Below are positions 1-64,000 of a stretch of DNA of 64,000 nt, piece after piece (the stretch's first letter is position 1; each line of letters opens with the position of its first letter). The DNA lies in assembly GCA_965113315.1 (NCBI GenBank), contig OZ220367.1; one strand, written 5' to 3'. A program made the position numbers and the translations under genes. The notes under the pieces were generated by a model. The model worked only from the letters and a program-made list of their open reading frames with translations. It made no database searches and was not told the DNA's origin. The stretch comes from Podarcis vaucheri (taxonomy: Eukaryota).

Positions 1-773
1 TGCTATTGCCCGACCTTCTGAGTTTCCCTGACAATTTGCTGTGGGGTCTGATATAAATTTCCAAGCAAATAAATAAAACAATTAGAACTCAATCTGAATC
101 CATGGGCATTTAGATTTCAGACATGAACTGGAAGTTAATACCCGATCCAAGACATTCTTGCAAAACACCAGCATTTAAAGTGGGAATTCTTCCTCATACT
201 TTCAGTGGACATATTTTTTTGCCATTTTGGACCAGAGTAGGCGGTAAAGCACAGACACTGCAAACCGACCCTCTAGTCTCTTTTCCTGATTGTAAAAAAA
301 CGAGATTCTTAGGTGATGGCAATCTCTGTGTGTTTTTGTTTAAAGTGGGTCACATGCCCAGGAATGCAGTCAAATTATAATGGTGACAAAGTGCCGGAAA
401 AGGGAGGGAGATGGGGGGGGGGGAGAGAGAGAGCCCCAGGCGATGGAAAGAGAGCTGGGAATACTAGAGTCTGGCTAGGCCTCAGGGCCAGGTTAGAGAT
501 TCTCCCATGCATTAACAGCTATAAGAGATGTTTGTTTAAAGGGATATTTTCTCTCTCCTTTGGGGTGCTTTGTCATTTTTTAAACAATACAGGTCATCAG
601 TAACAGAGAGGGATGGTCAAGAAGAATAGTTGCACTCCTTGGTGCACTTGCTCTTGTTTCTTCTGCTATGTATCTTATCAAACTTCATGTTTAATAGTTT
701 CAAACATTACATTGATGGAGAAATTCTACATGTGTTATTTTTTAAAGTAATTGTTAACTCAGTTAGCAAAGTA

Positions 774-1128
774 AGGGAAAGGGAAAGGGACCCCTGACCA
801 TTAGGTCCAGTCGTGGCCAACTCTGGGGTTGCGGCGCTCATCTCGCTTTATTGGCCGAGGGAGCCGGCATACAGCTTCTGGGTCATGTGGCCAGCATGAC
901 TAAGCCACTTCTGGCGAACCAGAGCAGTGCACGGAAACACCATTTACCTTCCTGCCGGAGCGGTACCTATTTATCTACTTGCACATTGACGTGCTTTCGA
1001 ACTGCTAGGTTGGCAGGAGCAGGGACCGAGCAACGGGAGCTCACCCCATCGCGGGGATTTGAACCGCCGACCTTCTGATTGGCAAGTCCTAAGCTCTGCG
1101 GTTTAACTCACAGTGCCACCCACGTCCC
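774..1128 (-). mobile_element. Sauria SINE, full length
   Basis: tRNA-like head with A/B boxes on the minus strand, Sauria body, degenerate (ACCTTT)n-type tail; TSD agttagcaaagta (761-773) / agttaacaaagta (1133-1145). Confidence 0.9.
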
Positions 1129-1195
1129 ATTTAGTTAACAAAGTATCAATAAGTAAATAAATAAAGCCACAATCCTAAACATACATCCTTGGGAG

Positions 1196-1381
1196 CAGGG
1201 ATGCCCACATTCAATAAAATGTTTTTTTTGGGGGCAGGTAAACCCCCCCCAACTTAATCACATGACACAGCACACACACACCATTTGAATAGCAGTGTCC
1301 ATAAACTTTGCGGGGAGTGGCCCTCTCAAATATTTTAGGGGGGGGCAAAGGGACCTCAGCCCCTAGGAGTTGGCTCCTATG
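1196..1381. mobile_element. Non-autonomous hAT-like element nested in a short palindromic repeat (host about 1168-1443)
   Basis: Perfect 8-bp TSD cttgggag (1188-1195, 1382-1389); imperfect CA...TG terminal inverted repeats. Confidence 0.75.
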
Positions 1382-2202
1382 CTTGGGAGTAAACCTCATT
1401 GAACAAAGTGGGACTTACTACTTAGTAGACTTGTATAGGATTCCCCAGCGAAGCCTCTCTTTGTGATAAAAGAAATTCAAGTCAATGTGAAGGTGATAAT
1501 TGCTTAAAATACATAAGAATACGTGGCAGGTTTGAACTGATACAAGGTGAACTTCCCATGCTCCTAAAAATTGATGGAAAAACTTCACGGGCCAACAGGA
1601 TCTAAACTTAATTGACTTTATTAAAACAATATTGTTAAGTCAGTAGTAAAAATACTTTTATTGCCGGGGCAACTATTCTGGTTTGAGTTGCAGGGAACTT
1701 CAAGTCCTTCAGTAGCCAGTGATTAATATCCCTCTAGTATCACTTGTTCTAGCACAGCTTATTAGGATAGGAAAAGAAACTGTTTAAAAGCAGCACCTTA
1801 CTTCACCCATTGTTTTAAATCTCTTCTGTGCCTCATGTTTTTTTAGTTCTATCCACTGATGCATGAAAAGAGCTTTCTTCTTTGTTAGCCCCCACCGCTA
1901 ATGGGGAACTAGACATCTTCTATTCAGTCTCATGTTTGATGGATGGAATTGCTAGCAAATCTCCAATTGCAGACTTCTTTTTTTGTTGTTTGGGGGCAGA
2001 ACATGGTTCATGTTTCTACTGCTATCCTTAAGGGTTAGCTTACTGCTGTGATTTTCTTAGAGACAGTACTTGCTATAGTCTTGCATTTCCAGTGTAAGGG
2101 GAAATGCCATGGGAAGGCAGTTGGTATCTATTTGTCCTTTTGGAGGTTGCCGTCCAGCACAGAGTTAGCTGCAATTAAGCTCCACAGATTTGGTGGGACT
2201 TA

Positions 2203-2284
2203 CAGTGCAATTATAAGCATCTCTGCTCAGAATGAAACACCATTCAGTGGGTTTACTCTCAGGTAATTGAGCATAGGAATGCAC
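2203..2284. repeat. Degenerate short (about 85 bp) palindromic interspersed repeat; related copies near 3853-3938 and 54760-54848
   Basis: gtgcaattataagcat...gcataggaatgcac ends resemble the host element at 1168-1443. Confidence 0.5.
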
Positions 2285-4706
2285 CTTTATGTACCCGTGG
2301 CTGTGTACTGGGTAGTGGTCCATGTAAGCAAGCATGAGTGGTTTCCTGTTGAGAGCAGAAGAGTAGAGTACTCTCAGCCATTGGTGTTTGCTACTGGGTC
2401 TGTCTATAAGTTAACCCACATCTATATCAGAATTGGCCTCATTTAGTACCTAATTTTACTAGTCCAGAAGACTTTATGGAATCTAAGGTAACCTCTAGTA
2501 TTGTGGTCTTTCCCCTTTAAAGGTCATCTTCATGATGGTGAAACAGAAGGGGTTTGGCTGAGTTACATGGGATGGGGAAATTTACAACAGTAATAAAGGG
2601 TGTTGTAATAAATCCTTAAAGCTCCAGCTGCCTACATATGGACAGTGCTGCTGCAGGCAACAATGGAGTTTTATACTTACTTATACTGTACCTTCAAAAT
2701 GTACATTAGTGCTTTTATGGCAGGAGTAGGAAAACCTCCAGTCCACAGGCCTTATTCGGCTTGCCAGTCCCTGGAGACTGACCTATCAGGACTTTTAGGG
2801 AAAACCATGGCCACCTTTCTTGCACCTAACATTTGAAAGTTCAAGCTGCAGCTAAAATGAAGAAAAATCAAAAGCCCATTATAAACGTGCCCCTGATTCT
2901 TTCCTTGAATCAAAAGGAAGATTTAGTACTGGGTAAAGAGTAACATAAGGGAAAAAGAAGTATCTGCCACAGAGATCTTACAATACAAATCTCAACACTG
3001 GTCGACAACAGAGGGAGGTAAGAAAGGGCAATGAAAGGGTAATGGATGGAACGTGAACAAATGCCGTTACACCTGCTTAGGCTACCCCACTGAAGTGGTC
3101 ACTAGCTAACTAGCCTGAACTCACCTTTCTAGTTCCATGAGAACAGAAATCCTTTCCAAGTTTGTGTTAATAATAAACAGCCACAATAGCCCTTGTGCTG
3201 TTACCTGCCGTGCATTTGAACGGTTGGTGCCCGTGAGCCTGGTGCTGGAATGCACAAAGCCAGGACAAAAGCATTCCTGCAGTTTTGTTCCTCCCACTGT
3301 TGCCTGCTTAAAGTAGCTTTCTTTCATGCAGAGCTCTTAGAGGATTCTCTTTATTTGCTTTATCAGTTCACCGACTGCTAAATTTAGACTCTAGCTCTTG
3401 GTAGTGTTAAAATAAAACCTCCTTGGCCTCCCTGAGTGATCATGTTTGTGCCTAATTTCAGAGATGAAATGGGTTGGTAGTTGCTGCCTTTGCACCTGGA
3501 CTAGTTGGTAACTTCCACCTTGCACGTTTCTTTTGGGCTTGTGTGTGAAGATTCATTGCAAGTCACATACTTTGAAATGGAAAAAAAACTATTTGCTATG
3601 GCTCCGGAATGTGGGGAGAAAAATCCTGGCTTGGTTTTCTTTTTGGAATGAGCTTTTCAAAATTCGGAAGTGTAGGGTATGTGCCAGCGCTGCAAGTGGA
3701 AGTGTAACTGGACTACTGGCACACTAAATATAGTGCTGTAATAAAGGATTTTTTAAAAATGGGAATCGATATCTTGATTTGTTTCGTGTTTCAGCAGAGC
3801 GTTTGGTACATTACCTCATGTGAAATAATTAAAATGGAAAATACATTTTACACTGCAGTCCTGTGTAAATTTGTGCCATAGCAAGTTCCATTACATTAAT
3901 GAAGTTTACTGTCAAGTAAAAGTGCATAGAGTTACAGCCTTAATTGCTAAAAGGAAGCTGACAATGACTTTATTTGAAAGGTAAATCTCTTGAGGAATTG
4001 GATGTATGGATAATGCCATTATATAGATTAGTCACTAGGTGGCACTTAACATGATTGTATCTCAGCGATGTTCAGTCTTTCCTTTTGTTCTGCTCTTGCT
4101 TAAGAGAGAAAATTAGGCTTTTGTCAACCTTCCTGAGTAGCATGTCCTCTAAGCCTTCTCTGACAGAGCATAATTTTTTGGAAGGTTGGTCTGGTTGCTG
4201 TTTTGAGTCATATGTTCATTTAGCAATTTTAGTAAAATTTTGCCCTCCTGTAATTTCAAATCTGTAATTGTCTACATGAGGAAAGACGTATATTTTTTCA
4301 TTCCTGGATGTTTTTCTTTTGTTGGGACAATTATGCAGTTGTCTTCTTGAGATCTGTAGCAAAACTAGTCTGTGGCTGTATAGTTATGACTTGGATCTAT
4401 CATGATCTGGTTTATAATTCCTAACATAAAATATAAACTAGCAGGTCATAATTTTAATGATTTAAGGAGGCACAAAAACATGATGGAAAAAAGAGTGTTG
4501 AGAACTGAAAATTGCTCAAGCTGATGTAGTTCTACTTCTGGTAGCTTTCAGCAATACTACAGTGGCATTGGTTGGCAAATGTTATCTCCCTTCTTCCTTC
4601 AAGCACTGGGATAGTGATGGAGTCATCTAGTTCCTTTCTGTTATGTCATTAAGCTGATGGAGTCCTACCCAGCCCTGACTTTTCTCTAATTGCTCTTTCT
4701 CTGCAG

Positions 4707-4802
4707 AGTGGCTGGTGTTCCAGTGAAGGAAAGGGTCAAGGTTTCTCAGAACTGGAAGCGTGGACGCTGCCGGAAAATCCCACTCCTCAGATGGAAGCGC
4801 AA
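4707..4802 (+). CDS. FBXW4: FBXW4 exon 2 (96 nt, phase 2-2): VAGVPVKERVKVSQNWKRGRCRKIPLLRWKR(N)
   Basis: Acceptor ctctttctctgcag ends at 4706; matches human VPVKERVKVSQNWRLGRCREGILLKWR; donor AA|gcaagt is needed to keep frame with the next exon. Missed by the ORF track. Confidence 0.93.
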
Positions 4803-6236
4803 GCAAGTGGTTCCTTCTCTTTTCTCCTGCCCCATGATTTTCAGCTAGAATTCTCTCTGTCTTTTGGAGCTCATCCCATTTTTTGTCTCTGTTCAGCTCT
4901 TGCATCTCTTTGGTTACACAGTGTTTGAGCCTCTTTAACTTTTGGCATTCTGAGATTGGGTAGCTGTTGATGCTGCTTTCTCTGCAACCTGCTTTCATTT
5001 GCCAGTACTATAATACCAAAACTCCCTGGATGCTCTGTGTGTCGAGTCATATTCTCAAATTATCAATGAAAGCTCAGTGTCCAAGTTGCTTGCTCCTATG
5101 CAGGAAGAATATCTACAAGCAGAAAGTGGTGAATCAGCTAACTTTAAACAGGAGTGTTTAAAGTTGCTGCTGATAAATTGCTTCTCTTTCCTCTCAGTTC
5201 CAAAAGGATTAAGTGCTTCCTCCCCATCTCTACCCACACCCAGCAAATACCAAGTTGTTACTCATTTGGTTCAGGAAAGTTTTTGCATCTTTCCTCCTTA
5301 ATATAGTGCTCATATTGTGAGGGAATTGCATTGTCCCAGTACTAAAATGGCAGATTTTGTCACTGGAAAAATTGTTTTCCTCCCAGCTAGTGCAAGAACA
5401 TTGAGGAACCTGAGATTCTACTAGGGATGAGTTGCCACCTTTCACGCCTGGACCATTCTTTGATTTCCATGCATTGAATTTTATTATTTTTCTATATTTT
5501 GAGACTGAGTGTTCTCCCCTTCCTCACTATATGCTACTTAAATTAGAGTGGGGGGGGGAATTAAGTAGCATACGGGGTGAGCAGGGAAGACAATATCCAG
5601 TCTCTGATTTTTTAAAATGCTAAACATCACCAAAGTTTCCAGCTCTCCAAAGAACTCCCTGCTTTTACATGGATCACTTATTAACACAATATTTTTCAAT
5701 AATAATTATTTGAGGCTTGTTTGATTCCAAGTCTTTGGATTACAATGATAATAATAATATTATTAATGTTGTGAGCCACCCTGTGATTTTTGGGCGAAGG
5801 GCGGTATAAAACGCAAACAAACAAACAATATATTCTTTGTCCTGCTTTTAGGAGAAACCCCTTTCCAAAGACAGTTAACAAATATAATCATAAAAAGGTA
5901 ACACCATAAATCACATAAAAGCAAAAGTAAAAGCTTTCGCTTCACACCAGCACTAAAATGGCACCATCAGATTAAAATCACAGTACTTGGGTGTGTGTGT
6001 CACATTTTCTTCTGTATATTTTCTTACAGCTTTGCCAAACAGGAGCATAGATACCTCTCCACAGCAAGACTATATATTCTATGGGCTTTGGTGGTTGGGT
6101 TAGAGTTAGTACAAATATATCATGGGATTCTTTAAAAGCATTTGGAAAGGCCTGAAGTTCCATAAGAATTAAGAGTTTAGGATGTTTGCCAACTGTCAGC
6201 ATAGTTTCTAATATTTTAATATATTTTCCCCTCCAG

Positions 6237-6422
6237 TTTAATGCCCTGGATGCAGCTAGATGATGACTACCTCTACCTATCCCAGGCAGAAGACATTCAA
6301 GTTTATTGTCTCCATCCCAATGGTACCAGCTTGCAACACTGTTCCCAAGCAGTCTTCTCTGGCCACCAGGAGGACGTGTGCCGCTTTGTGCTTGCTAATG
6401 GCCATATTGTCAGTGGAGGAGG
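6237..6422 (+). CDS. FBXW4: FBXW4 exon 3 (186 nt, phase 2-2): LMPWMQLDDDYLYLSQAEDIQVYCLHPNGTSLQHCSQAVFSGHQEDVCRFVLANGHIVSGG(G)
   Basis: Acceptor ttttcccctccag, donor GG|gtaagc; ORF 6241..6426; GHxEDV WD40 motif. Confidence 0.96.
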
Positions 6423-7461
6423 GTAAGCTCTTTGTTTTAGGGAAATAAGAAGGAGGGTGATGGTAGTTGAGCATCCAACATTGGTTTATAGGTGCACTTG
6501 AACAAGAGCTGGAAGAACTGACTTTCAGAGCTCCGGCATTGCGTGACTGACTTTTATTTAAAGGATCCCTGTTTGGGATCACTGGGCAAATCAGTCCCCA
6601 TGGCAGGGTGGTGTACATGCTGTGATTCTGCAGAAGTGTGAAATGTTATATGGGGCAACAAAATTAAGTTTCCTGAGAATTTAAGCTTTGTTTTATTTTA
6701 CTTTAAATGGGCAGGCTTCTGGCCCTTACAGCTGCAAGGATATGATCATAAGTTTGCATAATTTATGCATGTGGCTAAATTCAGCTTCTCTTGGTATGGA
6801 GTATGGGTTGCTTAATCACAGCTTGTATTTCTTTTTTAGTATGGCATATACAAACAGCCCTCCCCAGGCCTGTCCTATTGCAAGACTGTGACCAAGACTG
6901 TTAAACCATGTGTGTGCTTTGTTCATTTACCACGTGGGGGTCATGGATTTGCCAAAGAAACCTTTTAGGACATGTGAGCAAGTCCTTTGTTGTCTTCAGT
7001 GGCAAATTGAGTATAGAATGTATATGCTGTATTGGATAAATACTTCCTGAATATCTCTGTATACTAGTTTTTGAAATAAATGAAATGAAAGGGCAAATTT
7101 GCATCAGTTTCTATCATTGTTGTACCTAGGGGTTTTCAAGACCTGTTGGTCTCAGAGGTGAGATCTCTCCTGTCTGCATGTGCTGGGTTGAATGTATGTG
7201 TAGATAATGTGATGTATTTAGGAAATGAAACTACTATTGTGCTGGTATATCTCCAGCTAGAACATGAAGAGCACTTCTACATCATGCTCTCTCAAATCCG
7301 TCTTTTACATTTTCATTGGCAGGGATAATCTGAAGCGGAATTCAGTAAATTGACCCTCAGTGAAGGAGAGTAGTTTTGGATATGAGAAGCTCTCATGCCA
7401 TTTGCCTTGTGGCATTTGTTCCAAGGAGATGCACCTTCTTCACTGTGGTTTTGTTTTTCAG

Positions 7462-7594
7462 AGATGGCAATATTGTCCTTCATAAGCTGAATGGCTCCTT
7501 CAGCTTCAAGTTCTTGGGGCATGAACAGGAAGTGAACTGTGTGGATTGTCAAGGAGCTATCGTTGTGAGTGGTTCACGGGACAGAACAGCAAAA
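7462..7594 (+). CDS. FBXW4: FBXW4 exon 4 (133 nt, phase 2-0): DGNIVLHKLNGSFSFKFLGHEQEVNCVDCQGAIVVSGSRDRTAK
   Basis: Acceptor ttgtttttcag, donor AAA|gtgagt; inside ORF 7376..7699; classic WD40 repeat. Confidence 0.96.
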
Positions 7595-8054
7595 GTGAGT
7601 GTGCATGTCTTGCTTTATACTTATAGGAGTGTGTTTATGGAAAGAAAATCGGAAGATGGAATGGAGGAATACTGTTCTCTTTCCTCTCTTTTGGGTTAAC
7701 AGTTAAACAAACTTTTCAGCTTTGTTGCTGCCCATTTCCAGGATTTTCTTACATCTATACAAGTTTATCTCAAATGTTTCAGACATGGATCTCAGAGCCA
7801 CCTGCCCAAAGTGGAGTAACTAACTACATTTCTCTTGTAACACAAACATTATATAGGCATGCTGAGATTTATGACAGTCAAAAATCAGATTACAGAGTCC
7901 TGTTTCCATTGCCCTTTAAGGCTTCTGTCTGTTAGTTCTTTTGCTGAATTGAGTGGAGGTCAGGATCCCTCGGAGGATAGAATATTTATACAGCCATTTC
8001 TTCCTTCCTTTATAAGATTCTAGGTCTGAAAGAGCATACATGCTTAGTTTAGAG

Positions 8055-8160
8055 CATGTGTTGGGAACCTGTGGCCCTTCAGATGATGAAAGACTACAGT
8101 TCCCATAATCCTTGAAGGTGGATTCCAACAACATTTAGAGGGCCATATGGTTTCTGGCCC
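8055..8160. mobile_element. Degenerate hAT-type MITE related to 20404-20539
   Basis: gggaacctgtggccct...caacaacatttagagggcca inverted arms. Confidence 0.6.
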
Positions 8161-8811
8161 TTGTTGAGAGCCAAAGTTTTCACTGTCTGAGTCATTTTTA
8201 TTTTCCTAGAGAGAGATGGGGAGATGCAAGGTTCTCTCTGTGTGTGTTTTAGCTAGAAATTTAGTTGTGCTAACAGTGATGTGGAGCAACAGCTTATTTT
8301 TTCATGAGCTTTTATTTACTGAGGTTTGGGGTGGCAAGCTGTCGGAGAGAACACATGTAGAGGGATTTAGTGTTTTTCTTCCCCTGACATTACCCTTACG
8401 ATGGAAGAACATTCTTTGGGGTAGTGACCAGGATTAGTCCAGCTTCAGTGAACAGTCCTAGCTTTTCTGATTCTACGCTCCCTACTCTTAGTTTAAGATC
8501 TGGATCTGGGTTTCTCTAGAGCTGCTTTCAATGAGCAGAGCCTTTTGCATGCAACAATTCCCACCCAAGCAGCCAGCAGACTGTGTCTTAACTGATAGTT
8601 TCCTTATGGGGCACTGACCAAATGGTTCTGGCACTGGCCAAATGGTTCTGACAATTTGGAGAGTCAGAAGAAATCCACTAAGAGGATAGGCTGAACAGCA
8701 GCAGAAGAATGTGAAGTGTTTCAAAAGTGTCAACCAGTGGCAAAAATGCTCTATTTGCTGTTTGCTGTTATTTGTATTATGACTCATTGTTTATTGTCAG
8801 CTGTTTGCTTG

Positions 8812-8952
8812 CTTGGAGGTTTTTAAGCAGAGGTTGAATGGCCACCTGTGATATATGCTTTAGTTGAGATTCCTGCATTGCAGGGGGCTGGATTAGATGA
8901 CCCTTGGGATCCCTTCCAACTCTATGATTCTTCTATGATTCTGTGAATCTAT
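8812..8952 (+). mobile_element. CR1 LINE 3' terminal fragment
   Basis: ttggaggtttttaagcagagg...cccttccaactctatgattc with an (ATTCTRTG)n-type tail. Confidence 0.85.
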
Positions 8953-10437
8953 ACTTCCTACCTACGAGAACAATAAAGTGCTGGAACTTCTACAGCTGGT
9001 ATCTTCAACCTTTTCAGACCCAGGATCTACTTTTAGCCCAAACATGATTTGGGAACACATTTCTTAATATTTTACTGTATGTTCAACAATGCTCCTGTTG
9101 TGGCCCATCAGGCTGAGATCTGAATGGAAAAGTAGCTCAGTTTCTGAATTTCAATCACACTGAATTAAACTATCCATTATGTGGAATTCTTTGATGCCCT
9201 GCCACTGGAATCTTGTGACCTTGAGGGCAAAATCCTCAAAGTCAAAGGGAATTCTGCTTTAATTGTGCTCATTGTCTTTTTTTAAAAACCCCAGAAATGG
9301 AATCTGGCTCACCTAACACTCTTCCAGCCTGATCCTTATGAGCAGGGAATTTGCTTTTATTTTTACCAAGTGACATTTTCCTTGTGTTGACTCCTAGCTA
9401 GAAGGGAATCCCTAGTAGGTCTCTAATGGGAACTGTAAGTGCATTGGAGGGATAGTGAGTGTTGATTAGGGCTGAGCTTTGAGTAGCTGCTAATGCACAT
9501 TCCTCATTGATAGGCACCAGATAGCATGCTCCCAGCAATATTTTTAACCTGTATGAGATAGGGGTGCATTAAAAGAGCTCAACTTTTCTGCTGCTTTTGC
9601 TGACACTAGGTGCCAAATTCCCCTCTGACACCGAATAGCCTGCAATCCTGAGCATTATCAACAAACAAACAAATACAACACTCCCAGCTTTGAATTCCCT
9701 TAAGACGTTGGGGGATAGTTGGAGAGGGAATCAGAAACTAAAATCTCAGGATCCAGAAAATGGAAGATGAATTTGTTGGGGGTAGAGGAAAGAAATGATG
9801 GTATTCAAAATGATGTCAGGAACACAAGCTTAAGCTTTATTCAGTATGTCAGTAACGGATTTCTGAAAGCTCATAAACAAGTCACTTTACCCTGGTAATA
9901 AACAATGTGTATTGTGGGAGAACAAGTATTATCAAAGTGTGAATGTGCATTAAGGGATTTGAGCATGTTTTAACAATTAGTACAGAAGGGGGCACTGCAC
10001 GGGAAATTAGACTGCCCCGTTCTCCATGTGTTTCTATTGTTTTGCAACAAACTTGGAGAAAAGGCTTTAAGGATTTGCCCAGACAGGGAACCATAAGAAT
10101 AAAGATGAGATAAAATCTAAATTTGTTCTGACATGCAGACCTTCAACATAATTTGAGCAGATGCATTTCAGATGATTGTTCTCTGCTTTTAGCACCGGAA
10201 CTGGGACTGATTTGGACAGAAGCTGCTACTAATCTCTTCTATCATTTCTTTGCTTAGAAAGCATGCAGTCAAAATATCGCAGGGGTAAAGAAGTTGATTT
10301 AAGTTTACTCTGCTAATTTCAAATTGTGCTCCTAAGATTTCTTTGCAAGGGATCGTTTCCAAACACAGCTGCTGTTAACACTTTTATCTTGTACTTTTTT
10401 GTTGTGTGATGTTCATTTGCACTTTCTCTCTCTCTAG

Positions 10438-10532
10438 GTTTGGTCCTTATCACCAGGCAGAACTGGGCAGTGTTTGCACACTATACAGACTGAAGACCGG
10501 GTCTGGTCCATTGCCATTAGTCCATTATCAAG
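10438..10532 (+). CDS. FBXW4: FBXW4 exon 5 (95 nt, phase 0-2): VWSLSPGRTGQCLHTIQTEDRVWSIAISPLS(S)
   Basis: Acceptor ctctctctctag, donor AG|gtaaca; translated by hand, close to human GQCLHTIQTEDRVWSIAISPL. Confidence 0.96.
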
Positions 10533-12679
10533 GTAACAAGATATAAAAATTGCATTTGAATGTATGCACACCTCATGTTAAATCTGGTTTTTCTTTAGGT
10601 CTAAAGTTCCCTATTATACCAAGTATTCCGGAGGTCTAGAACTCAGCATTTAAGTATCATCAGTTCTGTGACTCAAAACCCTTTTTTGTGTAGAAACAGT
10701 AAATTAGGTAGATAAGAATACTCTATATTTTTTGTGGAATTCAGAGCATTTCCTTCTATTTCTCTTGCCCTTTGGGTTCTAGAAAAAAGAAGTTTGAACT
10801 TGCAGAATACTCTGGTCTGTATGGGTGAAGTCAAGGGGTGCACTGACTTAGATATTGTACCAAATACTTTCTGCATAAGGATCTTTAGTTTTCTTTTTTT
10901 CCCCTCTTCACCCAAAGCTTACACTTGCACAATACCCTTGCAAGTGCCACTTTGGCAAGAGCAGCATTATATCCTCTATGCCTATGAAAGCATAAAAAGT
11001 AAGTTGCACTTTTTTTGTGGGAAGGGACGAGGGTTAGCATTTTGGCTGTTGGCTGATTTTTAATCTTTTCCTTGCCTTTCTGCATTATGCAGTGGGGATC
11101 TGTACACACTCAAAACAACTTAATTGCAAGTAATGGAATGTGATTGAGCATGGGAGTAGTTCTGTCACTCACCGCTGTGTCACAAGCTGTATCCAGTTGT
11201 TGCCACTTGTACAACCACATTCCATATCGCAATTACAATCTGCAAAGTACTGTACAGTACAAAATACAGTGTTTTGCTCAGAAGATTCAAGAGAGAGAAG
11301 GCTTAGAGTGGTTACAGGCTAGCTGTAGCAAGTAGGTCATTATCTAGTAACATGGCCTTTGCCATGAAACATACTATAGATATGATCATACTGTCCCACC
11401 CCCACCCCTGTGTGATATGTTAATACATAGAATTGCTCATGGCGAATCACCAGACCAAGAAACTGAAGAAACAGAAAACTGCAGCAGGTTCAATCAGTTC
11501 ATTTTGCATGCTAATTCCAAAACTAATTAATAGAAAATCCCTGTACAGTTGGAAGATAGGTGGGATTTACAATTAGCTACAACCAATCCGTGGAAGGATT
11601 GGAATGAGAAAAGCTGCTCTTCCTTTAAGTGCAGCATACTCAAGTGCTGTTGGAAGATACAGAACCAAATTTTAAATTGAGACTGTGTTTATGGCACTTG
11701 ACCTCAGAGTTCCTAAGAATACTGTAAAAATAAGCAAATTTCATTTTGATACATTGTACATATGTATTTCCTATATGAAACTTATTCAGTGCTGGTCCCC
11801 TGGCAACGAAAAAAGCAAAATGCAAAGCAGATTCTGTTGTGCATGCTCTGTTGCCAAAGCCCATAGTTTGGTTCTATTTCAGACAGCCTCTTCTGTTGAT
11901 GCTGCAGAATGAAAAAGGTATTTGTACATAAGAACTTGCAGATTCCCTGAAGCTGCTCTGTACCATTGGGGCACCAGAGAACCACTCATTTTCTGTGGGA
12001 ATGTTGATAAGAGTCTTTAAAACACATGGGAGTATCTTCTGGCTACTGTTCTTGTCACAGCTGGGCATCTGTGAACAAAATCTGATGTGTTGGGGAAAGA
12101 TACACAGAGGAAATTAAACTGTTCCAATGAGTTATTTTGTAATCATATTGCTACTCTGCTAATGTTAAGGACTGAATGTTGGCCATAAGTTACAATTGTA
12201 TACAAAAGTCACAAAACTGAACTACACAAGGCTTGAGCAGTGCCTTGTATCTTGAAGATTTGGAAGCGCTTTGTACCCTGACTCAACTTTTATTTTGAGG
12301 TATTTAACCTCAAAAGCAGCTTGCAGCAAGGTAGTTATTCTTTGAGGAAGCTCATTTTCTGTTGTGAATTACAATGAGCTTTTCTGTGGCAAACTTGTCT
12401 TATATTTGAAGCAGAGCCTAGTTTTTTCACAAGTTTTTGGAACCTTGCATTAGGCTGTTGAGAATCAAAGCATCCAATTATGCTAAATTGAACATTGTCC
12501 TGTTGTGATGACTGGTTCTCCCTCTCTTGTGTATATCATCGTAGTCATCAGTATTCAGTTTCAGTTTATTAAAGCAGTGAAATCAAATTACAGTCACAGG
12601 AATAGGATGGGTACTGAGAACTATAGATGAATGATGGAACAACAACAACAACAACATCTCTGGTGTCAAAGGCTAGGGT

Positions 12680-13020
12680 AAAGAAAGGAATCCTTTATGG
12701 GGAAGGCCCTCTCCTGGGGCACCACCCCTCAAACCTCTGAGGGTGGTGGAATTACCAAGACGGCTCCTTCTGTTAACACCCGTGAGGGTTTGTGGGGAAG
12801 GAGGTGGTATTTAAGATATTTGAAACCTAAGTCATTTAGGGCTTTGAACACTAATGTGAGCACCTTGAATTAGGCCTCTTGTATGCATTCTAAGGGAACC
12901 TCAGCGATCTGGCTGCTGCATTTTGAACCAGCTGAAGTTTCCAAGTCGTCTTCAAAAGTAGCCCCACAAAGAACACATCACAATAATCCTATTTGGAAGT
13001 TACCAAGGCATGGAGTACCT
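12680..13020 (-). mobile_element. L2-like LINE fragment (3' part of ORF2)
   Basis: Reverse complement of the aattcaaggtgct...aaagccctaaatg motif also seen at 37430 and 42020. Confidence 0.6.
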
Positions 13021-13449
13021 TGACCTTGTTGTCCTTTACTGGTTCACATCAATTGCTTGAATTTAGTGTTCATTCCCTCAGTTCAGGAAGGCTGGAGCTG
13101 TTGCTTTAGTGATGAAGCTGTTCAGATTAGGAGCTGGGTGCTCATTCCTTTCCTGGCTCTCAGCCAGGCCCTGATTCAGGCAGGTGCTTTCACCTTTTCC
13201 CTCTCTTCCTAAGTAACCTCACATGCAGCTATCTGGTAACGCTGGTGTGCTCCCAAATCTCTTGTGTTGCTCACCATCTCCTCTTCTCATATGGCCCTGG
13301 GTGAAATGTGGGTGTTGCTTGATGGCTGGCTTGGAGCCCAGATGTGTGGTGGTCTCCAGACTTGGAGCAGGCATGTCTATATTCAACAGCTCTTCTGAGT
13401 TACTGGGTTACTGAGATCTACTTAGGAGACACACTCTCCTCCCACCCCA

Positions 13450-13820
13450 TTTTCATTTTCATTTCACACTGTATTTTACAACATTACAAATAAAGAAATA
13501 CACAATTTTTATTGACTCCATTTCTCCCTTTCCACTACATATTCTAATTTCTCCCTCTATCTTATTTTTGTCTTCATAGCTCATTAAATTTTTTCACTGC
13601 TGAATTTATTCTGTTACTGTTAACCTCTTAATATGTTTACAATATGTCTTTAAGTATGCCATACAACATTTCCAATCTTCCTCAAATAGTTTTTTTTTAT
13701 CTTGATCTCTTATTCTGTTTGTCAGTCTTGCCATTTCTATATATTCTATTAACTTTGTCTGCCTTTCTTCCTTCATTGATATTGTATCTTCCCTCCATCT
13801 CTGAGCATAAGGAAACATGC
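13450..13820 (-). mobile_element. L1-like LINE 3' end (ORF2 C-terminus plus 3' UTR)
   Basis: ORF 13606..13818 (YAQRWRE...KLIEYIEMARLT...FEEDWK...YLKTYCK) resembles squamate L1 ORF2 C-termini; A-rich minus strand. Confidence 0.65.
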
Positions 13821-14229
13821 TCTTCCTCCAAGGAGACCTCAGAGGGCCAAACCCTGGTAATTAGTGAGCACATGCTAGTCTTTTTAAGCACCAAACTGTT
13901 GAGTGGAGACCATTTGGAATGCCCTTTAAATTAGTGAACATAAGAACTATCATAGTGGTGCACGAACCAGTGGATATGTCTGTTTTTTTAAAAATGCATG
14001 TGCATCAGATAGACCAGCACTAAGAGCCTTCAGCCTGCCTGTTCAGAGCTCATCCCCTTAAGCTTTACGCAGTATGCACTGGATGTGCTCCTGTGACTGG
14101 GAGAGCCCTTGCAGAACACTGTTTTATCCTCCTAAGTGATGACCCGCAGGGCTGGCCTCTTGTCAGAACACTGATTTCTCTCCCTGGAGTGAACACACAC
14201 TCTCTGTCACAATATTTACCTAGCTTCAT

Positions 14230-14545
14230 TTCCCCCCCACTGAGTGATAAATGGAAGCTTGCAGAGTGGCTTCTCCATCAGCAATCAGGTTTGGATCACT
14301 CGGCTTGTTTTATGAGACTGCTGATCCCACTGCACCTCTCTTCCCTCCACACCCCTCAAGTATTAGAACCGATTAGCCACGTCATTAATTCTTCAATTTG
14401 ACGGCTGATATAGCAAGGCCTGAAACACGGGCTGACCCTATATAATAGAACCTCTGCTCCTTAACATATTAATGATGGGAGAAGTTAATTAAAATTCCAC
14501 AGAGCGAAGGTGTCGGCTAACCTATAAACCTGTCGCTTCCAAGAA
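14230..14545. promoter_or_regulatory. Candidate conserved non-coding element/enhancer
   Basis: Repeat-free, CpGs retained, TTTTATGA, TAATTA and CACGTCA motifs; lies in FBXW4 intron 5. No alignment done. Confidence 0.4.
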
Positions 14546-16199
14546 AATGTTGCCACTATCCTAGAAGAAAGTGAGTTTGGGGGCAAGAGTGAGTACTCTT
14601 AGTGTAGTGTGAGAGTCCCCCCCACAAGCTAAACTGAATGTTTAATCTCTTTGGGAAGAGTTAACTTTCGGGTGATTCAGTATCCTTGCCTGACTTTAGG
14701 ATCTTTTTCTCCTTTGATCTACATATGTATATATTTAGGATGCTGAATCATTGCCTTTCTGATGGATCCAAACACTATTATTAATAATTGTTAGCAAACA
14801 GAATATTTTTGCTTCAGTCCAAAATACATTTTAGGTTTGATTCATTTGGCTTTTATCTTACAATCAACAAAACTTATAGATCATATGAAAATATTGGGCA
14901 TTCTGTCTCTGCTCAATTAGGATACTTAGTACTGATATGCAGCCACTTCTGTATAGACGTTGTAAGCAGAAACATATCCTTGGATGTGCTTTGGGTCATC
15001 CTGGCTGCACTTGTCTCAGGGTTTCCTCTCCACATTTGTGATACAGATGACTAGGATACCAGCATGTGCTCAATATCCAGCCACTGTGTATGGCAAAGTT
15101 GAATGCACATTTGACTTTCCTCAAGTCCTGTGGACACACTTTCTTGTTTCCACCTGTGTCTGCAGTCTGATCCAGTTGATTATGGGGTGCGTTCCTTGGT
15201 ACTTTGAGCTAATCTGTTTGGCAGTTTTTCATTGCAACAGAGTTTGCCATATTCAATGAGTACTGCTGGATCTTCTCTTGTTATGCTAATCTTTTGTAGC
15301 ACTATGTTTCTAGGCTAACTCCATAATGGCAATATGTTCATCTGCTTCCTCTGCTACTGCAGTGAGGAAACTGAAGTGATGTGTGTTATCTGAATGGAGG
15401 TTTAACTTGCTATTGATGGTGGCAAATGCACTGTTAAGAGCTCAGCTAGATTTGCTGTGGTTCAGTTTGCAGAACTGAGTGCTTCCCCAAATGGACCATA
15501 ATCTAAAGGTTACTATTAAGGTGGAACTGCAGGGCTGTTCCCTACAGATGATTGTTTAGCTATTCCTCCCTCCCCCCCTAAATACTGCAGTAATTTTTCC
15601 AGCTAAACTTTATTCTCCTTTCCATATGATGGGAGCAATATTGTTATATATTTCTGTTTTGATCCTGTTAACCTATTTGCTTAAATCAATAGCTTTAGAT
15701 TTGTTGAATGGTGGAATCTTGTAGAATATTAAAGATTGTGATAGTGATGCCTTCAGAAAATATACTCTTTCATCATAGCAAATGACGGTGCTCACAGGTT
15801 AGAGGGAAAATATTTAAAATGAATTTCTTCTCTCTGCTGAGCTTGTCAGAGCATTGTAATGAGGAGACAACTATTCTGAGAGACATCATTCTGTTAGGAA
15901 GTTGGCAGCTAATGTCAGGTTCTCCTTTAATGTAGTTCCATAGGTTTATGTAGTACAGCTGCTGCTGTGATTTTAATTTCCGATTTCCAGGTGCAGAGGG
16001 TTTTCCTGTGAGGCTAGGGGAGAAACCCATCTCTTCTACCATTTTGCACAGTGAAGGAGAAAATGCCCGTGTTAGTTTCTCCTGTCACATTGATTACAGT
16101 TCAGGGGTCCCACATAAGACTGCAGGTTTCCATTTCCAGTCAGTGATCTTTCTCCTCCATTTTTCAAACTTCCAAGGGGAGGGATGGAGAAGGTAATTT

Positions 16200-16720
16200 T
16201 CCTGGGCCATGGCCACTGTTTACTTTTGCTTGGCTGTGCAGTGTGCCTTTGTTTTTCCACCTTTGATCAGTGTCCTGCCAGCAGATAATTTAGCAATTGC
16301 ATCCCAGGGTGGAAGTGTGGAGTTAATGTTAAAATTAGTTTTTTTTTAACTTCACTGCCTGATGAAGCAGGGAAGCAAGAGGGGAGGCAACGGGGGCCAT
16401 AAATTCTACTGGTGGTGTATCTGCTTCTTGCAAAAAACAGAGAAAGACCCCCTCAAAAACGTAACTCTCTGATGTCTCCACAGCACTTTCATTAACATTT
16501 AAATTAAGGGTTTGTTTTTCAGCAACTAGGCCTTTCATGGCCTGACTCGTGCAAGGCTGCCTCACTAGTCAGCTACAATAGTAATCATTGCTTTATTTTT
16601 TTTCATCTTTCTCTGGGGAGGGCAGCGACCTGCCAAATGTTCAAAGAGAATCCGCAACAGACCTGCACAGGTACCCAGGCAGCAGGATGCTAGCCTTTCT
16701 CCTTCAATTAGAGAGTTAGT
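16200..16720. promoter_or_regulatory. Candidate conserved non-coding element/enhancer
   Basis: TCF/LEF CTTTGAT 16261 and TTCAAAG 16640; Hox/Cdx CCATAAA 16397; several TAAT cores. Confidence 0.4.
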
Positions 16721-17256
16721 TGTTGTCCATGTTTCTTGTCTTTTTTCCTCTTCCCTTCAAAGGCTTGTTTGGGGCCCATTTGGTATGTGATTGCCTCAGG
16801 TGTAACCAGCACTGGACACCCTTTAAACAAGAACTCATGAGGATGAAGGGTGTATATGGAAAGTGGGAAAGAAGTTTTGAGTGCTCTTTCTCAGCACTGC
16901 TGCCAGCTTCTAAATATGTTAAAACTTGTGTGGGTGAGCTCTTGAGAGGATAAGTTTGTTGGGAGTGTATATCAGAGTGAGCTAAAGAAAACGGGGGCAG
17001 GAAATTGAGCTTTGATGTATATAAATTGCACAGGCATTTTGGTGCTGCAATTTATTTCCAATACAGGACAGCAAATTAGGGCATGCTTAGCAAACTATGT
17101 GGAAACTGTTTTAAAGGCTCAAGTATAGACATCAGGATTGTTCTGGAAGGAATGTTTCATGTTCCAGTAAATAGTGTCTGAAACATGCTGTGCTAATCTC
17201 ATATCATGTGTTGAATCATGTGTTGGCCTAGGGCAAATAACTATCTGGATTTTACA

Positions 17257-17314
17257 CTTGTAGACTGAGAATTTATTCCTTGTAGACTGAGAATTTATTC
17301 CTTATAGACTGAGA
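17257..17314. repeat. 22-bp tandem repeat, about 2.6 copies (cttgtagactgagaatttattc)
   Basis: Read directly: 17257-17278, 17279-17300, partial 17301-17314. Confidence 0.9.
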
Positions 17315-18340
17315 GCCCAAAATATCTTACTACATTAGAGTTATTACATAACTGTTTTTTCCTAAAGACTGAGAACAAAGCACTCTTCTATCAAAATACC
17401 CTAATTTTATGTGTCCTTTGAGCCCCTAAGAACCACGTCACATTATGGTAGAAGCCACAACATGCCAGAAGATGATACTGGGGAGGCAGTTATTTATTTT
17501 GTTTGTTCTTCTGCTGCCTATTCAAGCAGAAATAATCTGGAAATATACAGGAAAGGGAGCATGCTAAACTTGAAGAGATCTGACATTAGTCATAATATTA
17601 AGCACCTGCCATGCAGCCGTATTTCTCTTGGGCCTTTGTGGCCATGCGGTGCCAATTGCCTTCTAAAGCAGTTTCATTTAGTGAGCAGTGTCATGTGACC
17701 AAACTGTTTTGGTAGCCCACGTGTTGCATCAGTTCCAGGAAACCTGATCAGAACTTCAGGCATTTACAGTAACAAGGAGGTGAAAGCTGCCAGCCAGTGT
17801 CTCTGCAGGTGCTAGCTGGATCGAGTTGCAGGGCTGCCATTAAAACTATCCTGTCTGGTGATTAATGTAGGACACAGGACATACACATTCTTATTCTGAC
17901 TCCGTGAAGACCTGTTCTGAAAGCTAAATTGGTCTCTGAATTGCAAGGTTTCCCTGCTCTTTTATATTGTCAACTGTTTGTTTGCCTTGAGTGAGTCTTG
18001 TTGAACAGCTTTATCTTCCGTGCCCTGTTGCAGTTGTATAATCTTTCTGTATCACCTTCAGCAATGGCAAACTGATGTTGGGCCATGTAAACAGCTTGTT
18101 TATATGGCATGTTTTTCATGTAGTAACTTTATCTTTGTTCTCCAGCTTTCAACAATTATGAAGGAACATGGTTACATAACACATTTTCATAAGCAAGAGC
18201 TGCTTGTGTGAATTGGGACAAACAGTTTTGTAGGTATTTGGAGACAAAGCTTTTAGATTGAGATTCTCTCTTTTAAGAGGCACGTAGGATCTCAGGTGTT
18301 GCTTTCTGAGATTGGGACCTGAGTGTCTTGTATGACCCTG

Positions 18341-19911
18341 GTGGTAAGGAAATACCTGGCTACTTTAAATGAATTCAGATCTCCAGGACCTGATGAACTG
18401 CACCCAAGGATACCAAAGGAACTTGCAGATTTAATCTTAGAGCTTATGTTTATGATCTTTGAGAATTCTTAGAGAACAGATGAGGTTTCTGCAGACTGGA
18501 GGTGGGCAAATGTTCATCTTCAAAAATGGAGAAAAGGAAGACCCAGGAAACTACCAGACAGTCAGCTTGGATGTTAATACCAGGCAGCCAGATAAATCTC
18601 ATTTCTTTTTTTGATAGAGTTACAAGCTTGGTGGATCAGGGGAATGCTGTGGACTTAGTGCATCTTGATTTCAGTAAGGCTTTTGACAAGTCCCTAAGAT
18701 ATTCTTGCATATAAGCTAGTAAAATATGGGCTAGACCAGGTACCTGTTAGGTGGATTTGTAGCTGGTTGACTGACTGAACCCAAAGAGTGCTCACCAACA
18801 GTTCCCCATAATCCTGGGGGGGGGGGGAAATGACAAGTAGGGTGCCACAGAGTTTTGTCCTGGGCCTGTTGCTGTTTGACACCTTTATTACTTGCATGAA
18901 GGAATTGAGGGGATGCTCATCAGATTTGCAGATGACACCATAGGTGGATTTAGGGTAGTGCAACCAGTGCTGCTGCACTGGGTGCTTAGCCTAGCGAGTG
19001 CCACAGGGTATCACAACTATGCAGAACAGAAGGTGAGGGGGTGTGGACACCAAATTTTGGACTCATATAGGACACTGCTGAAATTTGAAAGACCAAAGTC
19101 TGTCCCTGGTGACATCAAACTGGGAATAGTAGCTAATAGTGCAGAAGGCAGAATTGGGTTTCCACGTGATCTTAACAGATTGGAAAACTAGGCCAAAACT
19201 AATAAAACACATATCCACAGGGGGAAATGTAAGGTTCTACACTTAGGCAGGAAGAAAGAGCTGCACAAATATAAGATGGGGACACCTGGCTTGCCTATAC
19301 TACATCTGAAAAGGATATAGGGGTCTTAGGCTGCATCAATAGAAGTATAATGTCTTGATCAAGGATAGTAATAGTTCTGCTCTATTTTGCCTTCGTCATA
19401 TCACAGGTGGAGTACTGTGTCCAGTTTTGGGAACCACAGTTTAAGAAAGTTATTGACAAGCTGGAATGTGTACAGAGGAGGGCAACCAAGATGATCAAGG
19501 GCCTGGAAATCAAACCTTATGAGGAATGGTTGAGGGAATTGGGAATGTTTAGCCTGGTAAAGAGGAGACTGAGAAGAGATATGATAGCCATCTTCAAATA
19601 TCTAAAGGGCTGTCACATGAGGATGGAGCAAGCTTGTTTTCTCCTGCTCTGTAGGGTAGGACTTGAACCAATGGCTTCAAATTACAAGACAGGAGATTCT
19701 TTCTGACAAGATCAGGAAGAGCTTTCTGACAGAGCTGTTCAACAGTGGAACAGAGTCCCACAAGAGGTGGTGGACTTTCCTTCCTTGAAGGTTTTGGAGA
19801 TTTAATGGCCATCTATCATAAATGCTTTAGTCGAGATTCCTGCATTGTAGAGGGTTGGAATAGATGACCCTCAGAGTTCCTTCTAACTGTAACATCCTAT
19901 GGTTCTATGAT
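18341..19911 (+). mobile_element. CR1 LINE, 5'-truncated and decayed (RT through 3' tail)
   Basis: ORF remnants [70 protein letters not shown]; frameshifts and deletions; CR1 tail. Confidence 0.93.
18939..19108. mobile_element. About 170-bp MITE-like insertion inside the CR1 RT, just after the FADD codons
   Basis: CR1 sequence gcagatgacac|caaactggg is interrupted; 7-8 bp degenerate duplication (g)atgacac / (g)gtgacat; weak TIRs cataggtggattt / aagtctgtccctg. Confidence 0.65.
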
Positions 19912-20403
19912 GTAAAGAAACACATCAGTCTCAATAACACAGATGAACTGTGTTATTAAAGATAGCAGAAATCTTTGGGCACCCCGCAAAGCACTTATGC
20001 CTATTTTGAGCTAGTAGGACCTTGAATCTGACTCAGTTTGGAGATTGTTAAACATTTTTTTCTCCCGTCATAATTATAATAATGTATTTCACTATATGCT
20101 GTGTATATTAATGACTCACCTATAGTGTTGAGAGTACATGATGACACATTTCTAGAAAATCTTCTTCCTCCAACAAATCACCAGACTGAGGATTGTTTCC
20201 TGTGTATGCTAAAGTGATTGATGCCTTGCTTGAAAGTGTAGATTGTCTGGTCCAGAAAATATGTGAAGCAAATAGCATGTTCTTCATAGTTACTGTGGTG
20301 GTGATGTGCTGTATACTATGAGGAGAGACAAAGGGTAACTTTGGGAACTCTTTAGAAGTGTGGACCCCAGGCTCTCGTTTGACTTGCATATGTGCCCCTA
20401 GAT

Positions 20404-20539
20404 CAGGCAGGGGCAAACTTGGCCCTCCAGATGTTTTGAGACTACAATTCCCATCATCCCTGACCTCTAGTCCTGTTAGCTAGGGATGGTGGGAGTTGTA
20501 GTCCCAAAACATCTAGAGGGCCGAGTTTGCCTATGCCTG
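20404..20539. mobile_element. hAT-type MITE (136 bp), young
   Basis: Near-perfect fold-back arms caggcaggggcaaacttggccctccagatgtttt / aaaacatctagagggccgagtttgcctatgcctg; perfect 8-bp TSD ccctagat (20396-20403, 20540-20547). Confidence 0.92.
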
Positions 20540-21029
20540 CCCTAGATGTTAGTTGGTTGTTGTCACAGGACTTCACTTGCTTTTGAACCAGTTGCTCAGA
20601 TCTGAGGAAATACTCTTCTCCCCACCTTAATTGAATGCTCTGTTCACTTGTTGCAACTAAGTGACTTCTGAGCAGGCCTAGCTTCAGCTTCTGGCACCCT
20701 GAGGCAGCTGCTGCGGTCCAGCATCCTGACAGAAGCCATTGGTGCTGATGCCTGGCCTGGGGCTCCCAGGCCAGGCAGCTATCAACCACTATTTTGAATT
20801 CCCACAGTGTCCTGGAGCTCCCAAAACTGCAGTTTCCCAGGGTATTTAGAGAAATTTTGGGTGGTGACTTCCCAGCTGGCTGCTGCTGCCACCAGGTAAA
20901 CTTGCAGTCAGGTGTGACCCACCTACATAGGAAGGGGACCACCGGGTGGCACTGGCTGGCCTTGCCCCTGGGAAAAACAATATCGGGGTACAGCCTTCTC
21001 CCTCTGTATTTGTGGCATAGTTCCACCTT

Positions 21030-21860
21030 CCCCTGTGGCTTATAAAGGTCTAATGACTCTTTGATTAAATGTAGGTCAAAATTTTCTACATTGTGACCTT
21101 AATAAGTGGGGATGATTGGCAGACAGCCTTGGCAGAAAGGGCGGCCCGTCCCTTTCATCTCCTCTAGTGTCGCTTGGAGACAATGGGCTCAGCATATTTT
21201 CCTTGTTGTTCCTCCTTTGAAAAGGGCCTGGTATCTCTACTAGGTACCTGTGTCATGGGGGTCTTGATTGGGGTCTCATAAAGGGCCTTGCCAGTGTGTC
21301 CAAAGGCCAAGAAGACAAAAGCGATCAGTGGGTGGGGGTCTCAGCTGACCGCCAAGAAGGGAGGGGAGGTTCTTGGAGGCAGTGAAGGGAGAAGCAGCCC
21401 CTGTTGGGAGCTCTTCTAGAGGGGAGGGGGAGAGGAGTGGCCCATTTTTGTCCCAAACTCATCAAGCACATCTGCAGAATTGTCCCAGCTGCTGCCTTCC
21501 AGTTTCAAAAGAAAATGATCGTTTGATAAACCGGCCTGATTTACCGCTTTCTCACAAGGGAGGGAGGCCCACCTTTGACCTCTATGATTTCACATCAGAC
21601 CCGGCTTTTCTTTCCCCTTCCAGTTCTTGGAGAAACTTTGAAATGCATCCCTTGCTTTCTCTCTCTTTCTCTCCCTCTCCCCCTTTACTCTTCTCTGCCC
21701 TTCGCTTTGTTGGGGGGGGGGCAGCGGCGGGAGGAGAACAGGCGTGCGGCTTTGGACTTTAGGAAAGTAATTAGTAAAATCTTCCTGCAGCACAATAAAC
21801 ACTCAGCACCCATCCTGTATATTCCCACCATTTACATGCTTGTGGGCATCCGAGAGAACA
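21030..21860. promoter_or_regulatory. Candidate TCF/LEF-rich enhancer
   Basis: Five CTTTG(A/T) sites, GC-rich with CpGs retained, no repeats. Confidence 0.5.
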
Positions 21861-23274
21861 GGTGGCATTCTTACTGCAGTGTATCTTTTGCCGGCACCCT
21901 CTGTGCCTCTGTGCCTGCTAACTATAGGAATGTGCATGAATATATTAAAATATTTTCACACAATGCATGTATTTTCCAGTGGGAAAAGACATCTCTTGGA
22001 TGAAAGGCAGTGGGCCCCACTGGAGCGCTTGTTCCCACTCGGGTGCTTGTTCACATGGACTAGATAGAAAAGTGTGTTTGGGAGACAGGGGAATAGATTT
22101 CCTCTGGGAAGAGCAAAGCTTTGTGTTCCCTACCCATTCCTCATGTTTTTGGGGGCATAGTACATGGGATTTGAGCAACCGATCATTATTTTGACTACCT
22201 TCTTTTTTGAGGGGGCAGGCAGAAACAGCTGCAGTTCAAAATAGTCCTACAATTCATGCTTTTTTGGGTAGAACAGGCAAGTGCAGAGATAAATCAGGAT
22301 ATATTGGGGTTGAGCTCTTAATGCTTGTTTATGCTCTTAGAGCAGTACACGTAATAGCAGAGGAAGTATTCTAAGAGCTTTCCAGTCTTTCTGTAACTGG
22401 TCACGGAGGAACTTGTGACTGTGCATGACATATAAGAAACATACAACTACATGCCCATTGCATGCAGTTGTATGTTTCTGGTACTGTATGTTGTGCAGTT
22501 ACAAGTTCCATTTCAAATGTTCTGAAATCTTCTGCCAAGGACGCCCAATATAGTACCATAGTGGATTGTTTTAAATCAGGAAAACATGGGCAATATCAAT
22601 AAAATGTATGGCTTTTTAATTTATATGTTTCCTGAACATGCTCACATACAGTTAAGGCACATCTGTTTGCAACTAAGTAGAACTTCTAAGCTATGCAGAA
22701 GCAGAATCTAAAATCTATGCTCATCCACTGCAGAACTTGTATTTGCTTCAGAATGCAATTGTAAAATTAAGGATTTCCCTTTAATTCTCTCTGTGCACTT
22801 GTAAGGACACTAAACAAAATCATGTGTACTTGAAGACTTGTGCTGAGAACTTTCCAGAAGCAAGGGCTGAGTGTTGTTTGGAAGAACAGTATTCCCCATC
22901 ACACAGAAACTAAAAGTCTGTGCTGTTTGGTTCCCAGCCTAAATTTTCATGATTTGCCTAATAATAAATATATTATCTATTGTTATTTATTTATAGTGCT
23001 TGATCTCAGAAGTTACATTCCCTTCACAAGTTCCTTAAAACCTGTTTTTCTCTGTATCTCAATGGGCCTTTTCAGATGTGGTGCTACAATGTGGTTAGCA
23101 TTTACACGAATGATCCTTGGATTTATGAACCCCTATCTCCTCTTCTGAGGCGGCAGTGATATCAGAAGCATCTCCCTCTGTTTTTGAACTAACCGTAGTC
23201 CCCCAGGTTTAGACATAACAGGAATATGGGAACCTCATTCTGCATCAACTGCAGCTTTCGGACTGTCCTTGAGG

Positions 23275-23490
23275 GCTGCCCCACTTAGACTGCATTACAA
23301 TAGTCTAAATGTGAGGTTATCAGAGTGTAAACTGTTGTTAAACTATCCCAGTCCAGGAAAAGCTGTAGCTGGCAAAAAAGCCATAGCTGGGAATAGGCAC
23401 TTCTAGGCCTCAGTGGCCTCAATGACACTATATTCCTTTGGAGGGAGTGCAGCTCCATCCAGAATATGCCATTGTGGGAATCTTCCACAA
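23275..23490 (-). mobile_element. L2-like LINE RT fragment
   Basis: ORF 23285..23497 ends SLTTVYTLITSHLDYCNAV, resembling the L2 motif VHALVTSRLDYCNAL. Confidence 0.75.
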
Positions 23491-23763
23491 TCTGCACCTC
23501 TGTCTTGTCAGGATCCAGGTTTATTGGCCCTTTTCAATCTAGATACTGCTCCAGCAGTTGGTGCAAAATTGTATTTGGCACACAATGTTATCAGTTTACA
23601 GAGGAAATGTAGATGCCACACATCTTCAAACAATTCTAAAATCCTCTTGGAAGAGCACATGGTCTGGGAAAATACTTCTGTCTGAATCCCTGGAGCGTTA
23701 CTGTCGGTCAGTGTTGACACTGCTAAGCTAAATAAGCTAATGGTATAAGGCAGCTTCATATGT

Positions 23764-24767
23764 TCATAGAATCATAGAATTGTAGAGTTGGAAGGAACTC
23801 CAAGGGTCATCTAGTCCAACCCCCTGCAATGCAGGGTTCTCAACTAAAGCATCCATGACCGATGGCGATCCAACCTCTGCTTTAAAACCTCCAAGGAAAG
23901 AGAGTCCACCACCTCTTGTCAGAATGTTTAGTTGGAATCTCCTCTCTTGTAACTTGAATCCATTGGTTTGGCTCCTAGCCTCCAGAGCAGGAGAAAACAA
24001 CCTTACTGCATCCTTCCCATGACAATCCTTTAGATATTTGAAGATAGTTATCATATCTCATCTCAGTCTACTCTTTACCAACTCCCTCAACCATTCTTCA
24101 CAAGGCTTGATTTCCAGACCCCTTATCATGTCCTCAGCATACGTTCCAGCTTGTCAGTATCCTTCTTAAACTGTGGTGCTCAGAATTGGATACAGTACTC
24201 CAGGTGTGGTCTGGCCAAGGCAGAATAGAGTGGGACTATTAATTCCCTTGATCGGGACACTATATTTCTATTGATGCAGCCTAGAATAGCATTCACTCTT
24301 TTTTTGCTGCTGCATCACATGGTTGACTCATGTTAAGCTTGTGGTCTACTAAGACCCCTAGATCCTTTTCACATGTACTGCTGTCCAGCCAAGTGTCCTC
24401 CATCTTATATTTGTGCATACGGTTCTTCCTGCCTAAGTGTAGAACATGACATTTGTCCCTAATTAAATTCATTTTGTTAGTTTGGGCCCAGTTCTCCAAC
24501 TTGTTACGGCCATCTGGAATTCTGATTCTATCTTCTGCGGCATTGGCTACCCCTCTCAGTTTTGTGTCATCTGCAAATTTGATGAGCATACCCTCAATAC
24601 CTTCATCCAAGTCGTTCGTAAAGATGTTGAACAACAAGACCTAGGACAGAACCTCATGACACCTGACTCATCATTTTTCCCCAGGATGACGAGGAACTGT
24701 TAGTGAGCACTCTGGGTTTGGTCAATCAACTGGCTACAAATCCACTTAACAGTAACCTCATCCAGTC
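23764..24767 (-). mobile_element. CR1 LINE, 5'-truncated
   Basis: ORFs 24293..24637 ([26 protein letters not shown]...) and 23764..24054; catagaat tail at 23764. Confidence 0.95.
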
Positions 24768-24874
24768 TTGTGTCAAGGAACCCCTTAGAGACTTTTGAAA
24801 TCAGAAAACCTGACTTTTGCCTGAAAGTAAGCCCTATAAATGTTGGGAAACTTGCTTTCACTAATAGGAATTGG

Positions 24875-24965
24875 TCCACTGAAAGGTAGAGGGATAATAT
24901 CTTTATAAGGCCAACAAACAAAATAGTGACAATTGTGAGCAAGCTTTCAAGTTCTCCAGAACACA
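24875..24965. mobile_element. Penelope-like element terminal fragment
   Basis: tctttataaggccaac...gcaagctttcaagttctccagaac resembles reptile PLE pseudo-LTR ends as recalled. Confidence 0.45.
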
Positions 24966-25079
24966 TTAGACATTATGCAATGGAGGAGAGGTGGGACAGA
25001 GCGAAAAAATTAGAAAACTGGCTTGGTGTTAAAGCCATAACTTCTGCATTTAGTCACAGACTTAGAGTGTGAGAAGTAG

Positions 25080-25117
25080 TACCATATTTAATATATTAAA
25101 TACCATATTTAATATAT
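25080..25117. repeat. 21-bp tandem duplication (taccatatttaatatattaaa)
   Basis: Read directly. Confidence 0.85.
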
Positions 25118-26334
25118 AAGACTCTCCTAGGTGCTCTATTGGTTTCAGAGTATACTGAAACTTTCCCATTTCTGAATATTATAAATCTGCCTTGGGTAAT
25201 CCATGAGCTTCCAATATAGCAATGTTTATTTAGATAATAAAAATAAGGACTATTATTCAGCAGATTTTCCTGCCTCCTCTCTTCTCTGTCCCCTCCATCA
25301 GGCAGGAGAAAAATAGCTTTGGTTTTTGTTCAGGACAGAGGTTAGAAAGGTTGCAGGGGCCACGTAGCCCTCTCATAGGGGTGTCTTGTCAGGGCGCAGC
25401 ATGAAGGGCACAAACAGATCATAACCTTTAAATGAAAATGCAATGGAGGGGAGAGATGAAAGCATTGAAACAAATTAGATACATCTATAGGGGGTGCTCA
25501 ACTGGAGAAAATTAGCATTTCTTCCTAATTGGAGTGTAGGGCATTCCATTACAGGGATTCATTACCAGGGGGAGAGGGTGCTGGGCCTCTTCACAAAATG
25601 CCTTTAAACAGGAAAAGCCCTCTTCCTGCGATATATATTTACAAATATTTTTAAATGGGTAGAGAACTTGAAGAGGTAGTATTAATCCTTCTATGTTCAT
25701 AGATGTACAGGGACCTAGTGGTTTGAATCTTCTACAAGCATAGAATGAGGTTATTTGTGTATTTCTTAATTTTACCGCCCCATCCTATATGTGCGTGTTG
25801 GTGGCGGTGGCGGGAGGGGGGGCATCCACACTAAAGAACATTTGTGTGATAGGTGATTAGAAAGTAAAAGGCATTTTAAACCTTTAAATTCAGGATGGTT
25901 TTTTTCTGTGCAGGTGCACTGTATGATCAGGGAAATTCCTATGGGCTGTATGTGCTGTAAGGTAGACTGCATTAGCAATGCAAAAAGGAGAACATGAAAA
26001 CATCTAGCAGCTTTGTTCTGGCATCCTCCTGAAAGTTGTATAGCATAGCAAAAGCTTCTGGAAGATGCTATAATTTTTGGCTTCCATTTCTCTGTCATTC
26101 TACTTGCTTTTATTCCCTTTTACCAACTGTCCTGCTGCTGACGCTTACAGAAGCTGTTTATATAGATGCCTAACCTGCAATATAGGTGAGCTTCAGCTAG
26201 TTGAAAGACAGATGTTAGGTTCTGGAAAATCTTACGTACTCCTTGATCCATAACATCAGTGAAAAAAATCAAGTAAACATGCTGTCTTCTGTATCACATT
26301 AGTTTAACAAGAGTACTTGGTGCTGACTTAGTTG

Positions 26335-26552
26335 AGAGCTGGTGCAGCATAGTGGCTAAGTGCCTAAGTTCTAGGCAAGAAGTCCTTGGTTCAAATCTTA
26401 CCACAAGCTGCTAGGTAGCCTTAGCCAAGCCACAATTCTCACTGGTTGTATTTGGCTAATGATATTGCCCCACTATAGAGGTCAGTTGTTTCAGCATAAC
26501 TGAGGGGATACATGTGAAGTGCTCCAAAAACAAAAAAATGCTCTATATAAAT
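26335..26552 (+). mobile_element. Old tRNA-derived MIR/CORE-like SINE
   Basis: A box agcatagtggctaag, B box ggttcaaatc, core ggtagccttagccaagcc, tail tgtgaagtgct...gctctatataaatg. Confidence 0.6.
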
Positions 26553-27452
26553 GTGCTGTCCATTTGAAAAAGAAAAAGAAAAGACAGCTTATGGATTGTA
26601 GTTCAATTCATAAAGTTTTTGTGCTGAAAAACTTTGGCAGAGACTGGAGAAATATAACAAATTGAAAGAGCAGACCAGTGTATTAGAAAAGTTTTTGGAT
26701 CATTGTAGGGTTCTTTCTAGTTCAGGATACAGTTTGGTTACAGGAAGCAGCTTAAAATGAGGCATAGTGTTCTTTGCCCTCTGTGCATTTTTAGGCGGTA
26801 CCTTTACATTATTTTTTTAGGGATTGGGTGTTACGTAGAAATGCTGGTGGTTAGCTTGGTATTCATGCGAAATATGCTGTAGCTTTTTTTGGATTGGGGC
26901 TAATTTATAAACATTGCCCCCTTCCCCACCCCATAAGATGGCAGTGCCTGTATTTGTCCGATTTTCCACCTTTTGAGGGAAAGTTAAATGAGGACTGTTC
27001 CATGGTTGGTGGACACAGACTACTAATTGGAGGGAGAGAGCCCATTTCCTTTAAGGAGTGCAGGCTGCGCAGAGGTGACAGATAGGCTGGAGATTTATTA
27101 GCACATGGTTGGGAGCTTAAAAATCAGCACCAGCAGCTTGTTCCCTTCAGAAAAGAAGGTAGGAACAAGCACCCGTTGCCCCTCCCCTACTCCAGAAAGA
27201 GGAGTGAAAAAAATAAAGGGGGATAATTGGAAGGAGCAGTTTGTTTGAACATAACCACAAGGCTGCCTTTAATTCTTGGTCTCTTGCATTTTGAGACTGA
27301 TTCTGAAATTTCAAAGCGAAGGGCAGTTTTTTGTTGTCACACCTGTTGCTTCCACTGCAGCTTCCCTAAATACAGTCAGTTAGTAGCAGAGGAAAAAGAA
27401 AGCATTTCCCTCCAGTCTTCTGCTGTCATTTGTTTGTGTTTTCTCTACATTG

Positions 27453-28515
27453 ATCATAGAATCATAGAATCATAGAATCATAGAGTTGGAAGAGACCACA
27501 AGGGCCATCGAGTCCAACCCCCTGCCAAGCAGGAAACACCATCAGAGCACTCCTGACATATGGTTGTCAAGCCTCTGCTTAAAGACCTCTAAAGTAGGAG
27601 ACTCCACCACACTCCTTGGCAGCAAATTCCACTGTCGAACAGCTCTTACTGTCAGGAAGTTCTTCCTAATGTTTAGGTGGAATCTTCTTTCTTGTAGTTT
27701 GGATCCATTGCTCCGTGTCCGCTTCTCTGGAGCAGCAGAAAACAACCTTTCTCCCTCCTCTATGTGACATCCTTTTATATATTTGAACATGGCTATCATA
27801 TCACCCCTTAACCTCCTCTTCTGCAGGCTAAACATGCCCAGCTCCCTTAGCCGTTCCTCATAAGGCATCGTTTCCAGGCCTTTGACCATTTTGGTTGCCC
27901 TCCTCTGGACACGTTCCAGTTTGTCAGTGTCCTTCTTGAATTGTGGTGCCCAGAACTGGACACAGTACTCCAGGTGAGGTCTGACCAGAGCAGAATACAG
28001 TGGCACTATTACTTCCCTTGATCTAGATGCTATACTCCTATTGATGCAGCCCAGAATTGCATTGGCTTTTTTAGCTGCCGCGTCACACTGTTGGCTCATG
28101 TCAAGTTTGTGGTCAACCAAGACTCCTAGATCCTTTTCACATGTACTGCTCTCAAGCCAGGTGTCACCCATCTTGTATTTGTGCCTCTCATTTTTTTTTG
28201 CCCAAGTGCAATACTTTACATTTCTCCCTGTTAAAATTCATCTTGTTTGTTTTTGCCCAGTTCTCTAATCTGTCAAGGTCGTTTTGAAGTGTGATCCTGT
28301 CCTCTGGGGTGTTAGCCACCCCTCCCAGTTTGGTGTCATCTGCAAATTTGATCAGGATGCCCTTGAGTCCATCATCCAAGTCGTTGATAAAGATGTTGAA
28401 TAAGACCGGGCCCAAGACAGAACCCTGTGGCACCCCACTAGTCACTCTTCTCCAGGATGAAGAGGAACCATTGATGAGTACCCTTTGGGTTCGGTCAGTC
28501 AGCCAGTTACAAATC
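27453..28515 (-). mobile_element. CR1 LINE, young 5'-truncated copy with nearly intact RT and C-terminus
   Basis: ORFs 28188..28574 and 27542..28171 ([22 protein letters not shown]...[10 protein letters not shown]; [14 protein letters not shown]) separated by one frameshift in a T9 run; (catagaat)n tail. Confidence 0.97.
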
Positions 28516-30959
28516 TGATGTAATAGATTACCTAAATCAGGATTTTGCAGGAAGCATATATCAACACACAGCATTCACAATTGTACATAACAGTAAATCA
28601 GGCTTTCTGTCTTACTTGTATTTCACAAGGAATAAGCAACTTGCCGGTGACACCACTCAGTTGCTCCCAGTCCGCACGTTTCTTGGCGTGAATTGGGAAG
28701 TCCAGGTTTCCCGTTACACCCCAGTGAGGGACTGCGGTTTGTTTCAACCTAACAAGCCACAATCACTAGTCAACCTATGGTTTGTTGTTAGCTTGCTGAC
28801 CATGACTTGTTAGGGAGCAACAAAGAATGATCTATGGTTCAGACATAATGGGAAGCCAAGGCTTCCTGGCTTGTATATCCTGCTTGGACCAGGGCAAGTG
28901 TCACATGGGAACAGAAGGTCTGGCTTATCATTTGTTCAGATGCATTTTGTATCTGTCCATATGATAGAACCTGAATAGGGGAATGATCTAGGTAAAGATA
29001 CAAGCAGAAAATAAGCTGGGAGGTCACATTGTGGGACCTATCTTGAAGCTTGAATATTATTCTGGAAATTATCCAACATCAGTATGCATGGTAGAAAATT
29101 CTCCATTTGTGCAGTGGTGAGCCAGGGTGCTCTGACTAGAGAAGGATTGCTTCAACTGTAATTTCATGGCTGACAAATGACATTCCACTTCCATCTTATG
29201 CATCTGTGTCTCTACATCTCATTGCACGTGTACTGTCTAGACTCTTCCCTTTGATACAGTGATACAATAGTAATTTATCACCTTAGCTAGTGTTATCAAG
29301 CTTCTTTTAGAAGAAAGCATCTTGCTCAATAGCAAACTGCTTAATATGCTGAGAATTTTCAGCTTTTATTTCAATAAGCATTCCTATTGTGTGAGGTTGT
29401 TTTCAGGGTAAAATGAAAAGAGAAAGAATCTTGGTTTAAACTTTACAAATAAAAAGACTTTTTGCCTCTCTGTGTTGGCATTTCTAACTAAATGTTTGTA
29501 TAGTTATAGACAGCAGAGCTGCACTCCCCACACCCTTTAATACCTTTGCTAATGGAGGCTGAAGTAATATTTATTATATGTGACTGTTGGATACTTATAA
29601 TTTTGAGAGTCGCATTAACTTTTTGGGTCTCTTTCTGATTTTATTCCTTCTCTGTTAAAATAGAGCTTTATAGTCACACTTTTCTAATTCTGGAGTACAT
29701 TTACAACTCTGAGTTTCTTTTGAGTGTAGGAAGGCTTTGTGCCTGATTCAAGGCCACTTTATAAATTTAGGGGCTTTTTTAATGCAGAGAATGTGCCAAA
29801 TATATATTTATTTTAAATATTTATATTTTGTTGAAAATGTGTAGAAGAAACTTGTTTATTACAAAGGGAATATTTTTCCTTATAACAAATACACAGATTT
29901 GAAGCTGTTCCATTGCCCAGCTTAGTGGTACTATTGTGCTATGTAGTTTCCATAGCACCAAGTGTTTACTTACATGAAAGCATTCTCCAGTCACAACCAA
30001 GAGTCTGCAAATGCTTGGTCAATTGTATGAGAAATTATTATACATTGCCTTATTTTGCTTGTGTTTGTGCGTTATTTACATATATACATACATAGAATCA
30101 TATTCACCCTTTTCTCTGACAGGGCATGAGGTGCACCTCAACAAAATGCATATTCTAGAAGCTGACAGAAAACCAGATTAGATTGTTCTTTCCACTTCCA
30201 AAGCCAGTTCATGTGCTCAAACAAGTGCCTGGTTTGATCCTTTCACAACATAGTACAGGCAACTCCTGATTCGCGAGGGGGTTGCTTTGCAGATCATCAC
30301 GCATGGTGGTAGAGCATGCATAAACCCACTATGCCCCAGTTCCACCCCTTTTTCCGGCCATTTCCAGGTTGCTGAGATGCTCACATGCATGGTTGCACAC
30401 TTATCAAACACGCATAAATCGGTCGTTGCCTGTATCAAAATGAACTTGAGAGTGGGAAGTTGGTTTGCTTTTTTTGAAAAGTGCCATCTGTGAAAGTATG
30501 TGGGCAACTTACACACCAAAGAAAGTGCTCTTAATTATTATTACTCTTTTATCCATGTTGACTTGCAACTAGAAAGTGTTTTTCAAGCTTGGTTCCTTTG
30601 CTGCAGCCCTAGTAGTACTTCATCCTAAATGCAGCCTTGGAAGGACCAGGTAATTAACACATCATAGGTGATCAGACATCCCAGCACAGGCCAACTTTCT
30701 TCCCTTTTAATCTGCTTTTGAGGGGAGGAGGGTCTGGAGCTTAGTATAAAAGCCAGAAGAAGATTGGCTTTCTGTGCTGGTACCTGTGCTTTGGTCTTTG
30801 CAGAGAGACCTTTCTGGGTAGAGGTGCCTCTGCACTCCCCTCTCCTCCTCAACAGGTTGGACCCCCAAGAAGCTTTTGTCTGCATACTGCATGCATGTCT
30901 GGGCCTGCCATTCCCACATGGGCCACCCTCCCTTGGCAAAGTCCCTCCATTCAGTGATG

Positions 30960-31580
30960 GTGGCTAAAAGAACCTTGGCTAATTATGCTGGACTGAAAAT
31001 TACCACTTTGCCCTGCGCTCCTGCTGCTGGGACTATTTGTTCAGGGGCTGTATTTAGTGGGAACAAAGCTCCCCTGCAGAGTGTCCAGCCCCAAGTATGA
31101 AGCTACAGGTAGAAGCTTTAAAATAAAGGGGGTAATTACCAATGTCTCCAGGTGAAAGCCCACTAAACTTCAATAGCCCGATATAGCCTTGGGGGAAGAG
31201 GGGAGAATCCCTCCTCCTCAAATAAACGATTCCTGCCAGGCAATTAAGGGAAAATAATGTCACCCAGTGGAAGGGGGGGGAGTGAACTGCTGCTTAGAAA
31301 TTGTGGCTTTTTTCTTGCGCTTGTTTGTCATTGGGTGGGGAAATAAAATGCCTTCCTTGAGGAGGGAGGGAGGATTCCCACAAATATATCCCAACCTCCC
31401 TGCTTGTTAAGTGGTTTGAATGTACCTAGTGGGGAGCAAGAGAGGGAGGGAGAGTGAGAACAAATAAGTCACAAAAAGGAATCGCTGGAGCTTTACACCT
31501 GAGCAAGCTTTGAAAAATTCAACAATGCCATTCACTGCCTCTTGTAAGGTGCTTTACATGAGGACCCATCTGATCAGTTG
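30960..31580. promoter_or_regulatory. Candidate conserved non-coding element/enhancer
   Basis: TAATTA twice, CAATTA, and adjacent TCF (31508) and Sox (31521) sites. Confidence 0.45.
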
Positions 31581-32259
31581 AACAGAAATTGTGTTCTTTG
31601 TCCACAGTACTGTGGAAGCCTTAGAAAACCCACATTTCCCTCTACTGTCCTGTCTCTGAGTAGCTGCTGGAACTGCTGTGCATATATGTGGAAGGATTTT
31701 CTGTGGCAGACGCATTAAGCCCTACCTAAAGGCCAGAAGGTGACATGTTGGGAACCAAGGGGTTCCTCGTCTATGCAGTTGGCAATTGAGCAGAGAACAT
31801 AGCAAGTCCTCCCTGTTTTGTCCAGGTAATTCCATCCTGAAAATGTTCCATACAAATCTTGTATGGGAGTTGCTATTCTTCATAACCCACGTTCTAGGAA
31901 ACTAATGACAGCACAACTTTATAATTACAAGTACAACAAAAATTCCACTCTTAATGTAGATAGGAATGCTAGCAGACAGAGAAGCAAGAACAGCACTTTG
32001 GAACATAATAGAAGAGCTTGAATTTTCCATGAGATCACAGAAGGTACCGACCTATTAATTTGTTTGTTTGTATTTATACCCTACATACTAACAAAAGTTT
32101 TTGAGGCAACTTACAATAAGCTTAAAATACAATAAAATGGACAGTGATGCCCTAACAGGGCAAAAATGTATATAAGTCTCCCCTCCATTTGTTTTCTGGT
32201 GTTCCAACAAATGCTGTTCTGCAGTTGAATCTCCTAGCAGTTGAAGCAGCTGGATATTA

Positions 32260-32620
32260 AAGGTAAAGGTACCCCTGCCCGTACGGGCCAGTCTTGACAG
32301 ACTCTAGGGTTGTGCGCTCATCTCACTCTAGAGGCCGGGAGCCAGCGCTGTCCGCAGACACTTCCGGGTCACGTGGCCAGCGTGACGTAGCTGCTCTTGC
32401 GAGCCAGCACCAGAGCAGCACACGGAACGCCGTTTACCTTCCCGCTATAAAGCGGTACCTATTTATCTACTTGCACTTAAGGGTGCTTTCAAACTGCTAG
32501 GTGGGCAGGAGCTGGGACCGAACGACGGGAACTCACCCCGCCACAGGGATTCGAACCGCCGACCATGCGACCGGCAACTCCTAGGCGCTGAGGTTTTACC
32601 CACAGCGCCACCCGCGTCCC
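32260..32620 (-). mobile_element. Sauria SINE, full length, second subfamily
   Basis: aaggtaaaggta tail and tRNA-like head; TSD agctggatatta (32248-32259) / agctagatatta (32621-32632). Confidence 0.92.
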
Positions 32621-33002
32621 AGCTAGATATTAGTCCCACATAAACAAGGATGTCCTTACTAGGTGGCTACTGCTGGTGTCTCTCACAGCCTCAGCCCTAG
32701 CCGCAGATACAGGAGATGTTGGGTGGAGCAAAAATGTAACATACGTTCCTCCCAGTTCTCAGATATTCCCATTTAGTTAAAAAAACACACACAAAAACTT
32801 GGCCAGTCACTTAAGGAGAATTCTACCACTGATTTCCCTACCGAGACCAGTCTTTAACATACTTACTTTCTGATTTGTTTTGAGTGATATGCAAACTCTT
32901 CTGGGTACATGCCAACATCTATTTCTTCATATGAATATAACTCTGATCATAGCTCAGCAGCTTTATGATCTATAATAGCTGTCTTTGAATGTTAGGCTGA
33001 AC

Positions 33003-33125
33003 CAGGGACTGGGGAATCTGTGGCTCTTCGATAATGTTGACTGTATGACCATTGGCTAAGATGGCTAGGGCTGATAGGAGTTAGTGTCTAACAAAATCTG
33101 AAGGGCCACAGGTCTCCCATCCCTG
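33003..33125. mobile_element. Degenerate hAT-type MITE; further copies near 35585-35712, 36802-36938 and 53231-53368
   Basis: cagggactggggaatctgtggc...gccacaggtctcccatccctg inverted ends. Confidence 0.7.
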
Positions 33126-36100
33126 CCCTTAAACCATAGATTACAGTTACATGGCTGAGCCTTAGGGTGATGCACCTCCTCTGCTGCAGTGTGGCCACGA
33201 GGAGGTGATCAGAAGCATATACTTCTGTTTTGAACTAATCACAGCTTGTCATCTAGTCCAGAACAAACTGTGATCAGTTTTCACCAAACAAACCAAGATC
33301 AAGCTGTCGTTTCTGATCCTGGTTTGTTTATAATAAGCATAGCTAGAATTAACTGCAGCTCCCAGTTTGAGCGAAAGGACAAGCAGTAGTTAGTTTAAAA
33401 TGAAAATGGAGGCTTCTGATCTCCATTTAGTGGATTTAGTGTCTAACCCAAGTCAGATCTCAAAATATGTGACTCATCAGGATGTAGATTACAGTTTCAA
33501 ACTGATTTGTAGAGCACTATTTGAGCCAACTATGGCTTGCTGTTGTGTATGAATTCACAGACCGTTGGCAGACCACAGTTAGGGCCATTACTTTGCCTCA
33601 AGAGACTGTCACATCATAGATATAGGAGTAAATTTATGAAGCTGAATGCTCAGCAGATGGGAAACAAAAAGGCTAATCAAAACCTCTGTTTGCCTCTTGT
33701 AAGTCTGGAAGCTTAAACTATGACGTGGGTTCTTAATTAAGGTTAGAAGAAGCCTTGGTTTTGTAGTACTTCTGAATTTAGTCAATGTCTTCAGCATTAA
33801 TACTTTAATCTTGGACCTAGAATCAAGTTGTGTGGGTATGTGTTGAAAAAGAGGCCATGGCCCGTTTTTGTATTCTCAAGTTTAAATGTGAGAGTACTGT
33901 GTAGTTTAATGTGATTTACTGTTCTAGCAATTGAAATAAGGGTTCCCCGCCACAGCCTATAATTCCTTTATCTATTATTTTTTTGAAGTAATAAACTCAG
34001 CAGGCATTTTCTCAGTGAAAGCCAAGGCAGTATTTAAGGGATGTCTATATGCAGCTGACTTTGTATGGCCAATTTGTCCTGGTTTTCTGCCCCATTTGTG
34101 TCATTTCACTGCATAGCATTCATACTTGGTATCAAAACTGAATCCTTGAATCTTCAATACACCAAGTAAAAGCTAAGTCTCATGATAGTTTCCTCACCAC
34201 TCACTCACTCATTCATTATAATTTTGGTTTAAATATTTTTCTTTAGTTAGCGGTAGGTCAAATTCATTTGCACAGTAAACCACCTACAGTTTCTGAATAG
34301 CTTATGACTTAAGTAAAAGCTCTGTAACCGATATGACTCTAGAATGTGGTGATCTAAAATTACAGTATTTATATGAAATACCTCAGCAGCCCAGCCCCTA
34401 TCAGAATTTAAACCTAGTTGGACTGTGAACAGTAAAGCAACCATATGGAAATACACTGGCTTGGTTAAAATATAACACTAAACCATGGTTTAAGGCTATA
34501 TGAATGAGCCTTATGCTACACCTTCTCTTGTCTCCTTGTATTCTCTGCTTTCCTTCTGATTTAGCAGCAAACCATAGTTTGCCATTACACCCAAATTAGG
34601 CAAAACACTATTGTGAACCCAGTTCAAATCTTGCATGCAATTCCAGTGTGCAGACAAATTATAGTTTTCTCTGTTCAATAAACTATGGTTTATCAAGGTA
34701 TGTGAGAATTAACCGGACGCAGGAGTAAGGGAAGGAGGGAGCTTATGAGTTCATTAATGTTATATCAAATCATGACATTGTGGTGAACTGATGCTACCTA
34801 GGCCTTGCAATCAACCCCTCCCCCCCACAGCTGACATAATATTAGCAACTGGATACATTGGGCTTTCCAAAGCTATCCTAAACTATCTGTTTTTGCGGTT
34901 GTGCTGGAGGTACTGATCTTAAAAGGACTGCTTCAGAACAATAAGCAGTAATGATAGATTTAGTTGTAACAATGTCATATATGTTCAAGATAATATGCAT
35001 CCTGTTTCACTTTTCCACGGAATGCCCAGATGCAGCATGCATGCAAATGTTGGATGGAAATGATAATGGTACAGCCTGGACCCACCAGCCACAGGCAAAC
35101 AAGAAACAGCATAATAGCCAGAGAACTGCTGAATATGAATTAAATGTTTAAGTATCCCCAATGTGCTCACCTGTTTCTGCTTTACAAAGCAGGGCACAGT
35201 CTGGCTTCCTACATTTTGTATCAGACTAGTGGGTGGGGTGGGAAAAGATTCCTTCAATACAGAGAACTGCTGCAGACATTTTAGTGACATCAAATGACTG
35301 ACTTTGTGCTGCAATTCATACCCAGCAAGCAGTTGTGACATACTGGAAATCTATAACTTGCTGGATTTTAAAAACTTTTATATTTAAATTTGGGATCTGG
35401 GACCTGCCTCTGGATTTTAAAGTCGATTGCCATCATTTCTATTCAATTATACTGCCTCTCAAAAATCAAACTCTGACATTTATAATTCTCACAAAATATA
35501 ATGGCCTGCAAAAACAAAACACTCTGTGTTGAAAGGCATCACAAGCTGCCCACCATTGGACTTATAGAAATAGTCAGGTAATAGGCAGAAATGGAGAATT
35601 TGTGATCCTTCAAATGTTGTTCCATCATCCCTGCTTGTTGACCATCCTAACTACTTTGGCTGATAGGAGTTGGAGTCAGACAACATCTGGATGGCCACAA
35701 GTTGCCATTCTTGCTGTATGCTTAATACTTGATTTTCTTAACCTGGTGAAATAGGTGGCTCTAATCCATTTAGTCTGGAGGCCTGGAATGGGCTGAATAA
35801 ATGTTTTGAACTCCTATAAACCAGGTTGCGTTTTTAGGTCCTTGGGCAATTGGACTTCTGGGATTTATCCCCCAGCCCTGCTGTAAAAGATTTGGGTTGA
35901 GCAAATTTTCATACACAAAAGCAGTATGTTTGCCAGAGACTGAAGATGGTGCTTTTCATCCATAAACCAGACTTGGAACAGTGACGCAACTGGCCCTAGC
36001 CTTCAACCCAGCCTTCACTGTGAGCCATCTTTGTTCAAATCTCGTGTCCAGAATTATGGCTTTCCCCAGAACTCACAATGCTTTCCTTGGTGTGAAATGC

Positions 36101-37424
36101 AATCACCCACTTCCCAGGGGCCAATTTTCCAACCAGGGTGGGAAACGGCGCACACATGAATTATTGGTATCTTCCTGTGCTTCTGTCGTTAGTGGTCCCT
36201 ACCATTTCCTCCTTTGGTGCTGGTGGGGGAATACTGTAAATCCTGGAAATATACACATCTCCTTGCTCAAAATTTGTTCTCTCTGCACATCAAATGTCTC
36301 CATTGCAGGACCTGAAGGGACCAGGCGAAGTTGTTCTGTAGCTCTTCTGTTTACAATTTATGATGCATACCCAGAGAGCCATTCACTCTCAGGCTGGCGG
36401 AGATCTATGAAAATAGCATCATAGTGCATATATCTGTGTATGTAAAGATTTTTTGAGCAGTGGCTAATATGCTAATTGCCCATAACTCTGCTAATATGAT
36501 GGACTTTCCTATTCGCTTCTACTTTTTGGTAATAAATTAGCATTAAATACTTGGCAGGTATATTTTAAAGAGTTTGATTGGCTTCTCTACAAGTAGGAAC
36601 GGTTGTTTGGTATTTGGGGCCACCAGCAAAGCCAGGGAAGAGGCAGGGTTGCAGAGAAGGCAAAGGACAGTACTGTAGCTGTTGAGACTTAGGCAGGGCA
36701 GCAAGGAGGAAAGACCAGGTAGAGCTAGAACAACATGGATACAGAGCTGGGGTAGTAATAAGATTAATGTATCACATTTGTATCTTGTCCTTTCTCTTAA
36801 CCAGGGCTGGGGAATTTGTGGGTCTCCAGATATTGCTGGGCTCCAGCTTCCTTCATCCCTAGCCAGCATGGCCCGTGTTTAGGAATGATGGCAGTTGGAG
36901 TCCAACCACATCAGAAAGGCCACAGGCTCCCCATCATGATTCTAAGGAATTCATAGTGGTGTTTTAGACTCACAACAAAGTTCATCCCTGTAATGGATGC
37001 CTTTGCAAGCTACAGATTGGATCGTTGTTAAAATGCAGAATTCTAGACTGCTATTGAAGACAACTCAAAAGATCCTGCTGGTTCAGAATGGAGCAGTGTG
37101 GCTATTAACTGGCACTGGTTGCTTGGGCATTTTATGTTGATGTTAAGTGGTGCTTGCAGAGGCATTATCTTAAAAGATTCAGGGCACAAGCCCATGGTAC
37201 AATTTTTGCATAAAATATGCATATGCACTTATATTTATATATGTAAATTTGGGAATTTGAGCAAATTACAATTGTGGGTCATTAGGGCATCACCAGCATT
37301 ATGCTTTGCAGCTTGTCTAGCAGTTCTGGAAGCAACGTAAAATGAAAATCTTAAGGTTTTTTTTATTTTTTAAAAAACCCACTGCTCAAACCTCCTGAGC
37401 CACCCCCTAACAAAGCATCAGTGG

Positions 37425-37680
37425 CATTGATACTTAAAGCCCTAAGTGGTCTGGGTCCAGGCTAACTAAGAAGGTTGTCTTCTCCTTTATGCACCTCCCT
37501 GCACATCAATATCTCCAGGTACTTTCCTTCCCAGAAACCAGGTTGATGTTTAGTAGGGACAGTGTCTTCTTGGTGGTAGTACCTCTTTTTTGGAATGGTA
37601 TTCCATCTCAAGCCCAAAAACCGAGCCCCTTCCTGGCATTATAAAAGCAAGCTAATATTTTATTTTACAATTCTTTAGGG
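37425..37680 (+). mobile_element. L2-like LINE 3' fragment
   Basis: aaagccctaagtggtctgggtccaggcta...tggaatgg motifs. Confidence 0.55.
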
Positions 37681-38374
37681 GGATGGTGTCACTTGCTTTC
37701 ATCTGTGCTGTTCGTTTTGATACATTAATTTTATTTATTTGTTTTACATATTGTATTTTAAATATACTATGCTTTTAGGCACTAAGCTGCACAGAAATGG
37801 ATTGAACGTGCAGAACAATGTAATGAGACAGATTTGAGAGCTGGAAAAATAAGCCATGTGGTAAGTTCATCTACAATCTGCTGATCAAGCAAATATAAAA
37901 TGATGCGTCAAAGCTTTTGCAGGCAGAATTCAGTGATCATCAAAGGGCTCTATATTCAGAAATAAAATAATGGATAAAGAATCAACATGTAGGGATTTAA
38001 AGTTGGATGAACTTGGATTCCAAAGGACTTTTTTAATGGGGGAAGGCAGTTTAGAGAGTTGGATTCTGTACACTTTCTGGTTTGCAAAATTTAAACCAAG
38101 CACTTTTCCATATGGGTTTAATTCAGGAACTGAGAGTCTAATTTCAGTATTTCAAATAGCCCTAATCCAGTGTGTGTGGTGCTTCAGATAAAGCTGGTCG
38201 CTACTATTTCCCAATGGTTGGCAGGGACCAGTATGAACTGTATAATCATGGTGCACTCACCACAATGAGATGTCCTGGAGAAAAAAGTTGATCACTTCTG
38301 CCTAAGGTACCCCCTCATCCTGCCAACTGTGTCCTATAGGAAGCTGCTGTTCTGGTGAGTCTTGGTTCCTGATT

Positions 38375-38556
38375 TATAAGAAGCTCATACCAGGTGAAAT
38401 TATTTGTTCAACTAGCCCAGTATTACTCCCAAAAGCAGTGTTTCTTTGCGGTCTAAGGCAGAGGGCTTTCTCATCACCTGCTGCCTTATCCTTATAAATG
38501 AAGACACCCGAGTTTGAGCCTGGGACCTTCTTTATGCAAAGTGTGTGCTCTCCATA
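38375..38556 (-). mobile_element. Old tRNA-derived SINE
   Basis: tttgagcctgggaccttctttatgcaaagtgtgtgctctcca is an antisense tRNA-like head with B box. Confidence 0.5.
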
Positions 38557-38901
38557 TGCACTGCAGGATTGCTTTAAACCCACTGCTCCTGCTCAAAAAC
38601 ACTCCCATGTACAAATGCTCCGTGGAGACTTTTCACATTTCAAAGGTGATTGCTTTGTGAAATTGTTAAAATATGTACAGAGTTGGATGTCGCTACTGGA
38701 TCTGTTGGGGAAGCACGTCTGCAAGTGCCACATGCCTATATACTCGGTATGGTGTGGCACATCAGGACCTGAGATTCAGCGTGTGGTGACATGGCAGAGG
38801 GCATTTCCACTACAAGCATCCTGCTTATGGAATTCCCTCCCTTTCCAAATAAGGCCGGTTTCTTACTATTGTGAATTTTTGGTGCCACCTAAAGACCTAC
38901 T

Positions 38902-39252
38902 AGGAACGCGGGTGGCGCTGTGGGTTAAACCACAGAGCCTAGGACTTGCCGATTAGAAGGTCGGCAGTTCGAATCCCCGCAACGGGGTGAGCTCCTGTTG
39001 CTCGGTCCCTGCTCCTGCCAACCTAGCAGTTCTAAAGCACGTTAAAGTGCAAGTAGATAAATAGGTACCGCTCCAGCAGGAAAGTAAACTGCGTTTCCGT
39101 GCGCTGCTTTGGTTTGCCAGAAGCGGCTTAGTCATGCTGGCCACATGACCCGGAAGCTGTACGCCGGCTCCCTCGGCCAGTAAAGCGAGATGAGCACTGC
39201 AACCCCAGAGTCGGCCACGACTGGGCCTAATGGTCAGGGGTCCCTTTACCTT
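38902..39252 (+). mobile_element. Sauria SINE, full length, inserted into an older L2-like 3' end (about 38770-39420)
   Basis: A box ggtggcgctgtggg, B box gttcgaatcc, tail ccctttaccttt; TSD taaagacctact (38890-38901) / taaatacctact (39253-39264). Confidence 0.93.
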
Positions 39253-40219
39253 TAAATACCTACTTTTTTACCCGGACCTTTTGGTGTTTTGTTGTTTCAT
39301 TGTTCCGATGAAATTTTACTGCTCTTACTGATGTTTATTTTTATTTGGTTTTCTTATTTGAGTGTTTTTTATATTTTTATTTTGTAAAGCCACTTAATGT
39401 AATTAAAATATTTAAGCAGTTTACATAGAACAATTAAAATACAACATTCAATTTAAATACAAAATTGAGCAAAACATTCAATAAAAGCTAGATGAAAATA
39501 CACAGCAGTATATGACAAATAAAGCTGAACAGTGTAAAAAAATGATAATAAAAATTAAGACTCAGTCTCCAGGAAAACTTGGCGGACGAAATAAGATTTT
39601 TAAAAACTTTAAAATATCATTCTTGTCTCGATTATTGAAATTGCTCTGGAATACCTTTTTGGAAATAGAGTGGGCTATGAATAATTTTAAATAAATATTT
39701 CAGAAGTAGCCTGTACCAAGAATATCAAATAAAAAAGTTAAGGCAAAGCGAATGGTGAGAATTAGATGCTAAGGGATAATTATGTACGCCTTTTCTTTTG
39801 CTTGCTGATTTTCCTCTGTAGGCACTCCATTTGCATTATGGGAGAAACATGGGGTGGGGAATACAATGATTCCCATCTAACGTCTAGTTTCATTCCCTGT
39901 TTGAATCCCAAGGAGGATTCTACACTTGTGCGAGAATGTGGTGGCAGTAGAATGGACTGTACCACTTCAGGCTGGAGACTGTCTTAGAAACAGTCTTTGG
40001 ATTACATTTCTGTATTCTCCCTGTTAAAAACAAATAAATTCCTTGCGAGTAGTCCAGCAGGGTCCAGGCTCAGCTAGAACCTGTCTCCGCAGTGTGTATG
40101 TGTTTTTAAGTTGCAGCGTTTGTATGTGTGTTTTTACAAGGCTGAGAATTCAGAAATGGTATCCTCTCCCCACAGCCTGAACTGGTACAGTCCATTCTAC
40201 CGCTACCTCCTTCTGCTGC

Positions 40220-41270
40220 ATGTGTTATAACTGGTCTAAATTTTGGCAGGGTCTCAAGACAGTGCTTGTTATAACCAGTTAAATATGGCGGTGTGCGGTG
40301 TGGGTGGGTGTTCTGTTGAATTCTGTCAGACCCACTTGCTGACTTTTAATTGTTTGATTTCCATCCATGCTCATGCGTGATATATAGAGACCTGGAACTG
40401 GTCAATTAAAACTAAACTGCTGATAGTTTAATTTGTTGGGTGATGTTTCCTGGGAGAGAAGAACATTCTCTCACCATCCAGTCATCTCTGGATATGTGTG
40501 TACAGTTGGATATACTCCATGACGTTTTGTAGATTCAGCTTAGGACCATCCGCTGTGCAATGTCCACCTCCCTCCTGCCCTTTACAATGTTGCTACTGTT
40601 GGGGCCCCTCCTCCCATCACCCTCCAGCAGGGGGGACGCAGTAAGTTTGTGTGACCTTAGCACTAAATTCAGACTGCAGGAGTTACCTTCTATAATGATG
40701 TCAACTGATTAGGTTAGCGGGGCTGGTGGCAGCCACGATAAGACGTGACATGTTCTAATGATTTGCTTTAGCAGGAGCGCAGGAGCAATGAGGAGGAAGA
40801 GGCAGGAAAGGCGGGGGGCCCACAGGTGCCGACAAAGACTTTGACCTTTGCTGCTATAATATCAGTTATTCACAGGCCAGGCGGTTCGGTAACCCACTTC
40901 CAGACCATCAAAAATTGATTTAATTGCAATTTCCCCCCCAATTCAGAGCACTGGAGCTTGACTAATTGGAGTAATAGAGAGTAATAAGGCTCTGATTAAA
41001 AAAAAGCTTTCCTCTGCCTCCTTTTGTATCCTGTGTCATTGCCTGTCAGAGGTCAGGGAGCCTGCATATTCTATTAGGCCGAGTTGCCTTCATTTGGACA
41101 AATTAGTTTACCCAACAGTAATTAAAATGCCAATGTGGGTCGGGAAGAGCTGAATGCAATTGATGGGCAAGTTGGTGAAGGATTTGACAGCTTTGGTGGC
41201 CGCCCTTGCCAGAGCGTGTCGGTGCGGACTCAAAGGCTGCACCAGTTTGGGTCTATGTGGCTAGCCCAGC
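40220..41270. promoter_or_regulatory. Candidate 1-kb homeodomain-rich enhancer
   Basis: Dense TAATTR sites, three TGACAG, TCF-like sites, CpGs retained, repeat-free. Confidence 0.55.
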
Positions 41271-42019
41271 TCTGGGGTTGAAAGAGGCTCAGGAAAAGTG
41301 TCCTTCTCTTTGGTCTCCTCTCTCTGTGCGCTCAGTTCCTCCCCTTGTTTCTTTATGACACTTGGGTTCATTCCTCCCTGACGCCCAGACTCTTTGTCCC
41401 AACGAGACCGCCCTCAGCCCCCTTTGCCGTACCCCCCATTTCCCAGCTGCTGGGCTCTTGCTAAGTAATAGGTTCTTTGTTTCTTGGTTCGATGATCCTT
41501 CATATAGAATAATTTCCAAAATGGGATGATAACATCCAGTTTAAAGGGTGTGGGGATAGGCGGGAGAGGAGAACAGAGATAGAAGCTTGTGTGATGCAGC
41601 CAGATTCTGGAGTCCCATATGCAAAGAGCAGTGGAGGACTTGGTGGAAAGTGTTGGGTTAACAGAGTAGAATGGGTAGAATTATGGGATAAAATGGAAAA
41701 GAACTGAAACATGGTTAATTTGGATGCAGATGCAAGAGACAGGGTAGCACATTAAGCCTTAGTTCTAAAACAACTGACAACCTGGAGGTGGTCTTGGTAC
41801 CTGGAAATAAAGTGTGATACCTGCAGTGCATGTGCTATATTTTGGGTGCTTTTGGTTGTCTGGGGTTCATCTACATCAATGCTGAGAATATATACAAGTG
41901 GCAACTTTAATCTTTATTTTCCTTTTATGGCAAACAATGAACAATTTGCCTGTTTCTGTCGGCCTGGCTTATCCTATAGTGCACTGTTCTAGAGCTGTAA
42001 TAGTTGTATTGGTTCATAT

Positions 42020-42152
42020 GGGGAGAGGCGGCCCTTGAGGTATTGTAGTCTTGAATCATTTAAGGCTTTATAGGTCAAAATCAGAACTTGAATTCAGCCC
42101 AGAAACTAATTGGCAGCCAGTGCAGTCAGGCCAGGATGGGTGTAATATGCTC
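42020..42152 (-). mobile_element. L2-like LINE fragment
   Basis: tttaaggctttataggtcaaaatcagaacttgaattcagcccagaaactaattggcagccagtgcag is antisense to the LHWLP region. Confidence 0.65.
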
Positions 42153-42159
42153 ACGTTTA

Positions 42160-43207
42160 CCACTGGCAAGCCAGGTGTTCCCCATCTTATGTTTGTGCAG
42201 CCTGCCTAAGTGTTAAACCTGACATTTGTCTCTATTGAAATTCATTTTGTTAGTGTTATCTGCAGGTGTGTTGAGCATTCACTCAAGTCCTTCATCCAAG
42301 TCTCTTATAAAGACGTTGTACAACAACGGGCCCAGGACAGTACCCTGTGTCACCTCACTTGCTACTGTTTTCCAGGATGCCAAGGAAATGTTAGTGAGCA
42401 ATCTTTGGGTTTGGCCAGCCAGCAAGCTACAAATCCACCTAACAGTTACCTAGTCTAGTCCATATTTTACCAGCTTCTCCACAAAAATACCAGGGGGAAT
42501 TTTTCAAAAGCCTGACTGAAATTGAGATACACTGCATCCATAGCATTCCCCTGATCCTCTAAGCTTGTAATTGTACAAAAGAAAAAGAAAAAGAAAAAGA
42601 AATTATATTCGTCTGGCATGACTTGTTTTTGAAAAACCCATGCTGGGTCTTAGTAATCACAACATCTTTTCCCAAGTGTTCACACACAAACTGTTTACAG
42701 TGGTGCCCCGCAAGACGAATGCCTTGCAAGACGAAAAACTCGCTAGACGAAAGGGTTTTCCATTTTTGCGTTGCCTCGCTAGATGAATTTCCCTATGGGC
42801 TTGCTTCGCAAGATGAAAATGTCTTGCGCTTTTTTTTTAAAGCCGCTTGAAGAGGCACAGTTGCGACGGACCGTGCTTCGCAAGACGAAAAACATCGCAA
42901 GACGAAAAGACTCGCGGAACAAATTATTTTCGTCTTGCGAGGCACCACTGTAATTGTCTGCTCTAGGACCTTCCCTGGTGTTGATGTCAAGCTCACCAGT
43001 CAGTAGTTACCTGGGTCTTCCTTTCCCCCCTTTTTGAAGATGGGGACAACATTTTCCCGTCTCCAGTCTGTAGGGACCTCACCTGTTCTTCAAGAATTCT
43101 CAAAGATCATAGACAAAGGCTCTGAAATTGCACCCAAAAGCTCCTTTAGTACCCTTGGATGCAGCTCATCAGGCCATGGAGATTTGAATTCATTTAAAGT
43201 AGCTAGA
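42160..43207 (-). mobile_element. CR1 LINE internal RT fragment, decayed and split by a MITE
   Basis: Antisense SLTSTPGKVLEQ and further CR1 RT motifs; similar to the reverse complement of 18341-18900. Confidence 0.85.
42698..42950. mobile_element. Tc1/mariner (pogo/Tigger-like) MITE, 253 bp
   Basis: 22-bp TIRs CAGTGGTGCC(C/T)CGCAAGACGAA with 1 mismatch; TA duplication at 42696-42697 and 42951-42952; internal cgcaagacgaa repeats. Confidence 0.93.
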
Positions 43208-44959
43208 AAGTTGAAAATGTGGATAGCCCCTTTATGCTCTCAAAAAATAGTAACAAAGCCATAATTTTAGAATTGAATGTGCATGAAATGGCACCAGTCT
43301 CTTTAACCTCAACGATAGAAACATTCCAATTATGAGATTTCCTACAGACCCTTTTCTGCACTAGGTTGGCAGGGTACATTAGTGGGTCAGGATCTGTTTA
43401 GCTAGAGGGAAGTGGTGCAAAGCTAGGGAGCAATGTGGAAGTCAACTGCCGAGAAATTTCTAATCTCTACCACAGACTGGCTTGGAGGCTGTACCAGCAG
43501 AGTGGCGGGGATTAGTGCTGGTGATCTCCACCCACTTCTCCTTTCTTATTGGCATACCTTGATGCTAATTTAGACCTGTGCAGTCTCTGGAGGGGTGCTG
43601 CATACTTCTTCTGAAAGATCTGTATGCCTGTATAGACAGAGCAAGGGGGAGAGGGAGCAAAAACCTTTAAAACCCAATTGCCCACTTCAGTGATTTCCAA
43701 GCTGCTATTATGTTTCTGACCACAGTAATTGGCATTACTATTTACTAATGGCTTATGGTAAAGGGGGGAAAGAGACAAAAACCCAGCACCTCACTTTGTA
43801 GTTCTGGGCTGCTGAAGATTGCTTGCCGACTTTGAAACGTGTATCAGTTGATATGGTGCTCTATCCTTAATTTTTTTTATTTCAAAATATTTATATTTCA
43901 CGTTTCCATATTAAGAGCTTGTCAGTGTTCTGACATCTCACCTTTGATAGCCTGTGAGGAGTGGAGCAGATTCTTATCATGGGCATCAGGTCAGCAACTT
44001 GGCCCTTCAGTTGGACCTCAAGGGAACCTGCTAGCTGGTTGATAGACAGAAATCAATCACTTTCTTCTGGCTTTTAACCCTCCATCAACAGTGGGGCCAA
44101 GCACAATAACGCTTTTTTTTTGTATTCCACAACTCCTTATTCCTGGTGAGCAATTAATTGCCATGTGATATTTTAGGGTTCTCCTCAGTTTAGTTAAAAA
44201 TCTATGGCTTTACTCTTATGGTTGGCGGTTACAAATTTATCTCTGTTGGAATGACAGAGAAAATGAAGAACTATGTTTGTAAGGCGATGGGGTGAAAGCA
44301 GCCTTGTCAGATGCTCTTGATTCATTAGTTACTTGTCATGTCAACAGCTACTTACCTCATAACCTATTCTGTCCATTTTGTGTGAGAAAAGCACATATAG
44401 AGTGGGGAAAATTGAATAATAGTCATCAAATTTTACTCAGGGGAGACCTCTTGAAATCAATGGACGTAACATAGACATGTTCATGAATTTCAATGTGTCT
44501 ATTCTGAGTAAAATATAGTTGAATACCACCCATTATTTTGACTATTTTCATATTGGGTGAATCATTCACTTTCCTTACCATTACCACAAATGACATGGGG
44601 TTCAATAGTACTCCACATGTTTACAAGAACCTTGTACAAACCTGATTTTTAAAAAAGCATTTTTCTGCAGCTGAAACATTTCTTCTGACCCAGCAAAACA
44701 GTTTATTTTTTTAATCAAACTATCATTTCGTACAAAGTTTACTGATTGCTTTTGGGGTTACCGAACCCCCAGATGGATCTGCATATGTTTGCAAGCACCT
44801 AGGACTCTTACTTTGACAAGTGGCAGACTTAATGACAGCTCTCAGTCAATGACCTTGAGAGGGCCGCTTTCCTCTATTCACAAAAAGTTCTATGCGAAAT
44901 GTGCTGTTAAGGGTTGCCCTCAACACTTCCAGACCAACACTTCCAGACTGGCCTTCTTC

Positions 44960-45580
44960 AAAAGTCAGTTAAGGCCTGGGATTTGATGATCAGCTTCAAT
45001 GCGGAGCAACCAGTGTGAGAGACAGGCTTCCCCCATGCAAAACCTGTGGGATGTTTACCAACACTCTCCCACAATGCTTTGTGCCATGTGAAAACATTAG
45101 AATTGACGAACAAGTGGTGCCATTCCAAGGAGGACATCCAATGAGACATTATATGCCATCTAAGCCAGCGAAGGATGACATTAAGTCCATAAATTTTATT
45201 ATGTTTATGATATATATGTGTGAAAAGAAGGGTTTCTCAGCAGCATAAAACCTAGACCAGATAGTGTCAGAGAAACTAATATCACATTTATAGGGTTCTA
45301 GGCTGTTCTGTGCCACAGTCCAGGGAATTAGCTAAGAAAAAACTAACTCTGGTTGGCACATTGAAGGAAGGAAGGAAGGAAGGAAGGAAGGAAGGAAGGA
45401 AGGAAGCCAGCCAGCCAGCCCACCCACCCACCCACCAACCAACCAACCAGAGAGTCCTTGAATTCCTTGCCCACAAATCCTGAAGCGTCAACAGCAACAT
45501 TGTTGGTTTTCAAGAAGATCTAACACCTGTAAGCTAGATGCCATGGAAAGGAAGAACAGCGATCTCAGGGCCCTCTCGAC
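44960..45580 (+). pseudogene. piggyBac transposase fossil
   Basis: GFDD...RDRL...FTNTLPQCFVPCENIRIDEQVVPFQGGHPMRHYMPSKPAKDDIK resembles piggyBac VDEQLVPFRGRCPFRQYMPSKPAKYGIK; later LAKKKLTLVGTL and VGFQEDLTPVS*MP; stops and frameshifts. Confidence 0.85.
45363..45448. repeat. Compound microsatellite (GAAG)11(CCAG)3..(CACC)4(AACC)3
   Basis: Read directly. Confidence 0.95.
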
Positions 45581-46158
45581 TGGTGTTTCGTTGTTGTTTT
45601 TTGCCAAGTGTATTCTGCAGTATGTCATAGTGTTAGACCATGCTCATTATTTATTGTTCTGCAGAATTTCCTTGATGTTGCCACATTAATTGCCTTCTAA
45701 AGGGCGCTCTTACACTATAGTGCAACAGAAGAAAAGCAGGGTGGAGTGGGAAGCAGAACAGCAACAAAAGAACCAGGACATGTTCAGTCTGAAAAGTTGC
45801 AGGATTTCAGCAAGAAGCTATGGGACTTGGGGTGAGACTAGGGAGTTGCTGCTTTTGTGTTTGTTTGTGTGTGATTACTGTAAATATGTTTATGAAGCCA
45901 CTCCAAGAGACAATCTTCTGATCCAGATGTCCAACTGAAAAGGGCAGTTGGACACTTACAACACTACAAAAATGGGGGATGAAGCAGCCGTTATGACTGC
46001 AGTTGCACTGATACCTTTAGCTTTGTACTTCGTTCAACCTGCCTAAGGAGCTCTAAGAGCTTTTAATTTAATAATTCTGACTGTGTGCTGCAGTAATCTT
46101 CCTACATAGGCAACATGGATCAGCACTAACAGTGCAGCAAATTGGAGAAAGGTATTAC

Positions 46159-46563
46159 ATTGGTTCACACGATGTGCTCAGCCAAACATTGGCTTAGCAA
46201 GACCACACAGAGTTGTGGGCTCTTAAGAGGCGGTTGCAGCCCCTTTGTTCCTCCCTGGTCCTGATTGTTGCTGAGTTGTTCTAAGCAGGTATCCAAAGCT
46301 TTGGCTTAGCATGTTGTCTGAACTGGAGCTTGTGGTTACACTCTCTCCTCACTAACCATCAATTTTAGCCAATATTTGCTCTTGGTTTCAGCTCGTAGTT
46401 AGTGAGGAGAGAACTGAACCACAAGTTCTTGTTTGTATGATATGCAGCAAGGCAGCTAAAAGGACAGGAGGAACCTAGTGACTGAGTGCAACTCTCTGGG
46501 AGTCCACATGTTTGTGCAGTCTTGCAAAGCAAAGGTTTGGCTTAGCACATCATGTGAGCCAGT
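46159..46563. mobile_element. About 400-bp fold-back MITE, unclassified
   Basis: Terminal inverted repeats tggttcacacgatgtgctcagccaaac / gtttggcttagcacatcatgtgagcca plus internal inverted arms near 46328-46358 and 46397-46425. Confidence 0.7.
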
Positions 46564-47035
46564 TCATTATGTATGTAGGTGTAGGATGGTTTGTCTTGAA
46601 ATAGATTTTGCAGAAAAATGCTCCTCCTTTCCTTCATTTAAAGAAAATGGCTTAGGGAGCTGGGAATCATCTGTTTATACTGGCATTGTCACGATGGGAG
46701 GCATTTAGTTTTTCTGGTTATATTACTATCTTGAGACTATAAACTTGAACAATGTTTAGAGTTGCACCAGAGCTCGTGTTAAAAGAACACCTTTCCATGT
46801 TTCCTAGTCCAATGCCTTGACTTGAACCGCAGCCCCATTGCAGACTCTATTCCAGCTTGCGCACTTTGCTTTTTACTGCTGTGGTTTCAGGGCATGGAAG
46901 TTCATGCATTACATCTCTCAAATGTTTCGGCATCTGGCCCCTGTGTATTTCATCTGCTTGTGGTCACACAAATATTTAGTAATGGTACAAAGAGGATGGC
47001 TAATAATGTTTTGTTTTTTCTTTCTTGATTGACAG

Positions 47036-47101
47036 TTCATTTGTGACTGGAACAGCTTGCTGTGGACATACCTCACCTTTGAGAATCTGGGACTTGGGGA
47101 G
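47036..47101 (+). CDS. FBXW4: FBXW4 exon 6 (66 nt, phase 2-2): SFVTGTACCGHTSPLRIWDLG(S)
   Basis: Pyrimidine tract plus gacag acceptor, donor AG|gtaaga; matches human SFVTGTACCGHFSPLRIWDL. Confidence 0.95.
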
Positions 47102-47629
47102 GTAAGACTCTCTTACAGTTGTGGCAGTGAATAGAAAAATCTGCCTGTGGGATGAATACTTATGGAAACTTTCTAAGACCTGACTGTAGTTGAAAATTAA
47201 TGTGTACCATTAACTCAGAAGTAGCCAAGACTTGAAGTCATCTAGTTCAGCTTATTCATTGATCTCTGGATCTTGCATCAGATATGTTTGTATACTTCTT
47301 TGCACACACACACCAATGAATATATTTTCATACTTTGTCTATGCAAATTCTTCTATTGAACAGAGTTTTGGTTTTTTTAAAAGTAATTTGGGCTTGTTTC
47401 CAAATTTTGATTCTCATCTGTCTTCTAGCAACTTATGCCCATTTCTTTTTGTGTTTTATTGACAAGGTAGGACAATTGACTTTAGCCTTGCATTTTCCTT
47501 CTTGCTAGAGATTAGATTATCTATTCCTGGATTCATTTTTTTAATTGGTAATCATTTAGCCTTTGAAACCAGTAAGAATTCCAGAACTCCACCACTCATT
47601 TACAGCAATAAAATTCAAACGTAATATAA

Positions 47630-47880
47630 GGCCAAGGCAAATAAAAAAAGGATTTCACCTGGCACTGCAAACAAATATCTGGAATCGATGAAAGCCACAA
47701 GTGAAAAGGCCCTATCTCTGGTCAACAGCATCTTACTTATTTCAGGTGGGAGAATTTGAATCAGGACCTCAGAGACCGATATTTACGTCCAGGCAGGTCC
47801 AGGTAGATACCCTGGTCTCAAGCCAGTTAGGTTAAAACCAGCACTTCAAATTGTGTTTGGAAAAGGACTGGTAGACTATG
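47630..47880 (-). mobile_element. L2-like LINE 3' fragment
   Basis: gaaaaggccctatctctgg...aaaaccagcacttcaaattg antisense L2 motifs. Confidence 0.55.
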
Positions 47881-48216
47881 CTTATGATAATATTTTATTC
47901 TCCTGCTAATTATATGAAGCATGCAATTTATATCTGACTTCCTTTAGTAATATTTTATTTTGAAATGTTTAAGATTTTGTTGTTGTTATCTTTGCTACAC
48001 TGAACGTGCATTCTGTAGTTCAACCCCCTTCATAATGTTTTATTTTGAAATCTTTAAGATAATATTTTAGTTTCCTGTTAACTATGTTGCTTTGGACTTT
48101 CTTCTGTAATGTTTTATTCTGGATTGTTTTATTTGATGTTTTAGTGCAGGTTGTAAAAGGCTTTGAGATTTTTTTCTTTAAAATATAAAGCAGTATATAA
48201 ATGAAGTGAATAATTA

Positions 48217-48280
<64 letters not shown>

Positions 48281-48461
48281 GACCGCACAGCTTTTTAAAT
48301 ACTGACATGGTATATTCTGTATTTTGGGCCCCAGTTAATACAAGCATAGCTGTATTTTATTATTATTATTAATAATAATAATAGACCGCACAGCTTTTTA
48401 AATACTGACATGGTATATTCTGTATTTTGGGCCCCAGTTAATACAAGCATAGCTGTATTTT

Positions 48462-48507
<46 letters not shown>

Positions 48508-48632
48508 GACCGCACAGCTCTTTAAATACTGACATGGTATGTTCTGTATTTTGGGCCCCAGTTAATACAAGTATAGCTGTATTTTTAACTAACTGTAGCT
48601 TCTGAACAGAACTCACTGGTATCCCCATGTAT
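48217..48632 (-). repeat. Triplicated 79-bp L2-derived unit separated by (ATT)n(AAT)n microsatellites
   Basis: Unit agaccgcacagc...catagctgtatttt at about 48280-48358, 48382-48460 and 48506-48586; minus strand reads MGIPVSSVQKLQLVKNTA...EHTMSVFKELCGL, like L2 KLQLVQNAA...HITPVLKELHWL. Confidence 0.9.
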
Positions 48633-49766
48633 TGGCATCCTCACTGCTATAGTCTAAACACTGTTCTTCATTTATAAGGTTGTCGCCCTTCAGAAGAAAA
48701 ACTCCCAGGTGGGGACTACTTTCACAGTGATTACTTCCACATTCAGGTCACAATTGATAAGTTACAGAGTAAAGAATGTATTTAATAAACAGTTAGATGG
48801 ACCTGGGAGGATCTGACACAAACAACTCACCCTATAAGTTTGGGCATGGTGTTTTTGCATCATTGCCTCTTTGCCTCATTTCACCATCTGTAAATTTGTG
48901 TCCTGACTTGCTAGATTTAACCCCTTTTGCAATTCTTCCAGTCTGCCAGAGCAGTGCTGATAATAAGATTTGTTGTTCTGTTGTTCAATAAAATAGCAAT
49001 GTGGGTTTGCTGATTAACAGTCTCTGTGCTTGGTGAATTACGTGTAATGTGGTTCCTGTGCTTAGACTACAGGAAGAATGAGGGCTGCTTTGGCTTTTTC
49101 TGTCCCCATCCTCCTTGCCCATGAACTTCTCCTGGCTTACCTCAAATAGAAGCAGCACCGAGGAGCAAGTGAGGAGTGGCTGTGTCACCTTTTCTGCCTT
49201 TCCCAAGGAAGCCTCTAGAGATAATAAAGCTATGTAGAAAATAGGATTAAGGTAATGAACAGGCAGGATGGAGTTTGATCTTTCAATAAGGCAAAAGCCT
49301 GACTGACAGGCAGAGCTAAAGCCTGGAACCATCCAGCCAATGGGAAATTACCTACAGTGGCTGCTGAGTGTCACGGATTCCTCCCTTTTCACTTGTTTTT
49401 AGTGGAATGCACTGTGCCACTGGGCTGCCCATCTCAGGCCGCACATGGAGGGAGGAGCAAAAGTCTACACAATTTGGGTCTCTCACATATACAGGTTAAT
49501 CGGAAGACTGTAGTTGGTTGGGCAACTTCTCACGAGAAGTGGTAGTTGGTGGAATTTGGGCAATTATGGAGGAGAAGGACCAGCAGTGTTTCTCCCTACT
49601 GGTATTTTAATTTTTGTTCTGTTACTGCATTGCTTTTTCCAGCCAAGGGTTATTTTTTGTGAGTTTGTGTTCTCTTCTGGACCCACCAATGTAGCTAGCC
49701 CTCACACTGTCCAAAAGAGTCACTGCTGAATACCTGCAAGTCCATAAATACTTCTGTAACTTACTT

Positions 49767-49922
49767 CAGGGGTGTCCAAACTTTTTCCCAAGAGGGCCAG
49801 ATCTGAGGAAGTGAACATGCGGCTGACCAAAGTTGTTGAGCTTTTTTAAGGATTTTACCCCAGGAAATAAACTGCTACAGTGGGCCAGATTAGGCCCCCG
49901 AAACATACTTTGGACCTGCCTG
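49767..49922. mobile_element. hAT-type non-autonomous element (156 bp)
   Basis: TIRs caggggtgtccaaa / tttggacctgcctg; 8-bp TSD acttactt / gcttactt. Confidence 0.8.
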
Positions 49923-52489
49923 GCTTACTTGCACTCTGGAATGCTATATGTAGTAAGCAAACAATTGATAGATTCCCCCTCCCAACTCATTTTGTATAGC
50001 TTAAGTGTTTGAATATTTTCTTTATTATTTATAGCCCTCCTGCTCCTGGCTCATTTACCACCTCAATACTGGCCTCCCCCCCCCTTCTTTCCTCCCTCCC
50101 TCTCCAAACAGCCTTGTGCTTCTTCACAATTTTAATCTTTCAAGTGTCATGTTTTCTCTTTCCTTCCTCTGCTGCTCCTATCAATATTCTGTAACCTTCT
50201 TGCCCATTCAGCTGCACATCTCTTTGTCACATACCTCTCCCTATATCTTTTCCCCACTCTTGCTGACAAGTCCCTTGTACCTCCTTTTTCTGCTTTGGCT
50301 GTTCTAGGTAGATAAACATATGTCTGTGCAGTAGCACATTCTCTATTTCGTATTCAAGTCTCTCTCCTTTGCCCTCACGGGGCCACAGGACACTGTTGTA
50401 TTGCTGATCATTGTGATCCAGCTGCAGAGCTTTACTAAAGATCCCAGAACTGAGACCAAGGAAGCAGGCACATTCCAGGCTGACCCCTCTCTTTCCCCTC
50501 TAATCTAATGTTGGCTTGACTGTGGCCAAATGGATTCTGCTACCTTAGTAGTTGTTTCTTTCCAAAGCCCTTTTGCTGCTCATCTTTTAGCTGAACTATG
50601 GTGGTCCATTTGGGTGTTGTTTTCCCAGAAAGATGTTTGGGTGCCTCTCTTTCTGGTGCATTGGCTCAAGAAGTTGGAACATGCCACAGAATTACACCAA
50701 AGGTGTGGTTTCTGTTTGTGACTTTACTTGGTTGGTGATGGGATGACCTTTGCTTTTTTTCCTGACCCTGTGTTTCTAACACTTTGGATGTGTGAAAAGC
50801 TATGCCATGCTGCTTGGACACCAAACATAGCACAGAATCTTAGTGGAGCTTGGAGGGCTCCCACCCTCAGGGGGATGGGAAACAGATGCTGCTTCTGAAT
50901 GTTTCTATTTACCCATGCAGCTCACCACTTTTGGGACTATGTTGTAGTGGTAGTACGCTGGACTATGTGTTCAGATCCATATTTCTGCCCCCACCTCTGC
51001 CACTGACATCTGTGTAAGATGTTTGCCATTGTCACTTGTTCTGGGTCCACTTTCTCTTATCTGCTCTACAGGAAAGCAAAATAGGGATATTGCCCAGAAA
51101 AATCTGGGTGATATGTTTAGATAGCTGTTTGTTTGGCCTAGGTAAAATCAGCAGCTTGCTATAAATATCCAGTATTGCAACAGAACTGTTCTAAACTTTC
51201 GTATTGTGGCCTCAGTACTATAAAAGTCCTGGTTACTGTCTCCGAGGAGGGAAATATGTGTCAGGTACACAAAATGCATTCTGGAGGAAAGTAAATAAAG
51301 AAGACTGGTATTTTTCAAAAGATGTGGCTCAAGGAGAGAGGCCTGCATGATGATTGGTGGCCAATAGGGAACTGGGAAACAAAGCTTGCATGTGCCTTAA
51401 AACTGTTGGACAAACTTCGGGTACTTTCTCCTTCCAGTGTTATTTAAAACAGTAAATAACACTTTTGATGCTATTCACAGTTGGTTCCTGAATCCCGCTG
51501 TCACTGGATATAATAATGCACACAAACAAACAATAATCTGACAAAGTCATGAATGGCAGTATTGATGACAATGCACCCTCTGCAAGATGTCTTTAAGCAG
51601 AAGGTGGAGGTGAAAAGAAGCGCATGGATAATGAGTGTGTGAACATGTGTGTATATGCATGTGCATACACTTGCATACACCTGCTTTTCTTCTTCAAGTG
51701 AATAACTGAACTGGCTACTGTTGAGTCCTGGGCTGGATGGACCATTCACCTGAGCCAATAAGACTTTTCTTGTGCTCTAACATGCTCCTTGATCCCACAG
51801 CTCTGCAGAGACCCTGTGAACACTGGTCATAATTAGCTGTACTATTTCCAAACATTCTTCCCTCTTCTAAATAATCTCTTTTTTTTAAAGTACTTGTGAC
51901 AGCTTTTTTTAAGGAACCCTCTAATTTTTCCTCTTCAGTTCTCGATCTTTTTAACTCTTTGAAATTGGCTTCATGCCATCTCTGACACCAAACTGACACC
52001 TTTGCCTTTCCCCACTTCTTATCCCTTTATAGCAACAGATGTTGAAATTTTGTATCCCTTTTATCTGCCCCTCTTTAACCTCTTCCTGTAATTAGGTTCC
52101 CCTTGTTAGCAGTACAAAGTGGGCTGGTCCGCTACCTAGCCTGCCTTTTGAGCTATTGTGTCTGAGCACATGTGGTTTTGGGTTATTTGGAAAAGTCCCT
52201 TCCCCCTTAGGTAATAGCGGTGGGCGGATGGACAAAGATTGTGGCTTTCTTCTTCTTCTTCTTCTTCATTTATCTTTGCCAAGGAAGAAGAAGAAAGGGA
52301 GGAGGGGTAGGGAGCACATGTGAAGCGAAAGCCACAGACCTTCACTTCTCATCCAATTGGGTTTTCTGTTCCTTTCCTCTCTGGTGCCTTTTTCCTTACC
52401 CCTTCTAGTGCTTAGGTAGGGTCCTTTTGATGTCCTTTTGGGTACAGTTTAAAAGTGTGTGAGAGAGAAAGTGTGTGTGAGAGAAAGAG

Positions 52490-53030
52490 CGATCAGTGTT
52501 TGTTGTTTCTTTCCCCACTTCTTCTTGTCAGTAAAATAATACGCATAACATTTCATTAAATTCTTGAGATGCTTAACATAATGAATATACTTCACAACTC
52601 TGCTGTAAATTACATCGTTTCAACAATTCTCTCCTGTACTTTCAGTCTCCTTCATTCCAGATTAATTGGATTAATTTGATTAACATTCACAATAATACCT
52701 ACTGCTTCATTCATAATAGGGATTTTAAAATAAGTGACTTGAGATTTGAAGTGCTAGTCAAATATATTACTGCAAAGTGAAAGAGGAGAGCCCTGTGTAA
52801 ATGCCACGCTAAGCATCACACATTCTGACATGTGTGAATTTGTTGGATTGGTGCTGTTCAATTTATATTTCACCTAATACTGTATACAAATTAATTGCAC
52901 ATTACACTTATTCCAGTGAAAGATGAATAAACTCAATTTCACAACAAAGTTATCCAGTTGCCTGCCTCTTCTGACCCATTACATTTGTTTGTTTAATTGT
53001 ATATAAGCTATATCCCTCATTCTTATTATC
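52490..53030. promoter_or_regulatory. Candidate AT-rich homeodomain enhancer with tandem P3 sites
   Basis: AGATTAATTGGATTAATTTGATTAA at 52659-52683 plus further TAATTG sites. Confidence 0.45.
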
Positions 53031-53514
53031 CAGGCTAATGTTGAAGGGAGTGTGTATCTCCCTTCTTACATTTTTTTCACCCATAACACTGACTTTTCAA
53101 ACTTTGTGTAGTCTTTTAGGGATCTTTGTTGCACCAACAAATGGTTTAGTATCTGCTTCACTTGAAGATTCTGGAGGAATACAACACATTGCATCCATAA
53201 AATGAAGACCTTTTCCACAATTTTATTGAGCAGGGATTGAAAACATAAGACCCTCCTGATATTGTTGGACTCTAAATTCCATCAGCATTGGTCAGCATGG
53301 TCAGTAGTTTAGGGATGATGAAAGCTGTAATACAACAACATCTGAATAGTCCCATGTTCCCCATTCCTACTATTGATTCAGAACATACCAAGTTACCTGT
53401 AGTTGTTCAGTGAGATCAATATATATTCATGCTGATATGGAATAGCAAGGATGTGGAGGAGATTAGCCTGCCTGTGATTCCCCAATTAAGATAAATCACA
53501 GAGACCTTTATTAA

Positions 53515-54130
53515 AGAATATTGGGAATACTCCTGGACCTACCACTGCTTCTTAAGAAACAGGTTGGAGGTGTTGCCAGGAGGCTCTCCTACTATATTCT
53601 GGTCTTAAGGAAGTTTTCCCTCCTCCCTCTTATAGAAATGTCAGACTTTGCTATGCTGATCCATGCCACTGTAGTTTCCAAGCTGGATAGCTATAGTGCA
53701 GTCTACATGGAGCTTCCCTTGTAGATGACATAGCTTCCCTGCCTAGTGACATCAGGCAGGCACCTTATCAGTGTCTGCAAAAAATATTTCTTTTCAGGCA
53801 AGCCTATCCAGACATGTGGAATGCTGGCATGTATTTATTCTGGCTTTGAGCTTATACTTTATTTTTATTTTTTTTAAAAAATCAAATAGCAGTTTTTAAC
53901 TCTTTTTACTGATAATTTTGTTGTTTTATTCTTCTTGTAAACTACTTTAAGGTTTTCTTACAATCAAGTGGTATATAAAACTAGTGAAATATAACCAAAT
54001 AAATAAGCTTTAACTAGTCAGAGCAGGCCTTTTATAGGGACTGCTCCAAAACTTTGAAACCTTCTCCCAGAAGATGTGAGGAAAGCTACCTTCTTGCTGT
54101 CTCTTCAAAAGACATACACTTTTTTCAAAG
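53515..54130 (+). mobile_element. L2-like LINE fragments
   Basis: ORF 53521..53724 (LIHATVVSKLDSYSAVYMELPL) followed by L2-type 3' UTR and tail. Confidence 0.65.
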
Positions 54131-54554
54131 CTATAGACTGAAATATTTTTTGTTGTTTCCAATATTAACGTTCCTGGCTAAAGAATCTTGATCAGAATTT
54201 AGATGTTCACTTTTGGAAGCACAGTCTCTTTCAAAGATCACAATTTAAAAATAAGCCTTTTTGTCTCTGTGCTGACATGTAACCAGAATGCGCTTTCACC
54301 CTCTGAAGCTTAATATTTTTGACTGTTAAGAGGGACAGCATATGGGTTTATCTGATTGATACCCAAGTCAAGAGGAATTGAACAAGTAAGACTTTTCTCC
54401 AGGTATATATTGAGGGGCTTGTCTGACCTCAGTGTTGGGTACACTTTGTAGAGGTTAATATACTTTGTAGATCTTTAGTGTCTGTGTTTTGCATTTTAGG
54501 GGGCGGGGATTGTGTAAATATGCCTTATGGATAGAGTCAAACTCTAATAATTTG

Positions 54555-54640
54555 AAATAAAAATAAATAAAATAAAAATTGTCCGTTAGCACCTTAGAGA
54601 CCAACTAAGTTTGTTCTGGGTATAAGCTTTTGTGTGCTAC
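54555..54640. mobile_element. Penelope-like element terminal fragment
   Basis: (aaataa)n followed by tagcaccttagagaccaactaagtttgttctgggtataagctttt. Confidence 0.6.
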
Positions 54641-55199
54641 CTACCTGAATCTAATAATTTGGTTACTGAAAGCCCTACTCAGAACCTCATTTGCTGCGAC
54701 TTACCAGAGGTTTTATCCACACCTTATAACTCTCATGGTGTCTTGCTTTTTAGTCCAAGTTATATCTCAGTCCCAACCACCTTTATTTAGAAGTAAGTTG
54801 GGTGGATTTTCTGTGAAGCTTATTTAAAAGTCAATGTGCATAGGACCATGGTTACAATCAGTTCTAGGTAGACTTGAACTTTCTTAGTTCTTAGCCCTCT
54901 TTTGCTGCATTTGAAGTTCTTATACGGTTAAAGCAACAGCATCTACCTTTCAATCTACCTTGTATACTCCTGACTTCTGGTCTGACCCTTCGTGTGCTCA
55001 AACAGCACCTTGCAATACCTGTAACAAAATCCTCCAGAAGATTTCTGTCTCTGATCAGTTTCATGCTCATGAGTCATAAGACAATCTTTATTTTCCTCTA
55101 GGTGGCAAGAGAATCAACAGAAGCTATAAAAAATAAGAGCACCTATATGTGGGATGGACACACACACACAGCACTCCCCCCCCCCAACCCTTTGGGCTG

Positions 55200-56110
55200 G
55201 CTCATTTAAACAGATGGCTTTGTTTTGATTTGGAATCTCCATTTTTCTTTTTCTTTTTCCTTTTTTTTTTTGTCTGACGGCCGAAGGAGACCTCCAAAGT
55301 GCTGTCTGTTCAAAAAGAAGCTATACAGTGGCTTATTCCCACACAACTCCCCGCCGGTTTTCCTTACTGCCCCCCCAATTTGAGCGAATTCCCCCCATCT
55401 TTGAGACATTCTTCACATTCTTTGCAGAGAAAAGGGGTTAAACGTCTGAATTTGGGGGTCACCATGTTATACAAATTGCAATCTAATCGTTTTTACAAGA
55501 ACACACGTGTGCTAAGAAAAAGAACCCTGAACAAGAAAGACAAGGAGACAGACAGCTTGCTTTGTCCTTTCTCCCCTGAATGTTTCTTGCCATTGTCATA
55601 TTGCCGTGTCTCTCTCCCTTCTTTGCCTCTGGGAGGGAGAGAGTTGGTTTGATAGTTAAATTGGCCCGTAAAGCAGAAGGGCTTGGTGCCATTTCTGTTT
55701 GTTTTCCCAAATAAAAGCCCCAGAGGGGTCTCTTTTGCACCGTTGTGGCTTTATTTGAGAAAACTGGCTTTTTCCCATAGCTAGCATGTCAGTTTATCCT
55801 CTGAACTTAACCTTACGACAACCCGGACAACAAAAAACGTCCAGGGTCTCAGAGCCAGGAAAGGTAAAGAAATTGTATCTCTTTATTGGAACCTTTAAAG
55901 TGTGTGTGGGCTAATTCAGAGTCACCAGAAGAAAAGAGGGCAAAGCTTTTTTTTTCAACCTCGCTACCACCGCTATCATTGCCACCCCTGCTGTAGCGAA
56001 AGGCTTGCGTGCCTCCAGCTGGCACAGGGAGCATTATAAGCAATGTGCTGTCCAGCGTTAACTTTTTAAAAAGTAGCCTTGGCCCAAGAATCCTGTTATG
56101 GCTACACCTC
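55200..56110. promoter_or_regulatory. Candidate conserved non-coding element/enhancer
   Basis: CpGs retained, repeat-free; TTTATTGG 55882, TTACGA 55813, CATTGT 55591. Confidence 0.45.
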
Positions 56111-56784
56111 CAAGTTCTTTTCACTCTGGTTCATTTGTAAATGGTCCAGGAACACTTGTTGATTCTTTATTAATAAACTTTTAGCTGTGAGTTCATAAAA
56201 GCAGTAGACCACCTCCTGATTCTTCTATGCTTCTCACCATGTATGTTTTCTGTCCCTATATTATTAGCGAATCATAGGCATAAGCAACAGTGTGACTTTT
56301 AAAAAACAAATTGGAATGTATCAAAATGGAGAACTAAGGCTGGAGGGTGGGCAGTGGCAGGAATAAACATTTGTGTAGTTTTCTGTGACTCACAGGTTTC
56401 TGTTAGTATTTTGAGAATCCTAGCTTCGTTTTAATTAATAATTTTGGGCAACACCATCTTGGAAATACCTTTGCGAATTCAGTTCTGGTTAAAATTAAGC
56501 ACCAAGTCATTTCTTAGTGGTACCACAATTCTATATTGGCTCTGGAACATTCCAGTTTCTGACTTTTGTTGGCATGCTGTTTGCAGTTGATTGAAACAAA
56601 GCATTTGGCTGTTGAGACCCAAACAACATCTGTGAACAATGCCCAAACATAACTGTACATGAAAATTTCTATCAAATTTTGGCAACATCATTAAGCCTGC
56701 CTTGGGCATGTTTTTTTCTACCAGTGTAGATGATCGTGCATGGATGATACACTGGGTTAAGATCATGCACAAGTTTGCTTTAAT

Positions 56785-57100
56785 CAGTAGGTGGGGAGCC
56801 CCCGGCTTGCAAGCCTTATTAGGCCTGCCAGGCCTCTGAATTTGGCCTGTGAGGCCATTTTGGACAAATCATTCCCATCTGTTAGTCACCTGAAGTCATA
56901 TGACATCAGGCGTGGAGATTTGTTGTCTAAATACTTAAAGGGTGCTTGCTCCTTGATGGTAAAAGCCAGCAACAGGGGCTTTTCTCAGATCTTAGCACTC
57001 TGAGATCACAGGTGAGTGGCCCCATCCACCTGCCAGAAATGCAAAATGACCCATGGAAAGCTGTGGATCTGGGCCTCGGGCTGAAAAAGGTTCCCCACTT
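56785..57100. mobile_element. Degenerate hAT-like element; related fragment at about 2721-2830
   Basis: cagtaggtggggagcccc...gaaaaaggttccccac inverted ends; shares ccttatt-ggcctgccag with 2750-2770. Confidence 0.5.
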
Positions 57101-58469
57101 TATTCTAATACATGTGCATGCAATGAAATAGAGGTCTGCTTGGTGATGCAGCTGTTAGACCTGAAAAGGTTAGCCACTTCTGTTTTGTCTAAACTTCTGG
57201 AAAAGAGAGAGATGAATGTGTTAACTCATCAGCATCAAAATTAGCTTCTGATACATCTAATTTGTAAATTTAAATTCATGTCAGTTCTAGTGCACTGCCA
57301 CTGTTGAAATAGGTTCCTTCCTCTGATAGTTCATTCCTAAATTTGCTGGACCTGAAAGGGCTACAATACTTCTTATGGCCTCTGTTCTCAACCCAGCTTG
57401 AATAATGGAAGACCGGGTTTGGGTAAAAAACAACAGCAACCCAGTGGAGAATTTCCAGGTCATCTCATTTTGTTCTGCCTTTTTAATCTTGGTTGTGCTG
57501 CTGATTTCCTAGTGCTAGCAGTGTGGTTAGAATACTATTTCAGGAAGGGTATTATGACAAAACAGGAGAGCTGCTGGCAAACTAAATTCTATTCCCCCCT
57601 GCCAGATGACCTTGTGTATTCAGCAGTCAAACTGCAGCCTTCACCCTAGTAAGATGATGCTTGTGCCACTTGGAAGGGGCTTGGGTAGTAGCAAGAGATA
57701 CAAGAGCCTCTTCCCAAGGGCATTGTTTAGAGTCGAAATGTCTCTTTGTAGTGTTGCAAACAGAAAAGCTTTTCCAGGATGAGGGTACAGTGAGTTGAAC
57801 GTGAAGAGTCTTGGCTTCCTTAAAAGTAGCCATTCAACCTTTCTATGATGTGTGAAGTTGAAAAGTGATCTTTATGGAAAATGGGTGGCAGCAGAATGAT
57901 TGAATTGCTCGAGCCAGGACAGACATTACTGCAGAAATAACCACTCACACAAATGGTCTACTACTTGAACAAGTAGTGGAATGAGTAATCTACTCACACA
58001 TGTAGTTATTTCTGTGGTTAAACCAGCTACAGTGGAACATATAGTTAGGGTTTGCTCTTGCCCCAGAATACCTTGACACAATGGAAGACACATAGGTAGC
58101 CTCCAAAATAAGATTCTAAAGCTGTCCCATCCTTTATCTGGAGGAAATGGCAAACTGCTTCTCTGTTTCATCTGCCTCTAACCCCACAGTCTCTGATACA
58201 AGAAAGGTCTTGCCAGTTCTCATACAAAAAGAGTGAACAGAATTCAACAATTATTTTGATCACTGACTGCTTTTACAATTGTTGATTGCCCCTTTCCATT
58301 CAGATTTCATTTTGTGATGACACTGGATGAAACTGAATTCTGAACTCCCTCTGCACTCTGCATAGAACACCTCTTGCATTTCTCTTCCTTGTGGCTAGAT
58401 TTTAATGCGTGTTTGTTTGTTTGTTGATTGCTTTTATCTGAATCAGTTTGTGTATAGGCCTACTAAACT

Positions 58470-58565
58470 TTTCAGACTACTCCATGCATCTGATGAAGTC
58501 TATGAAAGGTGACGACACAATATAGTTCTTACAGGGGAGAGACTCTAGTGTTTGTTGCTACAGAG
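58470..58565 (+). mobile_element. Penelope-like pseudo-LTR remnant with decayed hammerhead core
   Basis: atgcatctgatgaagtctatgaaagg...tgtttgttgctacaga. Confidence 0.45.
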
Positions 58566-60040
58566 TGATACGGGCACCCCTTTGGAAATCATTTTGTTCA
58601 TAAATGAGAGGGCTCAGGGTCAAGTCTAAGCAGAAGAGGTTGAACAGTCCCCATCTGCCAGCACATTTTGATGTTATCCTTCCCCAGCCTGGAAGGTAGG
58701 TGAGGTGCTGATGGAGAAGTCGTGTCTCAGACACAAAAGAGAATGAGTGGGTGAGTAAGTAAATGTAGCAGTTGTAAGTGCTACAGATCTCATGTCAGGA
58801 TAAAGGGTGGAGAGCTCCTGTGGATGCATCTGCAGACTTGAGAGCTCATTTGCACTAAGAGATCCTCCTTACAAATGGGAATGTAGTTTATACCACCTTT
58901 AGAAGTGCTTTCAGATTGAAATGCCTCCATATCCACACACCCCACCCAAAAGTGCCTTGCAACATGTTCTTAGCTCCCTGGGTATCTTCTCAGTGTTACA
59001 GTTTCAGACAAAAAGAGTTGTTGGAAGGCTCTGTTCATATAGTACCACTTGGGGCAGCATTTTTCATAGAAACCTTGGGTTCAGCAAGCATCCCCATGGG
59101 ATTCTGCAAAATGTTACAGCCTCCCATCTTAGGCATTTTGCTTTGCCCTCTCATGCTGGCCAGACATCTGCGGTCCAATAGTGGGAAGTGTCCACAAATA
59201 ACACATGGCCTGAGTTTGTCTCATGATACTGTATATTGCAAAATTCACCAAGCTCAAGTCTTGACACTGAATGCTTAATGAAGTCTTGGAAATACGTTTG
59301 TGAACATTCTTGTCCCATGATGTTGAATAATTCCAAGTAATGATTAGTTATTGCAAACTTTTGCCTTTGAATTTTGTAATAGTTTAAAAATGTTTTTATT
59401 TCACTTTCCAGGAGGGGGAGCTTGTTACAGGGCTTGCTCAACAAAAAGGGTTGAAAACCACTGGCTTAGGGTATGTTACACACTGCACAAGTCAGGAATG
59501 GGCTTCTTTTAAGTTATAGATTCTTTTTAGGGGAACTGCTTGTACATCTCTTCCCTCCAAATGTGGTGCTACTCATGCTGTATCAAGGGAGAAAAACTGC
59601 AGGTGCTTTCATTAGAAAGGATAGAAGCTCTGTTAAATCTTCAGCATCCCATGAGAATTTCCGGAAGTTTGCTTTAAAAAAAAATTTTTGTAAGGTGATT
59701 AGGGTAGCTTCATTTTAATGTTACACAATATTATTTTACTTTATAACCATGAATAACTTAAGTGCCATGGACTCAATTCCTGATAAATGTTCTCTGCCCA
59801 AGTAATCTCTAGATTTTCTAATGTGCATAAAAGCACCTCTATAGAAGATGTGCTTCCAATTCTGTTCTGCTTATTGGCGTTTGTCAAGAGCTTTTTTCTT
59901 CTTTTTTTACAACTTGGAAAGTTTTTCACTAATGTGAGTGTAGGAGAGGAAAGCTTGTTTGCAGTTCAGCCACGATCTAAGGAGCATTTTTCAGGCAACT
60001 CTGTCAGTCACACAACCGCAGTATAATCGCAGTCGTATGT

Positions 60041-60189
60041 GGTCAAATAGCTCAGTTATCAGCATGGTGCTGGTAACCACGTTTGCAGGTTCGATCCCCA
60101 TATGGGACAACTGTATATTCCTGCCATGCAGGGGGTTGGACTGGATGATCCTCAGGGTCCCTTCCAATTCTATGCTTCTATGAATTCTA
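60041..60189 (+). mobile_element. tRNA-derived SINE with a CR1-type 3' tail
   Basis: A box tagctcagtt, B box ggttcgatccc, then gcagggggttggactggatgatcctcagggtcccttccaattctatg matching the CR1 tails in this window. Confidence 0.85.
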
Positions 60190-60739
60190 CGACTTTTGGA
60201 TCAGTTTGGACAGGCAAACCTCAACTTATCAGGATGTTCTTGCCCAGGAGTTAAAGGACCATCCTTTCAGGTGTTCCTCCTTTTGAGAGACAGGAAATCC
60301 TCTTCATATCTTGAGGTTCTGCATTTCAAGAGCCGGGCTGAGGAATATGGCAAAGCCAGAGAAGCAAAGCCAGGTCTCGGGAGAGCTCCCAGTGTGTGGT
60401 GCTATAGTTGCCTCTGTATGCTTCCATATACATCTGGCCAGCATCCCTAAGTAGGATGCCTAAGTATAGCTCCCACTAACCTCATTTCCCCCAGCTCCTC
60501 CTCTGAATTGCAAAGCGGGGCAGTTTTCTTTGTTTTTGTTTTGGCTAGGAGTCCCTCTTTCTTTAGATGATGGGTCCCCTGCCTCTTACTCCTGCCCTGA
60601 TCCTGCAAACGTCCTCCCCTCATCTACCTCTAGCTGCATATTGTATAGAGCAGATGGGCTACACTCCTTCCCTCCAAGGGTTAATGTTTTAAGAACTTGT
60701 CCAGCAATTCCCTGCCTTGAGAAACACAAAGTGCAATAA

Positions 60740-61610
60740 CACAGCACCCCTGGATTCAGGTTTTGTGGGTGGGTCGGGGGGGGGAGGGATGAGGATTAAT
60801 TCCTGCACTTGATGTTAAAGCTTGCCCAAGAGGTTTGCCTTGGGGGGAGCATCGCTAGGGCCGACTGGTTGTGTTAAATGGTTGCTAAGGCCTTGGCATT
60901 ACAGCCCGATGGAGTGTTCCACAGTCACGGTCACGGAGGGAATTACACAGCCACAAAGAAATTGTTATTCTCCGTAATCTGCTTTTTGGAGAGTGACTGG
61001 GGGAGATGGGCCGGCCCCAGCAGGCCGCCGGTGCTGTGATCATGGAAGCGTGTTGGCTCTGGCGAGCAGGGCAGGGCTCACCTTCTGATCTGGGGGACAG
61101 CAGTGCTGCTGGTGCTAATCTGCTTTCTCAGCAATTTTGCTCCTCTGACACAACGGTGTTTACTTGTTTGAACATCTCCCGGGACTCTATTTCGCCTATT
61201 GTGTGGTCTTTATCCCCCCCACCCCCAATGGGGCTTTAGCCCAGATTACAGATGGAATTAAGGCCTCTGGCTCGGGTGCCCCAGAAAGACTGATACGGGA
61301 TCAAGGAGCAGAAAGTAACAAAATAACTGGGAGGAGGGGGAGGCACTAGTTGCTTCAGGGAGTGGGGCTGCATTGTCCCACGGAGCGAGAGCCAGTGCGG
61401 CAGCCTGAAAAGCAGGCGCTCGGTGCTTTGTGACTAGTTCTGATTAGACCGTTAGGGAGGAGGAGAAGGGCTGGGAACATGTGGGTCTTTAGTGGCTGAA
61501 TGGGCTTCATTGGACACTGCTGTCTGAGTGGTAGTGAGAACTGTGGCAGCCCGGCTTTCTCTTGCAAGGGAGGTGGATTAGGAGCATGTATTAATTAATC
61601 AGAGAGCCCT
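60740..61610. promoter_or_regulatory. Candidate enhancer with clustered K50 homeodomain (Otx/Pitx-type) sites
   Basis: GGATTA 60793 and 61575, TAATCT 60975 and 61116, AGATTA 61243; GC/CpG-rich and repeat-free. Confidence 0.5.
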
Positions 61611-63638
61611 GTGCTAGACAGACCTTGTAGCTGTAATGAAGGAAGGGAACTACTCAGCTGTCTTATTCAGCCTCTTATTCTTTGCAATCCTTTTGCCTTT
61701 CGTGACCATTTGGTCCTTAACTGTCTCCTGATATAAAGTTGCATTCTCATTCCTTTATGAAAATGCCTCCTGAATAAGGTGGGGCATTGCAGAAGCAGCT
61801 CCTCTCCTTCCAGTTTAGTGATGGGGAAGTGGCTGCAGAAAGTTCTGCAACCCGAGCCATGTCTGTGAGACTGGGTCCCTGTGAAAGCAGCCTCAGGTGG
61901 CTTTTCATCTAAAGTGAGCCTGCTCAATAGACTGATTCAGATCATGGGAATGAACACAGCCTGCCTTTCAGTGTTGGTTGTGTGATGTGGGGACACTTAA
62001 AAACAACAACGATATGGTCCATCCCCAGTCCTCCCCAATTTTAGCCGTATCATGCTTCCCCCCTCCCCCCCGAAGGCTGCCATGAGAGATAAGCTGACAT
62101 GAAAGATAGGGGACTGCTGTATCCTGTGTAATTTGAGCACTAGAAAAAGTCTAGATAGTTCCCTTGGGCATTGTTGTCTTGCAATGCTAAGAGTTCACGA
62201 CAGAGCAGGTTGAAATGCTTTCATGATAATGATGGAAGTGCAGTGAATGCTGTCATCTCTAACACTAACATTACATGCAAGAGGCTAGCTGGAAGAAGGG
62301 AACCAATCTAGGTGAACTGAAAGAAAGGGTTTACTGAAAACAAAAAGCATTCTCTAGGTGAGAACAAAATAAAAAAAGGAAATGAGTCTTGGAGAAATGG
62401 AGTTGCTTTTCAGTACTGCAGAGATGCTGCCTAAAAATGCAGTGAGCCAGAAAATGTTTCCCATGAGAAGAATCCTTCACTCATTCAGAGTTGGACAGAT
62501 CAGAAACCAAGGGCAGCTTTACTCATCACATGGCAGCAAATATCGTTTTTGCCATGTATGTGCAACAAAGGGAGTCAAGGCTTCCTAGCAATTTTCAGGG
62601 TACACATGCTTCCAAACACTGGACTCTTTTTTTTTTGCCATGTTCATGCTTTACATTCTCAGGTATACAAGTAACCATTTTACATGAATGCTGGGGGCGG
62701 GGGGGTGGGTGGAGTAACAGGCAAAAGCTTCCTAAACAATTGAGCTGTAGAATGCAGCTCACTGCTATGGTCCACAGTCTTCATGAAAACCTGCTTTCCG
62801 TTCTGAACTCTTGCATTTACAATTGATCAGTGATCTTCCAGCCATAATGTGGGATTGCACTGATTGAGTGTCTCCTTCCTTGCTGTGCTGGTATTTGTAG
62901 ACAAGAGAGGATTGCTTAGGGCTATTAGCACAAAGACAAAATACATAGAACCCTTGGAGAAGCACAATTGTTTCCAGCACATGCTGTTTTCCACTATATC
63001 AAGTAAGTGTTCCTTCAGTCTACCAGGGAGGTCTTTTGCGTGAGTCTTTGTTTGTCAAGGATAGTAGTGCTCTCAACAAAGATTTATTTTCTGACACAGT
63101 TGTACGTCTTGCTGTTCACAAAGTGGTTGCCCTCTCTTGCCAAGGAAGCCCCAAATTGTTGTGGCTAGATATAGAAGCAGAGTGCTAAGAAAATAATACC
63201 AGAGGGAGAATTATACTACAGCCAAGCATATATACCCGTTCATATTTACAGAGATCTTCTAATGACCACTAATGTGGTGTCTATGGATTCCACAACTAGT
63301 ATATTATCTAAATTAATCTCCATCCTTGCTAATATAAGGGCTGCTTACCAGTGATCTTTGCTTTACAGAAAAACATATTAGTTCTGCTTAGTGTGCGAGG
63401 TAGATTTGAGTAACAGCTTTTATACTTTCAAAGGAAAAATGGCTATTATTTATTTGTCCTGGTAGGCAACCTGTGCTCTTTTTCTTTTAAAAAAACTGGA
63501 TACAAACTAACCTGCACTTGAATGATCCTTCAACACTTTCGTTTCATTAATCTTCCCTGACAGAAGAACTGCATCAAAACAGAAGCCTAACGTATGTAAT
63601 AAAAAGATGTTCAGTACCATAATCGGTTCTCTTTTCAG

Positions 63639-63779
63639 TGGGCAACTAGTTTCCTGCCTTGGGACAGACTTCCATCGAGGAGCTGGAGTCCTGGATGTTT
63701 TCTATGAAACACCTTCCACCTTGCTGTCTTGTGGGTATGATACCTATATCCGATACTGGGATTTACGGACGAGCACAAG
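63639..63779 (+). CDS. FBXW4: FBXW4 exon 7 (141 nt, phase 2-2): GQLVSCLGTDFHRGAGVLDVFYETPSTLLSCGYDTYIRYWDLRTST(R)
   Basis: Acceptor ctcttttcag, donor AG|gtcagt; inside ORF 63607..63873. Confidence 0.96.
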
Positions 63780-63941
63780 GTCAGTCTTGCAGCCTATTTA
63801 TCAAAGCTGGTTGGAAAAACTTTGGTTGCTAATTTCCTGGGTGTCTTGCTCTGACATTCCAGGCTACCCATAAGGACGGGTGATCCAGTATGTGGAAAAG
63901 AATGCTCTAAAGGTCTTTTGTGACATTTTTCTCCCCAAAAG

Positions 63942-64000
63942 GGAATGTGTCAAACAATGGGAAGAGCCTCACGACAGTGCCCTATACTGCATTAGGAGCA
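63942..64000 (+). CDS. FBXW4: FBXW4 exon 8, 5' part (cut by window end): ECVKQWEEPHDSALYCIRS
   Basis: Acceptor tttttctccccaaaag after a 162-nt intron; matches human KCVMEWEEPHDSTLYCL. Confidence 0.93.

What the first reader, a model, noticed from the sequence alone, without database searches (positions are those of the whole stretch)
4707..10532. Exons 2-5 would form a 510-nt circRNA with an endless, stop-free ORF
Seen: exons 2-5 are 96+186+133+95 = 510 nt (170 codons), packed into 5.8 kb between long introns. Exon 5 ends with AG (phase 2) and exon 2 starts with A, so a back-splice gives AGA (Arg) and reads ...AISPLS-R-VAGVPVKERV... in the native frame. That frame has no stop anywhere in the circle and has in-frame ATGs (MPWMQ, 6241). 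Established: long flanking introns favour back-splicing, and circFBXW4 has been reported in mammals (from memory; exon content needs checking). Inference: rolling-circle translation could yield an F-box-less WD40 concatemer. Frame symmetry alone follows from intron phase and does not prove function.
Basis: partly seen in the sequence, partly recalled or inferred. Interest (0 to 1): 0.7.

Follow-up and report, generated by a model that had tools for sequence, protein, structure and literature searches.

The report
Lizard FBXW4 exons matching known circFBXW4
These are four ordinary coding exons of the lizard FBXW4 gene, the same 510-base block that forms a well-known circular RNA in human and mouse; the lizard likely circularises it too, but the stop-free reading frame follows from where the introns fall and likely makes no useful protein.

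Summary
Observation confirmed. Exons 4707-4802, 6237-6422, 7462-7594 and 10438-10532 total 510 nt, RNA reads show their linear splices (intron 2 is GC-AG), and the host frame is stop-free around a hypothetical circle. The gene is FBXW4 of a Podarcis-like lizard. The same exon 2-5, 510-nt circle is already validated in human (RNase R, 2012) and mouse. The lizard architecture suits back-splicing: introns of 13.4 and 36.5 kb flank the block and share an inverted 351-bp, 91%-identical repeat. No back-splice read was found here, but the available libraries look poly(A)-selected and are a weak test. The endless ORF is not special: 16 of 28 internal exon blocks of this gene are equally stop-free because 6 of 8 introns are phase 2, 14% of human circRNAs have such ORFs, and humans also make a frame-breaking 415-nt exon 2-4 circle. 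Both AUGs have weak context, the repeat unit cuts a WD40 blade, and FBXW4 is absent from a 2,721-spectrum junction-peptide table. Caveat: the junction codon is Arg, a trypsin site that hides the peptide. Verdict: known circle, probable lizard counterpart (unshown), translation unsupported but not excluded.

The parts
4707..4802 (+). FBXW4 exon 2 (96 nt); would be the back-splice acceptor exon; encodes aa 76-107, F-box-to-propeller linker; GC donor
   Evidence: (GC..AG joint in 18/38/14 reads)
6237..6422 (+). FBXW4 exon 3 (186 nt); holds the only in-frame ATGs of the circle, 6241 and 6250, both with T at -3 and C at +4
7462..7594 (+). FBXW4 exon 4 (133 nt); ends in phase 0
10438..10532 (+). FBXW4 exon 5 (95 nt); would be the back-splice donor exon; ends in phase 2 after the first strand of the fourth WD40 blade
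778..1128 (+). High-copy interspersed repeat (SINE-like; the name Sauria SINE is recalled, from no call) in intron 1, 3.6 kb upstream of exon 2; one arm of the best inverted pair
   Evidence: 351 bp, 90.6%, 485 bits against 38903-39253; 3,611 first-look candidates in the genome, 40 scored, 93-100%
38903..39253 (-). Inverted copy of the same repeat in intron 5, 28.4 kb downstream of exon 5; candidate pairing partner
32257..32629 (+). Third, older copy in intron 5; can pair with 38903-39255 inside intron 5 (78.5%, 289 bits) and would compete
20400..20548 (.). Short palindromic repeat in intron 5 that matches (116 bp, 84%) an inverted copy in intron 1 upstream of the window; second candidate pair
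10533..47035 (+). Intron 5, 36,503 nt, downstream flank of the block
47036..47101 (+). FBXW4 exon 6 (66 nt), the normal splice partner of exon 5; supplies strands 2-3 of the blade that exon 5 begins
   Evidence: (contigs of X3 and X9 run from 10532 into it)
63639..63779 (+). FBXW4 exon 7 (141 nt)

Best explanation
These are coding exons 2-5 of lizard FBXW4, spliced linearly into the mRNA as reads show, and likely also back-spliced in part into a 510-nt circle that likely stays untranslated, as the matching mammalian circFBXW4 appears to. Shown: exon bounds, linear splicing, phases, intron sizes, the inverted repeat pair. Inferred mechanism: the three short internal introns (1.0-2.8 kb) are removed quickly while the exon-5 donor waits for 36.5 kb of intron 5 to be transcribed; meanwhile it can attack the exon-2 acceptor, helped by pairing of inverted repeat copies in introns 1 and 5. 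The endless ORF is a side effect of introns 1 and 5 both being phase 2. With no cap and only weak AUG contexts the circle would rarely load ribosomes, and any product would be a misfolded repeat (linker + 3 blades + 1 orphan strand) likely degraded.
For: Linear splices in 3 of 3 raw runs and in 3 of 3 contig sets that hold the exons. Same exon 2-5, 510-nt circle in human and mouse; RNase R-resistant and among the most abundant scrambled transcripts; 12,434 junction reads in ENCODE. Intron sizes 13,409 and 36,503 nt; introns 1 and 5 carry the strongest cross-intron inverted match in the gene (485 bits; next 150). 16 of 28 blocks stop-free; 14% of human circRNAs have a host-frame rolling-circle ORF; human also makes a 415-nt exon 2-4 circle, not a multiple of three. 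FBXW4 has 0 rows in the 2,721-spectrum junction-peptide table, where ABHD12 and PFAS are found. In about 500 human Ribo-seq sets only circUBXN7 showed in-frame junction enrichment among top-1,000 circles with 10 or more reads. Back-splice cuts blade 4 after its first strand.
Against: No back-splice joint was listed in any of 3 raw runs or 5 contig sets, so the lizard circle is unshown. The best inverted arm lies 28 kb from exon 5 and has a competitor inside intron 5; inverted pairs of 200 bits or more occur in 39 of 69 overlapping placements of the same geometry. One cross-species study found few circles shared at orthologous exons. The negative translation data are human and weak: the junction Arg is a trypsin site and the MS filter needed 2 residues on each side; the Ribo-seq paper does not say whether circFBXW4 reached 10 reads. 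Rolling-circle ORFs make up about half of MS-detected circle peptides.
Confidence: 0.65

Rival explanations
1. The block is only linear coding sequence in this lizard; no appreciable circle is made, and the mammalian circle depends on mammal-specific repeats.
For: No back-splice joint in 3 raw runs with 70 exon 2-3 and 121 exon 4-5 junction reads in total; contigs of X1 and X9 run unbroken from exon 1 through exon 5 into exon 6. Shared circles often arise independently through young lineage-specific repeats (PMC8516420, passages). The inverted arm is distant and has a competitor.
Against: Intron depth in the raw runs is about 0, which suggests poly(A) selection; scrambled junctions are tenfold depleted in such fractions. 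Only 12-13% of each run was read and a joint needs 3 reads to be listed. Architecture and exon sizes match the mammalian locus.
Confidence: 0.22
2. The circle is made and is translated by rolling circle at low level, giving an F-box-less concatemer that is degraded and has no selected role.
For: Stop-free frame with two AUGs. Circles made only of coding sequence can be translated in reporters, and products of circPSAP and circPFAS rise with proteasome inhibition. Back-splicing puts A at -3 of the first full codon of exon 2, GUG in the lizard and AUG in human.
Against: No FBXW4 row in the MS table; no junction phasing in Ribo-seq for circles as a class; plasmid-based evidence can come from linear concatemers. 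m6A-type DRACH motifs are not enriched (10 against 8.6 +/- 2.7).
Confidence: 0.1
3. The circle is translated into a functional WD40 concatemer that binds FBXW4 substrates without an F-box and acts as a dominant-negative decoy.
For: The unit lacks the F-box (aa 17-60) and holds three whole blades; exon sizes give 510 nt in lizard, mouse and human.
Against: The unit ends one strand into blade 4 and restarts in the linker helix, so repeats cannot stack in register (my reading of a model with mean pLDDT 68). The residue after the junction is not a conserved start: A 30, V 17, F 5, L, E, Y 1 each, M 0 among the 55 of 96 homologs that could be parsed. Frame conservation is explained by the linear protein. 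The frame-breaking 415-nt circle is also made in human.
Confidence: 0.03

Closest known systems
Human circFBXW4 (hsa_circ_0008362, chr10:103427642-103436193) and mouse circFbxw4 (mm9_circ_000338)
   Same: Same gene, same exons 2-5, same 510 nt; junction codon is Arg in human too, read from the published junction siRNA aligned to the lizard exon end; exon-2 acceptor and long upstream intron fit the general pattern.
   Different: Lizard circle not observed. Human has AUG as first full codon of exon 2, lizard GUG. Flanking repeats are a lizard element. Reported mammalian roles are microRNA sponging (miR-338-5p, miR-18b-3p; titles and passages), not tested here.
Rolling-circle ORF (rcORF) circRNAs: circPSAP, circPFAS, circABHD12 (PMC9242994)
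   Same: Length a multiple of three, no stop in the host frame, in-frame start codon.
   Different: Those have junction MS spectra and tagged-reporter ladders; FBXW4 is not in that table.
FBXW4 (F-box/WD40 protein; the alias dactylin and the SCF adaptor role are recalled)
   Same: Exon 3 peptide 98% identical to Podarcis muralis FBXW4; 9 exons give a 399-aa F-box + WD40 protein.
   Different: None; this is the ordinary orthologue.

Membership tests
FBXW4 orthologue | N-terminal F-box followed by WD40 repeats, high identity to FBXW4 | tested here: met
   (Pfam on close homologs P0012 and P0001: F-box-like 17-60, WD40)
Exonic circRNA (circFBXW4) | Orthologous exon 2-5 block of 510 nt with working splice sites | tested here: met
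Exonic circRNA (circFBXW4) | Back-splice junction reads (exon 5 donor to exon 2 acceptor) | tested here: inconclusive
   none listed in 3 raw runs and 5 contig sets; libraries look poly(A)-selected, 12-13% read, 3-read listing threshold; 2 of 5 contig sets lacked the exons
Exonic circRNA (circFBXW4) | RNase R resistance / covalent closure | not testable with these tools
   shown for human and mouse in papers, not for lizard
Exonic circRNA (circFBXW4) | Long flanking introns with reverse-complementary matches | tested here: met
   13.4 and 36.5 kb; 351 bp at 90.6% and 116 bp at 84%; common by chance
Exonic circRNA (circFBXW4) | Junction not explained by a genomic tandem duplication or retrocopy | tested here: met
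   exon 3 has 1 match in the genome; the 22-nt junction pattern has 0 exact matches
Rolling-circle-translated circRNA (rcORF) | Length a multiple of three and no stop in one frame | tested here: met
   also true of 16 of 28 blocks
Rolling-circle-translated circRNA (rcORF) | Cap-independent initiation element or favourable start | tested here: inconclusive
   AUGs 6241 and 6250 have T at -3, C at +4; DRACH count at chance level; a GUG with A at -3 and G at +4 arises at the junction; IRES-like hexamers not scored
Rolling-circle-translated circRNA (rcORF) | Junction peptide by MS or phased junction footprints | not testable with these tools
   no lizard data; human tables negative but weak

The most novel reading that the evidence does not exclude
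circFBXW4 is an amniote-wide circle, shared by lizards and mammals, that is translated by rolling circle from a start codon whose context is improved by the back-splice itself (A at -3 of AUG in human, of GUG in the lizard), and it has escaped proteomics because the junction codon is a trypsin-cut Arg in both lineages.
Probability: 0.07. Interest if true: 0.65.

Novelty: already known. Interest (0 to 1): 0.2.

Why it matters
As it stands it matters little: the circle is known in mammals and a stop-free frame is common. A lizard back-splice read would extend one of the more abundant human circles to squamates with a different set of flanking repeats, a useful case for the question whether shared circRNAs are conserved or convergent. 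If translation were shown, human circFBXW4 (abundant, 510 nt, AUG next to the junction) would be a clean endogenous test of rolling-circle translation, which is disputed, and the microRNA-sponge readings of its overexpression phenotypes would need a translation control.

Tried and rejected
No RNA holder on record was listed by the run search; same-species-label runs were laid instead. Back-splice search in raw runs X19-X21 and contigs X1, X3, X9, X10, X23 found none; X10 and X23 had no exon cover at 95%. The loose-end tables were cut (336 and 29 rows not shown), so 1-2 junction reads could be hidden. Alternative exon-2 donors: GT at 4807 or 4810 would shift the frame and has no reads; rejected. 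Genomic duplication or retrocopy as source of the junction: rejected. Rfam over the window: 0 hits. DRACH enrichment: none. Literature: no paper with FBXW4 + circular RNA + infinite ORF; one unrelated review for FBXW4 + rolling circle translation; one search listed 30 of 3,780 papers, none with circFBXW4; one review for FBXW4 + chicken + back-splicing, without a bird circle; two irrelevant papers for lizard + back-splice + RNase R (listing only); none for FBXW4 + GC-AG. Supplements of PMC8516420 (26 kB held) and of riboCIRC PMC7938571 (21 kB held) have no FBXW4 row but are too small to hold full circle lists, so they say nothing. One spreadsheet and one scanned PDF of PMC9242994 could not be read, and Table S2 of PMC6487579 was cut before any mouse sheet; these may bear on the translation and mouse-abundance claims. 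Earlier scan findings: none. The concatemer was not folded; only a natural full-length homolog was.
Full report
1. Observation. The four exons are at 4707-4802, 6237-6422, 7462-7594 and 10438-10532 (96+186+133+95 = 510 nt), each after an AG acceptor; exon 2 ends at a GC donor, the others at GT. Raw RNA reads of a closely related lizard (four exonic base differences) confirm all three linear splices in 3 of 3 runs: exon 2-3 with GC..AG ends in 18, 38 and 14 reads, exon 3-4 in 10, 10 and 8, exon 4-5 in 46, 43 and 32 (the tool places the last joint two bases left with the same 2,843-nt skip). Read as a circle, the host frame has no stop, the other five frames have 6-9 per turn, the junction codon is AGA, and the in-frame ATGs are 6241 and 6250.

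2. The gene. The exon-3 peptide is 98% identical to Podarcis muralis FBXW4, and the named hits among 96 are FBXW4 or unnamed proteins of vertebrates. Exon 3 has a single match in the 1.6-Gb genome. With 40 kb upstream and 20 kb downstream fetched, nine exons give an uninterrupted 399-aa protein. Exon 1 (F-box; Pfam 17-60 on close homologs) lies at L002:1074-1297, upstream of the window. Introns measure 13,409, 1,434, 1,039, 2,843, 36,503, 16,537, 162 and 980 nt with phases 2,2,2,0,2,2,2,0.

3. Is the endless ORF more than chance? No. With 6 of 8 introns in phase 2, 16 of the 28 possible internal exon blocks are multiples of three, and all 16 are stop-free. An exon that ends in AG at phase 2 can only make Ser or Arg at any junction. 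In human, 14% of full-length circRNAs carry a host-frame rolling-circle ORF (PMC9242994, passages). Human FBXW4 also yields a 415-nt exon 2-4 circle that breaks the frame (PMC3270023, passages); the lizard exons 2-4 sum to 415 as well.

4. Is the circle real? In mammals, yes and long known. Human circFBXW4 is exons 2-5, 510 nt, confirmed by Sanger, RNase R and actinomycin D (PMC11095154, passages and supplement); mouse likewise (PMC7163456, passages); it was among the most abundant scrambled transcripts in 2012 and resisted RNase R; it has 12,434 junction reads at row 155 of an ENCODE table, against 1,102 for a shorter circle with the same acceptor, probably exons 2-4 (PMC6487579 Table S2). 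A pig circ-FBXW4 is named without exon content (PMC10122348, passages). In the lizard I could not show it. No joint that goes back from 10532 to 4707 was listed in the three raw runs or in five contig sets; three of those five hold the exons, all as linear contigs. The test is weak: intron depth near zero suggests poly(A) selection (inference), scrambled junctions are tenfold depleted in such fractions, 12-13% of each run was read, and a joint needs 3 reads to be listed.

5. Architecture. Of all intron pairs, introns 1 and 5 have the strongest cross-intron inverted match: 778-1128 against 38903-39253, 351 bp, 90.6%, 485 bits; the next are 150 bits (introns 4-5) and 72 (5-6), and introns 1-6 have none. 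A second 1-5 pair is 116 bp at 84%. Against this: the downstream arm is 28 kb from exon 5, a third copy at 32257-32629 can pair with it inside intron 5 (289 bits), the element is high-copy (3,611 first-look candidates), and the same geometry slid along the 124 kb finds an inverted pair of 100 bits or more in 57 of 69 and of 200 or more in 39 of 69 placements, which overlap and are not independent. The architecture permits a circle but does not prove one. A five-mammal study argues that shared circles often arise convergently from young repeats (PMC8516420, passages). I put a detectable lizard circle at about 0.75.

6. Translation. Both AUGs have T at -3 and C at +4; DRACH motifs are at chance level, 10 against 8.6 +/- 2.7. 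FBXW4 has no row in a table of 2,721 junction spectra from 646 genes, where the control names ABHD12 and PFAS are found. In about 500 human and 1,300 mouse Ribo-seq sets junction reads spread evenly over frames, and among top-1,000 circles with 10 or more reads only circUBXN7 was enriched (PMC6487579, section 10 read whole); circFBXW4 probably belongs to that top 1,000 (inferred from its row and count), but its read number is not given. Reported circle translation is open to plasmid and MS artefacts (bioRxiv 10.1101/2020.12.10.418848, passages). Points in favour must be kept: rolling-circle ORFs are about half of the MS-detected cases; the junction codon is Arg in lizard and in human (read from the published siRNA), so trypsin cuts there and a filter needing 2 residues on each side (section 26 read whole) would see only missed cleavages; and the back-splice puts A at -3 of the first full codon of exon 2, AUG in human and GUG in the lizard. 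That gain is automatic for any phase-2 donor ending in AG, and the codon is not conserved as a start: A 30, V 17, F 5, L, E, Y 1 each and no M among the 55 of 96 homologs that parsed, a set in which I saw no placental mammal.

7. Would the product fold? An AlphaFold2 model of the collinear 399-aa python homolog (38 sequences; mean pLDDT 68, 85-94 over residues 151-250, below 50 over 63-108) shows strand groups at 111-148, 154-187 and 193-230, then one strand at 234-240, with the next two strands (246-252, 260-264) encoded by exon 6 (blade grouping is my reading). The 170-aa, 19-kDa unit (aa 76-245) is therefore linker, three blades and one orphan strand. Repeats cannot stack in register, so a stable propeller concatemer is unlikely (inference; the concatemer itself was not modelled).

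8. Mechanism and verdict. Shown: exons, linear splicing, phases, intron sizes, repeats. Inferred: partial back-splicing because the exon-5 donor waits on a 36.5-kb intron while inverted repeats bring the ends together; little or no translation. Confidence 0.65; rivals: no circle in the lizard 0.22, translated but degraded 0.10, functional concatemer 0.03. The circle is already known; the lizard case would be a further member; translation of circFBXW4 was not found in print in the searches made, nor a reptile or bird circle. Interest 0.2.

Noticed in passing
window 4803-6236 (intron 2): GC-AG intron confirmed by reads. It looks conserved: 13 of 96 homolog gene models from birds, a turtle, a monitor lizard, a cobra and a frog read through this donor as Lys-Gln, the translation expected of the same GC site, so many annotations mis-splice here. 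No paper found for FBXW4 + GC-AG.
   Followed up: partly
window 47036-47101 (exon 6): 66-nt symmetric exon missing from 5 of the 38 aligned homolog isoforms (and from P0001); skipping would delete two strands of blade 4. Contigs of X3 and X9 include it.
   Followed up: partly
window 8810-8935 (intron 4): Short fragment of a very common repeat; it draws most of the laid reads from elsewhere in the transcriptome and gives the intron 4-5 matches (one search gives counts only, so that link is a guess).
   Followed up: no
window 6418-7468: A few reads (2-3 per run) give joints 6418>7468 and 6421>7468 with non-canonical ends; probably alignment artefacts of the exon 3-4 junction near a variant.
   Followed up: no
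window 18356-46561 (intron 5): Thirteen inverted repeat pairs lie inside intron 5, up to 594 bp at 75% (19329-19911 with 27461-28051).
   Followed up: no
window 63780-63941 (intron 7): Short 162-nt intron, a multiple of three but with an in-frame stop, so retention would truncate the protein.
   Followed up: no
L007:1001-3000: CpG-rich stretch about 10 kb past the FBXW4 stop codon, probably the promoter of a neighbouring gene.
   Followed up: no
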